Source: Hyalangium minutum (lineage in GTDB: Bacteria; Myxococcota; Myxococcia; Myxococcales; Myxococcaceae). From it: a DNA stretch of 64,000 nucleotides. The DNA is taken from positions 496,001-560,000 of the forward strand of contig NZ_JMCB01000006.1 of NCBI RefSeq assembly GCF_000737315.1, written 5' to 3'. Below the pieces are notes generated by a model. The model was not told the origin of the DNA and did no database searches. It saw nothing but the letters and a program-made list of their open reading frames with translations. Positions 1 through 64,000 of this stretch are shown one piece after another. The stretch's first letter is position 1. Each line of letters opens with the position of its first letter. The position numbers and the translations under genes were made by a program.

Positions 1-1464
1 CAGGTAGAACAACAGCATGTCCGCCGCGTGGGTGTTGGGCAGGTTGTACGCGACGACCGGGTGCGAGGCGTCGTCGAGGCGCAGCGGGGTGCCGATGGCC
101 ACGGGGACGATGGTGGGCGCAGTGGGCTTCTGGGCCAGGGCGTCCGGGCGGAGGGTGGACGGCGCGCGGAACAGCTCCTGGTAGAAGCTGGTGAGGGACT
201 CGTGCGCGACGACCTTGGTGCCCTGAGCGACGTAGGAGCGCAGGCCGCCCGCGTGGTCGCTGTGGTGGTGCGTGGCCAGCACGTGGGTGATGGGCTTGTT
301 GGGGAACTTCGCCTTGATCCAGTTGATGATCGCGTCACTGCGCTCGGGGTAGAGCGGCGCCTCGAGGACCACGATGCCGTTGGCCTGCTCCACGACGAGG
401 GTGTTGTGCGAGTAGCCCCGGAGGTAGTGCACGCCCGGAGTCAGCACTGTCTCACTCGTGGTGAGGTCCACGCCGTCCAGCGGGATGCCGAAGGAGGCGA
501 AGACCTGGTGGAAGACGTGCTGGGAGGCGCCGCGCGCCGCGTCCTCGGCATTGTAGGGCGGCAGGTTGGTGCCCGAGGGGAGCTGGAAGAGCGAGGCGGC
601 CAGGGTGCCGTTGACCGTCACCGTCTTGCGCGTCTCGCTGGAGACGAGGTGCCCATCCACGCCCATGTAGACGTTCTTGGGGAAGAGCAGGCCGCTGGAG
701 GTGGTCTCCCAGCCCTCATAGAAGACCTCGACGGGGACGTCGCGGTGGAGCGGCTCGTTCTCCAAGGTGGAGAGCTTGGCGAGCTTGCCCGTCTTCGCGT
801 TCACATAGAGGGTGATGGGGTGGACGGAGTCACTGACCACCAGCAGGTTGTGGAGGCTGCCGTCGAGCAGGGCCGAGCCGCCGTCGGTGGCGATGCTCGG
901 GTTGGCGGCGATGTCCTTGAGGATGAGGTGCGGGTTGAGGAACCGCTGCTGGCGGCGGATGGCGGCGGTGCGGTCCGAGAGCAGCGGGCCACCGGGTGCG
1001 CCGAAGAGGCTCTCGGTGCCGTCCAGGAAGCCGTCGTTGCCGTTGACGATCTCCTTGAAGTCCTGCTGGAGGGGGAAGAAGAGCGTCAGGGTGCGCTTGT
1101 GGTGGATGGCCAGCTTGTTGCCCGCGACGTCATAGCTGATGGTGGTGCCATTGGAGGTGCTGCCCATCAGCGGGGGATCCGACGGACGGAAGCCCTCGCC
1201 GGCGGTGTAGGCCTGGCCGGAGACGGTGAGCTCGAAGTTCTGCAGGCCTTGGACAGCGGCCTTTCCGCCGATGCCGGCAAACGCCTTGTCGGCAGTGCCG
1301 AGCGAAGGGTCAACGGTGGCGTCCGTGCCAGGCGCGCCCTGAGGACCTTGCTCGCCTTGAGGGCCTGCGTCTCCCTCGCAGCCAGCGGCGACGAGGGCAA
1401 AGCCAAGGGTAACGGCGCGCAGGGTGCGCAGCGGAGACCAGCGGGTGGAGGACAGCTTTCTCAT
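1..1464 (-). CDS. MBL-fold metallo-hydrolase lipoprotein (3' end outside the window)
   Basis: Not in the ORF track because there is no stop in the window. Manual translation from the ATG at 1464 gives MRKLSSTRW...FALVAAGC (lipobox), a collagen-like GPQGEQGPQGAPG segment and the MBL motif THHHSDHAGG (HxHxDH). Confidence 0.85.
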   Translation of the reverse strand, partial: MRKLSSTRWSPLRTLRAVTLGFALVAAGCEGDAGPQGEQGPQGAPGTDATVDPSLGTADKAFAGIGGKAAVQGLQNFELTVSGQAYTAGEGFRPSDPPLMGSTSNGTTISYDVAGNKLAIHHKRTLTLFFPLQQDFKEIVNGNDGFLDGTESLFGAPGGPLLSDRTAAIRRQQRFLNPHLILKDIAANPSIATDGGSALLDGSLHNLLVVSDSVHPITLYVNAKTGKLAKLSTLENEPLHRDVPVEVFYEGWETTSSGLLFPKNVYMGVDGHLVSSETRKTVTVNGTLAASLFQLPSGTNLPPYNAEDAARGASQHVFHQVFASFGIPLDGVDLTTSETVLTPGVHYLRGYSHNTLVVEQANGIVVLEAPLYPERSDAIINWIKAKFPNKPITHVLATHHHSDHAGGLRSYVAQGTKVVAHESLTSFYQELFRAPSTLRPDALAQKPTAPTIVPVAIGTPLRLDDASHPVVAYNLPNTHAADMLLFYL

Positions 1465-1595
1465 GGGACAGCTCCCGGGGTGAGTGATGCGAGACGGGTG
1501 ACGACCGCGGGCCACTGAGTAGCGCTGGAGCCGTCCCGCGAGCCATGCCCGGGAGAATCAATGTTTTGTCCGTTCGTCTCACGCGCTCCCGGACG

Positions 1596-2213
1596 TCAGG
1601 AGTCCCGCTCGCGCATCAATGCGCCGACGGCGCGGAGCTCAGTGTCTTCGCTGCGCTCCAGCCGCTCCATGACGGCGCGGCGGTCCTCGGGAGCCCGGTT
1701 CTGGTTGAGCTTGAACTTGCCCTCCACGCGCGAGAGGCGGAGCTCGAACGCAGCAATACCGGGCAGGAGCTTCCGGGCATAGTCACCCTCCATGGACCAC
1801 GGCTTCTCGAAACCGGACTCATAGGTGTCCACGGAGGCGCGGAGGATGCGCAGCGCCTCCTCGGGCTCCTCGATGAGCCGAGGCTGGCCGTAGGCGTGGA
1901 CCACGGTGTAATTCCACGTTGGGACGTTGGGCTGGGTGACGTACCAGGACGGCGACACATAGGTGTGCGGGCCCTGGAAGATGACGAGGACGTCCTGGTC
2001 CTCGGAGAAGGCGCGCCACTGCGGGTTCGCTCGGGCCATGTGCGCCAGCAGCCGTCCCTGGGTGCCCTCGGAGCCGGGCTCGACGAGGAACGGCAGGTGG
2101 GAGGCGAAAGGGACGCCGTCCTCCACCGTGACGAGCGTGGCGAAGCTGTGGCGCCTCATGAAGGCGAAGAGGCGCTGGGGATCCTGCTCCTGAAACGACC
2201 GCGGGAGGTACAT
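1596..2213 (-). CDS. PaiB-like FMN-binding negative transcriptional regulator family protein
   Basis: MYLP..F start, ASHLPF, HMARANPQW, YVSPSWY, VPTWNY and GKFKLNQN are typical of the PaiB/FMN-binding split-barrel family. Confidence 0.9.
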   Translation of the reverse strand: MYLPRSFQEQDPQRLFAFMRRHSFATLVTVEDGVPFASHLPFLVEPGSEGTQGRLLAHMARANPQWRAFSEDQDVLVIFQGPHTYVSPSWYVTQPNVPTWNYTVVHAYGQPRLIEEPEEALRILRASVDTYESGFEKPWSMEGDYARKLLPGIAAFELRLSRVEGKFKLNQNRAPEDRRAVMERLERSEDTELRAVGALMRERDS

Positions 2214-2256
2214 GGAGCACGGACGTGCCCCAAGCCTCCCGCGCCGTCAACCCGGC

Positions 2257-5332
<3,076 letters not shown>

Positions 5333-5430
5333 AGGGTACCCCCGAACCTAATCGCCCTGCCTCCAGGCGCGGGGATTTTCCACGCGAGGGTTGTTTGCCA
5401 GGCGGCGCACTCGGCCTACCCTGTACCTCT

Positions 5431-6183
5431 GTGACGGATGCCGAGCTCGACGGGCGCCTGCGCGCCAACATCACGGCCTTCAAGCAGTTTCAGGCCAGTC
5501 AAGGCTCTCTGCGCAGCCTGACCCTCCCGGGCCTCGCGGCGTTCGCCCAGCCGAACCACCCCCAGCTCATGGGCCAGCAGCAGGTCTTCTTCCACGACAC
5601 GGAGGCGCTGCGGGCCGCACTGCCCACCCTCGAGGACTTCTACCGGAGCCACGGCGTCCAGCTCTGGCGCGTGTGGGTGCCTCCGGGAAATCCTGTAGGG
5701 CCCGCACTGGAGCGCGCGGGCTACCGCCCCGAGGGCTCGACTCCGGCCATGGGCCTCAGCCTCGCGGACACGCCGCTCACGCCTCCCAGCCTCCCGCTGG
5801 AGGAGCTCCCCTCGCAGGAGGAGCTCATCCCCCTCAACGCGGAGGCGTTCGGCCCCAGCGCGGCCTTCGAGCTCCGCCCCTGGCACAGCCAGCCCTACGG
5901 CCCCGTGCGCATCCGCGGCATCCGCGAGGCGGGCCGGCTCATCGCGGCCGGCTTATCCTTCGACGTGGAGGACACCGCGGGCATCTACCTCGTGGCCACC
6001 GCGCCCAGCGCGCGCAAGCGAGGGCTGGCCACCGAGGTGATGCGCGGCCTGCTGCTCGATGCGCGCGCCCGGAACCAGCGCGCGGCCGTGCTCCAGTCCA
6101 CCGTCCAGGGCCACAGCGTCTACCTGCGCATGGGCTTCCGGGACCTGGGCGACTGGGTGAACTGGGTGCGCCGCTGGGCCTGA
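5431..6183 (+). CDS. GNAT family N-acetyltransferase
   Basis: C-terminal acetyl-CoA motif VATAPSARKRGLA and VYLRMGF. Likely GTG start at 5431. Confidence 0.85.
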   Translation: MTDAELDGRLRANITAFKQFQASQGSLRSLTLPGLAAFAQPNHPQLMGQQQVFFHDTEALRAALPTLEDFYRSHGVQLWRVWVPPGNPVGPALERAGYRPEGSTPAMGLSLADTPLTPPSLPLEELPSQEELIPLNAEAFGPSAAFELRPWHSQPYGPVRIRGIREAGRLIAAGLSFDVEDTAGIYLVATAPSARKRGLATEVMRGLLLDARARNQRAAVLQSTVQGHSVYLRMGFRDLGDWVNWVRRWA

Positions 6184-6184
6184 C

Positions 6185-6550
6185 TCACGGCAGCGCGTGC
6201 TGCTGGACCACCTCCAGCAACACATCGAGGTCCACGGGCTTGCGCACCCACCCCCGCGCCCCCAGCTCCTGGAGGTTGGGCCGGGCGCTCGCGGAGAAGA
6301 CGACCACGGGGATCTGCCCGAACTTCGGGTGGCCTCGCACCTCGGCCAGGAAGCCCGCGCCGTCCAGCACCGGCATCATCATGTCCAGCAGCACCATCCC
6401 GGGCAGCGGGTCGCTCTTGCCCAGCACGTCGAGCGCGTTCCGGCCGTTGCTCGCCGTGAGGACCTGATAGCCCGCGTCACGCAGCACGTCCGAGATGGCC
6501 TCCCGCAGGTCCGCATCGTCATCCACCACCAGCAGCGGTCGAGCCGTCAT
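6185..6550 (-). CDS. Single-domain response regulator (receiver)
   Basis: LLVVDDD, VLLDMMMP (phospho-Asp), FSAS and RKP. True start MTARP at 6550 overlaps the stop of the upstream kinase (ATGA). Confidence 0.9.
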   Translation of the reverse strand: MTARPLLVVDDDADLREAISDVLRDAGYQVLTASNGRNALDVLGKSDPLPGMVLLDMMMPVLDGAGFLAEVRGHPKFGQIPVVVFSASARPNLQELGARGWVRKPVDLDVLLEVVQQHALP

Positions 6551-8172
6551 GGGTGCACCTCCGCCGTGTCCAGTGGCAACTCCAGGGTGAAGGTAGCACC
6601 TCCGCCGGCTCTCGCCTGCGCCCAGACGCGTCCGCCGTGGGCCTCCGCCGCGCGCCGAGCCAGGTACAGCCCCAGCCCCAGCCCTCCATAGGAGCGGGAG
6701 GACACCGCGCGCTCGAAGCGCTCGAAGATGCGCTCCAGCTGGTCCGGAGGAATGCCGATGCCCCGGTCCCGCACCTCCACGCGCGCCAGAGCGCCCTCTC
6801 GTGTCACCACCACCTGCACAGGGTGCCCCGAGCCGAACTTGAGGGCGTTGTTCATCAGGCTCGACACCGCCTGGTCCACGCGCAGCCGGTCCCACCGGCC
6901 CCACAGGGCCGGCGTGGCCTCGAGCCGCACCTCGCACCGGGCGCCCTGGGCCTCTGCGGCGTGCCGCTCCACGACTTCGGCCACCAGCTCCGCCAAGTCA
7001 AAGCGCTCCGGCTGGAGCATCATCTCCCCGCTGGCCAGCCGCGTGACGTCCAGCAGCCCCTCCACCAGCGTGGCCAGGCGGCGGGTCTGGCGCTGGCACC
7101 GCTCCAGGCGCTCGGTGAAGTCCGGAGCGATGCCCTCCTTCTCCGCGCGCTGGGTGAGTGCGCCCAGCTGCAGCCGCAGCGTGGTGAGCGGCGTGCGCAG
7201 CTCGTGGGCCGCCACCGTGAGGAAGTCGTCCCGCAGGTGCACCGCCTCCTGCATCTCCCGGAAGAGGCGCGCGTTCTCCAGCACCAGGGAGGTGCGGCGG
7301 GCCAGCTCCTGGGCCAGGCCGAGGTCCTCCTGCACGAGCCTCCGGGGGTGGTTCGTCGCCAGCATGAGGACGCCCGCTGCCCCCTGGCGGCCGCACAGGG
7401 GCACGTGGAGCACGGAGCGCAGGCCCAGCCCGCGCAGCCTCCGCAGGTGCTCCTCATTGCGGGCCAGCTGCTCCTCCTTGCCAGACACGTCGGGGAGGAA
7501 CTCGGGCTGGCCGGTGCGCAGCACGAAAGTCGGCCCCGTGGGAGCATCCGGCCGCAGGGGGGCGCGCCGGTCCATGGCGAACGCCTCCGCCACCTGCGCG
7601 GGATCTGGATGGGCCAGCGCGGCCAGCCGCAGCCCCTGCCCCTCCTCCAGGAAGATGGCGCACCAGTCCGCCACCACGGGCACGGGCAGCTGGGCCAGCC
7701 GCTCCAGCCACTGCTCGAAATCCAGGGGAGCGGTGAGCACCTCTCCCACGCGAGCCAGGAGCGACCGCTCCAGCTCGGCCCGGGTCTTCGCCCGGCGCGC
7801 CTCGGCCTCGCCCACCTCCCGAGTGACGGCCGCGGCCAGGCGGGTGATTCGATCCTTGGGGAAATAGTCCCGGGCTCCGGCGCGCATCAGCTCCACGCCA
7901 TCCGCCTCGCCCACGGTGCCCGAGACGACGATGAAGGGGATGTCCTTGCCCGTCTCCTGGAGCAGCCGCAGCGCCTCCGGAGCGCTGAAGAGCGGCAGCT
8001 GGTAATCGGAGATGACGGCGTCCCACTCGTTCTGCCGCAGGGCCTGCTCCATCTCCTCCGCCGTCTCCACCCGGTGCAGCTCGGCCGAGAACCCCGCGCG
8101 CCTCAGCTCGAGCCCCATGAGCTCCATATCCTCCGGGTCATCCTCCACCACCATCACCCGGACCGGCTTCAT
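6547..8172 (-). CDS. Hybrid sensor histidine kinase (REC-GAF-HisKA-HATPase)
   Basis: N-terminal VVEDD...ISDYQLP receiver, GAF-like middle, AAHELRTPL H-box, NALKF, DRGIGI and GLGLGL. Confidence 0.92.
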   Translation of the reverse strand: MKPVRVMVVEDDPEDMELMGLELRRAGFSAELHRVETAEEMEQALRQNEWDAVISDYQLPLFSAPEALRLLQETGKDIPFIVVSGTVGEADGVELMRAGARDYFPKDRITRLAAAVTREVGEAEARRAKTRAELERSLLARVGEVLTAPLDFEQWLERLAQLPVPVVADWCAIFLEEGQGLRLAALAHPDPAQVAEAFAMDRRAPLRPDAPTGPTFVLRTGQPEFLPDVSGKEEQLARNEEHLRRLRGLGLRSVLHVPLCGRQGAAGVLMLATNHPRRLVQEDLGLAQELARRTSLVLENARLFREMQEAVHLRDDFLTVAAHELRTPLTTLRLQLGALTQRAEKEGIAPDFTERLERCQRQTRRLATLVEGLLDVTRLASGEMMLQPERFDLAELVAEVVERHAAEAQGARCEVRLEATPALWGRWDRLRVDQAVSSLMNNALKFGSGHPVQVVVTREGALARVEVRDRGIGIPPDQLERIFERFERAVSSRSYGGLGLGLYLARRAAEAHGGRVWAQARAGGGATFTLELPLDTAEVHP

Positions 8173-8504
8173 ACGAGGCCCCCCTCGGGCTGCGGACTGC
8201 TGAGGCCTGGCCAGTATTTCATGCTGGGACCCACGCGGTGGCTCCTCTGCACGTGGCCGTGGGGGAAACAGTCTGTCCTTTCTTCAACACACCACCGGTC
8301 ATTTCTACAGTCCGTCTCCCCCTCGCCCTACCTCGCAACGCGTTACTCCCTGAGGCCCCAACAATCGCCGCGAGCTCATCCTCGCTCCGGGTGCTTTCAG
8401 CCCCCCAAGCAGGCAAGCACTCCCCTCGTGGCTCGCATGGCGAGAGTCGATTCATGAATGAAAAGCGGCCAGGAAACCTTAAATAGGGGAACCGTCACCC
8501 CTGC

Positions 8505-9185
8505 GTGCTGCCCTTGCTCAACTCTCTCTCCCCCACCTTGGACGAGCTGTCGGTTCTCTTGCAGCGCTACCTTGCCGCTCAGCTCGCGGGGGATCGCCGG
8601 GAGGCCCTGCGCCTGCTGGTGGACGAGGGCCTGCTGCGAGGCATCCCGCTGCAGGACATCCACCTGAAGATCATCCAGCCCGCGCAGTACGAGATTGGAC
8701 GGCTCTGGCAAGAGAACCGCATCTCCGTCGCGCAGGAGCACCTGGCCACCGCCATCTCCCAGCTGGCGCTCTCGCATCTGTACCGCCACCTGCCGAGGGA
8801 TCCATCCAACGGCAAGGTCGTCATGGTGGCGTGCGTGGAGGGCGAGATGCACGAGGTGGGCGCTCGCATGGCCAGCGACTTCCTGGAGATGGCGGGCTTC
8901 GACGTGCGCTTCCTGGGCGCCAACGTGCCCACGGGCCACCTGGCCCGCATGGTGCGGGAGCAGACGCCGGATCTGCTCGCGCTGTCGGTGAGCATGACGT
9001 ATCACCTCCCCGCCCTGCGCACGGCGCTGGATCAGGTGCGAGCCCTCGCGCCCCGTCTCCCCATCGCCGTGGGCGGACTGGCCTTCACCTGGGTTCCGGG
9101 CCTGGAACAGGAGCTGGGCGTGTCCTTCCATGGGAAGGATGCGCGCGAGCTGGTTGCCTCCGCCTGCCGGACCCTCGGAGTCTGA
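8505..9185 (+). CDS. Stand-alone cobalamin (B12)-binding protein, CarH-type cap plus Rossmann domain, without HTH
   Basis: W-x9-EH (W QENRISVAQ EH, nt 8706-8741), EGEMHEVG (ExHxxG), FLGANVP and LALSVSM. No MerR HTH at the N-terminus. Confidence 0.9.
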   Translation: MLPLLNSLSPTLDELSVLLQRYLAAQLAGDRREALRLLVDEGLLRGIPLQDIHLKIIQPAQYEIGRLWQENRISVAQEHLATAISQLALSHLYRHLPRDPSNGKVVMVACVEGEMHEVGARMASDFLEMAGFDVRFLGANVPTGHLARMVREQTPDLLALSVSMTYHLPALRTALDQVRALAPRLPIAVGGLAFTWVPGLEQELGVSFHGKDARELVASACRTLGV

Positions 9186-9194
9186 AAAGCCCCC

Positions 9195-9905
9195 ATGGAG
9201 ACACTCCCCCGCCAGCTGGAGGCGCGCGCTGACCGCCTTGCCGCAGCCTCCGTCGAATGGATGTACCAGGACCCTTTCTGGGAGGCGCGCTACGGCGCCG
9301 AGCGGGCCCGCCGCTTCGGGGGTGAGGACGCGCATTTCCACGTGCGCTACCTCATGCAGGCGCTGGCGGAGGAGCGCCCCTCGGTGATGGAGGGTTACGC
9401 GGTATGGCTGCGCAAGCTGCTCGTGTCCCGCGGCATGTGCACCCTGCACCTGGACCAGAACTTCGCCGGACTCCAGGCGGCGCTGGCTGTCGAGGGCTTT
9501 GGCCCGGGCTCGCCCGCGCAGGCCTATGTGCAGGCGGCTCGCGATGTGCTGCGCTACCCGTCCGGCGCCGCGCGCACCCTGCAGGACAAGGCCTCGGAGC
9601 TGGCCCGCGCCACTGCCCACCTGCTGCACCCGGAAGTGCCCGCGCCCCTCCTTCCCCGGCTGGAAGAGGAGCTGCTGCTCCACCTCTCGTACCTGGCGGA
9701 CGCCCTCGGCACGGGGCAACCGGAGGTCTTCGCCAAGCACGTGGAGTGGTATCAGGGCTTCTGGCCGCTGCGTGAGTTTGGCGAGCTGTCCTTCTTCCGG
9801 GCCCTGAAGGCCCTGGAGGCAGCCCTGGAGATGGGCCTCACGAATCAGGACGAAGTCAAAGCGGTGCTCTCCGCCGCCAGCATTCCGAAGGAGAAGCACC
9901 CATGA
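9195..9905 (+). CDS. Tandem globin/phycobiliprotein-like helical protein
   Basis: All-helical, with an internal repeat E-x4-H-x2-YL-x2-AL-x4-P-x-V-x6-W (nt 9324-9407 and 9666-9749) that resembles the phycobiliprotein core helices. Fold assignment is inferred. Confidence 0.6.
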   Translation: METLPRQLEARADRLAAASVEWMYQDPFWEARYGAERARRFGGEDAHFHVRYLMQALAEERPSVMEGYAVWLRKLLVSRGMCTLHLDQNFAGLQAALAVEGFGPGSPAQAYVQAARDVLRYPSGAARTLQDKASELARATAHLLHPEVPAPLLPRLEEELLLHLSYLADALGTGQPEVFAKHVEWYQGFWPLREFGELSFFRALKALEAALEMGLTNQDEVKAVLSAASIPKEKHP

Positions 9906-11950
9906 CGACGGCACCGCTGGCCTCCCCGCAGCTCAACGCCTTGAGCCGGGAGGTGGCGCTCGTGTGTGACTCCGCTGGCACCATCCTCTGGGCGGACGAG
10001 CGGGCAGAGCACATCCTCTCGGCACAGCCCGGCCAGAAGCTGCGCACCCTGGCGGCCCAGGGCACCGAGGAGAAGGTGGACCGGCTGCTGCTGCAAGCCC
10101 GGGATGAGCGCGTGGAGAACTGGGAGCTCATCCTCTGCCGCGCGGGCCTCAAGCCCACCACGTTCGCCTTCTACGCCCAGCCACGGGACGGGCAGCTGAT
10201 GCTGGTGGGCAGCCTGGTCCCGGAGGACTACGGCGCGGCGCTGGCGCAGGTGAGCTCCACCCTGAGCGAGCTGGCCGCGCTGCACCGCGAGACGGAGCGC
10301 CAGCAGCGCGAGCTCACCCGCCGCGCGGACGAGCTGCAGCGCCTCAACCGGGAGCTGGAGGAGTCCAACCGCGGCGTGCGCAGCCTCCACGCCGCCCTGG
10401 ACGAGAAGGCGGAGAACCTCCAGCGCGCCTCCGAGGTGAAGAGCCGCGTGGTGGCCAACGTCAGCCACGAGTTCCGCACCCCGCTCCACTCCATCCTCGG
10501 CCTCTCCAAGGTGCTGCTCAACCCGCTCAACGGCCAGCTCTCCTCCGAGCAGGAGAAGCAGGTGCAATTCATCCGCACCTCGGCCGAGGCCCTCTACGAG
10601 CTGGTGAATGACTTGTTGGATCTGTCCAAGGTGGAGGCTGGCAAGGCGGTGCTGCGCCACACCCGCTTCGAGGCGGACGAGTTCATGCGCGGGCTGCGCG
10701 GGATGATGCGGCCGCTGCTGGCCCCCGAGTCGCCGGTGGAGCTCGTCTTCCCAGACTCGCCCTCGGGGCTGAAGCTGGAGACAGACGAGGCCAAGCTCAG
10801 CCAGGTGCTGCGCAACCTCATCTCCAACGCGGTGAAGTTCACCGAGCAGGGCTCCGTCACCGTCTCCGTGACGGAGGGCCCGCGCGACACCGTCTCCTTC
10901 GCCGTGAAGGACACCGGCATCGGCATCCCCCCGGAGTACCACGAGCGCATCTTCGAGGAGTTCATCCAGGTGGAGACACCCCTGCAGCGCAAGGTGAAGG
11001 GCACGGGCCTGGGGCTGACGCTGGCGCGCCGCCTCACGGAGATGCTGGGCGGCACGCTCACCGTGCAGAGCGCCATGGGGCAGGGCGCCACCTTCACCGT
11101 CACCATTCCCCGGGTGCACCCGGAAGTGAAGGAGATGGCGGGGCTCACCGAGCGCGCCCAGCAGTTGGATCCGCAGCGCGCGCCCGTGCTGGTGCTGGAG
11201 GACGACCGGCAGACGCTCTTCCTCTACGAGAAGTACCTGGAGCGCTCCGGCTTCCAGGTGCTCCCGGTCCGCTCCGTGGACGAGGCGCGCCGCACCGTGC
11301 AGCGCGTGCGCCCGGCCGCCATGGTGCTGGACGTGATGCTCGAGGGCGAGACGAGCTGGAGCTTCCTGGCGGAGATGAAGATGAAGGAGGAGACGCGGGA
11401 CATCCCCATCCTCGTCGTCACCGTGACAGACCGCGAGCAGAAGGCGCGCGCCCTGGGCGCCGACGAGTTCTGGCTCAAGCCGGTGGAGGCCACGCAGCTG
11501 CTGCGCAAGCTGGGAGAGCTGGCCCACCGGGGCCCCGTGGAGCGCATCCTCATCATCGACGACGACGAGGTGCACCGCTACCTGCTGAAGCAGCTCCTCA
11601 AGGACACCCCCTACGCCCTCTTCGAGGCCGAGGGCGGCCGCGATGGCATCCGCCTGGCCCGCGAGAAGGCCCCGCATCTCATCTTCCTGGACTTCCTCCT
11701 CCGGGACATGACGGCCTTTGACGTGCTGGACGAGCTGAAGGCGGACCCGCGCACGCGCGACGTGCCCGTCATCATCCAGACGTCCCATGAGCTGAAAGAG
11801 GACGAGCGCACGCGGCTGGCCCGCGAGACGACGGCCATCCTCGCCAAGCACACGCTGAGCCGCGAGGTGGCCATCACCCGCATCCGCGACGCGCTCTCCA
11901 AAGCGGGGCTGGGCGCTCGTGTGGAAGAGCGGGAGGTGCGCCGTGGTTGA
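9902..11950 (+). CDS. Hybrid histidine kinase (PAS-like, coiled coil, HisKA, HATPase, REC, REC)
   Basis: ELEESNRGVRSLHAALDE coil, VSHEFRTPL, NAVKF, DTGIGI and GTGLGL, plus two receivers (MVLDVML, IFLDFLL). ATGA overlap with the upstream gene. Confidence 0.93.
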   Translation: MTTAPLASPQLNALSREVALVCDSAGTILWADERAEHILSAQPGQKLRTLAAQGTEEKVDRLLLQARDERVENWELILCRAGLKPTTFAFYAQPRDGQLMLVGSLVPEDYGAALAQVSSTLSELAALHRETERQQRELTRRADELQRLNRELEESNRGVRSLHAALDEKAENLQRASEVKSRVVANVSHEFRTPLHSILGLSKVLLNPLNGQLSSEQEKQVQFIRTSAEALYELVNDLLDLSKVEAGKAVLRHTRFEADEFMRGLRGMMRPLLAPESPVELVFPDSPSGLKLETDEAKLSQVLRNLISNAVKFTEQGSVTVSVTEGPRDTVSFAVKDTGIGIPPEYHERIFEEFIQVETPLQRKVKGTGLGLTLARRLTEMLGGTLTVQSAMGQGATFTVTIPRVHPEVKEMAGLTERAQQLDPQRAPVLVLEDDRQTLFLYEKYLERSGFQVLPVRSVDEARRTVQRVRPAAMVLDVMLEGETSWSFLAEMKMKEETRDIPILVVTVTDREQKARALGADEFWLKPVEATQLLRKLGELAHRGPVERILIIDDDEVHRYLLKQLLKDTPYALFEAEGGRDGIRLAREKAPHLIFLDFLLRDMTAFDVLDELKADPRTRDVPVIIQTSHELKEDERTRLARETTAILAKHTLSREVAITRIRDALSKAGLGARVEEREVRRG

Positions 11951-13475
11951 GCTTCGCGTGGCCACCATCCTCAACGTCAACGACACCGACGCCAGCCGCT
12001 ACCTGGTGACGCGCATCCTGGAGATGGCGGGCCACCGGGTGATCGAGGCCGCCACGGGGGGCGAGGCGCTGCGCCTGGCCCAGGAGCTGCGGCCGGACCT
12101 CGTGGTGCTGGACGTGCAGCTGCCGGACCTCAACGGCTACGAGGTGGCCGCGCGCCTGCGCGCCAGCCCGGAGACGGCCTCCATCGCCGTCATGCACACC
12201 TCGGCCACCTTCATCACCGCGGACAAGCGGGTGCTGGGCCTGGACAGCGGCGCGGACGCCTACCTCACCCAGCCCTTCGAGCCCGCCGAGCTCATCGCCA
12301 CGGTGAAGAGCCTGCTGCGCCTGCGCCACGCCGAGCAGGAGATGCGCCTGCGCGCCGACCAGCTCGCCGAGGCGGACCGGCGCAAGGACGAGTTCCTCGC
12401 CATGCTCGCCCACGAGCTGCGCAACCCCCTGGCCGCCATCATGACGGCCATCGGCATCCTCGAGCGCAAGTCCTCGGATGACGCGAAGGAGGTGCGCATG
12501 CGCTCCATCATCCACCGGCAGACGCACCACCTGGCGCGGCTGGTGGATGACCTGCTGGACGTCAGCCGCATCACCCGCGGCAAGGTGCAGCTGCGCCGCG
12601 AGCGGATGGACTTGCGCACGGTGCTGCAGCAGGTGTTCACCCTCATCCGCCCGGTGTCCGAGGGCCGCGAGCTGCGGCTGGAGACGTCGCTGCCCGACTT
12701 CCCCCTGTGGCTGCAGGCGGACGCCACCCGGTTGGAGCAGGTGTTCATGAACCTGCTCGACAACGCCACCAAGTACACGGACGCGGGAGGGGCGGTCTCC
12801 GTCCAGGCTTCCCAGGAGGGCGTGGATGGCAGCGCCCGGGCGGTGGTGCGCATCCAGGACACGGGCATTGGCATCCCCGCCAACAAGCTGCCGGCCATCT
12901 TCGAGCTGTTCTCCCAGGTGGACGAGTCCCTGGAGCGCACCCGTGGGGGCCTGGGCATCGGGCTGACGCTGGTGCGCAACCTGGTGGAGCTGCACGGCGG
13001 CACCATCTCCGCCAGCAGCCCGGGCGTGGGCCGCGGCAGCGAGTTCGTGGTGAAGCTCCCCCTGACGGTGGCCCCCCCCGCGCTGGCAAGCACCACCATC
13101 GCCTCGGACGAGAGCAAGCGCCACCGCCGCATCCTGCTGGTGGAGGACAACTCGGACGCGCGTCAGGCGCTCAAGGACCTGCTGGAGCTCTGGGGCCACC
13201 AGGTGGAGGTGGCGCAGGACGGCATGAACGGCGTGGCGCGGGCGCTGGAGGCGCGGCCAGACCTGGCGCTGGTAGACATCGGCCTGCCGGGGCTGGATGG
13301 CTACCGCGTGGCGCAGGAGCTCCGGGCGCGTGTGGGCCAGGCCATCCGGCTCGTCGCCATTACGGGCTACGGCGGGCCCGAGGACCGCCACCGCGCGCTC
13401 CAGGCGGGCTTCGACCACCACTTGGTCAAGCCGGTGAAGCCGGACGAGCTGGACCGGCTGTTGACGGATTTGTAG
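11943..13475 (+). CDS. Hybrid histidine kinase (REC-HisKA-HATPase-REC)
   Basis: ILNVND...VVLDVQLP receiver, LAHELRNPL, NATKY, DTGIGI and GLGIGL, C-terminal receiver LVDIGLP. GTG start at 11943 follows GGAGG. Confidence 0.93.
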   Translation: MVELRVATILNVNDTDASRYLVTRILEMAGHRVIEAATGGEALRLAQELRPDLVVLDVQLPDLNGYEVAARLRASPETASIAVMHTSATFITADKRVLGLDSGADAYLTQPFEPAELIATVKSLLRLRHAEQEMRLRADQLAEADRRKDEFLAMLAHELRNPLAAIMTAIGILERKSSDDAKEVRMRSIIHRQTHHLARLVDDLLDVSRITRGKVQLRRERMDLRTVLQQVFTLIRPVSEGRELRLETSLPDFPLWLQADATRLEQVFMNLLDNATKYTDAGGAVSVQASQEGVDGSARAVVRIQDTGIGIPANKLPAIFELFSQVDESLERTRGGLGIGLTLVRNLVELHGGTISASSPGVGRGSEFVVKLPLTVAPPALASTTIASDESKRHRRILLVEDNSDARQALKDLLELWGHQVEVAQDGMNGVARALEARPDLALVDIGLPGLDGYRVAQELRARVGQAIRLVAITGYGGPEDRHRALQAGFDHHLVKPVKPDELDRLLTDL

Positions 13476-13487
13476 GCCCCAGGGCTC

Positions 13488-13850
13488 TCAGCGCCGCAGC
13501 AGCGCCTTGGCCACCAGCCCGAGCAACTTGACGTAAGACGGGTCCAGCTGCCGCAGGTTGCGCAGCAGCCGGCGAATCTCCGGACGCTCAGAGGGCAGCG
13601 AGGGAGCCTCCGAGGTCCGCGGGCTGGGGGTGTGGTGCGACAGGCCCAGCAGCTCGTCCGCAGACACGTTCAGCTCATGGCACAACCGGAGCAGGGTCTG
13701 GACGCTGGGGAGCATCCCGCCGCGCTCGAGACGGCCGTACACCTCGGTCGCCACTTCGATGCGCTCTGCCACATCAGCTTGCGTGAGCTCCAGGCGCATC
13801 CGGGCGGCACGCGCCGCGGCGCCGATTGTCGATGCGAGTTTTTTGTCCAT
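13488..13850 (-). CDS. XRE-family helix-turn-helix transcriptional regulator
   Basis: LTQADVAERIEVATEVYGRLERGGMLPSVQTL is a typical myxobacterial XRE HTH. Confidence 0.9.
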   Translation of the reverse strand: MDKKLASTIGAAARAARMRLELTQADVAERIEVATEVYGRLERGGMLPSVQTLLRLCHELNVSADELLGLSHHTPSPRTSEAPSLPSERPEIRRLLRNLRQLDPSYVKLLGLVAKALLRR

Positions 13851-14241
13851 GCTTCCTTGCCCGACCCTAAAGGTACGGTTGACGGCCTAAGACGTATGGA
13901 GGCAGACGGACAGAACTTGCCGGGTAGATCTGCGCGTCTTCACCTGGCAGGTCGCGAATCTCGACAGGATGCCGCACTGCGGCGTCAGCGCCCCACTCAA
14001 GACCCCCCAGGTCGTCCCCAGGACCCCCGAGGCGTGTCCGCTCACTTTGGAAACACGGTCTTCCAGCCCAGAGAGGTCCCCCTGCGGAATCTGACCTGGG
14101 AGGTCCCTAGCGCCATGCATGGAAAAGCCGGTTCACCGGGGAACTTACGGGGCCAAATTGGATCAATTCCGCGTGAAATACCCATGGAAAGAGGGCAGCC
14201 GAGCCCCCACTTGGGGCCAGAGTGCCCTAGGCTGGGGGTTG

Positions 14242-15909
14242 ATGGTGTTGGCACTCAGGCGTCGCAGTCTGCTCACGAAGCTGTACATCGCCATGGGGGT
14301 GGTGGCGCTGCCGCTGCTCCTGTTGCAACCGCTGTACATCCTCCCGGCGATCCGGGCCCAGCACAACGATGACCGGGAGCGGGCCCTGCGCCAGGTGGTG
14401 GAGCTCGCCTACGGCGTGCTGGAGGCGAACGAGGCGCGCGTGCGTGCCGGCGAGCTGACGACGGAGCAGGCCCAGACCGAGGCGTCACGGCTGCTGCAGC
14501 AGCTCCGCTACGGCGACTCGGAGTACTTCTGGGTGAATGATCTCTCCACCCGGCTGGTGATGCACCCGCACCTGCCGGACATGCTGGGCCAGGACCAGTC
14601 GGGGTACCGCGACTCGCAGAACAAGGCGGTCTTCGTGGACATCGTCAAGCTGGTGCAGGAGCAGGGAGCGGGCTTCATCTCCTATATGGCAACGCGGCCG
14701 GGAGAGACGACGCCGCTGCCCAAGGAGTCCTACGTGAAGCTCTTCGCTCCGTGGGGCTGGGTGGTGGGCACGGGCGTGTACGTGGAGGACCTGGACAAGG
14801 AGGTGGCTGAGCTCCAGCAGCGGCTGCTCCTGGCGGTGGGGGCGGCGATGCTGCTGGCGCTGCTGGTGGGAATGGCCTTCTCCCGTGCGGTGGTGCGGCC
14901 CGTGCGCGAGCTGGCCAGCGCGGCGCACCGCGTGGAGCAGGGAGACCTGAACGCCACGGTGCCGGTGCACTCCGAGGACGAGCTGGGCCAGCTGGGACAT
15001 GCCTTCAACACCATGGTGCAGGGCGTCCGGGAGATGGTGAAGGGCCTGGCGGACGTGGCGGTCTCCACGGTGGCGGATGCGGACCGCATCCGGCGCTTCG
15101 CGGACAACCTCTCCAAGGCCACCCGTGAGCAGTCGGACCAGCTCCTCCAGCTCGCGGAATCCGTGCAGCAGATGAGCCGGGGCCTCTCCCAAGACGCCGA
15201 GCAGGCTCTGACCGCGGCGGATGCGGCCGCGGGGAATGGGCGCATGGCGGAGGAAGGAGGCGTGGCGGTGCAGGCCGCCTCGCGGAAGATCTCCGAGATT
15301 GTCGGCGTGGTGCAGAAGTCCGAGGAGCGGGTGGTTCGGCTGCAGGCCTCCGGTACGGTGGTGGCGCAGATGCTCCAGCTCATCCAAGACGTCTCCAACG
15401 AGACGAGCGTGCTGGCGGTCAACACGGCCATCGAGGCGGCCCGCGCGGGCGAGCACGGCAAGGGCTTCGGCGTGGTGGCCAACGAAGTGCGCAAGCTGGC
15501 GGACCGCTCTCGCGAGGCGGTGGGACATATCGAAGTCCTGCTGAAGAAGAACCAGGAGGACATCTCCATCGCCGCGGGGCTGATGCAGGACGGGACCTCG
15601 AAGGTGGAGGAGGGCATGCAGCTGTCCTCCACCGCGGGCGAGGCGCTGGCCCGCATCGTCACAGGGACCCGGGAGATTCACACCCGTGTGGGTCAGCTGG
15701 CCGTGGACAGCGCGCGCCAGTCCAACGCGGGTGAGCGGATCGCCGACCGCATCCAGTCCATCTCGAACCACTCCCTGGACGCAGTCACGGGCGTGGAGCA
15801 GATCGCCCAGTCCGTGGTGGACCTGCACCGGCAGGCGCAGCAGCTCTGGGCACTCGCGGCGCGCTTCTCCGCCACGCCAGCGCGGCAACAGGAGGAGACG
15901 CCGCTGTAA
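14242..15909 (+). CDS. Methyl-accepting chemotaxis protein (sCache_2-HAMP-MCP signal)
   Basis: Two TM helices flank a Cache region (LRYGDSEYFWVND...MHP...KESYVKLFAPWGWVVGTGVY), followed by HAMP (SEDELGQLGHAFN) and the hairpin tip AIEAARAGEHGKGFGVVANEVRKLA. Start uncertain (14119-14242). Confidence 0.92.
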   Translation: MVLALRRRSLLTKLYIAMGVVALPLLLLQPLYILPAIRAQHNDDRERALRQVVELAYGVLEANEARVRAGELTTEQAQTEASRLLQQLRYGDSEYFWVNDLSTRLVMHPHLPDMLGQDQSGYRDSQNKAVFVDIVKLVQEQGAGFISYMATRPGETTPLPKESYVKLFAPWGWVVGTGVYVEDLDKEVAELQQRLLLAVGAAMLLALLVGMAFSRAVVRPVRELASAAHRVEQGDLNATVPVHSEDELGQLGHAFNTMVQGVREMVKGLADVAVSTVADADRIRRFADNLSKATREQSDQLLQLAESVQQMSRGLSQDAEQALTAADAAAGNGRMAEEGGVAVQAASRKISEIVGVVQKSEERVVRLQASGTVVAQMLQLIQDVSNETSVLAVNTAIEAARAGEHGKGFGVVANEVRKLADRSREAVGHIEVLLKKNQEDISIAAGLMQDGTSKVEEGMQLSSTAGEALARIVTGTREIHTRVGQLAVDSARQSNAGERIADRIQSISNHSLDAVTGVEQIAQSVVDLHRQAQQLWALAARFSATPARQQEETPL

Positions 15910-15915
15910 GCCGCC

Positions 15916-17436
15916 TCAGGGAGCGCCGTGCTGGGCCGCCAGCTCGCGCCGGTCCACCTTGCCCGCGGCGGTGCGTGGCAAGGCGTCCACGAAGCCCACG
16001 GACTTGGGCGTCTTGTAGCGGGCCAGGCGGTCCTTGCAGTACGCCAGCAGCGCCTCGGCGGTGGGCGCGGTCCCCGGACGCCGGACAACGAGCGCTCGAG
16101 GCACCTCGCCCCACTTCGGGTCCGGCACGCCGATGACAGCCACCTCGGCCACGTCCGGGTGCCCGGCGATGACGCTCTCCACCTCGGACGGGTAGATGTT
16201 CTCCCCGCCGGAGATGATGAGGTCCTTCACGCGGCCGACGATGCGGTAGCAGCCCTCCGCGTCTCGCTCCGCGAGATCGCCGGTATGGAGCCACCCGCCC
16301 GCCAGGGCCTTGGCGGTCTCCTCGGGCCGCCGCCAGTAACCCGCGCACACGTGCGGCCCGCGCAGGAGCAGCTCGCCCACGTCGCCGCCGCCCTCCAGTC
16401 GGGCCTCGACATGGAAGAGCGGCACGCCCACGGCACCCGGCTTGCGCCGCACCTCACCGGACGGGAGCCAGAAGTTGTTGGGCCCGGCTTCGGTGAGCCC
16501 ATAGCCCGTCTTGAACTCCACGCCGCGCGCGAAGAAGCGCTCGAAGACAGGCGTGGGGCAAGGCGCTCCGCCGCTGATGAGGAGCTTGAGCCGAGAGAAG
16601 TCCACCGAGTCGAAGCGCGGGTGGCGCTGCATCTCGATGAACATGGTGGGCACGCCGAAGACGACGGTCACCGTGCCTCGCTGCACGAGGTCGAACACCT
16701 GCTCCACCTCGAAGCCCCGGCACACCACGGAGCCGCCGCCCACGTACACCAGTGGCAGGGTGAAGACGTTGAGACCTCCGGTGTGGAAGAGCGGCGCATT
16801 GAGCAGCGCCACATCGTCCGCGGTGAGGCCCCAGCTCACCACGGTGTTGGCCGCGTTGGCGGTGATGGAGCCGTGGGTCAGGATGGCGGCCTTGGGCAAC
16901 CCGGTGCTGCCGCCCGTGTAGCAGAGCACCCACGGGTCGCTCGCCTGCAGCTCGACGGGAGGCAGCGGCGTGTCCGGCAGGGCCTCCCGCGCGGAGAAGA
17001 GCACATCGCCCTCGGGCCGCTTCGGAGAGTCCACCAGCGGAACCACGTGGCGCACGCTGCGAGCGTGAGGCCGGACCGCCTCCACCTGCGACTGGAAGTC
17101 AGGGCCGTAGACGAGGACCCCGGGCTCCGCGTCCGCGAAGAGCCCCTTCAGCTCCTCGACGCTGAGGCGCCAGTTGAGCGGCTGGAGGATGGCGCCCAGC
17201 TTCGCGCAGGCAAAGATGAGGTCCAAGTACTCCACACAGTTCATCGCGAGCACCGCGATGCGGTCCCCCCGCCTCACGCCCAGCGTGTCGTGCAGCAGGC
17301 GGGCCGTGCGGTTGGCGGCCGCGTTCCACTCGCGGTAGGTGATGCGGCGGCCGTCGCGGAGGGCATCGATGAGCGCGACGCGGTCGGGCGAGAGCAGGGC
17401 CCTGCGCTCCAGCCAGTCATGGACGATGGGCATCAT
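15916..17436 (-). CDS. Acyl-CoA synthetase (FadD-like AMP-binding enzyme)
   Basis: YTGGSTGLPK, GYGLTE, HTGDLA, GRVKDLIISGGENIYP and TAAGKVDR. Confidence 0.93.
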   Translation of the reverse strand: MMPIVHDWLERRALLSPDRVALIDALRDGRRITYREWNAAANRTARLLHDTLGVRRGDRIAVLAMNCVEYLDLIFACAKLGAILQPLNWRLSVEELKGLFADAEPGVLVYGPDFQSQVEAVRPHARSVRHVVPLVDSPKRPEGDVLFSAREALPDTPLPPVELQASDPWVLCYTGGSTGLPKAAILTHGSITANAANTVVSWGLTADDVALLNAPLFHTGGLNVFTLPLVYVGGGSVVCRGFEVEQVFDLVQRGTVTVVFGVPTMFIEMQRHPRFDSVDFSRLKLLISGGAPCPTPVFERFFARGVEFKTGYGLTEAGPNNFWLPSGEVRRKPGAVGVPLFHVEARLEGGGDVGELLLRGPHVCAGYWRRPEETAKALAGGWLHTGDLAERDAEGCYRIVGRVKDLIISGGENIYPSEVESVIAGHPDVAEVAVIGVPDPKWGEVPRALVVRRPGTAPTAEALLAYCKDRLARYKTPKSVGFVDALPRTAAGKVDRRELAAQHGAP

Positions 17437-17445
17437 GGCAGAGGC

Positions 17446-18984
17446 TCAGATCTTCTCTCCACGGGACTTCCAGTACTCGTCACGCATGACGCGCTTGAGC
17501 GTCTTGCCCGCGGTGTTTCGAGGAAACTCGTCGCGGATGACCACCTCGCGCACCTGCTGGTAGCGGGCCTCGACGCGGGAGTTGACCCACTGCCGCAGCT
17601 CCTCGGCCGTGACCGCGCCGGGCTGGCGCAGGAGCACGGTGGCCAGCGGCGTCTCACCCCACTTCTCGTCGGGGACGCCGAACACCGCCGCCTCTTTCAC
17701 CGCCGGGTGCTGGACGATGATCTCCTCGATGTCGCGCGGGTACACGTTCACCCCGCCGGAGATGATGAGATCCTTCATGCGGTCGACGAGGTAGAGGAAG
17801 CCGTCCTCGTCCGCGTAGCCCATGTCGCCGGTGTGCAGCCACCCATCCACGATGGCCTGGGCGGTAAGGTCCGGGCGCTTGTAGTAGCCGGGCATGAGCA
17901 TGGGGCCACGGCCGACGATCTCGCCCACCTCGCCGGGCGGCAGATCCTTCCCGTTCTCGCCCACGATGCGCATCTCGAAGAAGGCGGGCGGCGCGCCCAC
18001 CGAGGTGGGCTTGCGCGCGTACTGCTCCTTGTCGAGCACGGTCATGAAGCCCTCGGTCAGACCGTACAGCTCGGTGAAGACGCCGGGCACTCGGCGGGTG
18101 AGCGCCTCGCGGTGCTCCTTGTGAAAGGGAGCGCCCACGGTGCCCAGCATCTGCAGGGCGGGCAGGTTCTGCGCCGTGAAGCCGGGCAGGCCCATCATGG
18201 CGATGATCTGCGAGGGCACCATGTACGTGTGCGTCACCCGCTCCTGCTGGAACGCGCGCAGCGCCAGTTCGGGATCGAAGTGGTCCAGCAGGACGTAGGT
18301 GGCGCCCAGGTACATCCAGGGCATGAGGGTGAGGAAGGAGCCGTTGAAGACGATGGAGCCCGCGTGCATCACCACGCTCTCGGGAGTCATGCGCCACTCC
18401 GAGGCGAAAATGGTGCAGTAGGCGGCTCTGATGGCGTGGGTGTGGACGATGCCCTTGGGCAAGCCGGTGGTGCCACTGCTGTAGATGATGTTGTACGGAT
18501 CCTCACCGGAGAGCGGGATGTACGGGGGCTCGCGGTCGCTCGCGCCGGTGGTCAGCTCGCCGTACGAGCGGTAGCCCGGAACGCCCTGCGCATCCACCAG
18601 CACGTAGCGATCCGGCTTCATCGCGGGCAGCTCGGCACGGACAGGATCCAGGTGCTCGACAAAGGCCCGGTGGGTGAAGACCAGGTCCGTGTCCGAGTCA
18701 TTGAGGAGCGAGGTGATGCCCCGCCCGCGCAGCAGGGGGCTCAAGGGCACCACCACCGCGCCGATGCGAGCGGCCGCCCAGTAGATGTCGAGCAGCTCCA
18801 GGGTATTGGGCAGCAGGGTGGCGATCTTGTCGCCCTTCTGGATACCGATGCCGAGCAGGGCATTGGCAAGCCGGTTCACCCGTTGGTGGAGCTGGCGCCA
18901 GGTGAGCCGTTGATCCTGGAAGACCACGGCGAGGTGGTCGGGACGGGTGCGGGCGTGCCGCGACAGCAGCGAGCCGATGTGCAT
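17446..18984 (-). CDS. Acyl-CoA synthetase (AMP-binding enzyme)
   Basis: YSSGTTGLPKG, LYGLTE, HTGDMG, DRMKDLIISGGVNVYP and NTAGKTLK. Start at 18984 or 18996. Confidence 0.93.
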   Translation of the reverse strand: MHIGSLLSRHARTRPDHLAVVFQDQRLTWRQLHQRVNRLANALLGIGIQKGDKIATLLPNTLELLDIYWAAARIGAVVVPLSPLLRGRGITSLLNDSDTDLVFTHRAFVEHLDPVRAELPAMKPDRYVLVDAQGVPGYRSYGELTTGASDREPPYIPLSGEDPYNIIYSSGTTGLPKGIVHTHAIRAAYCTIFASEWRMTPESVVMHAGSIVFNGSFLTLMPWMYLGATYVLLDHFDPELALRAFQQERVTHTYMVPSQIIAMMGLPGFTAQNLPALQMLGTVGAPFHKEHREALTRRVPGVFTELYGLTEGFMTVLDKEQYARKPTSVGAPPAFFEMRIVGENGKDLPPGEVGEIVGRGPMLMPGYYKRPDLTAQAIVDGWLHTGDMGYADEDGFLYLVDRMKDLIISGGVNVYPRDIEEIIVQHPAVKEAAVFGVPDEKWGETPLATVLLRQPGAVTAEELRQWVNSRVEARYQQVREVVIRDEFPRNTAGKTLKRVMRDEYWKSRGEKI

Positions 18985-19058
18985 GGGGGCCTTCACCTCG
19001 AAGCGGGGATGCGAACCTCAACCATTCTCATACGAGCGGGCTGCGGGATGTACATGCC

Positions 19059-20396
19059 TCAAGCCGCAGGCCGGTCCTGCGAAGCACCCACTCCGGCCTC
19101 GGGCGCCACCGCCGCGTCCTCCGTGAGCTTCTCGCGGAAGGTCTCCGCGGAGAAGTACACGGCGACGAGCGTGAGGGCCGCGAGCCCGATGAGGTAGCCC
19201 GACACGGGCCAAGACGCGTTGTACTTCTTGAGCAGACCGGTAGCGATGATGGGAGACAGGCCGCCGGCGAACACGGAAGCAATCTGGTACCCGAGCGACG
19301 CCCCGCTGTAGCGCACGCGGGTGCCGAACAGCTCGGAGAAGAAGCTGGCCTGGGGGCCGTACATGGCCGCGTGGGCAATCATGCCCAGCGAGATGGCCAG
19401 CCAGATGAGCCCCACCTCCTTGGTGTCGAGCAGCCAGAAGAAGGGGAACGCCATCAAGGCCGAGGCGAACGCACCCGCCAGATAGACCGGCCGGCGGCCG
19501 AAGCGGTCCGAAGCGGCGCCGAACGCGGGGATGGCCACCAGGTGAACGGCGCAGGCCACGAGCACGCCATTGAGGATGACGAGCCGGGGCAGCTGGAGCC
19601 GCTCGGTGCCGTAGGTGAGAACGAAGGTGGTGATGACGTAGAAGAAGCCGTTCTCCGCCATGCGGGCCCCCATGGCCAGGAAGACCTGCCGCGGGTACTT
19701 GCGCAGGGCCTCCAGCGCGGGGATGCCGGGCACGTGGGCCTCCTGCTTGCGCTTCTCGAAGACGGGAGACTCGGCCACGCTGAGCCGGATGAACACTCCG
19801 GTGCCGATGAGCAAAGCGCTGAGGAGGAACGGGACGCGCCAGCCCCACGAGAGGAAGGCTGCATCGTCCATGCGCGAGAAGAGCGCGAACACGAAGTTGG
19901 CCACCAGCATGCCCGCGGGAGCCCCCATCTGGGGCCAGCTCCCGTAGAAGCCGCGCCGGTTCGCGGGAGCGTGCTCCACGGCCATCAGCACCGCCCCACC
20001 CCACTCCCCGCCCAGACCAAAGCCCTGCAGGATCCGCAGAAAGACGAGCAGCGCGGGTGCCCAGACACCGATGGTCTCGTAGGTCGGCAGCAACCCCACG
20101 GCGAAGGTCGCAGCGCCCATGATCATGAGCGTGGCGCTCAGCATCGTCTTGCGGCCGAGCTTGTCCCCGTAGTGCCCGAAGACCACGCCACCCAGAGGCC
20201 GGGCGAGAAAGCCCACGGCATAGGTGGCGAACGCGGCCATGGTCCCCGTCAGCGGATCGAACGACGGGAAGAACAGCTTGTTGAACACCAGCGCGGCCGC
20301 TGTCCCGTAGAGGAAGAAGTCGTACCACTCGATGGCCGTGCCGATGAAGCTGGCGACGGCCACCTTGAGGATGGACGTATTCGAGTGCTGCGCCAT
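19059..20396 (-). CDS. MFS transporter, metabolite:H+ symporter (ShiA-like) family
   Basis: IGTAIEWYDFFLYG, FLARPLGGVVFGHYGDKLGRK and GLGGEWGGAVLMAVEHAP. Confidence 0.93.
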   Translation of the reverse strand: MAQHSNTSILKVAVASFIGTAIEWYDFFLYGTAAALVFNKLFFPSFDPLTGTMAAFATYAVGFLARPLGGVVFGHYGDKLGRKTMLSATLMIMGAATFAVGLLPTYETIGVWAPALLVFLRILQGFGLGGEWGGAVLMAVEHAPANRRGFYGSWPQMGAPAGMLVANFVFALFSRMDDAAFLSWGWRVPFLLSALLIGTGVFIRLSVAESPVFEKRKQEAHVPGIPALEALRKYPRQVFLAMGARMAENGFFYVITTFVLTYGTERLQLPRLVILNGVLVACAVHLVAIPAFGAASDRFGRRPVYLAGAFASALMAFPFFWLLDTKEVGLIWLAISLGMIAHAAMYGPQASFFSELFGTRVRYSGASLGYQIASVFAGGLSPIIATGLLKKYNASWPVSGYLIGLAALTLVAVYFSAETFREKLTEDAAVAPEAGVGASQDRPAA

Positions 20397-20450
20397 GAGC
20401 TTCCCTCCGGGTGGAACAGCGTCCCTGCGTTACGTCCGCTTCGCTCCCCG

Positions 20451-21887
20451 CTACAGCACCAAGCGCAGGGTGGCGAAGTAGGATGCGTCAGTCTCGTGCT
20501 CGACGTTGGTCTGCTCTTTGTTGTAGCGCGCGTAGCGAGCACCGAGCGCCACCTGATCCGTCAGCCACCACGTGCCACCGATGTTGAGGTACGTCTGCAC
20601 GGTGCGGGTAATGGGCTCGCTGGCGGGGGTTTCGCCAATGGGGGCCACGAAGTTGGGCGAGCGATCCGACACGCGGGCCAGCTCGAAGCCCACGCCTGAG
20701 CGGCCCTGCACGTTCACGTCCAGGCCCGCAGAGAAGGTGTTGGCGAGGAAGCGCGTGGACAGCAGCTGGTCGCCGAAGCCTGGAGTGCTGTTCGTCACGT
20801 CATTCTGTACCCGCGCGTAGTTGACGAACGGGGTGATGAGCAACGGCACGCCCAGGTTGGCCTTCAGCTTGAACAGCAGGTTGCCGCGCACGTTGTAGCC
20901 CTTGATGCGCGGGTCGGTGCGGGCGTTGGTCTGGTAGTTCACGTTGAACGACTGGACCATCGTCTTCGCCTCGAACAGCTCGTGCGTGTACGTGAGCGAC
21001 GGGCTGAGCATCACGAAGTGCAGGTCGTCATCGGGCTGGCCGATGCGGAAGTTGCCCAGGGGCCGCTCCCAGAGGCGGCTGCCGCCACCGAAGGTGCCAC
21101 CCACCTGGAAGGACGACGAGGTGCTCAGCGGGTTGGCGGCCGTGAGGTTGAAGCCCGCGCGCAGCCCGCGCCACTCGTAGCCCGCCTGGACGCCCTGGCC
21201 ACGGTTGAAGCCGCTGTAGAGCAGCGGGTCGCGCGTGTACTTGTCCGCCAGCAGCACGTCCGCGATGTGGGTGGAGATGAAGTCCACGCTGGCGGGATCC
21301 AGGACGATGCCCGCGTCGACGGTGGCGTTCCAGCGCTGCAGGCGAACGTACTGGTCGCGGACACTGAGCGAGGCAGTACCCTCCCAGATGCCGGAGCCGT
21401 GCGCGCGAATGTTGCGCTCGAACTCGCTGCGGAAGGACACGTAGGGCCCCAGCTTGCCCTCGAAGCCGAAGCGCGTGAGCGCGATGGTCGTCGTGCGGCT
21501 CTCGCGGTTCTTGTTGAGCGTCTGGATGAGCTGCTCCACGTGCACGCCGCCCGCCACAACCAGGATGGGCTTGGCGTAGAACGTGTCGTCCCCCACCGCG
21601 AGGCGCGGGCGGGTGGCCGGCGGAGGAGGGGGCGTCAGCAGCTCCGACTTCCCGGCCTGCTGCGTACCCGTGGGGCTCTGCTCGGCGGGAGCGGCAGGAG
21701 CGGCCGTCTGGCCGGAGCCCTCGGGAGCGGCCTCCTTCGCCTGTGAGGCAGCGCGCTCGGTCTCAGCGCCCGTCGAAGCCGAGGAAGGTGCTGCCGGAGC
21801 CGCATCCGCAGGAGCCGCACCCGCTGCCTGCGCCCACGCGGAAGAAGTCCACAGAGCCACCACACACAACGCGAAGAGACGCTTCAT
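20451..21887 (-). CDS. Putative outer-membrane beta-barrel (porin-like) with a Pro/Ala-rich N-terminal linker
   Basis: Sec signal (ending AWA-Q), ~90-aa P/A/Q/S-rich linker, then alternating amphipathic beta-strands to the C-terminus. Confidence 0.65.
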   Translation of the reverse strand: MKRLFALCVVALWTSSAWAQAAGAAPADAAPAAPSSASTGAETERAASQAKEAAPEGSGQTAAPAAPAEQSPTGTQQAGKSELLTPPPPPATRPRLAVGDDTFYAKPILVVAGGVHVEQLIQTLNKNRESRTTTIALTRFGFEGKLGPYVSFRSEFERNIRAHGSGIWEGTASLSVRDQYVRLQRWNATVDAGIVLDPASVDFISTHIADVLLADKYTRDPLLYSGFNRGQGVQAGYEWRGLRAGFNLTAANPLSTSSSFQVGGTFGGGSRLWERPLGNFRIGQPDDDLHFVMLSPSLTYTHELFEAKTMVQSFNVNYQTNARTDPRIKGYNVRGNLLFKLKANLGVPLLITPFVNYARVQNDVTNSTPGFGDQLLSTRFLANTFSAGLDVNVQGRSGVGFELARVSDRSPNFVAPIGETPASEPITRTVQTYLNIGGTWWLTDQVALGARYARYNKEQTNVEHETDASYFATLRLVL

Positions 21888-21981
21888 GGAATCAAGCCTG
21901 CAGATGAGGGGAAGGAGGTCGAGCCGGGCCCTGGCTCCCTCGTGAGGCGAGAGCCGGGCCCTTCTCTGGGGAAAACGGGAG

Positions 21982-23403
21982 CTACTGCGCGAGGTACTGG
22001 ATCGCCAGGCTCATACCCGCCTCGGAGCGCATGGAGCCGAAGTGGTTGGCGATGAAGCCCTTATTGAAGTAGCCGCTGGTGTCGTAGTCGTTGAGCGTCG
22101 TGAGCTTGTTCGTCACGCAGCCGTCCATGTCCATGCGCGAGGCCGCCTCGGAGACGTAGAAGTCCTGGTAGTTGGTCCCCTTCTCCTTATCCGTCATGGT
22201 GATGGTGTAGTACTTCACCACGTTACCCTCGCACTGGCCCGTCTTGCCGAAGGCGTAGTCGCCATCCGCGCACGGCGTGGCAAACAGATCGCGCGGCCCG
22301 TTCAGCGGCTTGTGGAAGTACGTCTGCACGTAGTTGGAGCGGCTGCCCATCTCGCACACGATGGTGCCCCGCATCGTCTTGTTGTTGCCGCACAGCGCGC
22401 TCGGCGGATCATACGTGGACACGCCGTGGTTGGCGCCCGAGCCCAGGATGACGTGGCTCACGTGCGGGAAGGGGTTGATGGCGTCCGCCTTGCCCTGGGC
22501 GTACTCCACGTACAGGCGGCGCAGCGCATCGCGCACCACCGTGACGCCCAGCGAGTGACCGACGAGGGCCACCTTGCGGTTCGGGTTGTTCTTCATCACC
22601 GCCTTGACCAGTCCCTGGAGGATCGGGGTGGACCAACCGTGGTCGATGTTGCCCGCGGTATTCTGCGTGGTGTTGTTGGCCGCCGGGTCGATGTTGGTGA
22701 CGATGTCCGTGCGGAAGTCCACGGCGATGACGCGGTAGCGCGCCGCGATCAGCTTCTCCGCCAACTGCAGACGCTCGGTGGAGTCCGCGGTGAACTGCAC
22801 GTTCTCAGTGGCCGTGGAGGGCGGGATGCCCGGCGGCAGGAGGAACTTCTCCCAGGTGTGCGGCCGCGTGGAGTTACCGTGCACCAGGATGACGATGGGC
22901 TTGGAGGTGTCCTCGTTCGGCTGGGTGTACTCCTTGGCCGCGCAGGGATAGCCGGGGATGTTGGCCTTGTCGCCGTCGATGAAGTTCTTGGCGGCGTTCG
23001 GCCCACCGAAGGCCGTAGCGCCCGTCCACTTGCCGTCGTTGTTGCCGTCCACGTACGGCGTGGTACCGGCCTTGTTGGCCTTGTCGTAGTAGAGGTTGTC
23101 GGTGAAGCAGCCCGGGTGGTTCGTCAGCGGGCGGTAGCGGCCGTCGTACTCCAGGTAATTCGCCTGGGTCTGGCCCGCCGTGGTGGTGATCTCCGCCATC
23201 TCCGGCGCGTCCGTGATGGGCCAGTTGGCGATGTCGATCCCGGCGGCCTGCACCTCGGCGATCTTCTGCTGGATGCGATCGCGACAGGCGACCACTTCCT
23301 CCGGAGTGGGGATGTCAGTTCCTCCCTGCTGGGACTCGCAGGCCCCCGCGAGCAATCCAAGGACCGCCACTGCGAAACGTCCACCCTTGCGAAGTGCCGC
23401 CAT
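21982..23403 (-). CDS. Lipoprotein alpha/beta-hydrolase (lipase-2/PhaZ7-like esterase)
   Basis: Lipobox LLAGAC after the start at 23403, oxyanion ILVHGNS, nucleophile GHSLG, late NHFG His, several Cys. Confidence 0.8.
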   Translation of the reverse strand: MAALRKGGRFAVAVLGLLAGACESQQGGTDIPTPEEVVACRDRIQQKIAEVQAAGIDIANWPITDAPEMAEITTTAGQTQANYLEYDGRYRPLTNHPGCFTDNLYYDKANKAGTTPYVDGNNDGKWTGATAFGGPNAAKNFIDGDKANIPGYPCAAKEYTQPNEDTSKPIVILVHGNSTRPHTWEKFLLPPGIPPSTATENVQFTADSTERLQLAEKLIAARYRVIAVDFRTDIVTNIDPAANNTTQNTAGNIDHGWSTPILQGLVKAVMKNNPNRKVALVGHSLGVTVVRDALRRLYVEYAQGKADAINPFPHVSHVILGSGANHGVSTYDPPSALCGNNKTMRGTIVCEMGSRSNYVQTYFHKPLNGPRDLFATPCADGDYAFGKTGQCEGNVVKYYTITMTDKEKGTNYQDFYVSEAASRMDMDGCVTNKLTTLNDYDTSGYFNKGFIANHFGSMRSEAGMSLAIQYLAQ

Positions 23404-23468
23404 CCGTTGCTCCTTTGCTGTTGTCCGCCACCGGCCAAGTACCAAGAAGACTCACGCGGGAGCAAATA

Positions 23469-23503
23469 AAGTTGAAAGGTGATTCACCTTTGCAGTGCGT
23501 CAT
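23469..23503 (+). promoter_or_regulatory. 35-nt composite operator element, copy A1
   Basis: AAGTTGAAAGGTGATTCACCTTTGCAGTGCGTCAT is 33/35 identical to the reverse complement of 26612-26646. It lies 66 nt upstream of the hydrolase operon. Confidence 0.75.
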
Positions 23504-23509
23504 ACGGGC

Positions 23510-23550
23510 GAAGTTGATTCCTGATTCAGCTTTGTCTCGCACTGCGTCAT
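23510..23550 (+). promoter_or_regulatory. Second, degenerate unit of the composite operator (copy A2)
   Basis: GAAGTTGATTCCTGATTCA followed by GCACTGCGTCAT (23539-23550). Confidence 0.6.
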
Positions 23551-23622
23551 GAATCCCTTCGTTGAGCTGGCCCTCGGCGCCGTGAGTAAATCCGGTTTGT
23601 CTGGCCTCGAAGGGAAGGGTGC

Positions 23623-24204
23623 ATGAAGCGCCACAAGCCGAAGCAGCACGTGTCCTTGACCGAGGTGGCCACGCTGCACAAGCGTGCCTCGCGGATGAAG
23701 CGGCAGGGCGAGGCGCATGAGTCGCTGGAGCTGCTGGACGAGGCGCTCGAGGCGTGCCCCGCGTACGTCCCCGCGCTGCTGTTGGCGGGCCGGCGGCTGC
23801 AGACGAGCGGCGCCCGTGAGCCCGCGGAGGCGCGCGCGGCGATGCACAAGGCGCGCAGGTACCTGCAACAGGCCGTGCTGGCGTCAGACCGCTCCGCCGC
23901 GTCGCTGGTGGAGCTGGGCTACTTCCTCTACGCGGTGGAGGGCTCGACGGAGGCGTCCGAGCGCTACCTGAACGCGGGCGTGGAGAAGGCCCTGAGCGTG
24001 CTGGAGGATGGCTGGAGCGGGCTCATCGACGTGCTGTATGCCCAGGGGCGGCTGGAGGAGGCGGCGAAGCTGGGACAGCGCGCGCAGCAGATGCTCCCCG
24101 GCTCGGTGCGCATCGCCACCGCGCTCACGCCCGTGCTGGCGGCGCTCTCCTCGCCCAAGCAGGAGCCCGAGCGGCCCCTGGGGCGCCGCAGATCATTCGA
24201 GTAG
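23623..24204 (+). CDS. Tetratricopeptide-repeat-like protein
   Basis: Helical TPR-like pattern (ELLDEALEACPAYVPALLLAG; SLVELGYFLY; LYAQGRLEEA). Its 3' end overlaps the convergent MFS gene by 12 nt. Confidence 0.7.
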   Translation: MKRHKPKQHVSLTEVATLHKRASRMKRQGEAHESLELLDEALEACPAYVPALLLAGRRLQTSGAREPAEARAAMHKARRYLQQAVLASDRSAASLVELGYFLYAVEGSTEASERYLNAGVEKALSVLEDGWSGLIDVLYAQGRLEEAAKLGQRAQQMLPGSVRIATALTPVLAALSSPKQEPERPLGRRRSFE

Positions 24205-25452
24205 CGCCTGGGCCTTCGGATCCTTCGCGCCCGCCGCGCTCTCCTCGTAGTCCAGGTCGCGGTGGAACGTCTCATCCAGGCGCGTGAGCGCCACGAGGGC
24301 CAGTCCAAAGCAGAGGGCACCGAAGGTCATCGCCGCGCTCGCGACGGAGATGTGGTTCTTCAGCTCATTGAACCCGAAGACGACGAGGGCCGCCGAGCCT
24401 CGCACGAAGTTGGGCACGGTCGTCGCCACGGTGCCGCGGATGTTGGTGCCGAACTGCTCGGCCGCCATGGTGACGAGCACCGCCCAGTAGCCCACCGTGA
24501 TTCCAATGCAGAAGCTCAGGACATAGATGAACGTGCTCGTGAGCCCCGGGACGAACCCGTACACCAGCACCAGGCAGAAGCCGACGATGAGGTTCGCGGC
24601 CACCGCCCGCTTGCGGCTCTTGAGCCACTGGCTGACCAGACCCGACAGCAAGTCTCCAATGGTCAGGCCGATCGAGCCGTAGAGGATGGCATTGCCGGCC
24701 GTCACCGTCCCCTGGACGTTCAGGCCCTTGGTCAGCTCGGGGGCAAACGTGAAGAGCACTCCGGTGGTGAAGTAGATGGGCACCCCCATCAGGATGCACC
24801 AGATGTACTTGGGGAGCCGTCCGCCCTGCAGCAGCAGCAGGGGATTGGCGCTGGAGGGGTGAGTCTTCTTGGCGAAGAGCTCGGACTCCGAGACCTTGAA
24901 GCGCGCGAACAGGAGCGCCAGCCCCATCACGCCACCGGTGAAATAGCCCGTCTTCCAGTGCAGGCGCTGGCCCACGAAGGACGCGGCGACGATGCCCAGC
25001 ATGCCCAGCGTCGCCACCACCGTGGTGCCCAGGCCGCGCTTGTCCTTGGGCAGGGACTCCGCCACCAGCGTGATGGCCGCGCCCAGCTCGCCCGCCAGGC
25101 CCACGCCGCCCAGGAAGCGGCACGCCGCGTAGCTCGTCACATCCCACGCGAAGGCATTGGCGAGGTTGGAGAACGAGTACAGGAGGATGGAGCCGAACAT
25201 CACCGACAGGCGGCCCTTCTTGTCGGCGATCACGCCCCAGATGAGGCCGCCGACCATCATCCCCACCATCTGGCAGTTGTAGATGAAGGCGCCCTTGTTG
25301 GTGATCTCCGCGTCGGAGAGCCCCAGCTCCCTGAGCGAGGAGACGCGCAGCACGCCAAACAGGGTGATGTCGAAGAGATCGACGAAGTAACCGAGGCCGG
25401 CAACGAGCACCGTCAGGGTCAGGACCGAGCGCAGATCACGCAGGAATTTCAT
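24193..25452 (-). CDS. MFS transporter
   Basis: About 12 TM segments; LGYFVDLFD, GVIADKKGRL and GVGLAGELGAAITLVAE. Confidence 0.9.
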   Translation of the reverse strand: MKFLRDLRSVLTLTVLVAGLGYFVDLFDITLFGVLRVSSLRELGLSDAEITNKGAFIYNCQMVGMMVGGLIWGVIADKKGRLSVMFGSILLYSFSNLANAFAWDVTSYAACRFLGGVGLAGELGAAITLVAESLPKDKRGLGTTVVATLGMLGIVAASFVGQRLHWKTGYFTGGVMGLALLFARFKVSESELFAKKTHPSSANPLLLLQGGRLPKYIWCILMGVPIYFTTGVLFTFAPELTKGLNVQGTVTAGNAILYGSIGLTIGDLLSGLVSQWLKSRKRAVAANLIVGFCLVLVYGFVPGLTSTFIYVLSFCIGITVGYWAVLVTMAAEQFGTNIRGTVATTVPNFVRGSAALVVFGFNELKNHISVASAAMTFGALCFGLALVALTRLDETFHRDLDYEESAAGAKDPKAQALLE

Positions 25453-25513
25453 GGGGCGTTTCGCGGGGACTTCAGCAGCGGGTTGATATCATCGGCCTGA
25501 GGGTTCGTCCTAA

Positions 25514-26551
25514 TCAGGGCACCAGGACCAGCTTGCCCACGGTGGTGCCCGACTCGATGGCGCGGTGGGCCTCGGCCACCTGATCGAGCGGGAACCGCGT
25601 CACCGGCGGCGCGGTCAGCTTGCCCTCCTCCAACCAGGCAAGCAGGCGCTGCATGGCCTCGGAGAGGATGCCGCGCTGCTCGAACAGATAGGAGAGGTTG
25701 AAGGCGAGCACGCTGGTGTTGTCGTTGGTGAGCGTGAGCGGGTTGTAGCGGGGAGTGCGCAGCCAGTCCCAGGCGAGCTTCAGCCAGTTCGGCCGGCCGC
25801 CCTGGCGCGGCATCATCGAGTGGAAGCCATAGATGACGAGCTTCCCGGGCGAGGCCAGGTGCGCGTAGCTCTGCCGGAGGGTGGCGACACCGTTGGCATC
25901 GAGCACGACGTCATAGCCTCGGGGTGAGGCCGCCTCCGCCGCCTTCCACAGGTCCTCGCGGGACTTGTCGATGACGACGTCCGCACCCATGGCGCGCGCC
26001 GTCTCCACCTTGTGTGAGCTGCCGACGACGCCCACCACCCGGCACCCCGCGAGCCTCCCGAGCTGCACGAGCGCGCTTCCCACGCCACCGGCCGCCGAGT
26101 GCACGAGGATGTTCGCGCCCGGGTGTGGGTGCGCCAGCTCGAAGAGCGCGAAGTACGCGGTGAGGAACACGGCGGGGAACCCCGCGGCCTGCGCCGCATC
26201 GAGCCGCGACGGCAGCCGGAAGAGCTGATGCCGGGGCACCGCGACGTGGGTGGAGTAGCCACCGAACAACGTCACCCCGAACACCTTCTCGCCCTGCTGG
26301 AGATCCGAGACGCCCTCTCCCACCGCGGCGACGGTGCCCGCGAACTCGAAGCCCGGCGTGATGGGCCAGCCCACGAACTCCTGGGCGGAGGCATAGAGGC
26401 CCATGCGGATGACACAGTCCGCGTAGTTGACGCCAATCGCCTCGGTGGCGACCACCACCTCTCCGGCCTTCGGAATCGGAATGGCCAGCGGCTCGCGGGT
26501 GAGCCGCTCGTATCCCCCTGGCCGATGGATGACCACCTGACGTGCTGACAT
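25514..26551 (-). CDS. Medium-chain dehydrogenase/reductase (VAT-1/quinone oxidoreductase-like)
   Basis: AIGVNYAD, TPGFEFAG, nucleotide-binding HSAAGGVG and TVGKLVL. Start MSARQ at 26551. Confidence 0.9.
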   Translation of the reverse strand: MSARQVVIHRPGGYERLTREPLAIPIPKAGEVVVATEAIGVNYADCVIRMGLYASAQEFVGWPITPGFEFAGTVAAVGEGVSDLQQGEKVFGVTLFGGYSTHVAVPRHQLFRLPSRLDAAQAAGFPAVFLTAYFALFELAHPHPGANILVHSAAGGVGSALVQLGRLAGCRVVGVVGSSHKVETARAMGADVVIDKSREDLWKAAEAASPRGYDVVLDANGVATLRQSYAHLASPGKLVIYGFHSMMPRQGGRPNWLKLAWDWLRTPRYNPLTLTNDNTSVLAFNLSYLFEQRGILSEAMQRLLAWLEEGKLTAPPVTRFPLDQVAEAHRAIESGTTVGKLVLVP

Positions 26552-26570
26552 GCGGCGCGCATTATGGCTG

Positions 26571-26603
26571 ATGACGCATTGCGAAACTGAATCAACCTTC
26601 ACC
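26571..26603 (-). promoter_or_regulatory. Second unit of the composite operator (copy B2)
   Basis: The minus strand reads GGTGAAGGTTGATTCAGTTTC then GCAATGCGTCAT. Confidence 0.65.
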
Positions 26604-26611
26604 TTTTCTCC

Positions 26612-26646
26612 ATGACGCACTGCATAGGTGAATCACCCTTCAACTT
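26612..26646 (-). promoter_or_regulatory. 35-nt composite operator element, copy B1
   Basis: The minus strand reads AAGTTGAAGGGTGATTCACCTATGCAGTGCGTCAT. It lies in the divergent intergenic region between the MDR and lipase genes. Confidence 0.75.
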
Positions 26647-26748
26647 GCGTCCATTTGCCTGACTGTGTTCGCGGGCGAAGCCCGTACACTGCGCGGTACG
26701 CCTGCTCACTGCGCGAGCAGGCGATCCCCCAATTCAAGGAGAACCAAG

Positions 26749-27771
26749 ATGCGTCTGCGCTCTTCCCTGTCGCTGATGGGTGCGCTGTGCCTGGGCTCGT
26801 TGTCCGCTGGATGTGGTGAGGGCCTGGAGCCGGCCGAGGTTGTGACCGAGGCTCCCACGACGGAGCTGGCTACACAGGAGCAGGCAGCTTCGACGTCGGG
26901 CTTCACCTCGCACTTCCGCACGTGGCTGTCGGCCAATGGCTATGACTCGTACAACCTGGTGCGCGCGGATCTCGTGGGCGGCAGCTACGGCGGCAAGGCC
27001 AGCGGCACGGACACGGTGGTGAACCAGCCGGTCATCTTCATCCACGGCAACTCGGACAAGGCCATCGGCACGGGCACGGCGGGCCAGTCAGGCTGGAACG
27101 CCTCCATCGATTACTTCCTGGCCAACGGCTACAAGACGAGCGAGCTGTATGCGACGACGTGGGGCCCGGCGGACGCCTCGATGTCGGCGTACCAGTACCA
27201 CTCGAAGACGTACGTGATGAAGGTCCGCAAGCTCATCGAGGCGGTGCTGGCGTACACGGGCGCGGCCAAGGTGGACATCATCTCGCACTCCATGGGCGTG
27301 ACGCTGGCACGCAAGGCCATCCTCGGCGGCACCGCGACCGACTCGCTGGAGGGCGGCCAGTACAACATCGGCCCGTCGCTCACCGGGAAGGTGGACACGT
27401 TCGTCGGCATCGCGGGCGGCAACCGGGGCCTGGTGAGCTGCTACCAGACGGGAGGCTCCACGCCCACCTGCGGCGCCACCAACGGTCTGTATCCGGGCTA
27501 TTGGAACGGCCTCGGCGTCTCGGGCCGCTCGGCGTACCTGGAGAACCTGATGTCCACCAGCAAGTACGAGGGCGCCTACCGCTACAGCATCTGGTCCACG
27601 GACGATGAGATCATCGGCTACAACAACGTCGTCTACTACGACTACACCTCGCGCATCCCCGGGCAGACGGGCGAGAAGGTGTACTCCGGTTATCCGTACG
27701 GCCACTTCGGCGTGAAGGATCAGACGGCGGCCGTGCAGTACAGCATGGTGAAGAGGAACGTCATTCCGTAA
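26749..27771 (+). CDS. Secreted/lipoprotein lipase, Lipase_2 family
   Basis: Lipobox-like LSAGC, GGSYGGK, PVIFIHGNSD, ELYATTWG, nucleophile SHSMG and GHFG. SD GGAG upstream. Confidence 0.88.
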   Translation: MRLRSSLSLMGALCLGSLSAGCGEGLEPAEVVTEAPTTELATQEQAASTSGFTSHFRTWLSANGYDSYNLVRADLVGGSYGGKASGTDTVVNQPVIFIHGNSDKAIGTGTAGQSGWNASIDYFLANGYKTSELYATTWGPADASMSAYQYHSKTYVMKVRKLIEAVLAYTGAAKVDIISHSMGVTLARKAILGGTATDSLEGGQYNIGPSLTGKVDTFVGIAGGNRGLVSCYQTGGSTPTCGATNGLYPGYWNGLGVSGRSAYLENLMSTSKYEGAYRYSIWSTDDEIIGYNNVVYYDYTSRIPGQTGEKVYSGYPYGHFGVKDQTAAVQYSMVKRNVIP

Positions 27772-27779
27772 CACGCTCC

Positions 27780-27814
27780 CGCGGAGGGGGTGCCACGATG
27801 GCTCCCCTTCCGCG
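27780..27814. terminator. GC-rich hairpin between convergent hydrolase genes
   Basis: CGCGGAGGGGGTGCC-acgat-GGCTCCCCTTCCGCG; the arms pair at about 13/15 positions. Confidence 0.5.
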
Positions 27815-27834
27815 AGGCACCCCCTGCGCCCGCC

Positions 27835-28905
27835 TCAAGGCGTGTGGGTCGTCGGCGGGACTTGTTGCTGCGGCTCCCCTCCCCCACTGGCCGGGAGCTT
27901 CTTCAAGAACGCGCTCACCGCGTCGTTGTACTCCTGAGGGCAATCGAGCTGCACCGAGTGGCCGCAGCGCTCCAACCCCACGAGCTCGGACCCTTTGATG
28001 TTGGCGTGGCCGTACTCCATGACCTCCCGGGCCCGGCCACCGTGCATGAACGGGTTGGGGATGAGCCGGTCATCCTCGCCGAAGACGATGATCGCTGGCG
28101 CCTGGATGGACTTGAGGCTGTCGCGCACGAAGTCGTCGTGGGCCAGCCCGTCCACCGTCCTCACGTTGGCGTAGGCGTACGCGTCGAAGTCCGGCGTGGC
28201 CACCACGCGCACGCGCTCCTCGATGAGCCACTCCAGCTCCGGGCGCCAGCGGGCGAAGTTGGACTGCCGCACGCTGCCCCAGATGCCGTACTCGGGCGAG
28301 GACTTGATGAGCGTGGTGCTGAAGGCGCGCGTGAGCCACGCCTTCTCCTTCCAGGAGAACTTCTCGAAGCCGGCGGGCGAGGTGAGCACCAGCGCGCCCG
28401 GCTCCTCCGGGTAGCGGATGGCGTAGGAGAGCGCCGTCTGCCCGCCCATGGAGTGCCCCACCAGCACGGGCTTCTGGATGCCGAGCGTCTGCACCACCTC
28501 GCGCACCGCGTCCGCCATGGCCTCCATGGTGTACGGGAACGTGCCCGGCTTGTCGGACTTGCCGTAGCCCGGCAAGTCCACGGCGATGACGCGGTAGCCC
28601 TGGGCGGCGAAGGCATCCAGCTGGTAGCGCCAGAACTTCAGGTACGAGCCCAGCCCGTGGATGAAGACCAGCGTGCGCTGGCCCTCGGGGTTGAGCTCCA
28701 CGTAGGCCACCTCAGGGACGGTGGCCACGCCGTACGTCTCCGCCGTCTTCGGCAGCGGGATGCGCTTGAGCGGCCACGCCTGCCCCTGGGGCGAGGTGTA
28801 GGGGAACTCCTGGAAGGGCAGCGGCGGCTGGTCCCGGTACGAGCGGACACAACCCGAGGCGAGCACGGCGCAGAGAATCAGGACCGAGGCGCGAGGAGTC
28901 GTCAT
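27835..28905 (-). CDS. Lipoprotein alpha/beta-hydrolase
   Basis: Lipobox LASGC, FIHGLGS, DLPGYGKS, nucleophile GHSMGG, GEDD acid and CGHSVQ His. Start at 28905. Confidence 0.9.
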   Translation of the reverse strand: MTTPRASVLILCAVLASGCVRSYRDQPPLPFQEFPYTSPQGQAWPLKRIPLPKTAETYGVATVPEVAYVELNPEGQRTLVFIHGLGSYLKFWRYQLDAFAAQGYRVIAVDLPGYGKSDKPGTFPYTMEAMADAVREVVQTLGIQKPVLVGHSMGGQTALSYAIRYPEEPGALVLTSPAGFEKFSWKEKAWLTRAFSTTLIKSSPEYGIWGSVRQSNFARWRPELEWLIEERVRVVATPDFDAYAYANVRTVDGLAHDDFVRDSLKSIQAPAIIVFGEDDRLIPNPFMHGGRAREVMEYGHANIKGSELVGLERCGHSVQLDCPQEYNDAVSAFLKKLPASGGGEPQQQVPPTTHTP

Positions 28906-28907
28906 GA

Positions 28908-30566
28908 TCAGAACGCGTACCAGGTGAAGGTGGTGAAGGCCGCGAAGGGGTTGGAGGTGACGCGCTCCGCCCCGTCGTAGAAGCTGCCCTTGAACATGTA
29001 GCCGGTGTGCAGGCCCACGGTCATGAGGTAGCGGATGTTGTACTTCAGCTCCGCGTTCACCTCGGCGCCGATGAAGCGCCCGCGGCGCACGTCCGGATTC
29101 CAGCGTATCGGCGACGCATTGGCCGAGGCCATGGCCGCCCCCAGCTTCAGGTTCAGCTTGTTGGGGATGAGGTCCATCGAGCCCGCGGCGATGGCGGCGC
29201 GCAGGCCGTAGCCCTGGTTGGAGATGTCCGTCACCGCGCCCGTGTAGTTGTTGGCCGTGCTGGTGAAGGGGAACAGCAGGAGCGTCTTGTGGTTGAACCA
29301 CACCGCGCCTGGCAGGCCGTACATGTTGAGGGTGAAGGCGCCCTTGTACTTTCCGTCGGACAGGTCGTCGTCGCCCGTGGTGTAGATGCCCTCGAGCGAC
29401 ACCACGTCATTGGGAGTACGGCCCCAGTTGTAGAGCACCTCCGCGTTGGCGGAGAGGCCGCTGATGCTCACCTCGGGGTTGAGGGCGGTGTCCTCGTTGC
29501 TGCTGGTGTACTTGCCCCCGTTGTACATGACGAAGCCGGAGGCCCCGAGGCGGCCGGTGCGGAAGTCGATGTTGTGGTGGAAGTTCGCGCCCACCCAGAA
29601 CACCGTGCCCGAGGGCCGGTCGATGTTGAAGCGCGGGGTGCCCGTGAAGCTGCCCAGGCCCGTGGACGAGGGACCGCTCTTCACCAGACCCTCGAAGGCG
29701 AAGGCGTCGCCCTTGGTGTCGTCGCGCAGCGCCCACGCGGAGACGCCCACGCTGGTGCCGGGCTGGATCGGGTACGAGTAGTCCCCGGTGATGAGCCAGA
29801 TGTACTTCAGCCGCGGGTCATCCTCGAGCGCCTTGTCCGCCTGCGCGGTGCCCAGGGGCAGCAGGCTCAGCTTGGCGTTGCCCTTGTAGCTGCTGAAGAT
29901 GGACAGGCCCGTCGCGTCGCTGCCCAGGAAGGTCAGCTTGTAGCCCGTGCGGATGATGTCGTTGAGGGGCGTGCGCGTCGGGTCGAAGATGGCGTCGTAG
30001 ACGGGCTGAGCGCCGATGAGCAGCGTCAGCTTGGTCGGGTCGCGGAACGGGTAGAACGCGACGTTGACGTTCTTCGTCTGGATGTTGACCTGATCCGCGT
30101 TGAAGCCACCGCCCTCGTTGGGCTGGATGGTGTTGGCGGCGCGGCCCCAGAGGAAGTCCACCTCGAACTGGGCGCGGAAGCTGGCCAGCCCGTCCACGAA
30201 CCACGGGCTGTACTCGATGACCGGAATCCAGCGCTGCTCGATGTAGTACGCCTTCAGGTCCTCCACGCGCACCGCGCTGCCGGCCAGGTTGCCGATGGGC
30301 CCGAGCGCCACGCCCTTCAGGCCGCTCGGGTCGCCGATCTGGTTGGTGAACGTGGCGCGCGAGAAGAAGTAGTTGATGAGCACGAACTCGCGAGGCTCTG
30401 CGTCCTTCTCGCGGTCCTTCTCATCCTGCCACTTCGGATAGTACGCGCCGGGGACCGTCGTCGGGCTCGCGCTCGCGGAGAGCGAGAACCCGGCCGCTGC
30501 CAGGGCGAGCGCCGTCGCGCCACCCCGCAGGGCCCTGCCTGCTTCAGCCTTCGACCACCACGTCAT
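28908..30566 (-). CDS. Putative outer-membrane beta-barrel protein
   Basis: Signal peptide, aromatic-rich amphipathic strands and a BAM-type C-terminus FTTFTWYAF. Confidence 0.7.
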   Translation of the reverse strand: MTWWSKAEAGRALRGGATALALAAAGFSLSASASPTTVPGAYYPKWQDEKDREKDAEPREFVLINYFFSRATFTNQIGDPSGLKGVALGPIGNLAGSAVRVEDLKAYYIEQRWIPVIEYSPWFVDGLASFRAQFEVDFLWGRAANTIQPNEGGGFNADQVNIQTKNVNVAFYPFRDPTKLTLLIGAQPVYDAIFDPTRTPLNDIIRTGYKLTFLGSDATGLSIFSSYKGNAKLSLLPLGTAQADKALEDDPRLKYIWLITGDYSYPIQPGTSVGVSAWALRDDTKGDAFAFEGLVKSGPSSTGLGSFTGTPRFNIDRPSGTVFWVGANFHHNIDFRTGRLGASGFVMYNGGKYTSSNEDTALNPEVSISGLSANAEVLYNWGRTPNDVVSLEGIYTTGDDDLSDGKYKGAFTLNMYGLPGAVWFNHKTLLLFPFTSTANNYTGAVTDISNQGYGLRAAIAAGSMDLIPNKLNLKLGAAMASANASPIRWNPDVRRGRFIGAEVNAELKYNIRYLMTVGLHTGYMFKGSFYDGAERVTSNPFAAFTTFTWYAF

Positions 30567-30617
30567 AAACCCCTCGGGAATGAATGGAAGACAGGGCCGC
30601 GCGGGTGCGCGGGTGCA

Positions 30618-31778
30618 CTACTGCGCCGCAGAGACCGCGTAGACCTGACGCGCGTTGCCCGTGAAGTCCGCGTTGTTGAGCTTCACCGTCCGGGAGCCCA
30701 CCACGCCCGCCGCGCAGTTGGCGCCCACCGCCTGGTTCTCGAAGAAGATCTCCAGCGTCAGCGTCTTGCCGTCACCGGACAGCTTGCCGCGCCCCGCCTG
30801 CTTGAAGCTCGGGTACGTCACGCTGATGTCGAAGCACGCGCCGTTCGACTTCACGTTCTCGATGAGGACGGCGGTGGAGGTGAAGCTCAGCGGAGTGCCC
30901 GAGACCACCGTGTGATCGCACGTGCCGGTGTTGCCCACATTGGGAGCATCCCGCAGGGTGCCCAGGTTGCTGGTCACCGCCAGGTTGCCACCCGACACGG
31001 TCATCTCCGACTTCGTGTAGCACTGCGTGGCGCTGCCGTAGTTGGTGTCCTCGTTGAAGCCGTTCGGGTGGCTGGGGATGTTGGCGCCCTCCATCACCAG
31101 CTTCTTGCCCTCCAGGAGCGCCTTGATCTTCTCCGCCGTGTCGAACGACGGCAGCGCCGTCAGCACCGTGTAGACCTGCTTCGAGTTGCCCGTGAAGTCG
31201 ACGTTGTTGACCTTGACGCCCGTCGAGCCTACCGCGCCCGCCGCGCAGGTGGCGCCAACTGCCTGGTTCTCGAAGTAGAGCTCCAGCGTCAGCGTGTTGC
31301 CCCCGTCGCTCAGCTTGCCGCGGCCCACCTGCTTGAAGCTCGGGTACGTCACGCTGATGTCGAAACACTCGCCGTCACCCTGCACGTTCTCGATAAGGAC
31401 GGCGGTGGAGGTGAAGCTCAGCGGGGTGCCCGCAGCCACCGGCTCACACTCGCCCGTGGCGCCCACGGTGGCGGCGTTGCGCAGGGTGCCCAGGGTGCTG
31501 GTGACGGCAAAGTTGCCGCCCGAGACGTTCATGGAGACCTTCTCGTAGCACTGCGAGGCGCTGCCGTAGTTGGTGTCCTCGTTGAGGCCGTTCGGGTGGC
31601 TGGGGACGTTGACGCCCTCCATCACCAGCGTCTTGCCCTCGAGGTGCGCCTGGATCTTGGCCGGCGTGTCGAACTTCTGGGTGGGCTGGGGGTTGGGCTC
31701 CGGCTCCTTGTCATCGCCACCGCAGCCCACGAGGCTCAGCGCACACACCATGACCGCGGAAAGCAGCTTCCTCTTCAT
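30618..31778 (-). CDS. Lipoprotein with two tandem ~176-aa beta-rich repeats
   Basis: Lipobox LVGC, a PEPNPQP linker and two highly similar domains (FDT..KI..LEGK.LVMEG.N.PSHPNG.NEDTNYGSA.QCY...). Confidence 0.85.
   Translation of the reverse strand: MKRKLLSAVMVCALSLVGCGGDDKEPEPNPQPTQKFDTPAKIQAHLEGKTLVMEGVNVPSHPNGLNEDTNYGSASQCYEKVSMNVSGGNFAVTSTLGTLRNAATVGATGECEPVAAGTPLSFTSTAVLIENVQGDGECFDISVTYPSFKQVGRGKLSDGGNTLTLELYFENQAVGATCAAGAVGSTGVKVNNVDFTGNSKQVYTVLTALPSFDTAEKIKALLEGKKLVMEGANIPSHPNGFNEDTNYGSATQCYTKSEMTVSGGNLAVTSNLGTLRDAPNVGNTGTCDHTVVSGTPLSFTSTAVLIENVKSNGACFDISVTYPSFKQAGRGKLSGDGKTLTLEIFFENQAVGANCAAGVVGSRTVKLNNADFTGNARQVYAVSAAQ
30621..31673 (-). repeat. Intragenic tandem duplication with a 528-nt period
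   Basis: FDT codons at 31673 and 31145 are 528 nt apart; shared blocks include LSFTSTAVLIENV, CFDISVTYPSFKQ and FENQAVGA.CAAG. Confidence 0.9.
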
Positions 31779-31877
31779 ACAGACACTCCTCGCTTCGTCG
31801 GTGGGACGGCCGGGGATGACATGACGCAGGAGGCTCCCCGGCGCGAGCCCCCCACGAAACTCTGCGAACTGCTCGAG

Positions 31878-33434
31878 CTACGACGGGCCGCGCGCGTCTG
31901 CCGCGATGGCGGCCTCCCTCAGCTCCCGCTTGAGGATCTTCCCCGCCGGCGACACCGGCAGGCGCTCCATCAGCTCCACCTTCTTGGGCACCTTGAAGCG
32001 CGCCACCCGCTCGCGCAGGTGCGTCAGCAGCTCCTCCGAGGTGGCGGCAGTGCCGGGCTTGAGCACCACGAACGCACGGCCGACCTCGCCCCACTTCGCA
32101 TCCGGCACGCCAATCACCGCGCACTGCTGCACGGCGGGGTGCTCGTAGAGCACGGACTCCAGCTCCAACGGGTACACGTTCTCTCCGCCGGAGATGAACA
32201 TGTCCTTCTTGCGTCCGGCGATGGTGAAGAAGCCGTCCGCGTCGCGGCGCGCCAGGTCTCCCGTGTGGAACCAGCCCTGAGCGTCGATGCTCTCCTTCGT
32301 GGCGGCCTCGTCGTTGAAGTAGCCGGAGCACATGGACGGCCCCTTGAGGACGAGCTCGCCCACCCCGCCCACCGGCACCTCGCGGCCGTCGTCATCCACC
32401 AGCCGTGCGTCGACGAAGTAGTTGGGCCGGCCAATGGAGCCCGCCTTGGAGATGGCGAACTCCGGGCCCATGCTGAAGAGGCCCGGGCCGAACTCCGTCA
32501 TCCCGAAGCCCTGCTTGAAGGGCACCGAGTGCACGGCCTGCCACGCCTGGATGAGCGGCACGGGCATGGGCGCGCCACCGCTCGTCATGAAGCGCACGGT
32601 GGAGAAGTTCGTGGCGCGGAAGCTCGGCGAGTCGTGGAGCTGCTGGTACTGCGTGGGCACCGCGAAGAACAGCGTCACCTTCTCGCTCTGGATGAGCTTC
32701 AGCAGCTCCTCGGGGTCCCACCGGCGCATGATGACGACAGTGCCGCCCACGGTGAGCAGCGGCACCGAGTACACCAGCAGCCCGCCCGTGTGGAACATGG
32801 GCGTGTGGGTGATGGTGACGTCGCCGGGCCGCACCTCGTGGACCAGCGTGTTGAGCGTGTTCCACGCCACCATGCGGTAGGAGACCATCGCGCCCTTGGA
32901 GCGCCCCGTGGTGCCGCCGGTGAAGAGCAGGCAGAGGATGTCCTCCTGGCTCACCTGCTCGTTCGTCACCGGCGCGGTGGGCCGGTGCAGCAGCGTCTCC
33001 GCGTACGGCATGCTCCGGGGCAGGCTCTTCGTCTCCAGGTGCACCAGCCGCAGGCTGTCGCCGAAGCGCTCCTGCACCTGGCCCACGTTGTCGCGGAAGT
33101 CGTCACCGAAGAAGAGCACGCGCGGCGTGGTGTCCTTCACCGACTCCGCCAGCTCCTGGGCATGCAGCCGCCAGTTGTAGGGGACGAAGATGGCGCCGAT
33201 CTTCCCGCAGGCGAAGAGCAGGTCCAGGTACTCCACGCCGTTGTGGGCCACCAGGCCCACCCGGTCCCCGCGCTTCACGCCCGCCACGTCGCGCAGCCAC
33301 CCGCCCAGCGCCTCGGCGCGGGCATTGAGCGCACGGTAGGTGAAGCGGCCGGCCTCGCCCTTGGCCACGTCCACCACCGCCATCTGCTCTGGCCAGTACA
33401 ACGCTCCCCGGCCCATCCAGTCGCCGATGAACAT
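31878..33434 (-). CDS. Acyl-CoA synthetase (FadD-like), paralog of 15916-17436
   Basis: FTGGTTGRSKG, GFGMTE, HTGDLA, GRKKDMFISGGENVYP and SPAGKILK. Start MFIGDW at 33434. Confidence 0.93.
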   Translation of the reverse strand: MFIGDWMGRGALYWPEQMAVVDVAKGEAGRFTYRALNARAEALGGWLRDVAGVKRGDRVGLVAHNGVEYLDLLFACGKIGAIFVPYNWRLHAQELAESVKDTTPRVLFFGDDFRDNVGQVQERFGDSLRLVHLETKSLPRSMPYAETLLHRPTAPVTNEQVSQEDILCLLFTGGTTGRSKGAMVSYRMVAWNTLNTLVHEVRPGDVTITHTPMFHTGGLLVYSVPLLTVGGTVVIMRRWDPEELLKLIQSEKVTLFFAVPTQYQQLHDSPSFRATNFSTVRFMTSGGAPMPVPLIQAWQAVHSVPFKQGFGMTEFGPGLFSMGPEFAISKAGSIGRPNYFVDARLVDDDGREVPVGGVGELVLKGPSMCSGYFNDEAATKESIDAQGWFHTGDLARRDADGFFTIAGRKKDMFISGGENVYPLELESVLYEHPAVQQCAVIGVPDAKWGEVGRAFVVLKPGTAATSEELLTHLRERVARFKVPKKVELMERLPVSPAGKILKRELREAAIAADARGPS

Positions 33435-33477
33435 GCGCGCTCCTCCCCAGATCGGTGCGACAGGCGCCGTGCGGCTC

Positions 33478-34473
33478 TCAGGCCGTCCAGCGGTAGAGAG
33501 CGGAGGCCATGGAGAGGCCGCCGCCGCTGGCACAGAAGGCCACCAGGTCCCCGCGCCTCACCTTGCCCTGCTCGACCGCGTCGTCGAGCGTCATTGGGAT
33601 GCAGGCCGAGCCCGTGTAACCCCACTTGTCCATGGTGTAGTGCGCCTTCTCCATCGGCTGGCCGAGCACCTTCATGGTGGCCTCGATGGTGCGCAGGTTC
33701 AGCTGGGTGAAGACGAACTGGTTCACGTCCTTCAGCTCCAGCCCGGCGCGCTTGAGCAGGATGTCCAGCAGCTGCGGCCAGCGCTCGGTGTTGAAGGTGG
33801 AGGGGAACTTGCGGACGAACTGCACCGCGGGCTTGCCGTTGGTCAGGGCAATGTTCTCGGCGGTGGCTGGGCGGAAGGTGCCGCCGGTGTAGACGCCGAG
33901 CGCGTCGTGGTACTCGCCGTTGGCCAGCAGGCGGGCGCCCATGAAGCCGGGCTTGTCGCTCGCGCCCAGCACCACCGCGCCCGCGCCGTCCGCGAAGAGC
34001 GTGCAGGTCTTCTTGTCCTTCCAGTTGATGTAGCGCGACATCCCGTACGCGCCCAGCACGAGGATGCGCTTGTAGCTCTCGTCCGCGGCGATGGTCTTGC
34101 TGGCCACGTCCAGCGCCGTCACCCACCCGGCGCAGGCGCAGTTGAGGTCGTACGTGCCCGCGTTCACCGCACCCAGCTTGGCCTGCACCACCGACGAGGT
34201 GGCCGGGCTGAGGTAGTCCGGCGTATCCGTGGCGACGATGATGAGGTCCAGTTCCTCCGGCTTGGTGCCCGCGCGCTGGAGCGCCTGGCGCGCTGCGGCG
34301 ACGCACAGGTCCGAGGTGGCCTGATCATCCGCCATGATGTGGCGCTCACGGATGCCCACGTTCTGCACGAGCCAGTCGCCCACGGGCTCGCCGACGATGC
34401 GGTCCATCTCGGCGTTGGTGATGACCTTCTCGGGAACGTAGCGCCCGGTGGAGAGGATTTGCGCGTATCTCAT
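33478..34473 (-). CDS. KAS III (FabH)-like protein with a non-canonical active site
   Basis: FabH-type sequence (STGRYVPE, GIRERH, LFADGAGA). Catalytic Cys114 (NCACAG) is kept, but the HQAN position reads TQLN and the GNT position reads GYT. Confidence 0.9.
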   Translation of the reverse strand: MRYAQILSTGRYVPEKVITNAEMDRIVGEPVGDWLVQNVGIRERHIMADDQATSDLCVAAARQALQRAGTKPEELDLIIVATDTPDYLSPATSSVVQAKLGAVNAGTYDLNCACAGWVTALDVASKTIAADESYKRILVLGAYGMSRYINWKDKKTCTLFADGAGAVVLGASDKPGFMGARLLANGEYHDALGVYTGGTFRPATAENIALTNGKPAVQFVRKFPSTFNTERWPQLLDILLKRAGLELKDVNQFVFTQLNLRTIEATMKVLGQPMEKAHYTMDKWGYTGSACIPMTLDDAVEQGKVRRGDLVAFCASGGGLSMASALYRWTA

Positions 34474-35180
34474 GATGCAGTGCTCCGGACGGTGTTGCGC
34501 GCGGTCTTGGTGCCGCGCTTCGTGGAAGAAGAAGAGGACTTCGCGCTGCTCTTGCCCGGGCGGGACGGGGGGCGCGGATCCAGGCCGTGGCTGATCAGGT
34601 CCATGGCGGCGTCCAGCACGCGCTCCAGGCCGGGATCCTCCTCCCAGATGACCCAGCGCATCCCGAGGAAGTCACCGATGCCCATCAGGCAGTAGGCGAG
34701 CGCCTCTGGGTCCATGCGGCGGATCTCCCCGTTCTCCATGGCCTGGGTGAGGCCGCGCACGTAGCCCCGGGCGAAGCGGTCGTAGTAGCGCCGGTAGCAC
34801 TCCTCGTCGACGAACTCGGCCTGGCGGACCACGCGGTAGAGGTTGGGGTGCTCGCGGGCAAACTCGAAGAAGGCGCGCAGGCCCTCGCGCTCCACCTCGA
34901 TGCGGTCGGTGACGCCCTTCACGGACTCGGCGATGAGGCGGCGGAGGCGCTCGCCCAGCTCGTCCACGACTTCCACGAAGATGGACTGCTTGTCCGGGAA
35001 GTAAACGTAGAAGGTGCCGAGCGCGACGCCGCTCTTTCGGGTAATATCCGCGATGGACGCGCGCTCGTAGCCCTTCTCCCCGAAGATGACCTCGGCCGCC
35101 CGCAGCAGCTTCTGGCGCGTCTTCTGGCCTCGGGGCGTCACGGGGAGCATCCGGTCGGATGAAGTTGAAGGGCGATTCAT
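34470..35180 (-). CDS. TetR/AcrR-family transcriptional regulator
   Basis: TRQKLLRAAEVIFGEKGYERASIADITRKSGVALGTFYVYFPDK HTH. ATGA overlap with the KAS III gene. Confidence 0.93.
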   Translation of the reverse strand: MNRPSTSSDRMLPVTPRGQKTRQKLLRAAEVIFGEKGYERASIADITRKSGVALGTFYVYFPDKQSIFVEVVDELGERLRRLIAESVKGVTDRIEVEREGLRAFFEFAREHPNLYRVVRQAEFVDEECYRRYYDRFARGYVRGLTQAMENGEIRRMDPEALAYCLMGIGDFLGMRWVIWEEDPGLERVLDAAMDLISHGLDPRPPSRPGKSSAKSSSSSTKRGTKTARNTVRSTAS

Positions 35181-35187
35181 GTTTCAT
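35161..35187 (+). promoter_or_regulatory. 27-nt operator-like element overlapping the TetR start codon
   Basis: GAAGTTGAAGGGCGATTCATGTTTCAT is 25/27 identical to 36287-36313. Confidence 0.75.
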
Positions 35188-35190
35188 GTA

Positions 35191-35220
35191 CGGGTAGCAC
35201 CCTGCCGCGGGGCTTGTCAA
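35191..35220 (-). promoter_or_regulatory. Candidate sigma70-type promoter for tetR
   Basis: Minus strand TTGACA (35215-35220), 18-nt spacer, TACCCG (35191-35196), directly upstream of the operator and ATG. Confidence 0.45.
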
Positions 35221-35325
35221 AACCTCCGTGGCTGGAATCCATGGCCCCCTGCGTCATAGGCGGTGGGTGGTTTCCTCTTCTCACGGGGACATAGGCTCAG
35301 CGCCCCTCGCCTCCACTATCCCCCC

Positions 35326-36246
35326 ATGCTCCAGACCGTTCTGCTTGTCCTGCTCACGGCCAGTCCCTCGGGCTCCGATGCCCTCCGCGGCTCTCTGCAG
35401 CAGCGCATCATCCAGGTGAAGGGAGCCTCCGTCGCCGTCGTCTACCAAGACCTCGGAGACCTCAAGGACAGCGTCCTCATCGAGGCCGACCGATCCTTCC
35501 ACGCCGCCAGCACCATGAAGGTCCCTGTCATGGTCGAGTTCTTCCGGCAGGTGGATGCCGGAACGCTCTCGCTCGACCAGCCCATCCCCCTCGTCAACCA
35601 GTTCCGCTCCATTGTCGATGGCTCGCCCTACGCGCTGGATCCCAAGGAAGATGAGGACGCCGCCCTTTATGAACAGCTCGGCAAGTCCGTGCCCGCGCGC
35701 GAGCTCATCCAGCGGATGATCACCCGCTCGAGCAACCTCGCCACCAACTCCGTCATCGCGCTTGTGGACGCCAAGCGCGCTACGCAGACCCTGCGCACCC
35801 TCGGCGCACAGCAGATGACCGTGCTGCGCGGCGTCGAGGACGGCAAGGCCTACCAACAGGGCCTCAACAACACCGCCACCGCCAAGGACCTCGCCACGCT
35901 GCTCGCCGCCATCGAGCGGGGCAAGGCCGCCTCCGACCGCTCCACCGAGGCCATGCGCTCCATCCTCCTTGCCCAGGAGCTGAACGAAGAAATCCCCGCC
36001 GGCCTGCCCCCAAGCACCCGCGTGGCCCACAAGACGGGGCAGATCTCCGGCGTCCTCCATGACGCGGCCATCATCTACCCCTCCGGCCGCGCACCCTACG
36101 TCCTCGTCGTCCTCACCAGCGGCATCCCTGACGAGAAGGTGGCCCGCTCCCTCATCGTGGACATCTCCCGGGCCGTCTACGCTCACGCCACCCGGAGCGC
36201 CGCCCCGGCCACCCCGAAACCGTCCGCCCCCACTCCCAAGCCCTGA
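35326..36246 (+). CDS. Serine hydrolase, class A beta-lactamase-like
   Basis: SxxK (ASTMK), SxN (SSN) and KTG motifs, plus a signal peptide. Confidence 0.88.
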   Translation: MLQTVLLVLLTASPSGSDALRGSLQQRIIQVKGASVAVVYQDLGDLKDSVLIEADRSFHAASTMKVPVMVEFFRQVDAGTLSLDQPIPLVNQFRSIVDGSPYALDPKEDEDAALYEQLGKSVPARELIQRMITRSSNLATNSVIALVDAKRATQTLRTLGAQQMTVLRGVEDGKAYQQGLNNTATAKDLATLLAAIERGKAASDRSTEAMRSILLAQELNEEIPAGLPPSTRVAHKTGQISGVLHDAAIIYPSGRAPYVLVVLTSGIPDEKVARSLIVDISRAVYAHATRSAAPATPKPSAPTPKP

Positions 36247-36286
36247 GCCCGCAGCGGCTCATGTGGGAGAGCAACCCTGCTCATGG

Positions 36287-36313
36287 GAAGTTGAAGGTCG
36301 ATTCAGGTTTCAT
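36287..36313 (+). promoter_or_regulatory. 27-nt operator-like element upstream of the SDR gene
   Basis: GAAGTTGAAGGTCGATTCAGGTTTCAT, about 100 nt before the SDR start. Confidence 0.75.
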
Positions 36314-36416
36314 ACGCCTCCCCCCTTTCCAGCCCCCCGCTGTTGGGCGTACCCTCCGCGCCGCTTTTCACGGCGGCCGGGCTTTCGCGCCGCCGCACTC
36401 ACCAGGAGAGATGCAC

Positions 36417-37163
36417 ATGCAGCTGAAGGACCTGAAGGTGGTGGTGACGGGCGGTGCCCAAGGCATGGGCGCCCACTTCGCTCAGCGGCTCCACGAGGCC
36501 GGCGCCCAGGTGGCCGTGGGTGACATCAGCGAGGAGAAGCTTGCCGCCCTCCCCGCGGGCATCCACCGCCGCCGGCTCGACGTCTCCAACGAGGAGGACT
36601 GTATCGCCTTCGTCAGCTGGGCCCACCAGGCCATGGGCGGCCTCAACGGCCTCATCAACAACGCCGGCATCCTCCGCGACGCCCTGCTCGTGAAGAAGGA
36701 CAAGACCACGGGCCAGGTGAAGAAGCTCAGCACCGCCGACTGGAACGCCGTCATCGGCGTCAACCTCACGGGCGCCACCTTCATGGTGCGCGAGGTGGTC
36801 GCCAAGATGGTGGAGACCGAGCAGAAGCCCGGCGTCATCGTCAACATGTCCTCCATCGCCCGCCACGGTAACCGCGGCCAGTCCAACTACGTCTCCGCCA
36901 AGGCCGCCCTCGCCGCCAACACCGTCACCTGGTCCAAGGAGTTCGCTCCGTTCGGCATCCGCGTGGGCGCCATCGCCCCCGGAATGATCGAGACGCCCAT
37001 GACTCAGGGCATGAACCAGAAGGCCCGTGACGCCCTGGTCGCCAACATCCCCGTGGGCCGCATTGGCCTGCCCGAGGACATCTGGGTCGCCGTGAAGTTC
37101 GTCCTCGAGTGCGACTACTTCAACGGCCGCACCATCGATGTGGACGGCGGCCTCGCGTTCTAA
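36417..37163 (+). CDS. Short-chain dehydrogenase/reductase, FabG-like
   Basis: TGGAQGMG, NNAGI, catalytic YVSAK and IAPGMIET. SD AGGAG 8 nt upstream. Confidence 0.92.
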   Translation: MQLKDLKVVVTGGAQGMGAHFAQRLHEAGAQVAVGDISEEKLAALPAGIHRRRLDVSNEEDCIAFVSWAHQAMGGLNGLINNAGILRDALLVKKDKTTGQVKKLSTADWNAVIGVNLTGATFMVREVVAKMVETEQKPGVIVNMSSIARHGNRGQSNYVSAKAALAANTVTWSKEFAPFGIRVGAIAPGMIETPMTQGMNQKARDALVANIPVGRIGLPEDIWVAVKFVLECDYFNGRTIDVDGGLAF

Positions 37164-37482
37164 GGCCGTCTGGGGACGGGGCCATCCCTCGTGCGGCTCC
37201 CTCTGGAGCAGCCGGGCAGGCTGGCCCTCGCCTTCCTATCGGTCGATCGGCCGTCTCATGAACCGAGAGACTTCGCCGTCCTCCCGAGAACAAACAATTT
37301 TCTCAGATGTCTAAGGATTGACGGGCTTTTTCGACCCACGCCAGTGGTGCAGGTTGCCGGGACAATCCTGAGTTCCTAGTTTATTCGGGAAGGCGCGAGA
37401 AGAGGTGCCGGTGTCATGAGAGCTGCGCAGACACATCCGGCGTCACAAGGCAGGACGCCTCCGACACGGCATGCCCTGCAAT

Positions 37483-37893
37483 CTACGAGTGCAGCTCGAG
37501 GGACATGGTCGCGCCGGCCTCGAACTCAGGGGCACGACGCAGCTGCTCCAGGACGCGCGGCGCACACCGCACCGTCAGCATGGGCAGAGATCCGCCCGGC
37601 TCGCTGATGGCCCGCACGGCCCCTAAGAGCTTGTGTGATTCCAGCCAGCGCATGAAGTCGTCGCGAAAGCGCGCGCTCTCCTGCAGGCCGGCCTGGTAGA
37701 CGGCCGCCCGGCTTTGCGCCACCTCGCGTGGGGCACGGCTGCGCGGCGCGGGATTCTCCGCCGGCATCACCGTCACATCGATCCACTCGGGTGTGGATGC
37801 GTCCTCGCCGCCCTTCCCTGGCAGGGCTCGGACTGAGGGAACTGCGCGCAGGTACATGCTGCCCTTCCCCTGTCCGTTCTGCTTCCGGCTCAT
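37483..37893 (-). CDS. popD: PopD-like inhibitor of PopC
   Basis: Small gene immediately downstream of and co-oriented with popC, matching the popCD arrangement of Myxococcus xanthus. SD GGAGG precedes MSRKQ at 37893. Assigned by synteny. Confidence 0.7.
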   Translation of the reverse strand: MSRKQNGQGKGSMYLRAVPSVRALPGKGGEDASTPEWIDVTVMPAENPAPRSRAPREVAQSRAAVYQAGLQESARFRDDFMRWLESHKLLGAVRAISEPGGSLPMLTVRCAPRVLEQLRRAPEFEAGATMSLELHS

Positions 37894-37951
37894 GGCCCTT
37901 CCTCCCACCAAGCCCGGCGCTCCATTGGCGCCGGCCCTGGTCGCAACCGCG

Positions 37952-39355
37952 TCAGCGATAGACGGCCAGGCCCTTCCCCGTCTTGTGCAACGACGAGCGC
38001 TTGAGCTTGACCGCATTGGCCAGAATCAAATCCCTCACCTCTTGCGCCGTCAAGTCAGGAGCACGGCAACGATACAGTGCCGCAATACCGGCAACATAAG
38101 GGGCCGCCATGCTGGTGCCACTCATTCGCTCGTAGAACGCCTGGTTGTTGCACCGACGCTCGGTGCTTGAATAGATGTTAACACCGTAACCCATGACATC
38201 GGGGACGGCCCTCTTACCGACCACTCCGCTGGCCGAGAAGCTGGCCACTTTCCTGTCGAAGTCGACTGCACCAATGGCCAGTGCCTCAGGAAAGCCTGCT
38301 GGGTAACCAACCGTGTTCGGTCCACTGTTGCCTGCCGCAACAACGGGGAGGACGTTGCTGTCGAGCAGGCGGCGAATCATGGCCTGCAGCGCCCGCAGGT
38401 TGAGCCGGTAGTCCGGCTCCGGGATACCTGCCGGGCAGGCAACCGGGAAGCCGAGCGACATGTTGACCACCGCAGGACGTGACGCGTTCTCCGGGCGGGA
38501 GAACTGGTGCAGCAGCCACTCCATGCCGGCGGCCACGCGGCCGAGGCTGGTGCGGATCGTCTCCGACTCGATGACCGAGGCGACGTAGAGGTCCACCTCC
38601 GGCGCCACGCCGTGGTGCACCCCCGCCGCGATACCCGCGACGTGCGTGCCGTGGCCATCCGGATCGAAACCGCGCACGTCTCGCGCCGGCGTGTGCGGCG
38701 AGTTGGGGAACAACGAGACGTAGCGGAACTGCACCACCTTGCTGGCGTGCTCCGGATGATCCGCGTCGATGCCGGTGTCGAGGATGCCCAACATGACACC
38801 CGCGCCGCGGATGCCCTGGGCATGAGCCAGGGGCACACCGCACTCGGCGGGCCACTCGCGCTCGGCGAGCGAGGACATGCCGCGGTTGCGCGGGCCCGTC
38901 TCACCGGCCACCGGGCCCGGGAAGGACAGCGGCACCACATCCGGGATGAACTCGAAGTCGCGCGCGAGCTCCCCCCGCGCGGCGCGCTCGGCCGTGTCCG
39001 AGTAGAAGTGCGCCATCGTCGCGCCGATCAGCGGCATGTACCGGTACGAGCCCGCCTCCGAGCCGGTCAGCTCCTGCACCGGACCGGGGATGGGCGTCGC
39101 GGCCACCTTGATGATGTTGCCCTTCTTGCCCTTGCCGCTCTTGCCACCGTTGGGCTTGCTCACCGCCGGCCGCGCGCCGGGCAGCGTCGCCGAGCGCAGC
39201 CCGAGCTGCTGCAGCGCCTCGGCCGCACGCTCCGCGCCCGTGAACCTCAGTGCCGTGGAGCGCTGAAGCTGCCGCTCACCCCGCGTTGTCCCCCTCACCC
39301 CCACGCGCGCCTGGGACTCAATGCTCTCCTTGGGAACCAATAGATAGGACTTCAT
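37952..39355 (-). CDS. popC: PopC subtilisin-like serine protease (C-signal/CsgA processing)
   Basis: MKSYLLVPKESIE start with no signal peptide and a long N-terminal extension; triad ILDTG / GHGTH / GTSMAAP. Closely matches my recollection of M. xanthus PopC. Confidence 0.9.
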   Translation of the reverse strand: MKSYLLVPKESIESQARVGVRGTTRGERQLQRSTALRFTGAERAAEALQQLGLRSATLPGARPAVSKPNGGKSGKGKKGNIIKVAATPIPGPVQELTGSEAGSYRYMPLIGATMAHFYSDTAERAARGELARDFEFIPDVVPLSFPGPVAGETGPRNRGMSSLAEREWPAECGVPLAHAQGIRGAGVMLGILDTGIDADHPEHASKVVQFRYVSLFPNSPHTPARDVRGFDPDGHGTHVAGIAAGVHHGVAPEVDLYVASVIESETIRTSLGRVAAGMEWLLHQFSRPENASRPAVVNMSLGFPVACPAGIPEPDYRLNLRALQAMIRRLLDSNVLPVVAAGNSGPNTVGYPAGFPEALAIGAVDFDRKVASFSASGVVGKRAVPDVMGYGVNIYSSTERRCNNQAFYERMSGTSMAAPYVAGIAALYRCRAPDLTAQEVRDLILANAVKLKRSSLHKTGKGLAVYR

Positions 39356-39375
39356 GGGAACGTTCACTCCTTACT

Positions 39376-39412
39376 GGGACTGCGGACTCCTTGGGGACTG
39401 CTCGGGGACTGC
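39376..39412. repeat. Three GGGACTGC direct repeats in the popC leader
   Basis: Copies at 39376-39383, 39394-39401 and 39405-39412. Confidence 0.6.
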
Positions 39413-39474
39413 CACTGCGAGAGGGAACCTTCTGACTGCGTGAGGGAGGAGGAGAGAGGCTCCTCCCGGGGGGT

Positions 39475-41157
39475 TCATGGAAGCTCCAGCCGTGCCCGGA
39501 GCCTCTCGGACACGACAGGAGCAATCGAGGCTTGGGCGGCCTGCTGCACGCTGGCGGTATGCGCGGCCCAGAGCAATTCAACCTGATCCGCAGCCACCTG
39601 AGAACCCGCGGGCGCCGCCGGCAGTCCAACACCGAGCAGCTTCAACAGCGACCAGCTCACGTCATCCCGTGGCTGGGGCTGCAGACCGCGAATGGGTTTG
39701 ATGCGCAGGGTGGCCTCCACATTCAAGCGTCCGTCTCCGAAGTACTCGTTGTACGTCCGAGACGGCTCTTCCGGACGAGGATGATAGGGGTAGGGTCCCA
39801 CGTCGTCGGCGCCCCGCAGCAGCGCGCGGCGGCAGGCCTCCACCCGCTCGATGGGCGAGAAGTCCTCCAGCGCCTCGCGGTGCAGCGAGAGCCAGAGCGC
39901 AGCGGCTCCCGCGACCTGAGGCGTGGCGGTAGACGTGCCCCTGCCCAGCCGGTAGCCCTGGGGGGGCGATGCCCACAGCACATCGGGCGTGGGCGCGCAC
40001 AGATCCACCTCCGGCCCATCGTTGCCCGACATGCGATCGTTGAACCGGTAACGCTTGAGCGCCTGAGTGATACCGGACACCGCGAGCACCCGGTTGAAGC
40101 GCGCCGGGTACACCACGCTCGTCGGCGTCCGCAGCGCGCCGCTGAGCGGGAAGTGGTTGCCGGCGGCCGCGCAGAGCACCACGCCGCGCTCGTAGGCGTG
40201 GTTCACCGCGTCCGCCCAGAGCCGGCTGGGCAGCCCGCCCATGCTGATGCTGATCACCTGCGCGCCCTGGCTGACGCAGTGGAGGATGCCCAGCGCCAGC
40301 GAGTGCGTGGCCACATGCACCACCGAGGGCGACACGCGCACCGGCAGCACCGAGGCATACGTGGCGAGGCCCTGGTAGTCCTCGTGGTTGGCCGCCAGCA
40401 GGCAGAGCGTCGCCGTTCCGTGGCCCGGCTGGTAGCCCAGGCCCGCCTCGAGCGGATCCCTCGCGTCGGGCCGGTGCCTGTCCCACAGGTCCACGCCGGG
40501 CAGCAGCCGGTCGGGACCGGGCAGCGCCGGATGCGGCGCCCAGCCGGTGTCCAGGTGACCGATAAGAATGCCCTCCCCGGGCAGACGGCCCGCCTTCTCG
40601 AGCAGCCGCAACGCCTGGGGGATGCGGATGGCGCGCAGGTGCCAGTCCCTCGGGAGGTTCTTCCCCGGGGCCTCCTCCAGCTCCGCGGTGGGGTGCACCA
40701 TCACCGCGTCCGGCTCGGCGTACTCCACCTCGGGTTGTTCCATCAGCGCATGCACCGCACCCCATACGTCGTCCGCGGAGGGGCCCTTCGGCGCCGCGGG
40801 AGCCACGCCGCCGCGCATCGCCATGGCCACACCCTGGGGTGCTCCTCCAGGAGCTCGCCCGCCCTTTGACTTCGAGCCGCCGCCTCCCGGGAGCTTCACG
40901 GTATGCCAGCGCGCCAGCTCACCGCCCGGCTGCACGAGTGGCAGGTCCGCCGACAGCCGGGTTCCGTGATGCGAGGAGGAAGGCAGCGCGTCCACCAGCG
41001 CTCCCAGCGCTCTCACTCCGGCAGAGCGGGCAATGGCCGTGAGCGTGCGGCGCTTCGGTGCACGCGCCATTGCCAGGCGCGCCACTGGAGCGGTCTCTCG
41101 CAGCTTCACATGGATCTCGCCGGTGTAGTGCACGCCCGGCGGCATGACGGCCTTCAT
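39475..41157 (-). CDS. S8 subtilase with an I9-like prodomain and no signal peptide
   Basis: HLDTG, GHGTAT, AAAGNH and GTSTATPQVAGAA. The prodomain ends in EVEYAEPD. Confidence 0.88.
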   Translation of the reverse strand: MKAVMPPGVHYTGEIHVKLRETAPVARLAMARAPKRRTLTAIARSAGVRALGALVDALPSSSHHGTRLSADLPLVQPGGELARWHTVKLPGGGGSKSKGGRAPGGAPQGVAMAMRGGVAPAAPKGPSADDVWGAVHALMEQPEVEYAEPDAVMVHPTAELEEAPGKNLPRDWHLRAIRIPQALRLLEKAGRLPGEGILIGHLDTGWAPHPALPGPDRLLPGVDLWDRHRPDARDPLEAGLGYQPGHGTATLCLLAANHEDYQGLATYASVLPVRVSPSVVHVATHSLALGILHCVSQGAQVISISMGGLPSRLWADAVNHAYERGVVLCAAAGNHFPLSGALRTPTSVVYPARFNRVLAVSGITQALKRYRFNDRMSGNDGPEVDLCAPTPDVLWASPPQGYRLGRGTSTATPQVAGAAALWLSLHREALEDFSPIERVEACRRALLRGADDVGPYPYHPRPEEPSRTYNEYFGDGRLNVEATLRIKPIRGLQPQPRDDVSWSLLKLLGVGLPAAPAGSQVAADQVELLWAAHTASVQQAAQASIAPVVSERLRARLELP

Positions 41158-41498
41158 TTCATCCCCCACTTCGGTCGGCCAGGGGGGCATGGTGGACCGG
41201 AACCCGGCTCCCCTGACAAATCATCACGGATTTCCCTTAGTAGACGCCAATCCATGACGTACCGGTCCTTCCGCTCATTCCGGGAACGTCGGGAATCGGC
41301 AATCATTTCATTGGGGGTGCGGACAAGTGACCGATGGCGTACAGAAGGGTGTCGGCCAAAGGACCCCTGTGTAGGACAGACGCACAGGATTGGACCTGTG
41401 GGGGGTTGGCAGCCCCTGGATGATTTAGCGCCTCGAATTGTTCGTCAGGACCGTGGCATCCGGGTAAGGGGGCTTTCCCCGCCCGCTGGAGAGCTTCC

Positions 41499-42308
41499 TT
41501 GATTCCCTACGTCAATCCGCACTCGCTGAAGGTCGGCCCCATCGAGCCCTTCGGCATCTTCGTCGCGCTGGGCATCTTCCTGGCGGCGCGCATCGTCGTG
41601 AAGCAGTCCGCCAAGCAGGGGCTGGACCCGAATCCGATCCACGACTACGCGCCGTGGGGCGTGGGCGCGGGCGTTGTCGCTGGCCACCTCGTCCACCTGC
41701 TCTTCTACCACCCCGAGGAGCTCAGCAAGAGCCCGTTCCAGCTCTTCAAGGTGTGGGACGGCCTGTCCTCCTTCGGCGGCCTGCTCGGCGGCGTCATTGC
41801 CGCGATCATCTATTTCAAGATCCGGGGCGTGAGCTTCTCCAAGTATGCCGACGCGTTCGCCCTGGGCGTGGCACCCGGATGGGGCGTGGCGCGGCTGGGC
41901 TGCTTCGTCGCCCATGACCACCCGGGCAGCCGCACCGACTTCTTCCTCGCCGTGAACTTCCCCGCGGATGTGTACGGCGGCCCCCGGCACGATCTCGGGA
42001 TGTACGACGCGATTCTCCTGTTCGCCATCACAGGCGTGCTCTTCGCGCTGCGCAACTCCGGGAAGCTCCAGAACCGGCTGCTGCACATGCTCGCCCTGCT
42101 CTACGCCCCGGGCCGCTTCTTCTTCGACACGCTGCGCGCCACGGACCTCCGCTATGTGGACGCGCGCTACCTCGGGCTCACCCCCGCTCAGTACGGCTGC
42201 ATCCTGCTGGTCGTCTACGGCCTCTGGGGGCTCGCCACGAAGCGCGCCTCCGCGCCGGGTTCGGCACCGCCCTCGACCGCCTCGGGCTCGGTCAAGACCG
42301 CACGGTAG
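41499..42308 (+). CDS. Prolipoprotein diacylglyceryl transferase (Lgt)-family protein
   Basis: TTG start after GGAG; multi-TM; GLSSFGG, ARLGCF and GRFFFDTLR are degenerate Lgt signatures. Confidence 0.75.
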   Translation: MIPYVNPHSLKVGPIEPFGIFVALGIFLAARIVVKQSAKQGLDPNPIHDYAPWGVGAGVVAGHLVHLLFYHPEELSKSPFQLFKVWDGLSSFGGLLGGVIAAIIYFKIRGVSFSKYADAFALGVAPGWGVARLGCFVAHDHPGSRTDFFLAVNFPADVYGGPRHDLGMYDAILLFAITGVLFALRNSGKLQNRLLHMLALLYAPGRFFFDTLRATDLRYVDARYLGLTPAQYGCILLVVYGLWGLATKRASAPGSAPPSTASGSVKTAR

Positions 42309-42339
42309 GTGTCCGAGCCGGGGCTTCGTGAAGGCGTGA

Positions 42340-42621
42340 CTACCAATAGGAGACGGACTTCAGGTCGAACACGTGCTGGAAGCCGTTGCGCTGCAGCAGG
42401 CTCACGGCCATCGCGCTGCGGCCTCCGGCGGCGCAGTACACCACCACCTTCGTGTCCGGCGACCCCACCTCGGCGAGCCGCGCCGGCAGCTCCTGCACGG
42501 GGATGTTTCGCGCTGGCTCCGGGTGCCCCTGACGGAACTCCTCCGGCGTCCTCACGTCCAGCAACACTGCACCCTCGGCGACGAGCTGCCGGGCCTTCTC
42601 TGAGAGCTCTTTCGGTGTCAT
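42340..42621 (-). CDS. Rhodanese-like domain protein
   Basis: LLDVRTPEEFRQGH and active-site loop YCAAGGRS. Confidence 0.92.
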   Translation of the reverse strand: MTPKELSEKARQLVAEGAVLLDVRTPEEFRQGHPEPARNIPVQELPARLAEVGSPDTKVVVYCAAGGRSAMAVSLLQRNGFQHVFDLKSVSYW

Positions 42622-42788
42622 CGCCCGGGACTGTAGACGCGCGATATCGCCCGTCCAACACTCATAGGCGACATGTACGGGCCAGGTTGGCGTGATCTGT
42701 ACATCTCCGCCCCCTCTGATGTTGGAGCCTCAACGGTCGTCAGGAGGGCAGTAGATCTCGTCGCACCCGGCGCGCGTCAATTCGCCTG

Positions 42789-45317
42789 ATGCTACCGACT
42801 CCCCAGACGAGCCCGCCCCACGCACAGGGCGCGGCGCCGCCATTGGTGCTCACCTGGCCCGCGGCGCTCATTGGGCTCGTGTTCGGTGTGCTGATGACGT
42901 ACGTGCCCTACGAGTTCCGCGTGGCCTCGTTCCGGCCGCTGTACCCGTACGTGCGGGAGATGGGCATCATCTACCTGGCCAGCAGCCTGGCGATGATGGG
43001 GGCTCTGCTCTACCCCCACGCGCCGCGCTGGCTGGACCTCCTCGGCCGCGCGGGGTTCATCCTCACCGCCGCCGTGTACTGGTGGGTGCTCAATGTCCTG
43101 ACCGGCAGCTTCACCGGCATCCTCTTATACCCGCTGCTCTTCATCGGTCTGGGGCTGGAGGCCTTCCCCTCCTTCCGGCAGCGCCCCGTGTTCCGCAGCT
43201 TCGTGGCCCTGATTGGCGTCGGGTTCGGGCTGGCGATGGTCGGCGCGCCCGAGCGCTTTCCCTTCGCCGTCTATGCCCACCTGTCCCCGCTGCTGCGCGC
43301 CACGGGCCTGCTCTTCGCCACCGCCGGCGTGGTGGTCCTGCTGCCGCTGGGCCAACGGCGTCCGTGGCTCGCCCGCGCGCTGATGGGCGTGCTCGCCCTG
43401 CCGTACGCGATGCTGGCCTGGGCCCTGGGCCGCGGGCAGTTCTGGATGGGCATGGCCGTCTACTTCATCCTCACCCTGGGCTGTGTGGCCGAGGCCGTGG
43501 CCTGGCGCCCCCGCGCGCCGCGCACCGTAGGCTGGAAGCTCCTGCGCGGCCTGGCCTTCGCGGGGCTGGTGCCGCTGCTGGCGCTGGGCGCCGTGGCCTC
43601 GTTCCTCGCCCAGCGCGCCATCGAGGAGCAGGTGCGCGAGGACACTGTGCGCACCGCCACCGGCGAGGCGGACTTCCTGCGGCGCTACCTGGAGGACGCG
43701 CGCGCCTCGCTGCAGGTGCTGCTGGACTCCCCAGGCTTCCGCGCGGCGCTGGCCAGCGGCGAGCCGCTCCAGCTCGAGCCCTACCTGCGCAACCTCATCG
43801 AACGCCAGCGGCCTTTCGAGGCCGTCCTTGCTGTCGAGGCGGATGGCTCGCCGCTGGCGTCCTTCACCGCCTCAGGTGCGCCCAGCCCGCTGCTACCGCT
43901 CCCGAAGAACCTCTCCGAGCCCTTCCTCACCTCGGGTCCCACCCCTCGAGTCGCCCTGGTGTTGCCTGTCGAGGAGGACGGCCAGCCGAGGACCCTGCTC
44001 GTGGGGCTGCTGTCCCTGCAGCAGCTGTCGGAGGCCTCCACCCCCGCCGCGCGCCGCTTCCAGGTGCAGGTGGTGGATCAGCGCAGGATGAAGGTGATCC
44101 GGGACTCCACCTCCGAGGTCCCCTTGCTGAGCGCCGCCCGCCTGCCGCCCACCGTGCGTGAGGCCGTAATCCACGAGGGCTCCGCGATGATCGAGGACTT
44201 CGACGCGGTGGACCGGCGCATCCTCGGAGCCGTGGCGCCCGTGCCTGGCACCTCCTGGTGCGTGGTCGTCACCCAGGAGCTGGGCGTGGCCTACGCGGGC
44301 ATCACCCGCGTGAGCGCGGCCGTGGTGGGCATGCTGGTGTTCGGCGTGCTGCTGGCCCTGGCGCTCTCCCAGTTCGTCGCGCGGGACGTCATCCACCGGC
44401 TCACCGCGCTGCGCGCCGCCACCGCCGCGCTGGCCGCGGGAGACCTGGACCGGCGCGTCGAGGAGGAGGAGGACGACGAGCTGGGCGAGCTGGCCCGGGG
44501 CTTCAACGAGATGGCGGCCCGCACCGGCGCCACCCAGGCGGAGCTGCGCGAGGCCGTCCGCGCGCGAGAGGAGTTCCTCAGCGTGGCCAGCCACGAGCTG
44601 CGCACCCCGCTCACCCCACTCAAGGGCTTCGCCAGCCTCACGCTCCAGCGACTGGAGCAGAGCGAGGGTCCGGTGGATCGCGACTGGCTCCTCAAGGCGA
44701 TGCGCTCCATGTCCCGGCAGACGGATCGGCTGGCGCGGCTGGTGGATGACCTGCTGGACACCGCTCGCATCCAGTCCGGGCGCTTCGACCTGAACTGCAA
44801 GCCGGTGGACCTGATGCCCGTGGTGTACGAGGTGCTCGAGCGCTTCGAGGTGCGCGGCTCGGAGGGCCTGCGCTTCCACATGGAGGCACCCTCCGGCCCG
44901 CTGGAGGGCGTCTGGGACGCCGCACGCCTGGATCAGGTCATCACCAACCTGCTCAGCAACGCCGTGCGCTACTCACCTCAGGGCGGCACCGTGTCCATCT
45001 CGTTCGCGGTGAACCCCTCGCAGGTGGAGCTCCGGGTGAAGGACCAGGGCATCGGCATCCCCGCCGAGAGCCTCCAGCGCCTGTTCCAGCCCTTCTCTCG
45101 CGCCTCCAACGCCACGTCACGGCACTTCGGCGGGCTGGGGCTCGGCCTGTTCATCTGCCGGGAGATCGTCGAGCGCCACGGCGGCTCCATCTGGGCGGAG
45201 AGCGGGGGCCCGCAGCAGGGCAGCTGCTTCCACGTCCGCCTGCCTCGCCATGCGCCGCAGAGCTCGCTGCCTCCGCCGCCCTCGGCGCCGGTCTCCTCCT
45301 CGACGCAAGCGGCCTGA
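42789..45317 (+). CDS. Multi-TM sensor histidine kinase (TM bundle, Cache-like, HAMP, HisKA, HATPase)
   Basis: About 8 N-terminal TM helices, a periplasmic Cache-like region, HAMP (EDDELGELARGFN), ASHELRTPL and NAVRY. Confidence 0.92.
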   Translation: MLPTPQTSPPHAQGAAPPLVLTWPAALIGLVFGVLMTYVPYEFRVASFRPLYPYVREMGIIYLASSLAMMGALLYPHAPRWLDLLGRAGFILTAAVYWWVLNVLTGSFTGILLYPLLFIGLGLEAFPSFRQRPVFRSFVALIGVGFGLAMVGAPERFPFAVYAHLSPLLRATGLLFATAGVVVLLPLGQRRPWLARALMGVLALPYAMLAWALGRGQFWMGMAVYFILTLGCVAEAVAWRPRAPRTVGWKLLRGLAFAGLVPLLALGAVASFLAQRAIEEQVREDTVRTATGEADFLRRYLEDARASLQVLLDSPGFRAALASGEPLQLEPYLRNLIERQRPFEAVLAVEADGSPLASFTASGAPSPLLPLPKNLSEPFLTSGPTPRVALVLPVEEDGQPRTLLVGLLSLQQLSEASTPAARRFQVQVVDQRRMKVIRDSTSEVPLLSAARLPPTVREAVIHEGSAMIEDFDAVDRRILGAVAPVPGTSWCVVVTQELGVAYAGITRVSAAVVGMLVFGVLLALALSQFVARDVIHRLTALRAATAALAAGDLDRRVEEEEDDELGELARGFNEMAARTGATQAELREAVRAREEFLSVASHELRTPLTPLKGFASLTLQRLEQSEGPVDRDWLLKAMRSMSRQTDRLARLVDDLLDTARIQSGRFDLNCKPVDLMPVVYEVLERFEVRGSEGLRFHMEAPSGPLEGVWDAARLDQVITNLLSNAVRYSPQGGTVSISFAVNPSQVELRVKDQGIGIPAESLQRLFQPFSRASNATSRHFGGLGLGLFICREIVERHGGSIWAESGGPQQGSCFHVRLPRHAPQSSLPPPPSAPVSSSTQAA

Positions 45318-45329
45318 GCGGCGGGCCTC

Positions 45330-47057
45330 TCAGCCGAACGAGGGGATGATGGGGAGCTGGCCGCGCGGCAGCTCCAGCGTGAAGGTGGAGCCCTCACCGG
45401 GGTTGCTGACCACCCGCACCGTGCCACCGAACGCTTCGACGATCTGCCGGGTGATGTAGAGCCCCAGGCCCAGGCCGCCGTAGTGCCGGTCGCTCACCGC
45501 GCGCTCGAAGCGCTCGAAGATGCGCTCCAGGTCCTCCTCGGCAATGCCGATGCCGTGGTCCTGCACCGTCAGCCGCGCCCGCTCGCCGTCCTCCTCCACG
45601 CGCACCACCACTGGCCGGCCCGCGCCGTACTTCAGCGCGTTGGACAACAGGTTCGTCACCACCTGCTCCACCCGCAGCCGGTCCCAGCGGCCGAACACCG
45701 GCTCCGGCGCATGCAGCTCCAGCTCGCAGCCCATCTTCTCCGCCGAGGGCGCGAAGCGCGAGAGCAGCTCCGCCGCCACGGAGGACAGGTCCACCTCCTC
45801 CATGTCCAGCCGCAGCCGCCCCGCGCTGATCCGCGCCACGTCCAGCAGGTTGTCCACCAGGTCCGTCAGCTTGCGCACCTGGCGCAGCGCCACGTCCAGC
45901 GAGTCGGAGACCTTCTCGGGGCTCAGCTGCGCCCCCTCCGCCATCGCCTCGCCCGCCTGCCGCTGGAGCGCCTGCAGCTTCAGCCGCAGCGGCGTCAGCG
46001 GCGTCTTCAGCTCGTGGCTGGCGATGCCGAGGAACTCGTCCCGCAGGTGCACCGCCTCCTGCGCCTCGTGGTACAGCCGCGCGTTGTCCACCGCCGCCAC
46101 CACCCGCCGCGACAACTCCTCCACCATCTCCAAGTCCTCCGGCCCGTAGCGCCGGCCCGGATCGCACGAGGCGAAGGTGAAGAGCCCCACCGCCTGCCCT
46201 CGCGAGCGCATGGGCACCAGCATCACCGAGCGCGCTCCCAGCCGCTCCAGCAGCTTCCGCTGCTCGGCGGTGCGCACCATCTGCTCCAGGTGCTCCGGCA
46301 GGAAGTCCGGGTAGAGGCGGGACTCGCCCCGCGCCAGCGCCTGGAAGAGCGCGCTGCCGACCTCATGGGTGGCGGGAAAGTTCGGCGCCTCGCGCAAGTG
46401 CTGCTCGCGCTCTGGATTCTGGTGCGCCGCCGCGACCCGCCGGAAGGCGCCGTCCTCCTCCAACATATCCACCAGGCACCACGTGGCCACCGAGCTGGCC
46501 GCCAGGTGCGCCACGCCCGCCAGGATGGCATCCGGCTCGGCCCGGACTTCCGCCAGCTCGCGGCTGGCGTCCGACAGGAAGCGCAGCGCCTCCTCGGCCC
46601 GGCGGCGCGGCGTCAGATCCTGCACCAGCACCAGAATCCGCTCGGGCGCCTCCAGCCCCAGCGCCGCCAGCACCACCGGCACCCGCGTGCCATCCGCGCG
46701 CACGTACTCCGTCTCCAAAGGGCCCGCGCTCCCCAGCCGGCGCAGCGCATCCACCGCCTGCGCACCCGCCGAGGGCGTCTCCGGCGCCGCCAGCGCATCC
46801 CACCGCACCTGGCCCGCGTCCACCTGCTCGCGGCTCACGCCCGTCAGGCGCAAGAACGCGTCATTCGCGTCCAGCAGCTGGCCCTCGGAGTCGGTGATCA
46901 GCAACGCCGGCAGGGGCACGCGCAGCAACCGCTTCAGCACGTTCCCCTCCGGGACACGGCTCCGCCGGGCGCGGGGTACTGGCGCGCCTGGGGCCGCGTC
47001 CGCCTCGGGTGTCTCCGACTCCACCAAGGTGGCCGCTGGGGCTCGATCCAATGCCAT
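45330..47057 (-). CDS. Sensor histidine kinase (PAS-GAF-HisKA-HATPase)
   Basis: PAS (LLDANDAFLRLTG...RADGTRVPV), GAF, ASHELKTPL, NALKY and GLGLGL. Start uncertain (47057-47120). Confidence 0.9.
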   Translation of the reverse strand: MALDRAPAATLVESETPEADAAPGAPVPRARRSRVPEGNVLKRLLRVPLPALLITDSEGQLLDANDAFLRLTGVSREQVDAGQVRWDALAAPETPSAGAQAVDALRRLGSAGPLETEYVRADGTRVPVVLAALGLEAPERILVLVQDLTPRRRAEEALRFLSDASRELAEVRAEPDAILAGVAHLAASSVATWCLVDMLEEDGAFRRVAAAHQNPEREQHLREAPNFPATHEVGSALFQALARGESRLYPDFLPEHLEQMVRTAEQRKLLERLGARSVMLVPMRSRGQAVGLFTFASCDPGRRYGPEDLEMVEELSRRVVAAVDNARLYHEAQEAVHLRDEFLGIASHELKTPLTPLRLKLQALQRQAGEAMAEGAQLSPEKVSDSLDVALRQVRKLTDLVDNLLDVARISAGRLRLDMEEVDLSSVAAELLSRFAPSAEKMGCELELHAPEPVFGRWDRLRVEQVVTNLLSNALKYGAGRPVVVRVEEDGERARLTVQDHGIGIAEEDLERIFERFERAVSDRHYGGLGLGLYITRQIVEAFGGTVRVVSNPGEGSTFTLELPRGQLPIIPSFG

Positions 47058-47310
47058 TTCAGAAATCCCCCCTAAGGGGCGGCTCATCTTGCTTGACGGA
47101 TGGCTCGTTCCGGAAGCCACCCTTCCCGAAAAGACAGGGATGCAGGCTTGGCACCCACCCGGGCCGACATGACGCGCAAGAAGGCTTGCGCCTCCTCGTC
47201 TGCCGGGCTGACGGGTGTCGCTTGACCCAACTTGTCGTACATGGCTTTTTCAGAGACGTTCGACCGCGCCCCTCCGAGTGGGGGGTCCGCCCTCCGAGGC
47301 TTCTTCAGCC

Positions 47311-50211
47311 ATGTCTCCGGCCACACCTGCGTCCAGTCCCAGCGAGCGCCTCTCCCGGCAGATCATCGATGGCCTCAAAGAGGGCGTCTTCCAGACGGAT
47401 CCGCAAGGGCGCTGGACGTTCCTCAACCCCGCCTGGTCCGAGCTGACGGGCTTCTCCGTCGCGGAGAGCCTGGGGCGCGACGCGCTCGAGTCCGTTCACC
47501 CCGAGGACCGGACGCGGGTCCAGGAATCGTTCCAGGCGCTGCTCGCGCACAAAGCGGATCACTCCCGCCACGAGCTGCGCTACCTGCGGCGCGACGGGAG
47601 CACGCTCTGGGTGGAGATGGTCACCCGGCCGCTGCAGGGCGAGGACGGCGGCCTGCAGGGGCTGTGCGGCACCCTCACGGACGTGAGCACGCGGCGGCGC
47701 ACGGAAGAGGCCATGGCCCGCCGCGAGCGCTACCTGAGCGCGCTGGTGGAGATGCAGCAGCGGCTGCTGATGGCCCAGCAGGAGGGAGACCTCTACAAGG
47801 ACGTGCTGGAGCCCATCGGCCGGGCCGCGGGCGCCAGCCGCGTCTACTTCTTCGAGGTGTTCCGGGGCGAGGCGGGGCAGCAGCTCATGAGCCAGCGCGC
47901 CGAGTGGTGCGCTCCCGGCATCAAGCCCGTCTCCGGCAACCCGCGCTACCAGCCGGTGGTGGTGGACCGGGACTTCAAGCGCTGGGGCGAGCTGCTGTCG
48001 CGCGGCGAGGTGGTGGCGGGGCGGGTGAAGGACTTCCCCGTCACCGAGCGGGCCATCCTGGAGCCGCAGGGCATCCGCTCCATGCTGGTGCTGCCGCTGC
48101 GCATCAACAATTCGTGGGTGGGCTTCATCGGCTTCGACCACTGCGAGTCAGAGCAGGAGTGGGACAAGCTGGAGGTGGATCTGCTCTCGGCGGCGGCGGG
48201 CGCGCTCTCGCTGGAGCTGGAGCACCGCCGGTCGGAGAGCGCCCTGCGCGAGCGCGAGACGCGCTACCGGCAGCTGGCCGAGAACGCCTCGGACGTGCAG
48301 TACCGCTACAAGCTGGAGCCCCCGCGCGCCTTCCTCTACATCAGCCGCGTGGTGGGAGACCGGCTGGGCTACAGCCCCGAGGAGCACTACGCCAACCCCG
48401 AGCTGTGGCGGCAGCTGGTGCACCCCGGTGACTTGCCCGCGCTCGGACAGCTGCTGGAGGCGCCGCACCAGCTGGGCTCCAAGCCGGTGGTGCTGCGCTT
48501 CACGGGGCGCAACGGGCGGACGCGGTGGCTGGAGCACACGGTGGCCCCCGTGCTGGACACCACCGGCCGGCCCGTGGTCGTCGAAGGCATCGCCCGCGAC
48601 ATCACCGAGCGGCGTGAAGTCGAAGAGCAGCTCAAGATGTCCGAGGCCAGCTTCCGCATCCTCCTGGAGGGCGTGGCGGACGCGGCGGCCATCCAGCGGG
48701 ACGGGCGCATCGTCTACGCGAACATGGCCCTGGTGTCCGCGCTGGGGTTCGACCGGCCGGATCAGCTCGTGGGCCGCACACTGGCGCAGTTCATCGAGGA
48801 CGACATGGAGGAGGTGCCTGGCCCGCCTCCGGACCCCAGCGGCATCAAGGGGATGATCACCGGCGAGCGGCGCCTGGTGCGGCGCGACGGCAAGACGCGC
48901 GTGGCGGAGCTCGTGTCGCTGCCGCTGCTCTTCGACGGCGCGCCCGCGGTGGTGTCCATCGCACGGGACGTGACGGACCAGCGCCAGTTCCAGGCCCGGC
49001 TGACGCTGGCGGACAAGCTGGCCTCGGTGGGCACGCTGGCGGCGGGCATCGCCCATGAAATCAACAACCCGCTGGCCTTCGTCATCTCCAACCTGAGCTT
49101 CCTGTCCGAGGAGATGCGGCGCAGCCAGCTCGCGCTGGAGACGAGCGGCACGGGCGGTGTCCTCGCTCCGGCGCTGGCGCGGCCGCGCGGCATGGGAGGC
49201 GGGCTGGACCTGGTGGAGTGGCAGGAGGTGCTCAGCGAGGCCTATGAGGGCGCCGAGCGCGTGCGGCAGATCGTCCGCCAGCTCCGGGCCTTCTCCCGCC
49301 CGGACGAGGAGCGCCTGACGCCGGTGGATGTGCACCAGGTGCTCGAATCTGTGGTGATGATGGCCACCAACGAGATCCGCCACCGCGCCCAGCTGCACAA
49401 GGACTTCGGGCCGGTGCCCTCGGTCATGGCCAACGAGGGCCGGCTGTCCCAGGTCTTCCTCCACCTCGTGGTGAACGCCGCGCACGCCATCCCCGAGGGC
49501 CAGGCGCACCAGAACGCCATCCGCCTCATCACCCGGCGGCTCGACCCAGGGCGCGTGCTCATCGAGGTGCAGGACACGGGCAGGGGCATTGCCCCCGAGC
49601 ACCTCTCGCGCATCTTCGATCCGTTCTTCACCACCAAGCCGGTGAACGTGGGCACGGGCCTGGGCCTCTCCATCTGCCACAGCACCATCACCAGCATGGG
49701 CGGAGAGATTTCCGTCGACAGCGATCTGGGCAAGGGCACCACGTTCCGCGTGGTGCTGCCGTCCCTGGAGCCTCGCACGCGGCTGCGGCCCACGGGCCAG
49801 CCGACGATTGCCCCGCTCACCCACCGCCGCGGGCGCGTGCTCGTGGTGGACGACGAGCCCGGCGTGGGCAAGGTGCTGCGCCGCATCCTCAAGGAGCACG
49901 AGGTGGAAGTGGCCGCGGGCGGACGCCAGGCGCTCGAGCGGCTGCAGCAGGAGCCAGACAGCTTCGACGCCGTGCTGTGCGACGTGATGATGCCGGACCT
50001 CGGAGGCAAGGACCTCTACGAGGCCGTGCGCCGCACGCATTCCGGGCTGGAGCGGCGCTTCATCTTCGTGTCCGGCGGCGCCTTCACCGCCAACGCTCGT
50101 GAGTTCCTGGAGACCATCCCCAACCCCAAGCTCGAGAAGCCCTTCAACGAGCCGGCGCTGCGGCAGATCGTCCAGGAGCTGGTGAGCCGGGGACCCTCCT
50201 CGACGCGGTAG
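47311..50211 (+). CDS. Hybrid histidine kinase (PAS-GAF-PAS-PAS-HisKA-HATPase-REC)
   Basis: Three PAS domains, GAF, IAHEINNPL, FFTTK, GTGLGL and a receiver with LCDVMMP. Start uncertain (47215-47311). Confidence 0.92.
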   Translation: MSPATPASSPSERLSRQIIDGLKEGVFQTDPQGRWTFLNPAWSELTGFSVAESLGRDALESVHPEDRTRVQESFQALLAHKADHSRHELRYLRRDGSTLWVEMVTRPLQGEDGGLQGLCGTLTDVSTRRRTEEAMARRERYLSALVEMQQRLLMAQQEGDLYKDVLEPIGRAAGASRVYFFEVFRGEAGQQLMSQRAEWCAPGIKPVSGNPRYQPVVVDRDFKRWGELLSRGEVVAGRVKDFPVTERAILEPQGIRSMLVLPLRINNSWVGFIGFDHCESEQEWDKLEVDLLSAAAGALSLELEHRRSESALRERETRYRQLAENASDVQYRYKLEPPRAFLYISRVVGDRLGYSPEEHYANPELWRQLVHPGDLPALGQLLEAPHQLGSKPVVLRFTGRNGRTRWLEHTVAPVLDTTGRPVVVEGIARDITERREVEEQLKMSEASFRILLEGVADAAAIQRDGRIVYANMALVSALGFDRPDQLVGRTLAQFIEDDMEEVPGPPPDPSGIKGMITGERRLVRRDGKTRVAELVSLPLLFDGAPAVVSIARDVTDQRQFQARLTLADKLASVGTLAAGIAHEINNPLAFVISNLSFLSEEMRRSQLALETSGTGGVLAPALARPRGMGGGLDLVEWQEVLSEAYEGAERVRQIVRQLRAFSRPDEERLTPVDVHQVLESVVMMATNEIRHRAQLHKDFGPVPSVMANEGRLSQVFLHLVVNAAHAIPEGQAHQNAIRLITRRLDPGRVLIEVQDTGRGIAPEHLSRIFDPFFTTKPVNVGTGLGLSICHSTITSMGGEISVDSDLGKGTTFRVVLPSLEPRTRLRPTGQPTIAPLTHRRGRVLVVDDEPGVGKVLRRILKEHEVEVAAGGRQALERLQQEPDSFDAVLCDVMMPDLGGKDLYEAVRRTHSGLERRFIFVSGGAFTANAREFLETIPNPKLEKPFNEPALRQIVQELVSRGPSSTR

Positions 50212-50358
50212 GACAAGCGGAAGCACCCAGGCAGCCCCCTCCTCCTGATGACCGATACGGAAGAGGGGGTGGAACCGGGACCGTCCTCCCGCTGTCCGAT
50301 GCGGTGGCCCGGGAAAGCTCCTATACCTGCGCCACTCCCCGCCTTCGAGGTGTGCCGC

Positions 50359-51768
50359 ATGAACCGCACCACCCTGCTCCTGTCCGCCGCCGGACTGCTC
50401 GCGCTCGTTGCCCTGGCGCTGGGGCTGCCCAAGCCCCCTCCCACCACGGACACCACCCACACCCTGGCCCAGCCCGGCGAGCAGGAGCCCACGCTCACGC
50501 TGCCGCTGATCACCTCGGGCGAGGGCGCTCTGGTGTTGGAGGGCAAGCTGTCCGGGTCCTACATGCAGACCGGCCCCAGCGAGGCCTTCGCCGTCCTCGA
50601 GGTGAAGGCCCGGCAGCCCCAGAACCAGCACCGGGTGCCGGTGAACGTGGCGCTCGTCATCGACCGCTCCGGCTCCATGCGCGGGCAGAAGCTGGATGAT
50701 GCGAAGAAGGCCGCGCGCGAGTTCGTGCAGCGGATGACGGACGTGGACCGGCTCGCGCTGGTGCACTACGGCACGAGCGTCACCACCTTCCCGAGCACGC
50801 TGGCCACCGAGGAGGCCCGCGCGCGGATGCTGGCCTTCGTGGACGGCATTGAAGATGACGGCTCCACCAACATCAGCGGTGGCATGGAGGCGGCCGCCCA
50901 GGAGCTGCGCCCGTACGTGAATCAGTTCCGCGTGAGCCGCGCCATCCTCCTGAGCGACGGGCAGCCCACCGCAGGCCTGGTGCGCGAGGAGGAGCTGACA
51001 GCGCTGGCCCGCCAGCTGCGCTCGCAGGGCATCGCCGTGAGCGCCCTGGGCGTGGGCGAGGACTTCAATGAGAACCTGATGCAGGGTGTGGCGGATCAGG
51101 GCGGCGGCTTCTCCGGCTTCCTCAACTCCTCCCAGCTGGCCGAGGTCTTCACCCGCGAGCTGGAGCAGGCCACCAACACCGTGGCGCGCTCGGTGGAGAT
51201 GCGGCTGACGCTGCCCCCGCAGGTGACGACCGCCGAGGTCATGGGCACCAACGCCTACCGCGAGGGCCGCACCGTCCGGGTGCCGCTGTACGACATGGCC
51301 GGCGGCCAGTCGGCTCGGCTGACGGTGAAGCTGACGCTCGACCTGCAAGCGTCCGAGCAGCCGCTGGAGCTGCTGGATGCCAAGGTCTCCTACGTGGACG
51401 TGGAGAAGGACGTCCCGGCCGAGGCTCGCGTGGCGCTCAGCGCCCGGGCCACGGATGACGCCGTGCTGGTGCGCGCCAACCTGGACAAGGAGGTGCGCGT
51501 GCACGCGGTGCGGGCGCTGGGCTCGCAGCAGCTGCGCGCGGCGGCCGAGGAGATGAAGAAGGGCAACCGCACGGCGGCGCTCGGCTTCCTGGGCAACGCG
51601 CGCAAGCTGTTTGGCTCTTCCGCCTCGGCGCTGGCGGGGGAACTTGCGGACGTGGACCGGACCCAGGCAGCCTATGAGAATGCTCAGGATGAGGCCGCGC
51701 AGCGCGACCAGGCGCGGCAGCTCCAGAAGAAGACGATGAAGAGCTTCGGCCTCAACAACGCGTACTGA
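50359..51768 (+). CDS. Membrane-anchored VWA domain protein (YfbK-like)
   Basis: N-terminal TM, MIDAS motif DRSGSM, GSTNI, LLSDG and LGVG. Confidence 0.9.
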   Translation: MNRTTLLLSAAGLLALVALALGLPKPPPTTDTTHTLAQPGEQEPTLTLPLITSGEGALVLEGKLSGSYMQTGPSEAFAVLEVKARQPQNQHRVPVNVALVIDRSGSMRGQKLDDAKKAAREFVQRMTDVDRLALVHYGTSVTTFPSTLATEEARARMLAFVDGIEDDGSTNISGGMEAAAQELRPYVNQFRVSRAILLSDGQPTAGLVREEELTALARQLRSQGIAVSALGVGEDFNENLMQGVADQGGGFSGFLNSSQLAEVFTRELEQATNTVARSVEMRLTLPPQVTTAEVMGTNAYREGRTVRVPLYDMAGGQSARLTVKLTLDLQASEQPLELLDAKVSYVDVEKDVPAEARVALSARATDDAVLVRANLDKEVRVHAVRALGSQQLRAAAEEMKKGNRTAALGFLGNARKLFGSSASALAGELADVDRTQAAYENAQDEAAQRDQARQLQKKTMKSFGLNNAY

Positions 51769-51785
51769 CGTAGGAAGTGATCACC

Positions 51786-52895
51786 ATGGCCTTCTCCCTG
51801 CAACTGCTCCACCGCGAGGACTTCGAGGGGCGCACCCTGCGTGCGCTGGCAGGAGGAGCGGCCGTGGGCATCTTCGCGGCCCTGGCCCAGCGCATCCTCC
51901 ACGTCCCTGTCGACCCGGGCCTTGCGGTGGTGGCGGCGGCCCTGGCCAGCGCGAGGCCCGTGCTCGGCTACACCGCAGCGCTGCGGCTGGCGCTGTGCAT
52001 CCTCCCGGCGCTCCCGTACTTCTTCGATGCCGAGAACCCGGTGCCCCAGGCCTTCTCGGGCGCCATCGCCGCGGCGCTGGTGGGTCTCGTGGGACAGGGC
52101 AGCGAGCGCGTGGGCAAGGCTCCCGAGGTGGCCGCGGGCGCGGTGGCCGCGGGCGCCCTGGTGCCGCTGGGCATGTACGTGCAGCAAGTGCTGGACGCGC
52201 GCTTCTTCCCCAACGGGGGACTGCTGAGCGCGCTCTTGGGCTTTACCTCCGTGGCCCTGTTCTGGAGCGTGGGCACGCTGGCCTCGCACCTGACGCTGCA
52301 CGTGGATCCGGTGGAGTCCCGCGGCAGCACCCTGGAGAACACGCTGGAGGGCGAGGCCCAGGAGCTCGTGGGGCGCACGCTCGCCCTGTACCGGCAGTGC
52401 CTCGGGGTGGCGATGAAGATGGCGCCCGGCGCGGGGCGCAGCGAGCTGGTGGAGGTGCTGCGCAAGATGGCGCGCGAGGCCTTCACCCTCGCCGAGTCCC
52501 ACTCGGGCCTGGAGGCCCAGCTGAAGTCCGTGGCGCAGACGGATGTGGATGCGCAGGTGAAGGATCTCCGCGCCCGAGCGGCGGCCACCGAGGATGCGGT
52601 GGCGCGGCGGCAGCTGGAGCTGGCCGCCTCCTCACTGGGTGAGGAGCTCAACCGGCTGGACACGCTGTCGCGCAAGCGAGAGCGGCTGCTGGCCCAGCTT
52701 CATGCACAGGTGGCGCTGCTTGAGCGCGCGCGCGTGTCCCTCGTGGGTGCCGCGGGCTCCGAGGCCAGCGCGAAGGGTGCTCAGGCGGCCCAGCTGGCCA
52801 AGCGGCTCGCGTCCATGGGCGAGGAGGCTCCTGCCCCCATCTCCGAGCCGGAGCAGGCGGCGGCTCAGCCCGCGCCTACGCGCGTCTCCCACTGA
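51786..52895 (+). CDS. Hypothetical membrane protein with a C-terminal coiled coil
   Basis: About 6 Ala/Gly-rich TM segments followed by a long amphipathic helical region; co-oriented 17 nt after the VWA gene. Confidence 0.75.
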   Translation: MAFSLQLLHREDFEGRTLRALAGGAAVGIFAALAQRILHVPVDPGLAVVAAALASARPVLGYTAALRLALCILPALPYFFDAENPVPQAFSGAIAAALVGLVGQGSERVGKAPEVAAGAVAAGALVPLGMYVQQVLDARFFPNGGLLSALLGFTSVALFWSVGTLASHLTLHVDPVESRGSTLENTLEGEAQELVGRTLALYRQCLGVAMKMAPGAGRSELVEVLRKMAREAFTLAESHSGLEAQLKSVAQTDVDAQVKDLRARAAATEDAVARRQLELAASSLGEELNRLDTLSRKRERLLAQLHAQVALLERARVSLVGAAGSEASAKGAQAAQLAKRLASMGEEAPAPISEPEQAAAQPAPTRVSH

Positions 52896-53023
52896 GGCGC
52901 ACGGGGTGTATGGGAGCCTTTTCGAGCTCCCCCCTTTGCATTGCGCCCATCGTCCCTACCTTCCTGCCCGCATGACTGGGCTCCCCGCTCGAACGGGGCA
53001 GCCCCCTTTCCAGGGAGTGAGCC

Positions 53024-53227
53024 GTGACGAAGAAGGTTCTGCTGGGTGCGGTGCTGGGTGCGCTGGTGGCGGGGACTGGCTGCCACCGCAGCACGCGTGA
53101 GAACGCCGAGGACAAGGCGGAGCAGGCCGGTGACAAGATCGAGGACGCCGCCGACAAGGCCGCCGACAAGACCGAGGACGCCGTGGAGAAGGCGGGCGAC
53201 AAGATCGAGGACGCCACCGACAAGTAA
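53024..53227 (+). CDS. Small lipoprotein with LEA/YtxH-like helical repeats
   Basis: Lipobox AGTGC; AGDKIEDA occurs twice; SD GGGAG upstream. Confidence 0.75.
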   Translation: MTKKVLLGAVLGALVAGTGCHRSTRENAEDKAEQAGDKIEDAADKAADKTEDAVEKAGDKIEDATDK

Positions 53228-53288
53228 GAAGCACGCTCCGCCGCGCCGTGCGCAGCTCTCGCGCCCGCGCCGGGCCCTTGCGGAGAGA

Positions 53289-53313
53289 CAGGCCGCAACT
53301 CCTGTGCGGCCTG
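53289..53313. terminator. Hairpin between convergent genes
   Basis: Perfect 9-bp stem CAGGCCGCA / TGCGGCCTG with a 7-nt loop. Confidence 0.55.
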
Positions 53314-53331
53314 CCTAGCTCCTGAGGGTGA

Positions 53332-53937
53332 CTACTTCTTGGTGCCGTCCGCCGGAGCCGGGGTGCCCGCCGGAGCCGCCGCCGGCGGCGTGGGCTCAGG
53401 AATCTTGTTCTTCAGGGCGGGCGTCGCCTGCAGGTAGGCGAAGACGGCCTTGAGGTCCTCGTCCGTCATCGCGGCAGCGTTCTGCCAAGGCATCGGCGGG
53501 AGGATGGGACGGCCCTGGCCCATGTGCTTGCCCGTCCGCATGGCCTGGACGAACTGCTTCTCCGTCCAGCTGCCAATCCCCGTCTCCTTGTCCGAGGTGA
53601 TGTTGGCCGCATAGCTCACCCCCCACGGCCCGGCCATCGCGGTGTTGGTGGCCAGGAAGGAGACGATCCACGGCCCCGAGGGGGCCGGCGGGGGCGGCAG
53701 CTGCATGCCCTCGGGGTGGCCCGAGAGCATCTTCGTCATGTCCGGGGCAGGCCCCTGAGGGCCCATGGCCAGCGGCGTGTGACAATCGTGGCAGCCCGCG
53801 ATACGGACCAGATATTCACCACGCTGGGCCTGCTTGCTCATCTTGGGCTTGGCGGGCGTCTTGCCCTGTGCCACAGCGACGAGGGGAACAGCGACGGCCA
53901 CCGCAGACGCCATCAACAGCACACGGCTCGGCTTCAT
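53332..53937 (-). CDS. Monoheme cytochrome c
   Basis: Signal peptide, GEYLV..AGCHDCHTP, ANITSD.ETGIG and Met ligand PMPW. Confidence 0.88.
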   Translation of the reverse strand: MKPSRVLLMASAVAVAVPLVAVAQGKTPAKPKMSKQAQRGEYLVRIAGCHDCHTPLAMGPQGPAPDMTKMLSGHPEGMQLPPPPAPSGPWIVSFLATNTAMAGPWGVSYAANITSDKETGIGSWTEKQFVQAMRTGKHMGQGRPILPPMPWQNAAAMTDEDLKAVFAYLQATPALKNKIPEPTPPAAAPAGTPAPADGTKK

Positions 53938-53956
53938 TGCCACTCCTATGAATGAC

Positions 53957-55096
53957 TTAGGGCTGAGTAGAGGTACTGCCAGACAGCACGGGGGCACTCC
54001 CTGGCCCCAGGCTCTCTGCGGCCCAGCGAGATAGCAGGGCCATTGCCTGGCCGTCTACCACTACGGTGCCCAACGGTGGCATTTGCGTCGCAGCCTGACG
54101 CGACCCCATCCTCAGCAGCGCCCCGCTGTGCTCCGGGCGCCCAGGCTCCAGGCGGAAGCGTGCATCCGGCGGCAGCCCCGCGGGACGGGCCCGCAGGGGA
54201 ATCCCCACGGCCGTGGCCACGGCCCGCTCGCTCCCCAGCGCCCCCTGCCCCACCACGTGCCGGAAGGCGAGCCCCAGGCCCTTGAGCATCCCCTCGTCAT
54301 TGTGGCAGTGCCCACAGTTGCCGTGCAGGTAGCCCAGCGCCGCGCGCTCGGTAGGCGTGCTCGCGGCGAGGCGTGGCGGCGTCTCTCGAAGCGCCCGAGG
54401 CAGGCGCTTGAGCAGGTTGTGCTCAACCAGATATTTCAGATCCACCCCAGGGGCGGGCACGGGCTCGGCGTGCAGAGCGTTCGGATCCCGATCCGTCGAC
54501 AGCTGGAGCGCGCTGAAGCCCAGCACCTCCGTGTCCTGCCCCTGGTGACACGCTTTGCAGTCATTGAGGCTGGGAACAGCATGCCAGCGGCCTTCCTCCA
54601 CCTCACAGGCCCCCGGAAGCCCCTGGCTCGGCACGAGCACGGCTTCGCTCTCGTCCGCCTGCCATGCGTACGAGGCATACAGCCACGTCCCATCCGCCTG
54701 GCGCTCCATGTAGCGTGTCTCCACGCGCCGGCCATGGAAGGAGAACTCTTTCCAGAATTTCGTGCCTACAGGGAAAACCCAGGCATTCGGCCGGGAGCCG
54801 TCGATGGCCTTCCCCGGCGGCAGGGAAACCCAGCGGCGCTTGAGTGCCCCGTCCGTCCAGAGGGGGTATTGGGGCGAGTACTCGAGGACTCGCGAGGCAA
54901 CCCCGTGCTGGCGGATGTCCCCATAAAGCCCCGTCCCACTCAGGGTGGGGGGCGGAGCCCGCGGCCCTACCGGCGCCTTCGCGAGGGCCAGCCCCCCCCC
55001 GAGCACCCCCACCACCACGAGCCAGCCGAGCCACGCCCAGAAACCGGGGCGCCCGCCAGAGTCCCTTGCTTCATGCCGTTGAGCCGCGCTCACCAT
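53957..55096 (-). CDS. Diheme c-type cytochrome (SO2930-like)
   Basis: TM anchor, YSPQYPLWTDGALKRRW...FPVGTKFWKEF and two CxxCH motifs (CKACH, CGHCH). Start uncertain. Confidence 0.78.
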   Translation of the reverse strand: MVSAAQRHEARDSGGRPGFWAWLGWLVVVGVLGGGLALAKAPVGPRAPPPTLSGTGLYGDIRQHGVASRVLEYSPQYPLWTDGALKRRWVSLPPGKAIDGSRPNAWVFPVGTKFWKEFSFHGRRVETRYMERQADGTWLYASYAWQADESEAVLVPSQGLPGACEVEEGRWHAVPSLNDCKACHQGQDTEVLGFSALQLSTDRDPNALHAEPVPAPGVDLKYLVEHNLLKRLPRALRETPPRLAASTPTERAALGYLHGNCGHCHNDEGMLKGLGLAFRHVVGQGALGSERAVATAVGIPLRARPAGLPPDARFRLEPGRPEHSGALLRMGSRQAATQMPPLGTVVVDGQAMALLSRWAAESLGPGSAPVLSGSTSTQP

Positions 55097-55257
55097 ACGA
55101 GCCCCGGAGTGTGCCAGCAGTCCGCCCCGTTGGCACGCGACAGGCCCCCGGCCCCCGTCTCCCCCCCGTTTTCCGAGAACTGTCGTCATCGGGTTGAGAA
55201 GCGGACCAAACCCAGGGAGAATGATTCTGTCCCCTACCTGACAAGGAAGCTTTATCC

Positions 55258-55947
55258 ATGTCCACCCCTTCCACGCCCCCCCGCTATGACTTCTACAGTC
55301 CCATCCACAAGGGCCTGCGTCGCACGATGTCCCGGCTGCTGGAACGGATGGGCTCAGCCAACTTCGCGGATGCCGCGCAGAGCAGCGCCATTCTTGGTGA
55401 GCTGCGCGTCCTGCTCGAGGCCTGTAGCCACCACATCAAGCACGAGAACACCTTCATTCACCCCACGATCGAGGAGCGGCTGAAGGGAGCCTCGAGCAAG
55501 ACCGCCCAGGAGCACGAGGGGCACCGCAAGGAGCTGGCCGAGCTGCAGCATCAGGCGGACGCCCTGCAGCAGGCGCCGGAGCAAGCCCGGCCCGCCCTGG
55601 CGCACACGCTGTATCTGTCCTTCAGCCGCTTCGTCGGCGAGAACCTGGCCCACATGGCCGAGGAGGAGCAGGAGCTGATGGGCAAGCTCCACGCCCACTT
55701 CTCCGACGCGGAGCTGATGGCCATGGAGGGGAAGATCCTCTCCACCATCGCCCCGGATCTGATGATGACCTTCATGACCATGATGATCCCGGCCATGAAC
55801 CGGGACGAGCGGGCCGCCGTGCTCGGTGGCATGAAGCAGGCGGCGCCCCCGGAGGCCTTCAACGCCGTTCTCCAGGTGGCCGCGCGGCCGAACCTCGACA
55901 CCGCGGACTGGCAGGACCTCACCCGCAAGCTGGGTGTCTCTGCCTGA
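55258..55947 (+). CDS. Hemerythrin-domain protein
   Basis: Di-iron ligand pattern HKGL, HHIKHENTF, EHEGH and HMAEEE. Confidence 0.9.
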   Translation: MSTPSTPPRYDFYSPIHKGLRRTMSRLLERMGSANFADAAQSSAILGELRVLLEACSHHIKHENTFIHPTIEERLKGASSKTAQEHEGHRKELAELQHQADALQQAPEQARPALAHTLYLSFSRFVGENLAHMAEEEQELMGKLHAHFSDAELMAMEGKILSTIAPDLMMTFMTMMIPAMNRDERAAVLGGMKQAAPPEAFNAVLQVAARPNLDTADWQDLTRKLGVSA

Positions 55948-56043
55948 AGCCCTGCCGAACCCCAGCCGCTCCGGCTGGGGCATCTTCCCTCTCAAGTTCC
56001 TAGTCTAGTAAGGACTTGGCCCTCACTCCTTGGCTGCCACGAA

Positions 56044-58038
56044 ATGCTACAGATGATGAATCCTGCTTCCCTGTTCTCCCGGGCGCCCGCTCACGCAGCG
56101 CCTGTGTCCCTCTCGGTGTGGCCGCGCCTGCTCGCCTGCGCGCTGCTGCTGCCAGCCCTGGCCTGCAACCTCTTGGACGTCTCCAGCACGGAGAACCTCG
56201 CCGACGGCCGTGGCGCGCGCGTCTTCGACCCGTACCAGTCGTCCAACTCGGGCGCCATTCGCCTGTCCCTGCAGTGGTACAACGGCTGCGCGGTGATCCC
56301 CACGGGCCAAGTCGTGCCGAAGAACTCCGCGGACATCGACTACCCCGCGGACTACCCGGACGACTGCCCCAGCTCCATCGCCATTGATGGCGTCCCGCCG
56401 TACGCGCCCCCGGGGAAGATCACCCTGGTCACCAACACCAACTACTTCTTCAACCAGTTCACGGTGACCGACACCCGCGTCAACCTGCACACCAACTCCA
56501 AGGCTCTGTCGGAGCCGCTGAACTGGATCACCAAGGAGTCGCGCTTCAAGAGCCTGGACTGGTCCGGCGTGGGCCTGGTGAACGACGACTGGGTCTACCA
56601 AGTGGGAGTGCCTGGCGTGAGCCAGGACCGGTGGCACCGCATCGTCAACTTCGAGAACGCCGCCTGGCGCAGGGCCACGGGAGACACCTTCAAGGTGGAG
56701 ATCCTCGACTCGGAGGGCACGGTGCGTGGCACTCCCGTCGAGTACTCGCGCGCGGAGTTCCTCGTGAGCACGCCGTACGCCGGGCACTCGCACTTCGGCT
56801 GGCGCATGGAGAATGTCCTGCCTCCGCGCTTCCCGGGAGACTTGGAGACGCACGCGCTGCCGGAGATCCCCGGCTATCCCCCCCAGGCCCCGGTGTTCCG
56901 CACCACCGCCCGTCTGGACATCGTGGGCAGCACCAACCCCTTCAAGACGTTCCGCGTGCCGGATCTGCAAGGCGAGGGCGCCGTGCGGGTGACGTGGAGC
57001 CAGATGCCCAACGAGCCGTTCTACTTCCCGGTGACGTTCGTGGCCCCGCAGGATCTGCCGGTCACCTGCTTCGCCGAGGACGGGACCACCAGCGCCCAGT
57101 GCGGCTTCGGCGTTGATCCCAACCTGCGCATCGTCGCGCCGACCAACGGCAAGTACTTCGAGCCGGGCGAGGTGATGAACCTCTTCATCGACGTGCGGGA
57201 CACCAACGGCAAGCGGCTGCACACGCCGGACATGCTGCCCAGCGGCGTCGCGGCGGTGAGCAACCAGAGCAACGGCCTGCTCTACCCGAGCCTGCCCTAC
57301 ATCGAGCGCACCCTCGAGCTGGACATGATCCCCATCGTCAACATCGCGGGGCCGATCCACAAGCTGATCAACCGCAGCAACCCGAAGGAGCCGGCGCAGT
57401 ATTTCACGAATGGGTACTCGTACTCGACGCCCAGCGAGACGGCGACCACGCCGCTGAACTCCGCGGAGTTCGGCCAGGAGTGGGCCACGCGCGTCGGCAC
57501 GCAGCTGCCCCCCAACGCCGAGCCCGGCACGTACGTGGCACTCATCAAGTTCAACCGCTACTTCGGCGGCGAGCGCCTGGCGAAGATCAAGCCCTACTTC
57601 TTCCAGGTGGGCACGGAGAAGCGCACCACCTATCCGGGCAAGATTGGCAACTGCCAGATCTGCCACCGCGGCGTGCTCTCGCTGGACAACCTGCGCCACG
57701 GCCTGGCGGTGGACCACGTGGAGGCCTGCAAGTCGTGCCACCAGTACGAGACGTCCAACGGCGGCACGGTGATGGAGAACCTGCACAAGATTCACATGCG
57801 CTCGCCGAAGTTCCCGGGGTCCAAGTCTGACTGCACCGTGTGCCACCTGACGAGGGACAGCGCCACCCGCCCCAGCCTCTATGCGTGCGGCACGTGCCAC
57901 CCTTCGGCGCACAACGCCGAGTACTTCGCGGCCCAGTTCCTCACCGGCACCGAGCCGAGCCGCTACGGCAACTGCGCCCAGCAGTGCCATGGCAATTCTG
58001 ACACCTTGCCCAAGAGCCACTTCCTCCCCGCTGAGTGA
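56044..58038 (+). CDS. Multiheme (pentaheme) cytochrome c lipoprotein, MtrC/OmcA-like C-terminal domain
   Basis: Lipobox LPALAC; CQICH, CKSCH, CTVCH, CGTCH and CAQQCH all lie in the last ~130 aa, with LHKIH. Confidence 0.8.
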   Translation: MLQMMNPASLFSRAPAHAAPVSLSVWPRLLACALLLPALACNLLDVSSTENLADGRGARVFDPYQSSNSGAIRLSLQWYNGCAVIPTGQVVPKNSADIDYPADYPDDCPSSIAIDGVPPYAPPGKITLVTNTNYFFNQFTVTDTRVNLHTNSKALSEPLNWITKESRFKSLDWSGVGLVNDDWVYQVGVPGVSQDRWHRIVNFENAAWRRATGDTFKVEILDSEGTVRGTPVEYSRAEFLVSTPYAGHSHFGWRMENVLPPRFPGDLETHALPEIPGYPPQAPVFRTTARLDIVGSTNPFKTFRVPDLQGEGAVRVTWSQMPNEPFYFPVTFVAPQDLPVTCFAEDGTTSAQCGFGVDPNLRIVAPTNGKYFEPGEVMNLFIDVRDTNGKRLHTPDMLPSGVAAVSNQSNGLLYPSLPYIERTLELDMIPIVNIAGPIHKLINRSNPKEPAQYFTNGYSYSTPSETATTPLNSAEFGQEWATRVGTQLPPNAEPGTYVALIKFNRYFGGERLAKIKPYFFQVGTEKRTTYPGKIGNCQICHRGVLSLDNLRHGLAVDHVEACKSCHQYETSNGGTVMENLHKIHMRSPKFPGSKSDCTVCHLTRDSATRPSLYACGTCHPSAHNAEYFAAQFLTGTEPSRYGNCAQQCHGNSDTLPKSHFLPAE

Positions 58039-58052
58039 GAGATTCCAACACC

Positions 58053-59135
58053 ATGAATCGCCATGTCCGTTCCGCCCTCCTCCTGGGCGCCAGCCTGCTG
58101 GGAGCCGGCTGTGAGCAGTCCACCAACCCGGGGACCTCTTCCTTCGTCCCCGAGATCCAGTACGTGTCGCCCGAGAGCGTCACCCTCACCACCCGCGTCT
58201 CCGGGGTGGCGTGGGATCCCGAGGCGTTCTTCATGAGCCTGGCCACGTGCGGCCCCACCTGCCCCATTCCGCCCTTCATTTCCGAGGGCATGCCGCTGTA
58301 TCAGCGCTCGGCGATCCGCGGCGGCTCCGTCTCCGCGCTGGACCCCACCAACGGGGCGACGGTGGGTGACCCGTCCAGCACGGACGGGGTGGGCATCTGG
58401 GTGCTCCCCAAGGTGCCCAGCCGCAACACCGCGCCTTACTTCATCGTCTCGGCGAGCCAGGGCGCGCTTCCCACCGAGCAGATCGGCCCGCCGCTGCCGG
58501 CCATTCCCCCCACCCAGTACCTGAAGACGCTCACGCTGCGCCCCATCAAGACGGTGAGCGGCTCGTGCGTCTCCATGGAGGCGGTGCACGTGGGCTCCAC
58601 GGGCGTGCTGCAGGCGGTCGCCAAGCAGCTGTCGTCCCAGGGCAAGCCCACCGTCGTCTCGGATCTGCTGGACCCCACCCAGTACCACTCGGTGACCGTG
58701 GTCGGCATGTTCCACGCGGGCAACGCGGCGCTCCGGGCCCCCGCGGCGGGGACCGGCTTGTCCGCCACCTCGACGACGGGCAGCGGCGCGCCGGTCTCCT
58801 ACCCGGTGTACCACATCGACTGGGCGCCGCCGGGGACGCCCCCGAGCAACCTGCGCTCGGATCGCGGCTTCATCGTCTCCGCGACAGACAAGTCGCCGGT
58901 GGGCTTCGCCGTGGTGCTCGTCCCCGCGACCCTGCCGCGTCCGGCGGCGATCACCTACACGGTGACCGACCCGGTGGAGGACGCCGTGGCGCGCCGGCCC
59001 TGGGTTTACATGCCCATCACGGCCCCGCCTACGCCGGGGATTGTCACCTTCCTGGGCATCCAGATGGGCTACCAGCCGCCGTCCATCCCGCTGTTCCAGT
59101 TGCCTCCGCCGCCGGGCGCCTGCGTCCCGCTGTAG
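58053..59135 (+). CDS. Hypothetical Pro-rich, beta-rich lipoprotein
   Basis: Lipobox LGAGC; co-oriented 14 nt after the multiheme gene. Confidence 0.75.
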   Translation: MNRHVRSALLLGASLLGAGCEQSTNPGTSSFVPEIQYVSPESVTLTTRVSGVAWDPEAFFMSLATCGPTCPIPPFISEGMPLYQRSAIRGGSVSALDPTNGATVGDPSSTDGVGIWVLPKVPSRNTAPYFIVSASQGALPTEQIGPPLPAIPPTQYLKTLTLRPIKTVSGSCVSMEAVHVGSTGVLQAVAKQLSSQGKPTVVSDLLDPTQYHSVTVVGMFHAGNAALRAPAAGTGLSATSTTGSGAPVSYPVYHIDWAPPGTPPSNLRSDRGFIVSATDKSPVGFAVVLVPATLPRPAAITYTVTDPVEDAVARRPWVYMPITAPPTPGIVTFLGIQMGYQPPSIPLFQLPPPPGACVPL

Positions 59136-59189
59136 TCAGCGGCCTCCCAGGGGGAGGGGCTCCCTCCCCCTCCCCTCACCCCAGGGCCC

Positions 59190-60356
59190 ATGGACATGGC
59201 TTCCCACTTCGATGAGCCGCTGGCGCGCGGCACCAGTGACAGCTTCAAGTGGCGCAAGTACCCGGCGGACGTCCTGCCCATGTGGGTGGCGGACATGGAC
59301 TTCCGCTCGCCCGAGCCGGTCCTCCAAGCCCTGCATGAGCGCATCTCGCATGGGGTCTTCGGCTATCCGCTGGAGCCCCTGCCCGAGCTCATCGAGAGCG
59401 TCACCGGCTATCTGCTCGAGCACCACGGCTGGCGGGTGCCGCCCGAGGCCATTGTCCTGCTGCCCGGCCTCATCCCCGGCTTCAACGTCGCCTGCCGGGC
59501 CGTCGCGCAGCCGGGAGACGGCGTCCTGCTCCACGTCCCCGCCTACCCGCCGCTGCTGCAGTGTCCGCTGAACATGGGGCTGCGCCGGGACGAGGTGCGG
59601 ATGGTGCGCGGCGCCAGCGGCCAGTACGAGGTGGACTGGGACTCCTTCCAGCAGGCGCTGCATCCCCGCTCGCGGGTGATGTTGCTGTGCAACCCCCACA
59701 ACCCCCTGGGGCGCGTGTTCACGCGGGAGGAGCTCACCCGCATGGCGGAGGCCTGCCTGCGCCAGGAGCTGATCATCGTCTCGGACGAGATTCACTGTGA
59801 CTTGGTGTTCCGAGGCCACCGGCACACGTGCATGGCCATGCTCAGCCCGGAGGTGGAGGCGCGCACCATCACCCTCATGTCCCCGAGCAAGACGTTCAAT
59901 TTGGCGGGGCTGAAGATGGCGTTCGCAGTCATTCCGGACGCACAGCTGCGCCAGCGCTTCCTTGCGGCGAGGGCGGACATGCTGCCCTCGCCCAACATCC
60001 TCGGAGGGGTGGCGATGCAGGCCGCCTACCGCCAAGGCCAGCCGTGGCTGCGCGAGCTGCGGGAGTACCTGGAGGCCCAGCGCGGCTTCCTGGTGGACTT
60101 CGTGAGCCGGCACCTGCCCGGAGTCCGCATGGTGGCCCCCGAGGGGACCTACCTGGCCTGGCTGGACTGCCGCGAGGCGGGGCTCCCCGGCAACGCCACC
60201 ACCTTCTTCCTGGAGCAGGCGCGGGTGGCGCTCAGCCCTGGAGAGAGCTTTGGCCCGGGCGGCGAGGGCTGCGTCCGGCTCAACTTCGGCTGCACGCGGG
60301 CGCACCTGAGCGAGGGCCTGGAGCGCATGCGCCAGGCGATGGCGCGCATGCGCTGA
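59190..60356 (+). CDS. PLP-dependent C-S lyase, MalY/PatB family
   Basis: PMWVADMDF, CNPHNPLG, SDEIH and the PLP lysine in SPSKTFNLAG. Confidence 0.93.
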   Translation: MDMASHFDEPLARGTSDSFKWRKYPADVLPMWVADMDFRSPEPVLQALHERISHGVFGYPLEPLPELIESVTGYLLEHHGWRVPPEAIVLLPGLIPGFNVACRAVAQPGDGVLLHVPAYPPLLQCPLNMGLRRDEVRMVRGASGQYEVDWDSFQQALHPRSRVMLLCNPHNPLGRVFTREELTRMAEACLRQELIIVSDEIHCDLVFRGHRHTCMAMLSPEVEARTITLMSPSKTFNLAGLKMAFAVIPDAQLRQRFLAARADMLPSPNILGGVAMQAAYRQGQPWLRELREYLEAQRGFLVDFVSRHLPGVRMVAPEGTYLAWLDCREAGLPGNATTFFLEQARVALSPGESFGPGGEGCVRLNFGCTRAHLSEGLERMRQAMARMR

Positions 60357-60368
60357 ACCGGGTGCGCC

Positions 60369-61034
60369 TCAGCGGCCCGCCTTGGGCGTCAGCAGCCAGG
60401 CGCTCTTGGCCGTTGAAATCCGCTGCGTGGGCGGCCCTACCACCTCCTCGCCCTGTCCCACCTGCTCGAGCTGGAACCGCTCCCCCCAGAGGCGGTGGAC
60501 CTCTTCGGAAGGAATGGAGAAGGGTGGGCCCGGGAAGGTGTTCGATTGGTAGGCCACGGTGAGCAACAGGCCGCTCGTGCTGGGGGCCAGCATCTCGCGC
60601 TGGAAGTGCTCGGCGTAGCGCTCGCGCATCGCCGGCGGCAGCGCGATCAACGACGCCCGGTCATAGAAAGCAGCCAGGGGCCCCGTCTGCCGGGCGCTCA
60701 ACTGGAAGAAGTCCCCCTCGTAGAGGGTGATGGGCTGGTGCTTGGCGCGATGGACGCGGAAGGGGCCCTCGGTGACCGGCGTGGCGGCCTCGATGCGGTT
60801 CTCGGAGAAGAAGGCCTCACAGGCGATCGGGCTGAGCTCGACCCCCACCACCTGGTAGCCCTGAGACACCAGCCACAGCATATCCAGCGACTTGCCGCAC
60901 AGGGGCACGAAGACCGTCGCGCCCCGGGCGAGCCCGAGCCGCTCAAAGTGCGCGCCGAGGAACTTCTCGACCTCGGGTTGGTGGAAGGCGATCTGCCCCT
61001 GCTGCCAGCGCTCGTGCCAGAACTGACTCTCCAT
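60369..61034 (-). CDS. Thiopurine/thiol S-methyltransferase (TPMT family)
   Basis: FWHERWQQGQIAFHQ, FVPLCGKSLDM, GVELS, YDRASLIALP and GPPFS. True start MESQF at 61034. Confidence 0.92.
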   Translation of the reverse strand: MESQFWHERWQQGQIAFHQPEVEKFLGAHFERLGLARGATVFVPLCGKSLDMLWLVSQGYQVVGVELSPIACEAFFSENRIEAATPVTEGPFRVHRAKHQPITLYEGDFFQLSARQTGPLAAFYDRASLIALPPAMRERYAEHFQREMLAPSTSGLLLTVAYQSNTFPGPPFSIPSEEVHRLWGERFQLEQVGQGEEVVGPPTQRISTAKSAWLLTPKAGR

Positions 61035-61069
61035 GCCGTCGTGTCTCCCGTGCCGCCGCGCCTGGCGCC

Positions 61070-62263
61070 TCAGCGAATAAGGTAGCTGTGCGTCTCGTCG
61101 CGGTGCTTCTTGAGGTAGTGCGTGAAGGGGGTACCGCCCGTGCCTTGATCGTGAGAGCCACCCTGGGCGGTGGCATGCTCGCGGGCGGGCTGAATGATGT
61201 AGCGGGCCGTCATCTCCATGTGCTTCTGGCGGAAGCTGCCCAGCAGCTCCAGGCAGCCATTGTAGGCCTCCACGAGCTCGGGCGGGCGGCGCGCGAGCAG
61301 GTAGTCCCGGACCGAGGGCCCGCGCTCCACGGACTCGAGGAAGGCCAGATGCGCGGGGGGCATGTAGCGGCGCAGCTCCAGCAGGTACTGGTGCATCGTG
61401 TCCTGCGAGTGCCTCACCCCCAGCACCGCGTCGAGCAGCGGCAGCAGCACGCTCTGCGCGGCGCTGGCTCCCGCGAACGGCTGCGGCTGATCCCCGAACT
61501 CCTGGACGCCCTCGTACCGCACCGGCAGCTGGAGGAAGCCGTGGAGGAAGGGTTGGATGCGGCTGAAGAAGATGGAGGGCTCGCACCGCTCCGTCATGCG
61601 CATCAGCACGCGCTCCACCTCCTGCTGGGCGCTGGCGATGCGCCGCAGCTGCTGCAGCAGCTGCTCGGGCCTGTCCGCCACCACCGCCTCCTGAGCGGCG
61701 GCCGCGGCTGGAACCAAGGGCGCGCCCCGGGCCTCGAGCTCCACGTGCACGAGGATGAACCAGGACTCGTCCAGCCCGCCCAGGAAAGCCTGCTGCAGCA
61801 GCAGGTTGCCCAGGGCAATGGGGCCCTCGGCATCCACCCGCCTCCAGTTGTTCAGCGCGTGCGAGCTGTAGGAGAGCACCGGTGGACGCCCCAGCCGCCG
61901 GGCCACCTGCACCCAGGGTACCGCCACGCTGCGGGGGAAGCTCAGCTGCGGCTGTTGCCGCCCCTTCTCCCAGACGGCCGCGTGCCCGAAGAAGGACAGC
62001 AGCATCATGGCCCGCTCCAGGTGGCGCGGCTCCTGGAGCAACCCCACCTCCAACACGGGCAGCTGCTCCATGCGCTCACGGGCCCTGCCGGCGGCCAGCA
62101 GCCCCGGGAGCTCCCGGCCCAGCTCATCCCACGGCGCGAAGGCCGTGGGCAGCCTCAGGCACGGGTCCTCCTCGGGAAGAAAGCCCCGCTGGAGGTGAGC
62201 GGACGAAGCGGCGGCGAAGCCCTCCGCTCCCACCGCCTGCGCCTCGTTCATGCGTGTCTCCAC
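61070..62263 (-). CDS. Indoleamine 2,3-dioxygenase-family heme enzyme
   Basis: GASAAQS (compare IDO GGSAGQS), FRQKHM...YI (Arg plus proximal His) and the C-terminal GTGGT loop. Start at 62263 or 62251. Confidence 0.92.
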   Translation of the reverse strand: METRMNEAQAVGAEGFAAASSAHLQRGFLPEEDPCLRLPTAFAPWDELGRELPGLLAAGRARERMEQLPVLEVGLLQEPRHLERAMMLLSFFGHAAVWEKGRQQPQLSFPRSVAVPWVQVARRLGRPPVLSYSSHALNNWRRVDAEGPIALGNLLLQQAFLGGLDESWFILVHVELEARGAPLVPAAAAAQEAVVADRPEQLLQQLRRIASAQQEVERVLMRMTERCEPSIFFSRIQPFLHGFLQLPVRYEGVQEFGDQPQPFAGASAAQSVLLPLLDAVLGVRHSQDTMHQYLLELRRYMPPAHLAFLESVERGPSVRDYLLARRPPELVEAYNGCLELLGSFRQKHMEMTARYIIQPAREHATAQGGSHDQGTGGTPFTHYLKKHRDETHSYLIR

Positions 62264-62327
62264 GGTGTACTCCCTCGGGGCACCTTGGCGGGCTTGCGCC
62301 CCGGTGCCCAGCCCAGCTCATCCCCTG

Positions 62328-63152
62328 TCACGGCTGCTGAAAACGGCCCAGTGTCTCCTGCAGCCTGCGCACTTCCTCAGGCGCCAGTCGACAGTGTCTG
62401 CGCTCGATGAAGCTCTTGAGCTCGTTACATCCGTCCTGCCCGAACCGCCGCAGATACGTCTCCAAGAATCCCAGGTCCTCATAGAGAAAGGCCACATCCG
62501 GCCGGACCATGGTGCGAATCACCAGCAGCGGCGGCGAGGAGCGCAGCGGATGCCAGGCCGGGTTGCGCAGGCCCGTCTTCGCGCAGGCCGGGTAGAACTC
62601 GCCCAGCATCAGCCCTTCCTTCACGAAGGCGGGCTTGAGCCGCTCGTGCAGGGCCTTCATGAACTCCGCCTCCTGCTCGCCGGGCATGCCCGTGAAGATC
62701 GTCACGATGGCCTTGAACTGCCCCAGGCTGTGCTCCACCGGCTCCTTCTCCAGGAAGTACCGGCGCATCACGTGAAACGCCTGCTCCACCTCGTCCACGC
62801 GCAGGTGCGGCTGATCCATCACCGTCAGGTGATACAGCCGGCGCTGGATGGATTTCTCGACCCAGGGGCACACCGGCCCCGGCCGCCCCAGCTCCGCGTG
62901 AGGCCGCGTCAGGTAATCACGAGACCAGCGCGCGACCGCCCGGAGATAGCTCATCTCCTCCTCGCTGGCCCCCTCCAGCCGCGAACCTTCCTCCAGGTTC
63001 AGCACATCCAGCGCCTGATACATCGCGGGAAGCGGTAGCGCGGGCGTCTCTTCACCCTGCGCTGTGATCAGGTTGAGCCTTTCGGCTCTCTTGCTGGCTC
63101 CTACCTTGGAAACGCCAGGGATTCTCAGCGAGGGCTCGGAGGGGGGAAGCAT
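62328..63152 (-). CDS. DUF6875-like protein
   Basis: PHAELGRPGPVCPWV, GLMLGEFY and LRSSPPLLVIRTMV..D..FL. SD GAGG precedes the ATG at 63152. Family identified from recall. Confidence 0.7.
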   Translation of the reverse strand: MLPPSEPSLRIPGVSKVGASKRAERLNLITAQGEETPALPLPAMYQALDVLNLEEGSRLEGASEEEMSYLRAVARWSRDYLTRPHAELGRPGPVCPWVEKSIQRRLYHLTVMDQPHLRVDEVEQAFHVMRRYFLEKEPVEHSLGQFKAIVTIFTGMPGEQEAEFMKALHERLKPAFVKEGLMLGEFYPACAKTGLRNPAWHPLRSSPPLLVIRTMVRPDVAFLYEDLGFLETYLRRFGQDGCNELKSFIERRHCRLAPEEVRRLQETLGRFQQP

Positions 63153-63180
63153 CAAAAGCACCTCACAACGATGAGGGGGT

Positions 63181-63207
63181 AAGAAATCAGTGAAAACCTG
63201 ATTTCTT
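63181..63207. promoter_or_regulatory. Perfect 10-bp inverted repeat in a divergent AT-rich promoter region
   Basis: AAGAAATCAG-TGAAAAC-CTGATTTCTT. Confidence 0.7.
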
Positions 63208-63379
63208 CTCGTTGTCTAATTGTCTGGAACAATTTTACTCTCAAAAAAGCCGGTAGAAAAGCGAACAACACGTATCAATTTCGCGGCGGTGGAATGCGCA
63301 CATCCAGCGACTGATACCGACGGGCCAGCGGGGGGTGGCACCTTGGTGGCGCTCGCGAGGCAGGACTACACTGCGTCCC

Positions 63380-64000
63380 ATGCGCGTCCTCTACCTCTCT
63401 CAGATCATGTCGCATGATCATCCGCGCCGCGCCGCGTTGCCGGACGAGCGGAAGATGATCGCTCCTTTGTTTCAGGAGCTGGAAACCCAGGTCCACGTGG
63501 TGGATGCCACCTGCGAGCCCCTGCCGGATCCGCGCGAGTATGCCGGCGTGCTGGTGGGCGGCAGCGCGGGCTCGGCCAATGACACCGAGCCGTGGCGGCT
63601 GCGGCTGCGCGAGTGGATGGGCACCTGGCAGCAGGTGCCGCTGTTGGGTATCTGCGGCGGCCACCAGCTGCTGGCCCACGCGCTGGGCGCGCGCGTGCAG
63701 AAGATGGCCCGGGTGCAGGTAGGAGTGCACCCGCTCCAGCTGCCGGACATCCCCGGGTTCTCGGGCTGGGTGATGCACATGCACAGCGAGCACGTGGTGG
63801 ATGTGCCTCCCGGAGCCACCGTCTGGGCGGAGGACGTGGCGGGAATCCAGGCCCTGCGCTTCCCCGGACACCGGTGGACGGTGCAGTTTCACCCGGAGAT
63901 GCCCGAAGAGGTGGCCTACAGCTCGGGCCGCAGCATGGGCGCCACCGCCGAGAGCTGGCCACAGCGCGAGGTGCGCGCCGCCGTCTCGGATGGCAAGGCC
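63380..64000 (+). CDS. Class I glutamine amidotransferase-like protein (gamma-glutamyl hydrolase type; 3' end outside the window)
   Basis: Not in the ORF track. Manual translation from the ATG at 63380 is open to the window end: MRVLYL...VGGSAGS...LGICGGHQLL (catalytic Cys)...QFHPE (His-Glu). Confidence 0.88.
   Translation, partial: MRVLYLSQIMSHDHPRRAALPDERKMIAPLFQELETQVHVVDATCEPLPDPREYAGVLVGGSAGSANDTEPWRLRLREWMGTWQQVPLLGICGGHQLLAHALGARVQKMARVQVGVHPLQLPDIPGFSGWVMHMHSEHVVDVPPGATVWAEDVAGIQALRFPGHRWTVQFHPEMPEEVAYSSGRSMGATAESWPQREVRAAVSDGKA

Follow-up and report, generated by a model that had tools for sequence, protein, structure and literature searches.

Six copies of a composite motif mark a candidate regulon of a FadR(Sa)-like TetR regulator in a lipid gene cluster of Hyalangium minutum

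We analyzed a stretch of 64 kb from the genome of Hyalangium minutum (hereafter the window, with coordinates counted from its first nucleotide), which carries a cluster of lipid-related genes around a gene for a TetR-family regulator (hereafter TetR, encoded by tetR). No second TetR of its type is encoded in the window. The genes and the other features of the locus are listed in Table 1. The lipid gene cluster is conserved across Myxococcaceae and Archangiaceae, and six copies of a sequence motif, named A to F, are all found within 13 kb of its lipid genes.

Table 1. Genes, candidate operators and other sequence features of the locus, with coordinates in the 64-kb window.
Feature	Position	Strand	Remarks
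LipL, lipase-like alpha/beta hydrolase	21982..23403	-	diverges from TPR, with copies A and B in between
Candidate operator copy A	23468..23492	+	AAAGTTGAAAGGTGATTCACCTTTG; 64 bp from LipL ATG, 130 bp from TPR ATG
Box GCAnTGCGTCAT	23492..23503; 23539-23550; 26571-26582; 26612-26623	+; +; -; -	conserved; 3' of copies A-D only
Candidate operator copy B	23510..23534	+	88 bp from TPR ATG; 42 bp downstream of A
TPR protein	23623..24204	+	copies A and B are directed towards it
MFS transporter	24193..25452	-	downstream of ADH
ADH, Zn-dehydrogenase/quinone-oxidoreductase family	25514..26551	-	without Shine-Dalgarno; CATAAT 10 nt 5' of ATG
Candidate operator copy C	26582..26606	-	30 bp upstream of ADH ATG
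Candidate operator copy D	26623..26647	-	101 bp from Lip2 ATG; 41 bp from C
Lip2, class-2 lipase	26749..27771	+	diverges from ADH, with copies C and D in between
Alpha/beta hydrolase, lipoprotein-like signal	27835..28905	-	last in tetR operon
U552, conserved protein, unknown function	28908..30566	-	552 aa; tetR operon
U386, conserved lipoprotein-like protein, unknown function	30618..31778	-	386 aa; tetR operon
Long-chain fatty-acid--CoA ligase-type AMP-binding enzyme	31878..33533	-	true start probably downstream of 33533
KAS III (FabH-type)	33478..34473	-	4-nt overlap with tetR stop codon
TetR-family regulator, presumed repressor	34470..35180	-	236 aa; FadR(Sulfolobus)-like
Candidate operator copy E	35161..35186	+	opposite strand is TetR codons 1-7 plus 6 nt 5' of ATG
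TTGACA, candidate -35 of tetR promoter	35215..35220	-	sequence reading; transcription start unmapped
Class-A beta-lactamase-family gene	35263..36246	+	between copies E and F; lineage-specific insertion
Candidate operator copy F	36287..36312	+	105 bp upstream of SDR ATG
SDR, FabG-like short-chain dehydrogenase	36417..37163	+	outside tetR operon; most conserved target

A preliminary description of this DNA had reported six copies of a core, GKTGA-N5-GATTCA, and our re-scan of the window recovered exactly these six matches, at 23471, 23513, 35164 and 36290 on the plus strand and at 26588 and 26629 on the minus strand. Shuffled sequence is expected to hold 0.03 matches, and none of 100 shuffles gave six. 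The pairing of the copies was also reproduced on re-alignment: 23469-23503 is identical to the reverse complement of 26612-26646 at 33 of 35 positions, and 35161-35187 to 36287-36313 at 25 of 27. A 25-bp weight matrix, derived from the six copies as had been suggested, was used to scan the window and gave them 37-43 bits, while the next unrelated match in the 64 kb has 12.9 bits.

The core as first described is part of a longer element. Full copies span 25-26 bp, (G/A)AAGTTGAA-N4-GATTCA-N2-TTT(C/G), with about 19 fixed positions, and consist of two overlapping TGAA-N6-TTCA dyads, 7 bp apart, that have the central TGATTCA in common. The dyad centres, at motif positions 12.5 and 19.5, are mirrored about 16.0, and this arrangement is the same in all three site classes; copy A includes a perfect 17-bp palindrome, AAAGGTGAtTCACCTTT. 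The element as a whole is asymmetric, with AAGT conserved at the 5' side only and TTT(C/G) at the 3' side, and its direction is fixed, always towards SDR, ADH or TPR and away from tetR. Given this asymmetry and fixed direction, a plain palindromic TetR operator is not a sufficient account of the motif. Copies A and B, like copies C and D, form tandem pairs spaced by about four helical turns. The statement that all copies lie upstream of lipid-related genes was incomplete, since copies also face the TPR gene, the Zn-dehydrogenase/MFS operon and, in the case of copy E, the class-A beta-lactamase-family gene. The lipase-side copies are located in divergent intergenic regions, and hence ADH-MFS and TPR qualify as targets just as much as the lipases do.

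Copy E covers the start codon of tetR (ATG at 35178-35180, minus strand), which has no Shine-Dalgarno sequence, and its other strand reads as TetR codons 1-7 (ATG AAT CGC CCT TCA ACT TCA). The position of this start below a TTGACA, already pointed out in the preliminary description, was found as reported: TTGACA lies at 35220-35215, with TACCCG 18 nt below it and the ATG another 10 nt on.

To compare orthologous regions, a check that had also been proposed, we sampled 80 genome loci by one criterion, that a relative of TetR be encoded. At 69 of these 80 loci, each with a TetR orthologue, the motif covers the start codon of TetR, and it is also found at the start of TetRs from Chloroflexota, Actinomycetota and Polyangiales whose protein identity is 49-60%. 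Metagenomes were scanned in the opposite direction, from the motif and blind to gene content, with contigs split at a GC of 0.5. Among contigs with a GC of at least 0.5, 77 of 89 have a divergent TetR homologue at most 200 bp from the motif, and in 51 of these 77 the TetR start codon is within it. Below a GC of 0.5, a TetR homologue was found beside the motif in one of 31 contigs, and the matches in these AT-rich contigs are probably due to chance. Eight of the 12 exceptions were inspected: three have a TetR (two of them more distant and starting MNRMSTS, one on the same strand), and three others have a KAS III-like gene, an alpha/beta hydrolase or a TonB receptor by the motif. Codons 2, 5 and 6 of tetR (AAT, TCA, NNT) have A or T at the third position in 45-46 of 46 distinct sequences, while the GC3 of the remainder of the gene is 0.93, a pattern that points to selection at the DNA level.

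Every SDR orthologue has its own motif site, even at 2-8 kb from tetR; in Archangium and Cystobacter, where the two genes are about 100 bp apart, they have one site in common. Together with the loci and contigs above, the SDR site supports the proposal of a TetR regulon as far as sequence comparison goes. The part of that proposal that placed both hydrolase loci under TetR is narrower in scope: copies are present there, but those of the lipase/ADH and lipase/TPR regions are lineage-specific, outside the conserved core and divergent with ADH-MFS and TPR. The lipase-side sites are missing in Archangium and intragenic in Myxococcus. Hence, it is not a conserved property of the system that the two hydrolase loci are controlled.

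TetR matches PF00440 at residues 25-71 (E 1.1e-13), with weak matches to TetR_C_41 and TetR_C_33. A comparison with the PDB matched 146 TetR structures, of which the closest is FadR(Sa) (6EL2/6EN8, E 2.8e-34; next structure 3e-16). Residues 12-198 of TetR align with residues 5-190 of the 6EL2 chain, with an overall identity of 34%, and of 30% within the ligand domain. FadR(Sa) is Saci_1107, a TetR-family protein of Sulfolobus acidocaldarius that was solved with lauroyl-CoA (6EL2) and with DNA (6EN8); it represses a cluster of lipase and beta-oxidation genes, is released by acyl-CoA, and was described as archaeal, a bacterial counterpart not being evident (PMC6449355). Its helix-3 DNA contacts G48, Y51 and Y53 are kept in TetR as G55 (the essential Gly), Y58 and Y60, whereas Y47, L49 and F52 are changed to L54, T56 and V59, and N37 to Ala. 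The CoA contacts R73 and R86, whose importance for the acyl-CoA response was proven by mutation (PMC6449355), are kept as R80 and R93; K77 and the switch residue M101 are Ala in TetR, and R132 is Gly, with an Arg adjoining this position. The acyl tunnel of FadR(Sa) is lined by F68, F97, F111 and F126; in TetR, F104 is conserved, and with L75, V118 and Y133 the lining stays hydrophobic. As the contact residues are not all conserved, the specificity, cooperativity and ligand response of TetR may differ.

The operators are alike as well. Published FadR(Sa) sites include TCGACTCAAAAATCAA and TTGACAGAGGGATCAA and follow the pattern T(T/C)GA-N8-TCAA, a 16-bp dyad (PMC6449355). The dyad in the motif sites reads TTGAAGGGTGATTCAc, or TTGACACCTGATTCAc in the Chloroflexota version; TTGA-N8-TCA is retained, with the same spacing, and the final A of the FadR(Sa) pattern is not conserved. 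The preliminary description had suggested a FadR-like, acyl-CoA-responsive regulator: full-length homology to FadR(Sa) and the dyad spacing speak for it, while the ligand and repression are what we still infer. FadR(Sa) has few sites, all in one lipid gene cluster, as at the tetR locus, and its cluster resembles this locus in holding esterases/lipases, acyl-CoA synthetases, a 3-ketoacyl reductase and a Zn-dehydrogenase-family gene. One of its sites is at or just past its own transcription start and some are intragenic, which may be likened to the motif sites here, and its binding as one or two dimers, by asymmetric operator extension, to the asymmetry of the motif. The two systems differ in their hosts, archaeal for FadR(Sa) and bacterial for TetR (Myxococcota, with relatives in Chloroflexota, Actinomycetota and Polyangiales), and in their operators, the motif being longer, far more conserved and placed in the first seven repressor codons. 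The targets also differ: the candidate set of TetR comprises KAS III, ligase, ketoreductase and lipases, that of FadR(Sa) beta-oxidation enzymes. Since acyl-CoA dehydrogenase and enoyl-CoA hydratase are absent from the gene set, it is not a beta-oxidation regulon of the FadR(Sa) kind.

We consider it probable that the six elements are operators of TetR, a bacterial relative of the acyl-CoA sensor FadR(Sa). TetR could also bind the motif as an activator or dual regulator, at least at the SDR, Lip2, LipL and TPR sites, which are 70-130 bp upstream of these genes, or respond to another ligand, such as a free fatty acid, an acyl-ACP, a lipid hydrolysis product or the KAS III product. FasR of mycobacteria is a TetR-type activator/dual regulator, and TetR shows a weak, sub-threshold similarity to the NCBIfam models of FasR and ScbR. 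Most sites other than that of tetR are too far 5' of start codons to be positioned against promoters, and the orientation of the motif towards SDR, ADH and TPR would suit activation, as the changes at the positions of K77, M101 and R132 would suit another ligand; most sites of FadR(Sa) itself are more than 130 bp from promoters (PMC6449355). Yet copy E, over the tetR start codon, has the classic geometry of a repressor site, the nearest characterised relative is an acyl-CoA-released repressor, both Arg validated by mutation are kept, and across phyla an acyl-CoA ligase gene shares the transcription unit of the regulator. We thus regard an activator, or another ligand, as unlikely while giving it some weight.

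It seems much less likely that the motif is read by another factor encoded elsewhere, or is mainly a promoter element, with TetR as a mere neighbour. The motif is directional, and its 5' AGTTGAA, AGTTGACA in Chloroflexota, could act as a -35; the 5' arm in Chloroflexota is TTGACA, with TATAAT 18 nt downstream at one locus, and upstream of ADH, CATAAT is 21 nt past GATTCA. Even if the operator were overlapped by a -35, this would accord with repression. Against a promoter element, the promoter scan detected no sigma-70 consensus promoter, the SDR and TetR site classes have no acceptable -10 at a fixed distance, and sigma-54 and ECF spacings, as read from the sequence, do not fit. The link between motif and TetR is two-way and extends over at least four phyla, which would be expected neither of a sigma specific to one host nor of a factor without linkage, and the dyad agrees with the operator of the homologous FadR(Sa). 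Least probable, to the point of being very doubtful, is a non-regulatory origin of the copies, as a REP/MITE-like repeat, the inverted ends of a 3.1-kb mobile segment, RNA hairpins or terminators, or a constraint on the peptide MNRPSTS. Copies A and D are inverted with 3.1 kb between them, but the segment between A/B and C/D holds TPR, MFS and ADH and no transposase. Copy A was flagged as terminator-like on the minus strand, but no transcript would end there, and neither copy E nor copy F makes a good hairpin. Although the copy at tetR is translated, the same DNA motif also occurs in non-coding positions, and A or T is fixed at four-fold degenerate third positions despite the high GC3 of tetR. 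Matching positions are also occupied at syntenic loci of other genera.

If the six elements are operators of TetR, the composite operator would suit one dimer, or a pair of dimers on opposite helix faces in the style of QacR and FadR(Sa). The tetR mRNA, without a Shine-Dalgarno sequence, would probably be leaderless or nearly so, and operator E would be just downstream of the promoter-like pair TTGACA-N18-TACCCG. As this operator extends from about 6 nt 5' of the ATG to codon 7, below the pair, a bound repressor would stop initiation, blocking an operon of tetR, KAS III, fatty-acid--CoA ligase, U386, U552 and the alpha/beta hydrolase. The other operators, 30-130 bp upstream, would act on the FabG-like SDR and, as tandem pairs, on the divergent Lip2/ADH-MFS and LipL/TPR regions. 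Fatty acids freed by secreted lipases would be converted to acyl-CoA by the ligase, and long-chain acyl-CoA in the C-terminal pocket of the repressor would release it from DNA, inducing the whole set. From sequence, then, we infer physical binding, repression over activation, the stoichiometry, the acyl-CoA ligand and a role in fatty-acid salvage.

TetR and its operators appear to form a fairly ordinary local regulon, a view that is well supported, and the class of mechanism, in which a metabolite induces genes that a TetR repressor holds down through palindromic operators, is textbook. FadR(Sa) has relatives in bacteria that are homologous over the full length and have an operator like its own, which bears on the argument that acyl-CoA sensing in FadR(Sa) is independent in origin of the bacterial FadRs (PMC6449355). 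The locus also offers a testable regulon for an uncharacterised lipid cluster (lipases, acyl-CoA ligase, KAS III, ketoreductase, U386 and U552) that may bear on the use of prey lipids by predatory myxobacteria. More tentatively, this TetR family might be the unrecognised bacterial parent of FadR(Sa), a mobile regulator-operator module that keeps its dyad in Myxococcota, Chloroflexota, Actinomycetota and Sulfolobales, with the operator built into codons 1-7 (MN-x-x-STS) of a leaderless repressor mRNA. The module would, in predatory myxobacteria, link secreted lipases to a route of KAS III, acyl-CoA ligase and ketoreductase that feeds prey fatty acids into their own lipid synthesis, and the operator would have been duplicated upon the insertion of genes, e.g., that of the beta-lactamase family, between tetR and SDR. 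The conserved 25-bp operator and the small repressor could make a portable acyl-CoA-responsive switch.

Parts of this system recall other regulators. FadR/YsiA of Bacillus subtilis (3WHB/1VI0) and FadR of Thermus thermophilus (3ANG) have the TetR fold, as TetR here; they are acyl-CoA-released repressors of fatty-acid (beta-oxidation) genes and autoregulate through palindromic boxes. Their similarity to TetR is weak and weighted to the N-terminus, with E 5e-11 to 1e-7 (3WHB 6e-11, 3ANG 1e-7), and TetR was rejected as a FadR of the Bacillus/Thermus type at 47 bits for NCBIfam NF053878, against a cut-off of 200. In these proteins the ligand enters from the dimer interface, unlike in FadR(Sa) (PMC6449355). 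The IR1 operator of QacR in Staphylococcus aureus consists of two overlapping dyads, as does the motif, such that two dimers on opposite helix faces are conceivable; QacR is a multidrug-efflux regulator with no close sequence similarity to TetR. AibR of Myxococcus xanthus is a TetR-type isovaleryl-CoA sensor that controls an adjacent operon (PMC5389471). It is like the candidate in being a myxobacterial TetR with an adjacent operon and in sensing an acyl-CoA, as is proposed for the latter, and differs from it in the operon concerned (aib genes, mvaS) and in falling outside the best 60 PDB matches of TetR.

The preliminary description had placed six copies of the core G(T/G)TGA-N5-GATTCA in the window and had assigned them to the regulon of a presumed TetR-family repressor. 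Their coordinates and strands proved correct, and there are exactly six in the 64 kb, when 0.03 are expected from dinucleotide-preserving shuffles. The longer pairings described between copies (33/35 and 25/27) are also exact. Once aligned by orientation, the copies reveal a common element of 25-26 bp, (G/A)AAGTTGAA-N4-GATTCA-N2-TTT(C/G), whose A/T-richness is conspicuous because the G+C of the window is 68%. The weight matrix built from them gives scores of 37-43 bits, against 12.9 bits for the top unrelated position in the window. Two tandem pairs are formed by copies A and B (42 bp apart) and D and C (41 bp apart).

Motif copies (A-F), accompanying boxes and genes in the window, with Pfam and NCBIfam assignments. 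LipL and Lip2, lipases; SDR, short-chain dehydrogenase; U386 and U552, conserved proteins of 386 and 552 aa.
Feature	Position	Strand	Remark
LipL, lipase-like hydrolase	21982-23403	-	
Copy A	23468-23492	+	between LipL and TPR
Box GCAnTGCGTCAT	23492-23503	+	
Copy B	23510-23534	+	between LipL and TPR
Box GCAnTGCGTCAT	23539-23550	+	
TPR protein	23623-24204	+	
MFS transporter	24193-25452	-	
ADH, Zn-dehydrogenase/quinone-oxidoreductase family	25514-26551	-	
Box GCAnTGCGTCAT	26571-26582	-	
Copy C	26582-26606	-	between ADH and Lip2
Box GCAnTGCGTCAT	26612-26623	-	
Copy D	26623-26647	-	between ADH and Lip2
Lip2, class-2 lipase	26749-27771	+	
tetR, KAS III (FabH type), long-chain fatty-acid--CoA ligase type, U386, U552, alpha/beta hydrolase	35180 down to 27835	-	
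U552	28908-30566	-	
U386	30618-31778	-	
tetR	34470-35180	-	
Copy E	35161-35186	+	covers tetR start
Class-A beta-lactamase-family gene	35263-36246	+	Pfam Beta-lactamase2 5.8e-53
Copy F	36287-36312	+	between beta-lactamase-family gene and SDR
SDR, FabG-like	36417-37163	+	

The association of the motif with tetR was analyzed in both directions. We collected 80 genome loci with the sole criterion that they encode a relative of the TetR (identity from 89% down to 49%), spanning Hyalangium, Myxococcus, Corallococcus, Pyxidicoccus, Archangium, Cystobacter, and MAGs of Polyangiales, Chloroflexota, and Actinomycetota. Of the 80, 69 have the motif across the TetR start codon; an example from Caldilineaceae is GAAGTTGACACCTGATTCACCTTTC. 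For the reverse analysis, metagenome contigs were scanned for AAGTTGAM-N4-GATTCA-N2-TTTC, using no protein, and at least 120 matched. Among the matches listed, 77 of the 89 contigs with GC >= 0.5 have a divergent TetR homologue (33-92% identity) at most 200 bp from the motif, and the start codon lies within the motif in 51 of these 77. Such a homologue is near the motif in only one of the 31 listed contigs with GC < 0.5, where matches are probably due to chance in A/T-rich DNA. Among the 12 listed exceptions lacking a divergent TetR homologue, we looked at eight: two encode a more distant TetR whose N terminus is again MNRMSTS, one has a TetR on the same strand, and in the others the motif adjoins a KAS III-like gene, an alpha/beta hydrolase, or TonB-dependent receptors. 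Hence, the association holds in both directions and across phyla, which fits an autoregulatory operator and is not expected from a factor encoded elsewhere or from a promoter element particular to one host. The receptor genes (Plug and beta-barrel domains) adjoin the motif at L153:1349 and L169:4792 in these metagenome contigs, a hint that outer-membrane uptake systems may be within the regulon of other lineages. In contig L151, an SDR lies behind the motif.

Other readings of the copies were weighed against that of an operator. The inverted arrangement of A/B and C/D might evoke the ends of a mobile element; this was rejected, since the genes in between encode the TPR, MFS, and ADH proteins and other genera have the sites in syntenic positions. 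Copy A alone resembles a terminator or hairpin, and no gene ends there. As for promoter elements, a sigma-70 scan of 23000-37500 found none, and the spacings of sigma-54 (GG-N10-GC) and ECF (AAC-N16/17-CGTC) promoters, as read from the sequence, do not suit the motif and the box GCAnTGCGTCAT. This box follows each of copies A-D and neither E nor F; its four copies are perfect, occur nowhere else in the 64 kb, and are conserved in the Hyalangium-like relatives. It could be a promoter core for the lipase genes or the site of a second factor.

The operator reading is sharpened by the start of tetR. The frame from the ATG or GTG embedded in the motif to the conserved segment TPRGQ(K/R)TR is open in every orthologue, despite varying linker length, so translation begins inside the predicted operator. 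All orthologues have the N terminus MN(R/Q)xSTS, and the codons are fixed: AAT at codon 2 (45/46), TCA at codon 5 (46/46), and NNT at codon 6 (46/46), when 93% of third positions in the remainder of the gene are G/C. These third positions rule out conservation for coding only and indicate that it acts at the DNA level. The tetR ATG lacks the Shine-Dalgarno sequence found at LipL, TPR, Lip2, SDR, and U386, and a TTGACA-N18-TACCCG pair ends 10 nt 5' of it. We infer that the tetR mRNA would be leaderless or nearly so, its first 20 or so nucleotides being the operator. ADH also lacks a Shine-Dalgarno sequence and has CATAAT 10 nt 5' of its ATG (26552-26575, minus strand), kept in the relative L003 (upstream of 18010), which suggests that its mRNA may likewise have no leader or a very short one.

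Among 92 distinct sites, each of the three site classes has its maxima of self-complementarity at motif positions 12.5, 16.0, and 19.5. These peaks reflect two TGAA-N6-TTCA dyads 7 bp apart, with the central TGATTCA in common, which together make a 21-bp palindrome, TGAA-N4-GAtTC-N4-TTCA. Conservation of the 5' AAGT is one-sided.

By far the closest solved structure to the TetR is FadR(Sa), the acyl-CoA-responsive regulator of Sulfolobus acidocaldarius (6EL2/6EN8; E 2.8e-34 over residues 12-198), with 34% identity overall and 30% in the ligand domain; the runner-up has an E of 3e-16. FadR(Sa) needs only four sites to repress lipase/esterase and beta-oxidation genes in a 30-kb cluster; it has intragenic sites and also one just downstream of its own transcription start (PMC6449355). 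It recognises a 16-bp dyad, e.g., TCGACTCAAAAATCAA or TTGACAGAGGGATCAA, as one dimer or a QacR-like dimer pair, as decided by an asymmetric operator extension, and is released by long-chain acyl-CoA via Arg73 and Arg86 (PMC6449355). The motif described here, TTGA-N8-TCA, is in the same register as this dyad, and residues G48, Y51, Y53, R73, R86, and F97 are conserved in the window's TetR, whereas Y47, L49, N37, K77, M101, and R132 are not. Similarity to the FadR of Bacillus and Thermus is weak (NCBIfam 47 bits, for a cut-off of 200). These comparisons give good support to an acyl-CoA-type TetR regulator with palindromic operators, a kind that is not surprising. According to the authors of the FadR(Sa) study, BLAST did not indicate bacterial functional homologues (PMC6449355), and we found no description of bacterial relatives, nor of such a regulon in myxobacteria, in the open-access literature. 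Hence, a bacterial regulator of this known kind would be newly described here. The family is small, with only 165 clusters (50% identity) at E <= 1e-30 among 1.84 billion representatives. Many of the best relatives (P0001-P0011 and others) are tandem-fused double TetRs, with a length of about 400-420 aa and two matches to the query.

To delimit the regulon, we compared synteny across about 55 myxobacterial loci. The order is S8 protease, U177, SDR (opposite strand), a site, and a site over the tetR start; then tetR, KAS III, ligase, U386, U552, and hydrolase; and finally Lip2 (opposite strand), at least one site, ADH with or without MFS, TPR (opposite strand), a site, and LipL. A site precedes every SDR orthologue by 80-120 bp, including those located 2-8 kb away from tetR. 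Where only about 100 bp separates SDR from tetR, as in Archangium and Cystobacter, the two genes have a single site in common. Some Hyalangium relatives carry two sites with a spacing of 140-180 bp, and in the window and four relatives these two are separated by a beta-lactamase-family gene. Since the site is kept wherever the gene moves, SDR is a predicted core target, the operator having been duplicated when the two genes moved apart. The beta-lactamase-family gene (110 bits with the NCBIfam class A model, under the cut-off of 200) lies exactly between copies E and F, with E pointing at it. The window, L001-L003, and L013 have the gene; L004, L005, and L047, with the two close sites, lack it, as does Archangium. 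Its insertion may have brought the gene under lipid-responsive control.

The sites on the lipase side are less widespread. High-scoring ones at Lip2/ADH and LipL/TPR are restricted to the window's lineage (Hyalangium-like L001-L005, L037, and L047), and SDR and LipL flank a site in one Myxococcaceae MAG (L057). Sequence comparison supports the preliminary claim of a TetR regulon for tetR (69/80 loci; 77/89 contigs among the matches listed) and SDR (every orthologue), and for the lipase regions it is confined to this lineage. In Myxococcus and Pyxidicoccus, the Lip2/ADH intergenic site is replaced by a near-perfect palindromic version within ADH, at codons about 19-27 (peptide ENLNQVSPG, A/T-ending codons), e.g., at L007:19060-19084 and in the same place in L006, L010, L014, L021, and others. 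The window and Citreicoccus have a different peptide and no site at that position. No site adjoins Lip2 in the Archangium loci. A weaker copy (21-33 bits) lies there upstream of a 351-aa alpha/beta hydrolase absent from the window's cluster (L041:16807, L048:16680, L050:20048). The motif has one orientation with respect to SDR, ADH, and TPR and the reverse orientation with respect to tetR, LipL, and Lip2. As the intergenic regions are divergent, LipL and TPR, or Lip2 and ADH-MFS, are indistinguishable as targets.

We propose that TetR would bind the composite operators and repress SDR and its own six-gene operon, whose successive gaps or overlaps are -4, about -56, 99, 51, and 2 nt, and, in the window's lineage, also the two divergent lipase regions. 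It would be released by acyl-CoA, which the co-transcribed ligase would form from fatty acids that the lipases liberate; several lipases have lipoprotein-like signal peptides, as read by eye. Some KAS III enzymes accept acyl-CoA primers. The cluster has KAS III, ligase, and ketoreductase but no beta-oxidation genes, which suggests, from general knowledge of such enzymes, salvage or elongation of exogenous fatty acids and not their degradation. What stands out is the fusion of the operator to the coding start of its repressor, its conservation across phyla, and its duplication upon gene insertion.

A 1567-aa ORF at 29007-33710 (plus strand) was discarded as a spurious high-GC artefact, since it is antisense to the AMP-binding, U386, and U552 genes and has no Pfam or family match. 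U386 and U552 have no Pfam match even at E <= 5, and none in the PDB with single sequences or a 10-sequence profile. U386 carries a lipoprotein-type signal. In metagenome contig L162, the gene immediately following a motif copy encodes a 708-aa U552 relative (32% identity) that contains GISQGG (GxSxG-like).

Follow-up and report, generated by a model that had tools for sequence, protein, structure and literature searches.

The window, a stretch of 64,000 nucleotides of Hyalangium minutum DNA, closes with five enzyme genes. On the plus strand, a PatB/MalY-family PLP-dependent cysteine-S-conjugate beta-lyase of 388 aa (59190..60356; TIGR04350, PF00155) is followed by three genes on the minus strand, encoding a TPMT-family SAM-dependent thiol S-methyltransferase of 221 aa (60369..61034; PF05724, TIGR03840), an indoleamine 2,3-dioxygenase (IDO) of 393 aa from the ATG at 62251 (61070..62251; PF01231), and a DUF6875 protein, or cytochrome P422, of 231 aa from the ATG at 63023 (62328..63023; PF21780). 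The longest open reading frame of the IDO gene starts with a GTG at 62263, and that of the DUF6875 gene reaches 63161. These three genes run in one direction, separated by 76 and 35 nt, and the TPMT gene, which ends the run, converges on the C-S lyase gene, the two stop codons lying 12 nt apart. On the other side, the DUF6875 gene diverges across 356 nt (63024..63379) from a stand-alone class I GATase-like hydrolase on the plus strand (63380..64000, the window end; PF00117). The latter measures 217 aa in full; its last 10 codons and stop lie beyond the window, and the gene would end at 64033. No sigma-70-like site was found in the 356-nt intergenic region, a scan that is uninformative for myxobacteria.

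A sequence-only reading of this DNA had placed the same five genes in the same orientations, and both points hold, with all five genes present at family scores far above chance. The five genes do not form the whole unit, however. The block extends approximately 5.5 kb past position 64000, and this additional sequence, which the sequence-only reading had proposed to examine, encodes a Ser-type glutathione S-transferase (GST), an S51 peptidase and a luciferase-like monooxygenase (LLM). The GST and the second hydrolase (S51) had both been missing from the glutathione route suggested earlier. The core thus comprises eight genes (GST, S51, LLM, GATase, DUF6875, IDO, TPMT and C-S lyase), and H. minutum, alone among five occurrences, carries a CmlS-like halogenase and a DUF6081 protein inside the block, making ten. 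The gene content of the cluster in H. minutum and its relatives includes no kynurenine formamidase, kynureninase, ferredoxin, ferredoxin reductase, flavin reductase, regulator or transporter.

Conservation of the eight-gene block

H. minutum, H. rubrum, one MAG and two metagenome contigs (n=5) share the eight genes in one conserved order, which bears out the co-occurrence anticipated from the window. All five occurrences are close relatives, so conservation is weaker as evidence than at first sight, and the synteny could be largely inherited from shared ancestry. The block is absent from the other P422 (DUF6875) loci compared (0 of ~95 with any partner gene). In H. rubrum both of its flanks differ, in the MAG one of them, and the H. 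minutum block has undergone an internal insertion and an inversion with all eight genes retained. Only H. minutum has the divergent layout; the GATase gene of each remaining cluster (n=4) lies upstream of the P422 gene in the same direction. The stretch from S51 to TPMT, six genes long, is co-directional throughout in four loci, with five of the six genes 17–60 nt from their neighbours and a gap of ~190–270 nt (from called starts) upstream of the P422 gene.

These features bear on whether the genes belong together at all. They could be unrelated housekeeping genes, with IDO serving tryptophan catabolism, PatB cysteine and methionine metabolism, TPMT selenium and tellurium methylation, and GST the stress response, adjacent through close kinship only. 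Such roles are common for all four families, the TPMT scores barely above the equivalog cutoff of a Se/Te methyltransferase model, and a single lineage holds every occurrence. Nevertheless, the block is intact amid reshuffled flanks, has outlasted the insertion and inversion in H. minutum, shows tight spacing of five of six co-directional genes, and encodes functions that form one chemically coherent route. We consider fortuitous adjacency highly improbable.

Oxygenases and H. minutum-specific genes

The DUF6875 protein (PF21780, E=1e-54) belongs to a family introduced in December 2025 under the name “cytochrome P422,” whose thiolate-haem enzymes hydroxylate tryptophan at N1, C6 or C7 (bioRxiv 10.64898/2025.12.11.692455). 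The connection to tryptophan made in the sequence-only reading is strengthened accordingly, DUF6875 now being an experimentally characterised tryptophan hydroxylase family. The P422 motifs RxGxVCP, HxxxK, MxGxF and RxMx3Dx2F are all intact in the window protein and invariant. Its SBR2 motif is of the His type, whereas the N1-hydroxylase Mc170 has Gln at the carboxylate anchor. In a neighbour-joining tree, the protein belongs to the His-type branch, where its group is sister to a clade with two tested enzymes, those of Xenorhabdus koppenhoeferi and Pseudomonas cremoricolorata, which were shown to be tryptophan C6-hydroxylases. It is 31–45% identical to the proteins of other retrieved P422 loci. 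The sequence supports no confident prediction of regiochemistry. N1- and C7-hydroxylases occur inside the mostly-C6 clade (bioRxiv 10.64898/2025.12.11.692455). C7-hydroxylases of this family are often encoded beside a tryptophan 2,3-dioxygenase (TDO), which converts 7-hydroxytryptophan to 3-hydroxy-N-formylkynurenine (bioRxiv 10.64898/2025.12.11.692455).

N1-hydroxylases make up approximately half of the P422 enzymes characterised so far, and a route that retains the indole deserves mention. In such a route, N1-hydroxylation would be followed by GST-catalysed glutathione attack at C2, trimming, C-S lyase and TPMT action to give 2-(methylthio)tryptophan, with IDO and LLM acting before or after, for example by cleaving the 2-substituted indole. 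N1-hydroxylation makes C2 electrophilic to a thiol, and every tested N1-hydroxylase also closed the thieno-indole C-S bond of thienodolin when given a thiol substrate (bioRxiv 10.64898/2025.12.11.692455). The sulfur-processing genes would fit equally well. However, the window P422 has the anchor His rather than the Gln of Mc170 and sits in the branch with the tested C6-hydroxylases, the halogenase of H. minutum is of the phenol type, and the adjacent IDO would have no obvious role, while a P422 paired with a tryptophan dioxygenase has a described logic. On balance, an indole-retaining route seems unlikely.

The IDO (PF01231, E=4e-99) has IDO2 and IDO1 as its best solved relatives (E=6e-69), with the proximal His aligned; this residue, His344, is invariant among 14 bacterial IDOs. 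The protein is 80–86% identical across the other four loci. Myxobacterial relatives of 68–72% identity stand alone in unrelated contexts and are presumably ordinary enzymes. The LLM has a generic fold and represents a widespread subfamily that is likewise found in unrelated contexts. Three of the eight conserved genes thus encode oxygenases, two of which (P422 and IDO) come from tryptophan-acting families. Of the genes confined to H. minutum, the CmlS-like halogenase is of the phenol type rather than the tryptophan 5/6/7 type, with an intact GWFWYIP motif, and DUF6081 includes the quinone-tailoring proteins NcnN and ActVA-3.

Sulfur-processing genes

Five of the eight conserved genes (GST, two hydrolases, PatB and TPMT) match one-to-one the five steps of the established route from a glutathione conjugate to a methyl thioether. 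The C-S lyase scores 438 bits against a cutoff of 340 for TIGR04350 (PF00155, E=1.9e-40) and has its PLP-lysine motif SPSK at residue 231; orthologues of 78–85% identity occupy the equivalent position in four related loci (L002, L004, L035 and L036). The methyltransferase (PF05724, E=2.9e-61) scores 229.6 bits against a cutoff of 223.2 for TIGR03840 and 223.8 against 213 for PRK13255, and its orthologues in all five clusters share 69–81% identity. TPMT-family enzymes favour aromatic and heterocyclic thiols. The GST is nearest to the plant phi class (maize GST III, 3e-27; AtGSTF9); its catalytic Ser lines up with the one in plant phi-class GSTs, including maize GST III, and the ES(N/R)AI motif is retained. 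The second hydrolase, beyond the window, is the S51 Ser peptidase.

The GATase (PF00117, E=1.7e-16) has only a weak match to Peptidase_C26 and scores 104.7 bits with PRK09065, under the cutoff. The catalytic triad reported earlier is indeed intact, with Cys in LLGICGGHQ and His-x-Glu in FHPE, and Cys-His-Glu is invariant in four orthologues. Profile matches to solved structures were led by the stand-alone GATase 9xfs (7e-11), followed by GMP synthase (1.5e-8) and Arabidopsis gamma-glutamyl peptidase 1 (8.9e-8). The protein is a candidate gamma-glutamyl peptidase. Alternatively, it may act as an amidotransferase or as the N-formylkynurenine formamidase that the cluster otherwise lacks, which would leave one hydrolase for glutathione trimming. 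The glutathione-conjugate and S-methylation route of the sequence-only reading is thus reinforced by the GST and S51 genes and less certain at the GATase, whose match to Arabidopsis GGP1 (structure 9k7i) is no better than that to GMP synthase.

The sulfur could also come from a donor other than glutathione. PatB might produce S-thiocysteine from cystine for addition by the GST-fold protein, with the GATase acting as amidotransferase or formamidase and S51 an unrelated peptidase. A bacterial precedent for a GST and PatB pair that does not use glutathione exists in the case of tropodithietic acid (TdaB/PatB), where PatB makes S-thiocysteine from cystine and a GST-fold protein adds it; moreover, the GATase is unassignable to the gamma-glutamyl peptidases and the cluster contains no formamidase. 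This proposal appears distinctly improbable, given that the GST retains the Ser and ES(N/R)AI features by which conjugating phi/delta/theta GSTs bind glutathione and that trimming of a glutathione conjugate needs two hydrolases, the number conserved here.

Possible pathway and comparison with known systems

We assign a probability of roughly 0.5 to the reading that this is a dedicated cluster, without NRPS or PKS, that would convert tryptophan to a methylthio-substituted aromatic metabolite with sulfur from glutathione. The general scheme, in which an oxidised tryptophan-derived electrophile acquires a glutathione-derived S-methyl group, stands at the same even odds, and its ring-opened, kynurenine-type version specifically is tentative. 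We infer each step from the enzyme family assignments. P422 would hydroxylate the benzene ring of L-Trp at C6 or C7, and IDO would cleave the C2–C3 bond to give an aminophenol-type hydroxy-N-formylkynurenine. The luciferase-like flavin monooxygenase, or autoxidation, could convert this to a quinone or quinone-imine electrophile, to which the Ser-type GST would add glutathione. The GATase-like Cys-His-Glu hydrolase and the S51 Ser peptidase would trim gamma-Glu and Gly, the PatB C-S lyase would convert the cysteine conjugate to an aryl thiol, and TPMT would S-methylate it. In H. minutum only, the CmlS-like flavin halogenase and DUF6081 may further chlorinate or oxidise the product. The “tryptophan S-methylthiolation” of the sequence-only reading survives in its link to tryptophan, which P422 supports, and the evidence leans toward a ring-opened hydroxykynurenine-type scaffold rather than an intact indole.

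An identical enzyme set could serve catabolism or detoxification, with P422 and IDO starting hydroxytryptophan or kynurenine degradation and the remaining enzymes acting as a bacterial “thiomethyl shunt” for reactive aminophenol or quinone-imine by-products, or for an electrophile from outside, which would make the methylthio compound a waste product. In animals, the xenobiotic thiomethyl shunt runs through the same series, from GST through removal of the gamma-glutamyl and Gly residues to cysteine-conjugate beta-lyase and thiol methyltransferase. Genes for regulation, transport or resistance are absent from the cluster, and its IDO is close to stand-alone IDOs. Such modules are usually widespread, however, whereas this block is limited to one narrow lineage and absent at ~95 other P422 loci, and in H. 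minutum it contains a halogenase and a quinone-tailoring-type protein, typical of secondary-metabolite diversification. A disposal role consequently strikes us as an outside chance.

As a separate observation, H. minutum DSM 14724T, the strain from which the window comes, also makes hyaladione, an S-methyl quinone, whose link to the cluster is a lead only.

Among known systems, the actinomycin, mycemycin and tasikamide clusters pair a C7-hydroxylase P422 with TDO to produce 3-hydroxykynurenine and 3-hydroxyanthranilate (bioRxiv 10.64898/2025.12.11.692455). The Hyalangium block likewise places a P422 gene, with haem- and substrate-binding motifs all kept, beside a gene for a haem tryptophan 2,3-dioxygenase. 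However, its dioxygenase is an IDO rather than a TDO, no NRPS follows, and its partners are sulfur-processing enzymes, unmentioned in the neighbourhood analysis of the P422 paper. In thienodolin biosynthesis, the P422 ThnD/ThdM closes a C-S bond within a chlorinated tryptophan-derived thiol (bioRxiv 10.64898/2025.12.11.692455). The combination of P422, halogenase and sulfur chemistry on a tryptophan-derived substrate is shared, and ThnD also has a His-type SBR2. Yet thienodolin sulfur comes from the sulfur-carrier protein system ThnL/F/M, in place of which Hyalangium has GST, C-S lyase and TPMT; the thienodolin halogenase is a tryptophan 6-halogenase, and the thienodolin partner genes are all absent from the block.

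Fungal gliotoxin and related ETP pathways use the GST GliG, the gamma-glutamylcyclotransferase GliK, the dipeptidase GliJ and the PLP C-S lyase GliI, followed by S-methylation by GtmA (in part PMC9659040). The chemical logic, the number of steps and their joint encoding are alike: a GST acts on an oxidised amino-acid-derived electrophile, Glu and Gly are removed, and a PLP C-S lyase yields a thiol that is optionally S-methylated. The gliotoxin scaffold is an NRPS diketopiperazine, in contrast to the NRPS-free bacterial block, and its hydrolases are a gamma-glutamylcyclotransferase and an M19 dipeptidase rather than a GATase-like Cys hydrolase and an S51 Ser peptidase; the Hyalangium methyltransferase is of the TPMT family.

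The core of plant indole glucosinolate and camalexin synthesis consists of a phi-class GSTF, the gamma-glutamyl peptidases GGP1/GGP3 and the C-S lyase SUR1. It resembles the Hyalangium block in its tryptophan-derived substrate, a phi-class-like GST, and a stand-alone class I GATase-fold protein with a PLP C-S lyase. Plants, however, activate tryptophan by CYP79/CYP83 aldoxime chemistry rather than by P422 and IDO, have no known S-methylation step and are not known to cluster the genes in this way, and the Hyalangium GATase is only a candidate GGP1-like enzyme. The mammalian xenobiotic “thiomethyl shunt” (GST, gamma-glutamyltransferase, dipeptidase, cysteine-conjugate beta-lyase and thiol/thiopurine methyltransferase) has an identical reaction order, ending in TPMT-type methylation of an aromatic thiol, but it is dispersed detoxification metabolism rather than a gene cluster, and its trimming is carried out by other hydrolase families.

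Gene content and layout of the block

All five enzymes of a tryptophan S-methylthiolation-like cluster, which a sequence-only reading had proposed at 59190–64000, are present and assigned to their families by profile scores. A PatB-family PLP C-S lyase lies on the plus strand at 59190–60356 (TIGR04350, 438.1 bits against a cutoff of 340). On the minus strand are a TPMT-family methyltransferase of 221 aa (60369–61034; PF05724, E = 2.9e-61), which exceeds the TIGR03840 and PRK13255 cutoffs by narrow margins (229.6 vs 223.2 and 223.8 vs 213, respectively), an indoleamine 2,3-dioxygenase (IDO) homolog (61070–62251; PF01231, 332.5 bits, E = 4e-99), and a DUF6875 protein, or cytochrome P422 (62328–63023; PF21780, 185.7 bits against a gathering cutoff of 24.5, E = 1.1e-54). 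A class I glutamine-amidotransferase-like protein (GATase) begins on the plus strand at 63380 and is truncated by the window end (PF00117, 60.9 bits). The gene orientations described in the earlier reading are borne out: the DUF6875, IDO, and TPMT genes are co-directional, face the C-S lyase gene, and diverge from the GATase gene. The DUF6875 and IDO genes are separated by 76 nt and the IDO and TPMT genes by 35 nt, and the convergent TPMT and C-S lyase genes have stop codons 12 nt apart. The called starts of the DUF6875 and IDO genes are ATGs internal to the longest ORFs.

Reading beyond position 64000 yielded a glutathione S-transferase (GST) and a second peptidase, of family S51, both outside the window. 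In locus L001, the H. minutum locus on JMCB01000006.1 of assembly GCA_000737315.1 (window coordinate = 73024 − L001 coordinate), the genes outward from the GATase encode a DUF6081 protein, a flavin-dependent halogenase, a luciferase-like monooxygenase (LLM), and the S51 peptidase, followed by the divergent GST. The block lacks genes for a formamidase, a kynureninase, or a redox partner, and no NRPS or PKS domains were found among the ten largest ORFs scanned in the rest of the window. A sigma-70 promoter scan, which is not informative for a myxobacterium, found no site. Elsewhere the window is rich in signal transduction genes (9902–11950, 14119–15909, 42789–45317, and 47215–50211), including hybrid histidine kinases, a PAS/GAF kinase, and a Cache-domain chemoreceptor.

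Recurrence across related loci

The same set of genes, consisting of GST (−), S51, LLM, GATase, DUF6875, IDO, and TPMT (+), and C-S lyase (−), recurs in five loci: those of H. minutum and H. rubrum, one metagenome-assembled genome (MAG), and two metagenome contigs. Identity to the H. minutum protein is 76–78% for the GST, 81–87% for the S51 peptidase, 80–82% for the GATase, 61–70% for the P422, 80–86% for the IDO, 69–81% for the TPMT, 78–85% for the C-S lyase, and 60–61% for the LLM. H. rubrum has different flanking genes on both sides of the block, and the MAG does on its GST side, so the conserved unit extends from the GST through the C-S lyase. The halogenase and DUF6081 genes are found only in H. 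minutum, where the GATase gene is also inverted. The H. minutum LLM (L001 5136–6347, past the window end) adjoins this halogenase insertion and is 15 residues shorter than the other four LLMs; its low identity beside the insertion, compared with 76–87% for most neighboring genes, suggests accelerated divergence or replacement.

Among approximately 100 loci with a DUF6875 homolog, partner genes of any kind occur in these five alone, all of them from close relatives. The remaining homologs are 27–49% identical across the matched segment, and many lie on short contigs. Loci were scanned with an alignment of the close P422 clade, as broad P422 alignments were too diverse. Searches around relatives of the IDO and of the LLM recovered no further cluster: the IDO homologs (68–72% identical) stand alone in unrelated contexts, and the LLM homologs (~50% identical) are likewise in unrelated contexts. 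At two loci (L039 10001–21161 and L040 2890–14050), a stand-alone IDO that is 71% identical directly adjoins an extracellular contractile injection system, with genes for eCIS_core, sheath, tube, baseplate, and gpD.

Beside the cluster, several consecutive genes at window positions 53332–59135 probably encode secreted or lipoprotein heme proteins. These include a gene with four C-terminal CxxCH motifs and weak MtrC-like matches (56044–58038, plus strand), a hemerythrin (55258–55947), and minus-strand genes with two CxxCH motifs (53957–55189) and one (53332–53997). The recurrence comparison covered the three genes nearest the cluster (58035–59135, 56044–58038, and the hemerythrin). Three or four of the five clusters have these genes alongside, but H. 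rubrum has none of them there, so they are probably not part of the cluster.

Predicted tryptophan-oxidizing enzymes

The DUF6875 family has been renamed cytochrome P422, a group of Cys-ligated b-heme proteins whose reaction is hydroxylation of L-Trp at N1, C6, or C7 or, in the case of thienodolin biosynthesis, C-S bond formation (bioRxiv 10.64898/2025.12.11.692455). Genes for C7-hydroxylases often adjoin TDO, which converts 7-OH-Trp to 3-hydroxy-N-formylkynurenine and thereby bypasses kynurenine monooxygenase; the P422 neighborhoods described in the same preprint contain TDO, kynureninase, tryptophanase, PRAI, and IGPS, and no sulfur enzymes (bioRxiv 10.64898/2025.12.11.692455). The window protein has all of the defining motifs, namely GRPGPVCPW, VIRTMVRPDVAF (RTMVRPDVAF), HERLK, and MLGEF, as judged by the preprint's definitions RxGxVCP for the heme ligand and Rx(M/L)x3Dx2F, (Q/H)x3K, and MxGxF for the substrate. 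The key motif residues are invariant in 23 homologs. In the clade of the window protein, conservation does not extend to the Asp of 'Dx2(Q/H)'. No solved structure matches this P422 by sequence.

Two types are clearly separated among the 84 P422 homologs in loci L001–L101: His-type proteins have HxxxK, GEFY/GEFF, and CPW/CPY/CPF, and Gln-type proteins have DxxQxxxK, CPF, and mostly GEFH. Loci from Xenorhabdus koppenhoeferi and Pseudomonas cremoricolorata encode His-type proteins, and P422 proteins of these species are tested C6-hydroxylases (bioRxiv 10.64898/2025.12.11.692455). The Gln type agrees with Mc170, a crystallized N1-hydroxylase that uses Gln (bioRxiv 10.64898/2025.12.11.692455). In a neighbor-joining tree, the Hyalangium P422 clade groups with Polyangiaceae, Dormiibacterota, and O-methyltransferase-linked homologs, and the C6-hydroxylase clade is the sister of this group. 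Because of its His-type motif and its position near the C6-hydroxylases, hydroxylation of the benzene ring (C6 or C7) is favored over N1 for the window protein, though without certainty. The His/Gln distinction could offer a simple way to predict P422 regiochemistry from sequence.

Two other P422 contexts were encountered among the homologs. A 408-aa protein encoded outside the window (P0016) consists of a GGDEF domain (PF00990) fused to a P422 domain sharing 41% identity with the window protein, and could be a heme- or tryptophan-sensing c-di-GMP synthase. At L037 3623–8386 and L038 3592–8355 (GCA_016307145.1), the genes flanking a 42% identical P422 encode two PF00891 O-methyltransferases, a Cucumopine_C protein, an Amidohydro_2 protein, and another methyltransferase; this is a separate, uncharacterized cluster, predicted to be Trp-derived.

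The alignment of the IDO with IDO2 and IDO1, its best solved relatives (6e-69), spans the full length of the protein and includes the proximal heme His. This residue, His344, is invariant in a comparison of bacterial IDOs. The equivalent of IDO1 Arg231 is Gln in the window protein. A cluster-specific adaptation is ruled out as the origin of this substitution, since the stand-alone myxobacterial IDOs share the Gln.

The predicted structure of the LLM is confident (pLDDT 87) and matches only generic TIM barrels (luciferase-like, SsuD, SfnG, and RslO1; TM ~0.6, 13–18% identity), and therefore gives no indication of function. As with the P422, no solved structure matches the LLM by sequence.

Candidate sulfur-handling enzymes, proposed route, and possible product

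The GST contains GST_N and GST_C domains (PF02798, PF00043), and its best structural matches are plant phi, insect delta, and theta class enzymes. Its Ser9 aligns to the catalytic Ser of maize GST III, with ESNAI opposite ESRAI. The S51 peptidase (PF03575, 149.6 bits) aligns with the alpha-aspartyl dipeptidase 7c9b at GMSAG/GSSAG and PHY/PHY, retaining the Ser nucleophile and the His, and is a candidate for trimming a glutathione conjugate at the Cys-Gly or gamma-Glu bond. The C-S lyase carries its PLP-binding Lys in SPSK (residues 231–234).

The Cys-His-Glu triad of the GATase is intact, as noted in the sequence-only reading, and invariant in four orthologs; GICGGHQ contains the Cys and FHPE the His-x-Glu. 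Its profile matches in the PDB are the stand-alone GATase 9xfs (7e-11), GMP synthase (1.5e-8), and Arabidopsis gamma-glutamyl peptidase 1, GGP1 (8.9e-8), and its match to Peptidase_C26 covers just 26 residues. Neither single-sequence nor profile searches place it with the GGP1-type peptidases, and its role could instead be that of a formamidase or an amidotransferase. No synthetase partner is encoded nearby, which favors a hydrolase role. With the GATase as a putative gamma-glutamyl peptidase, candidates for a GST, a Glu-remover, a Gly-remover, and a PLP C-S lyase stand together in one block in all five loci; we infer a division of Glu and Gly removal between the GATase and the S51 enzyme.

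Five of the conserved genes may fit, one to one, the steps from a glutathione conjugate to a methyl thioether. The other three encode predicted oxygenases, and two of these belong to Trp-specific families. In the proposed route, the P422 would hydroxylate Trp and the IDO would convert hydroxy-Trp to hydroxy-N-formylkynurenine, from which the LLM or autoxidation would generate a quinone or quinone-imine. The GST would join glutathione to this electrophile, the GATase-like and S51 hydrolases would trim gamma-Glu and Gly from the conjugate, the C-S lyase would convert the cysteine conjugate to an aryl thiol, and the TPMT would yield the S-methyl product. This scheme, leading from Trp through a ring-opened intermediate to an S-methyl compound, is the most economical reading, each chemical step being one that we infer from gene families. 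The sulfur pathway first suggested for the five genes is strengthened by the GST, the second peptidase, the conservation of the block, and the P422 literature; as to the scaffold, we now lean toward a ring-opened one.

The type strain of H. minutum, NOCB-2T, produces hyaladione, a cytotoxic and antimicrobial S-methyl cyclohexadiene-dione of the quinone class (PMC10800785, PMC8401837, PMC10959286). The accession JMCB00000000 belongs to H. minutum DSM 14724T (PMC5441343); since NOCB-2T is the type strain, the sequenced organism is the hyaladione producer. Several features of the block fit a small S-methyl quinone: the S-methyltransferase and C-S lyase, the halogenase restricted to H. minutum among the five loci, and the DUF6081 protein, whose family takes in the quinone-tailoring NcnN and ActVA-3 (PMC10697411). 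The halogenase has GGGPAG at residue 12 (FAD motif GxGxxG) and GWFWYIP at residue 220 (WxWxIP motif), scores 211.9 bits against PF04820, and has CmlS as its nearest model (288 bits, under the equivalog cutoff); it is predicted to be CmlS-like and of the phenol type. No publication linking H. minutum to a halogenase was found. We consider it unlikely, at roughly one chance in five, that the block is the hyaladione gene cluster in H. minutum. If it were, a benzoquinone antibiotic would be carved from tryptophan via P422/IDO ring opening, its methylthio group would come from a bacterial glutathione/peptidase/C-S lyase/TPMT cassette, the halogenase and DUF6081 pair would represent a strain-specific tailoring step found only in H. 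minutum, and a complete, clustered sulfur route resembling those of gliotoxin and glucosinolates would exist in bacteria without an NRPS or PKS. The block is a testable candidate locus for this orphan bioactive myxobacterial metabolite.

The cluster, of which a literature search found no published description, would place P422 in a context that is neither NRPS-linked nor one of plain kynurenine supply, and would hand a bacterial IDO a role in secondary metabolism. As the sequence-only reading also suggested, it may well be overlooked by rule-based gene cluster finders, given that it has no NRPS, PKS, terpene, or RiPP core. The candidate aryl-thiol-forming lyase and aryl-thiol methyltransferase could also be of use in biocatalytic C-S chemistry. 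Fungi and plants offer well-documented cases of glutathione-derived sulfur installation by a GST, trimming, and a PLP C-S lyase; in bacteria, a compact and conserved cluster encoding this whole route together with an S-methyltransferase would be unusual. The proposed route shares its logic with the GSTF/GGP1/SUR1 core of plants and the thiomethyl shunt of animals. The same holds for gliotoxin biosynthesis, in which bis-glutathione adducts are processed to cysteine conjugates before the GliI lyase frees the dithiol (PMC9659040). The Hyalangium cluster differs from these systems in its hydrolase families, in its putative Trp-oxidizing front end, and in its bacterial, NRPS-free setting.
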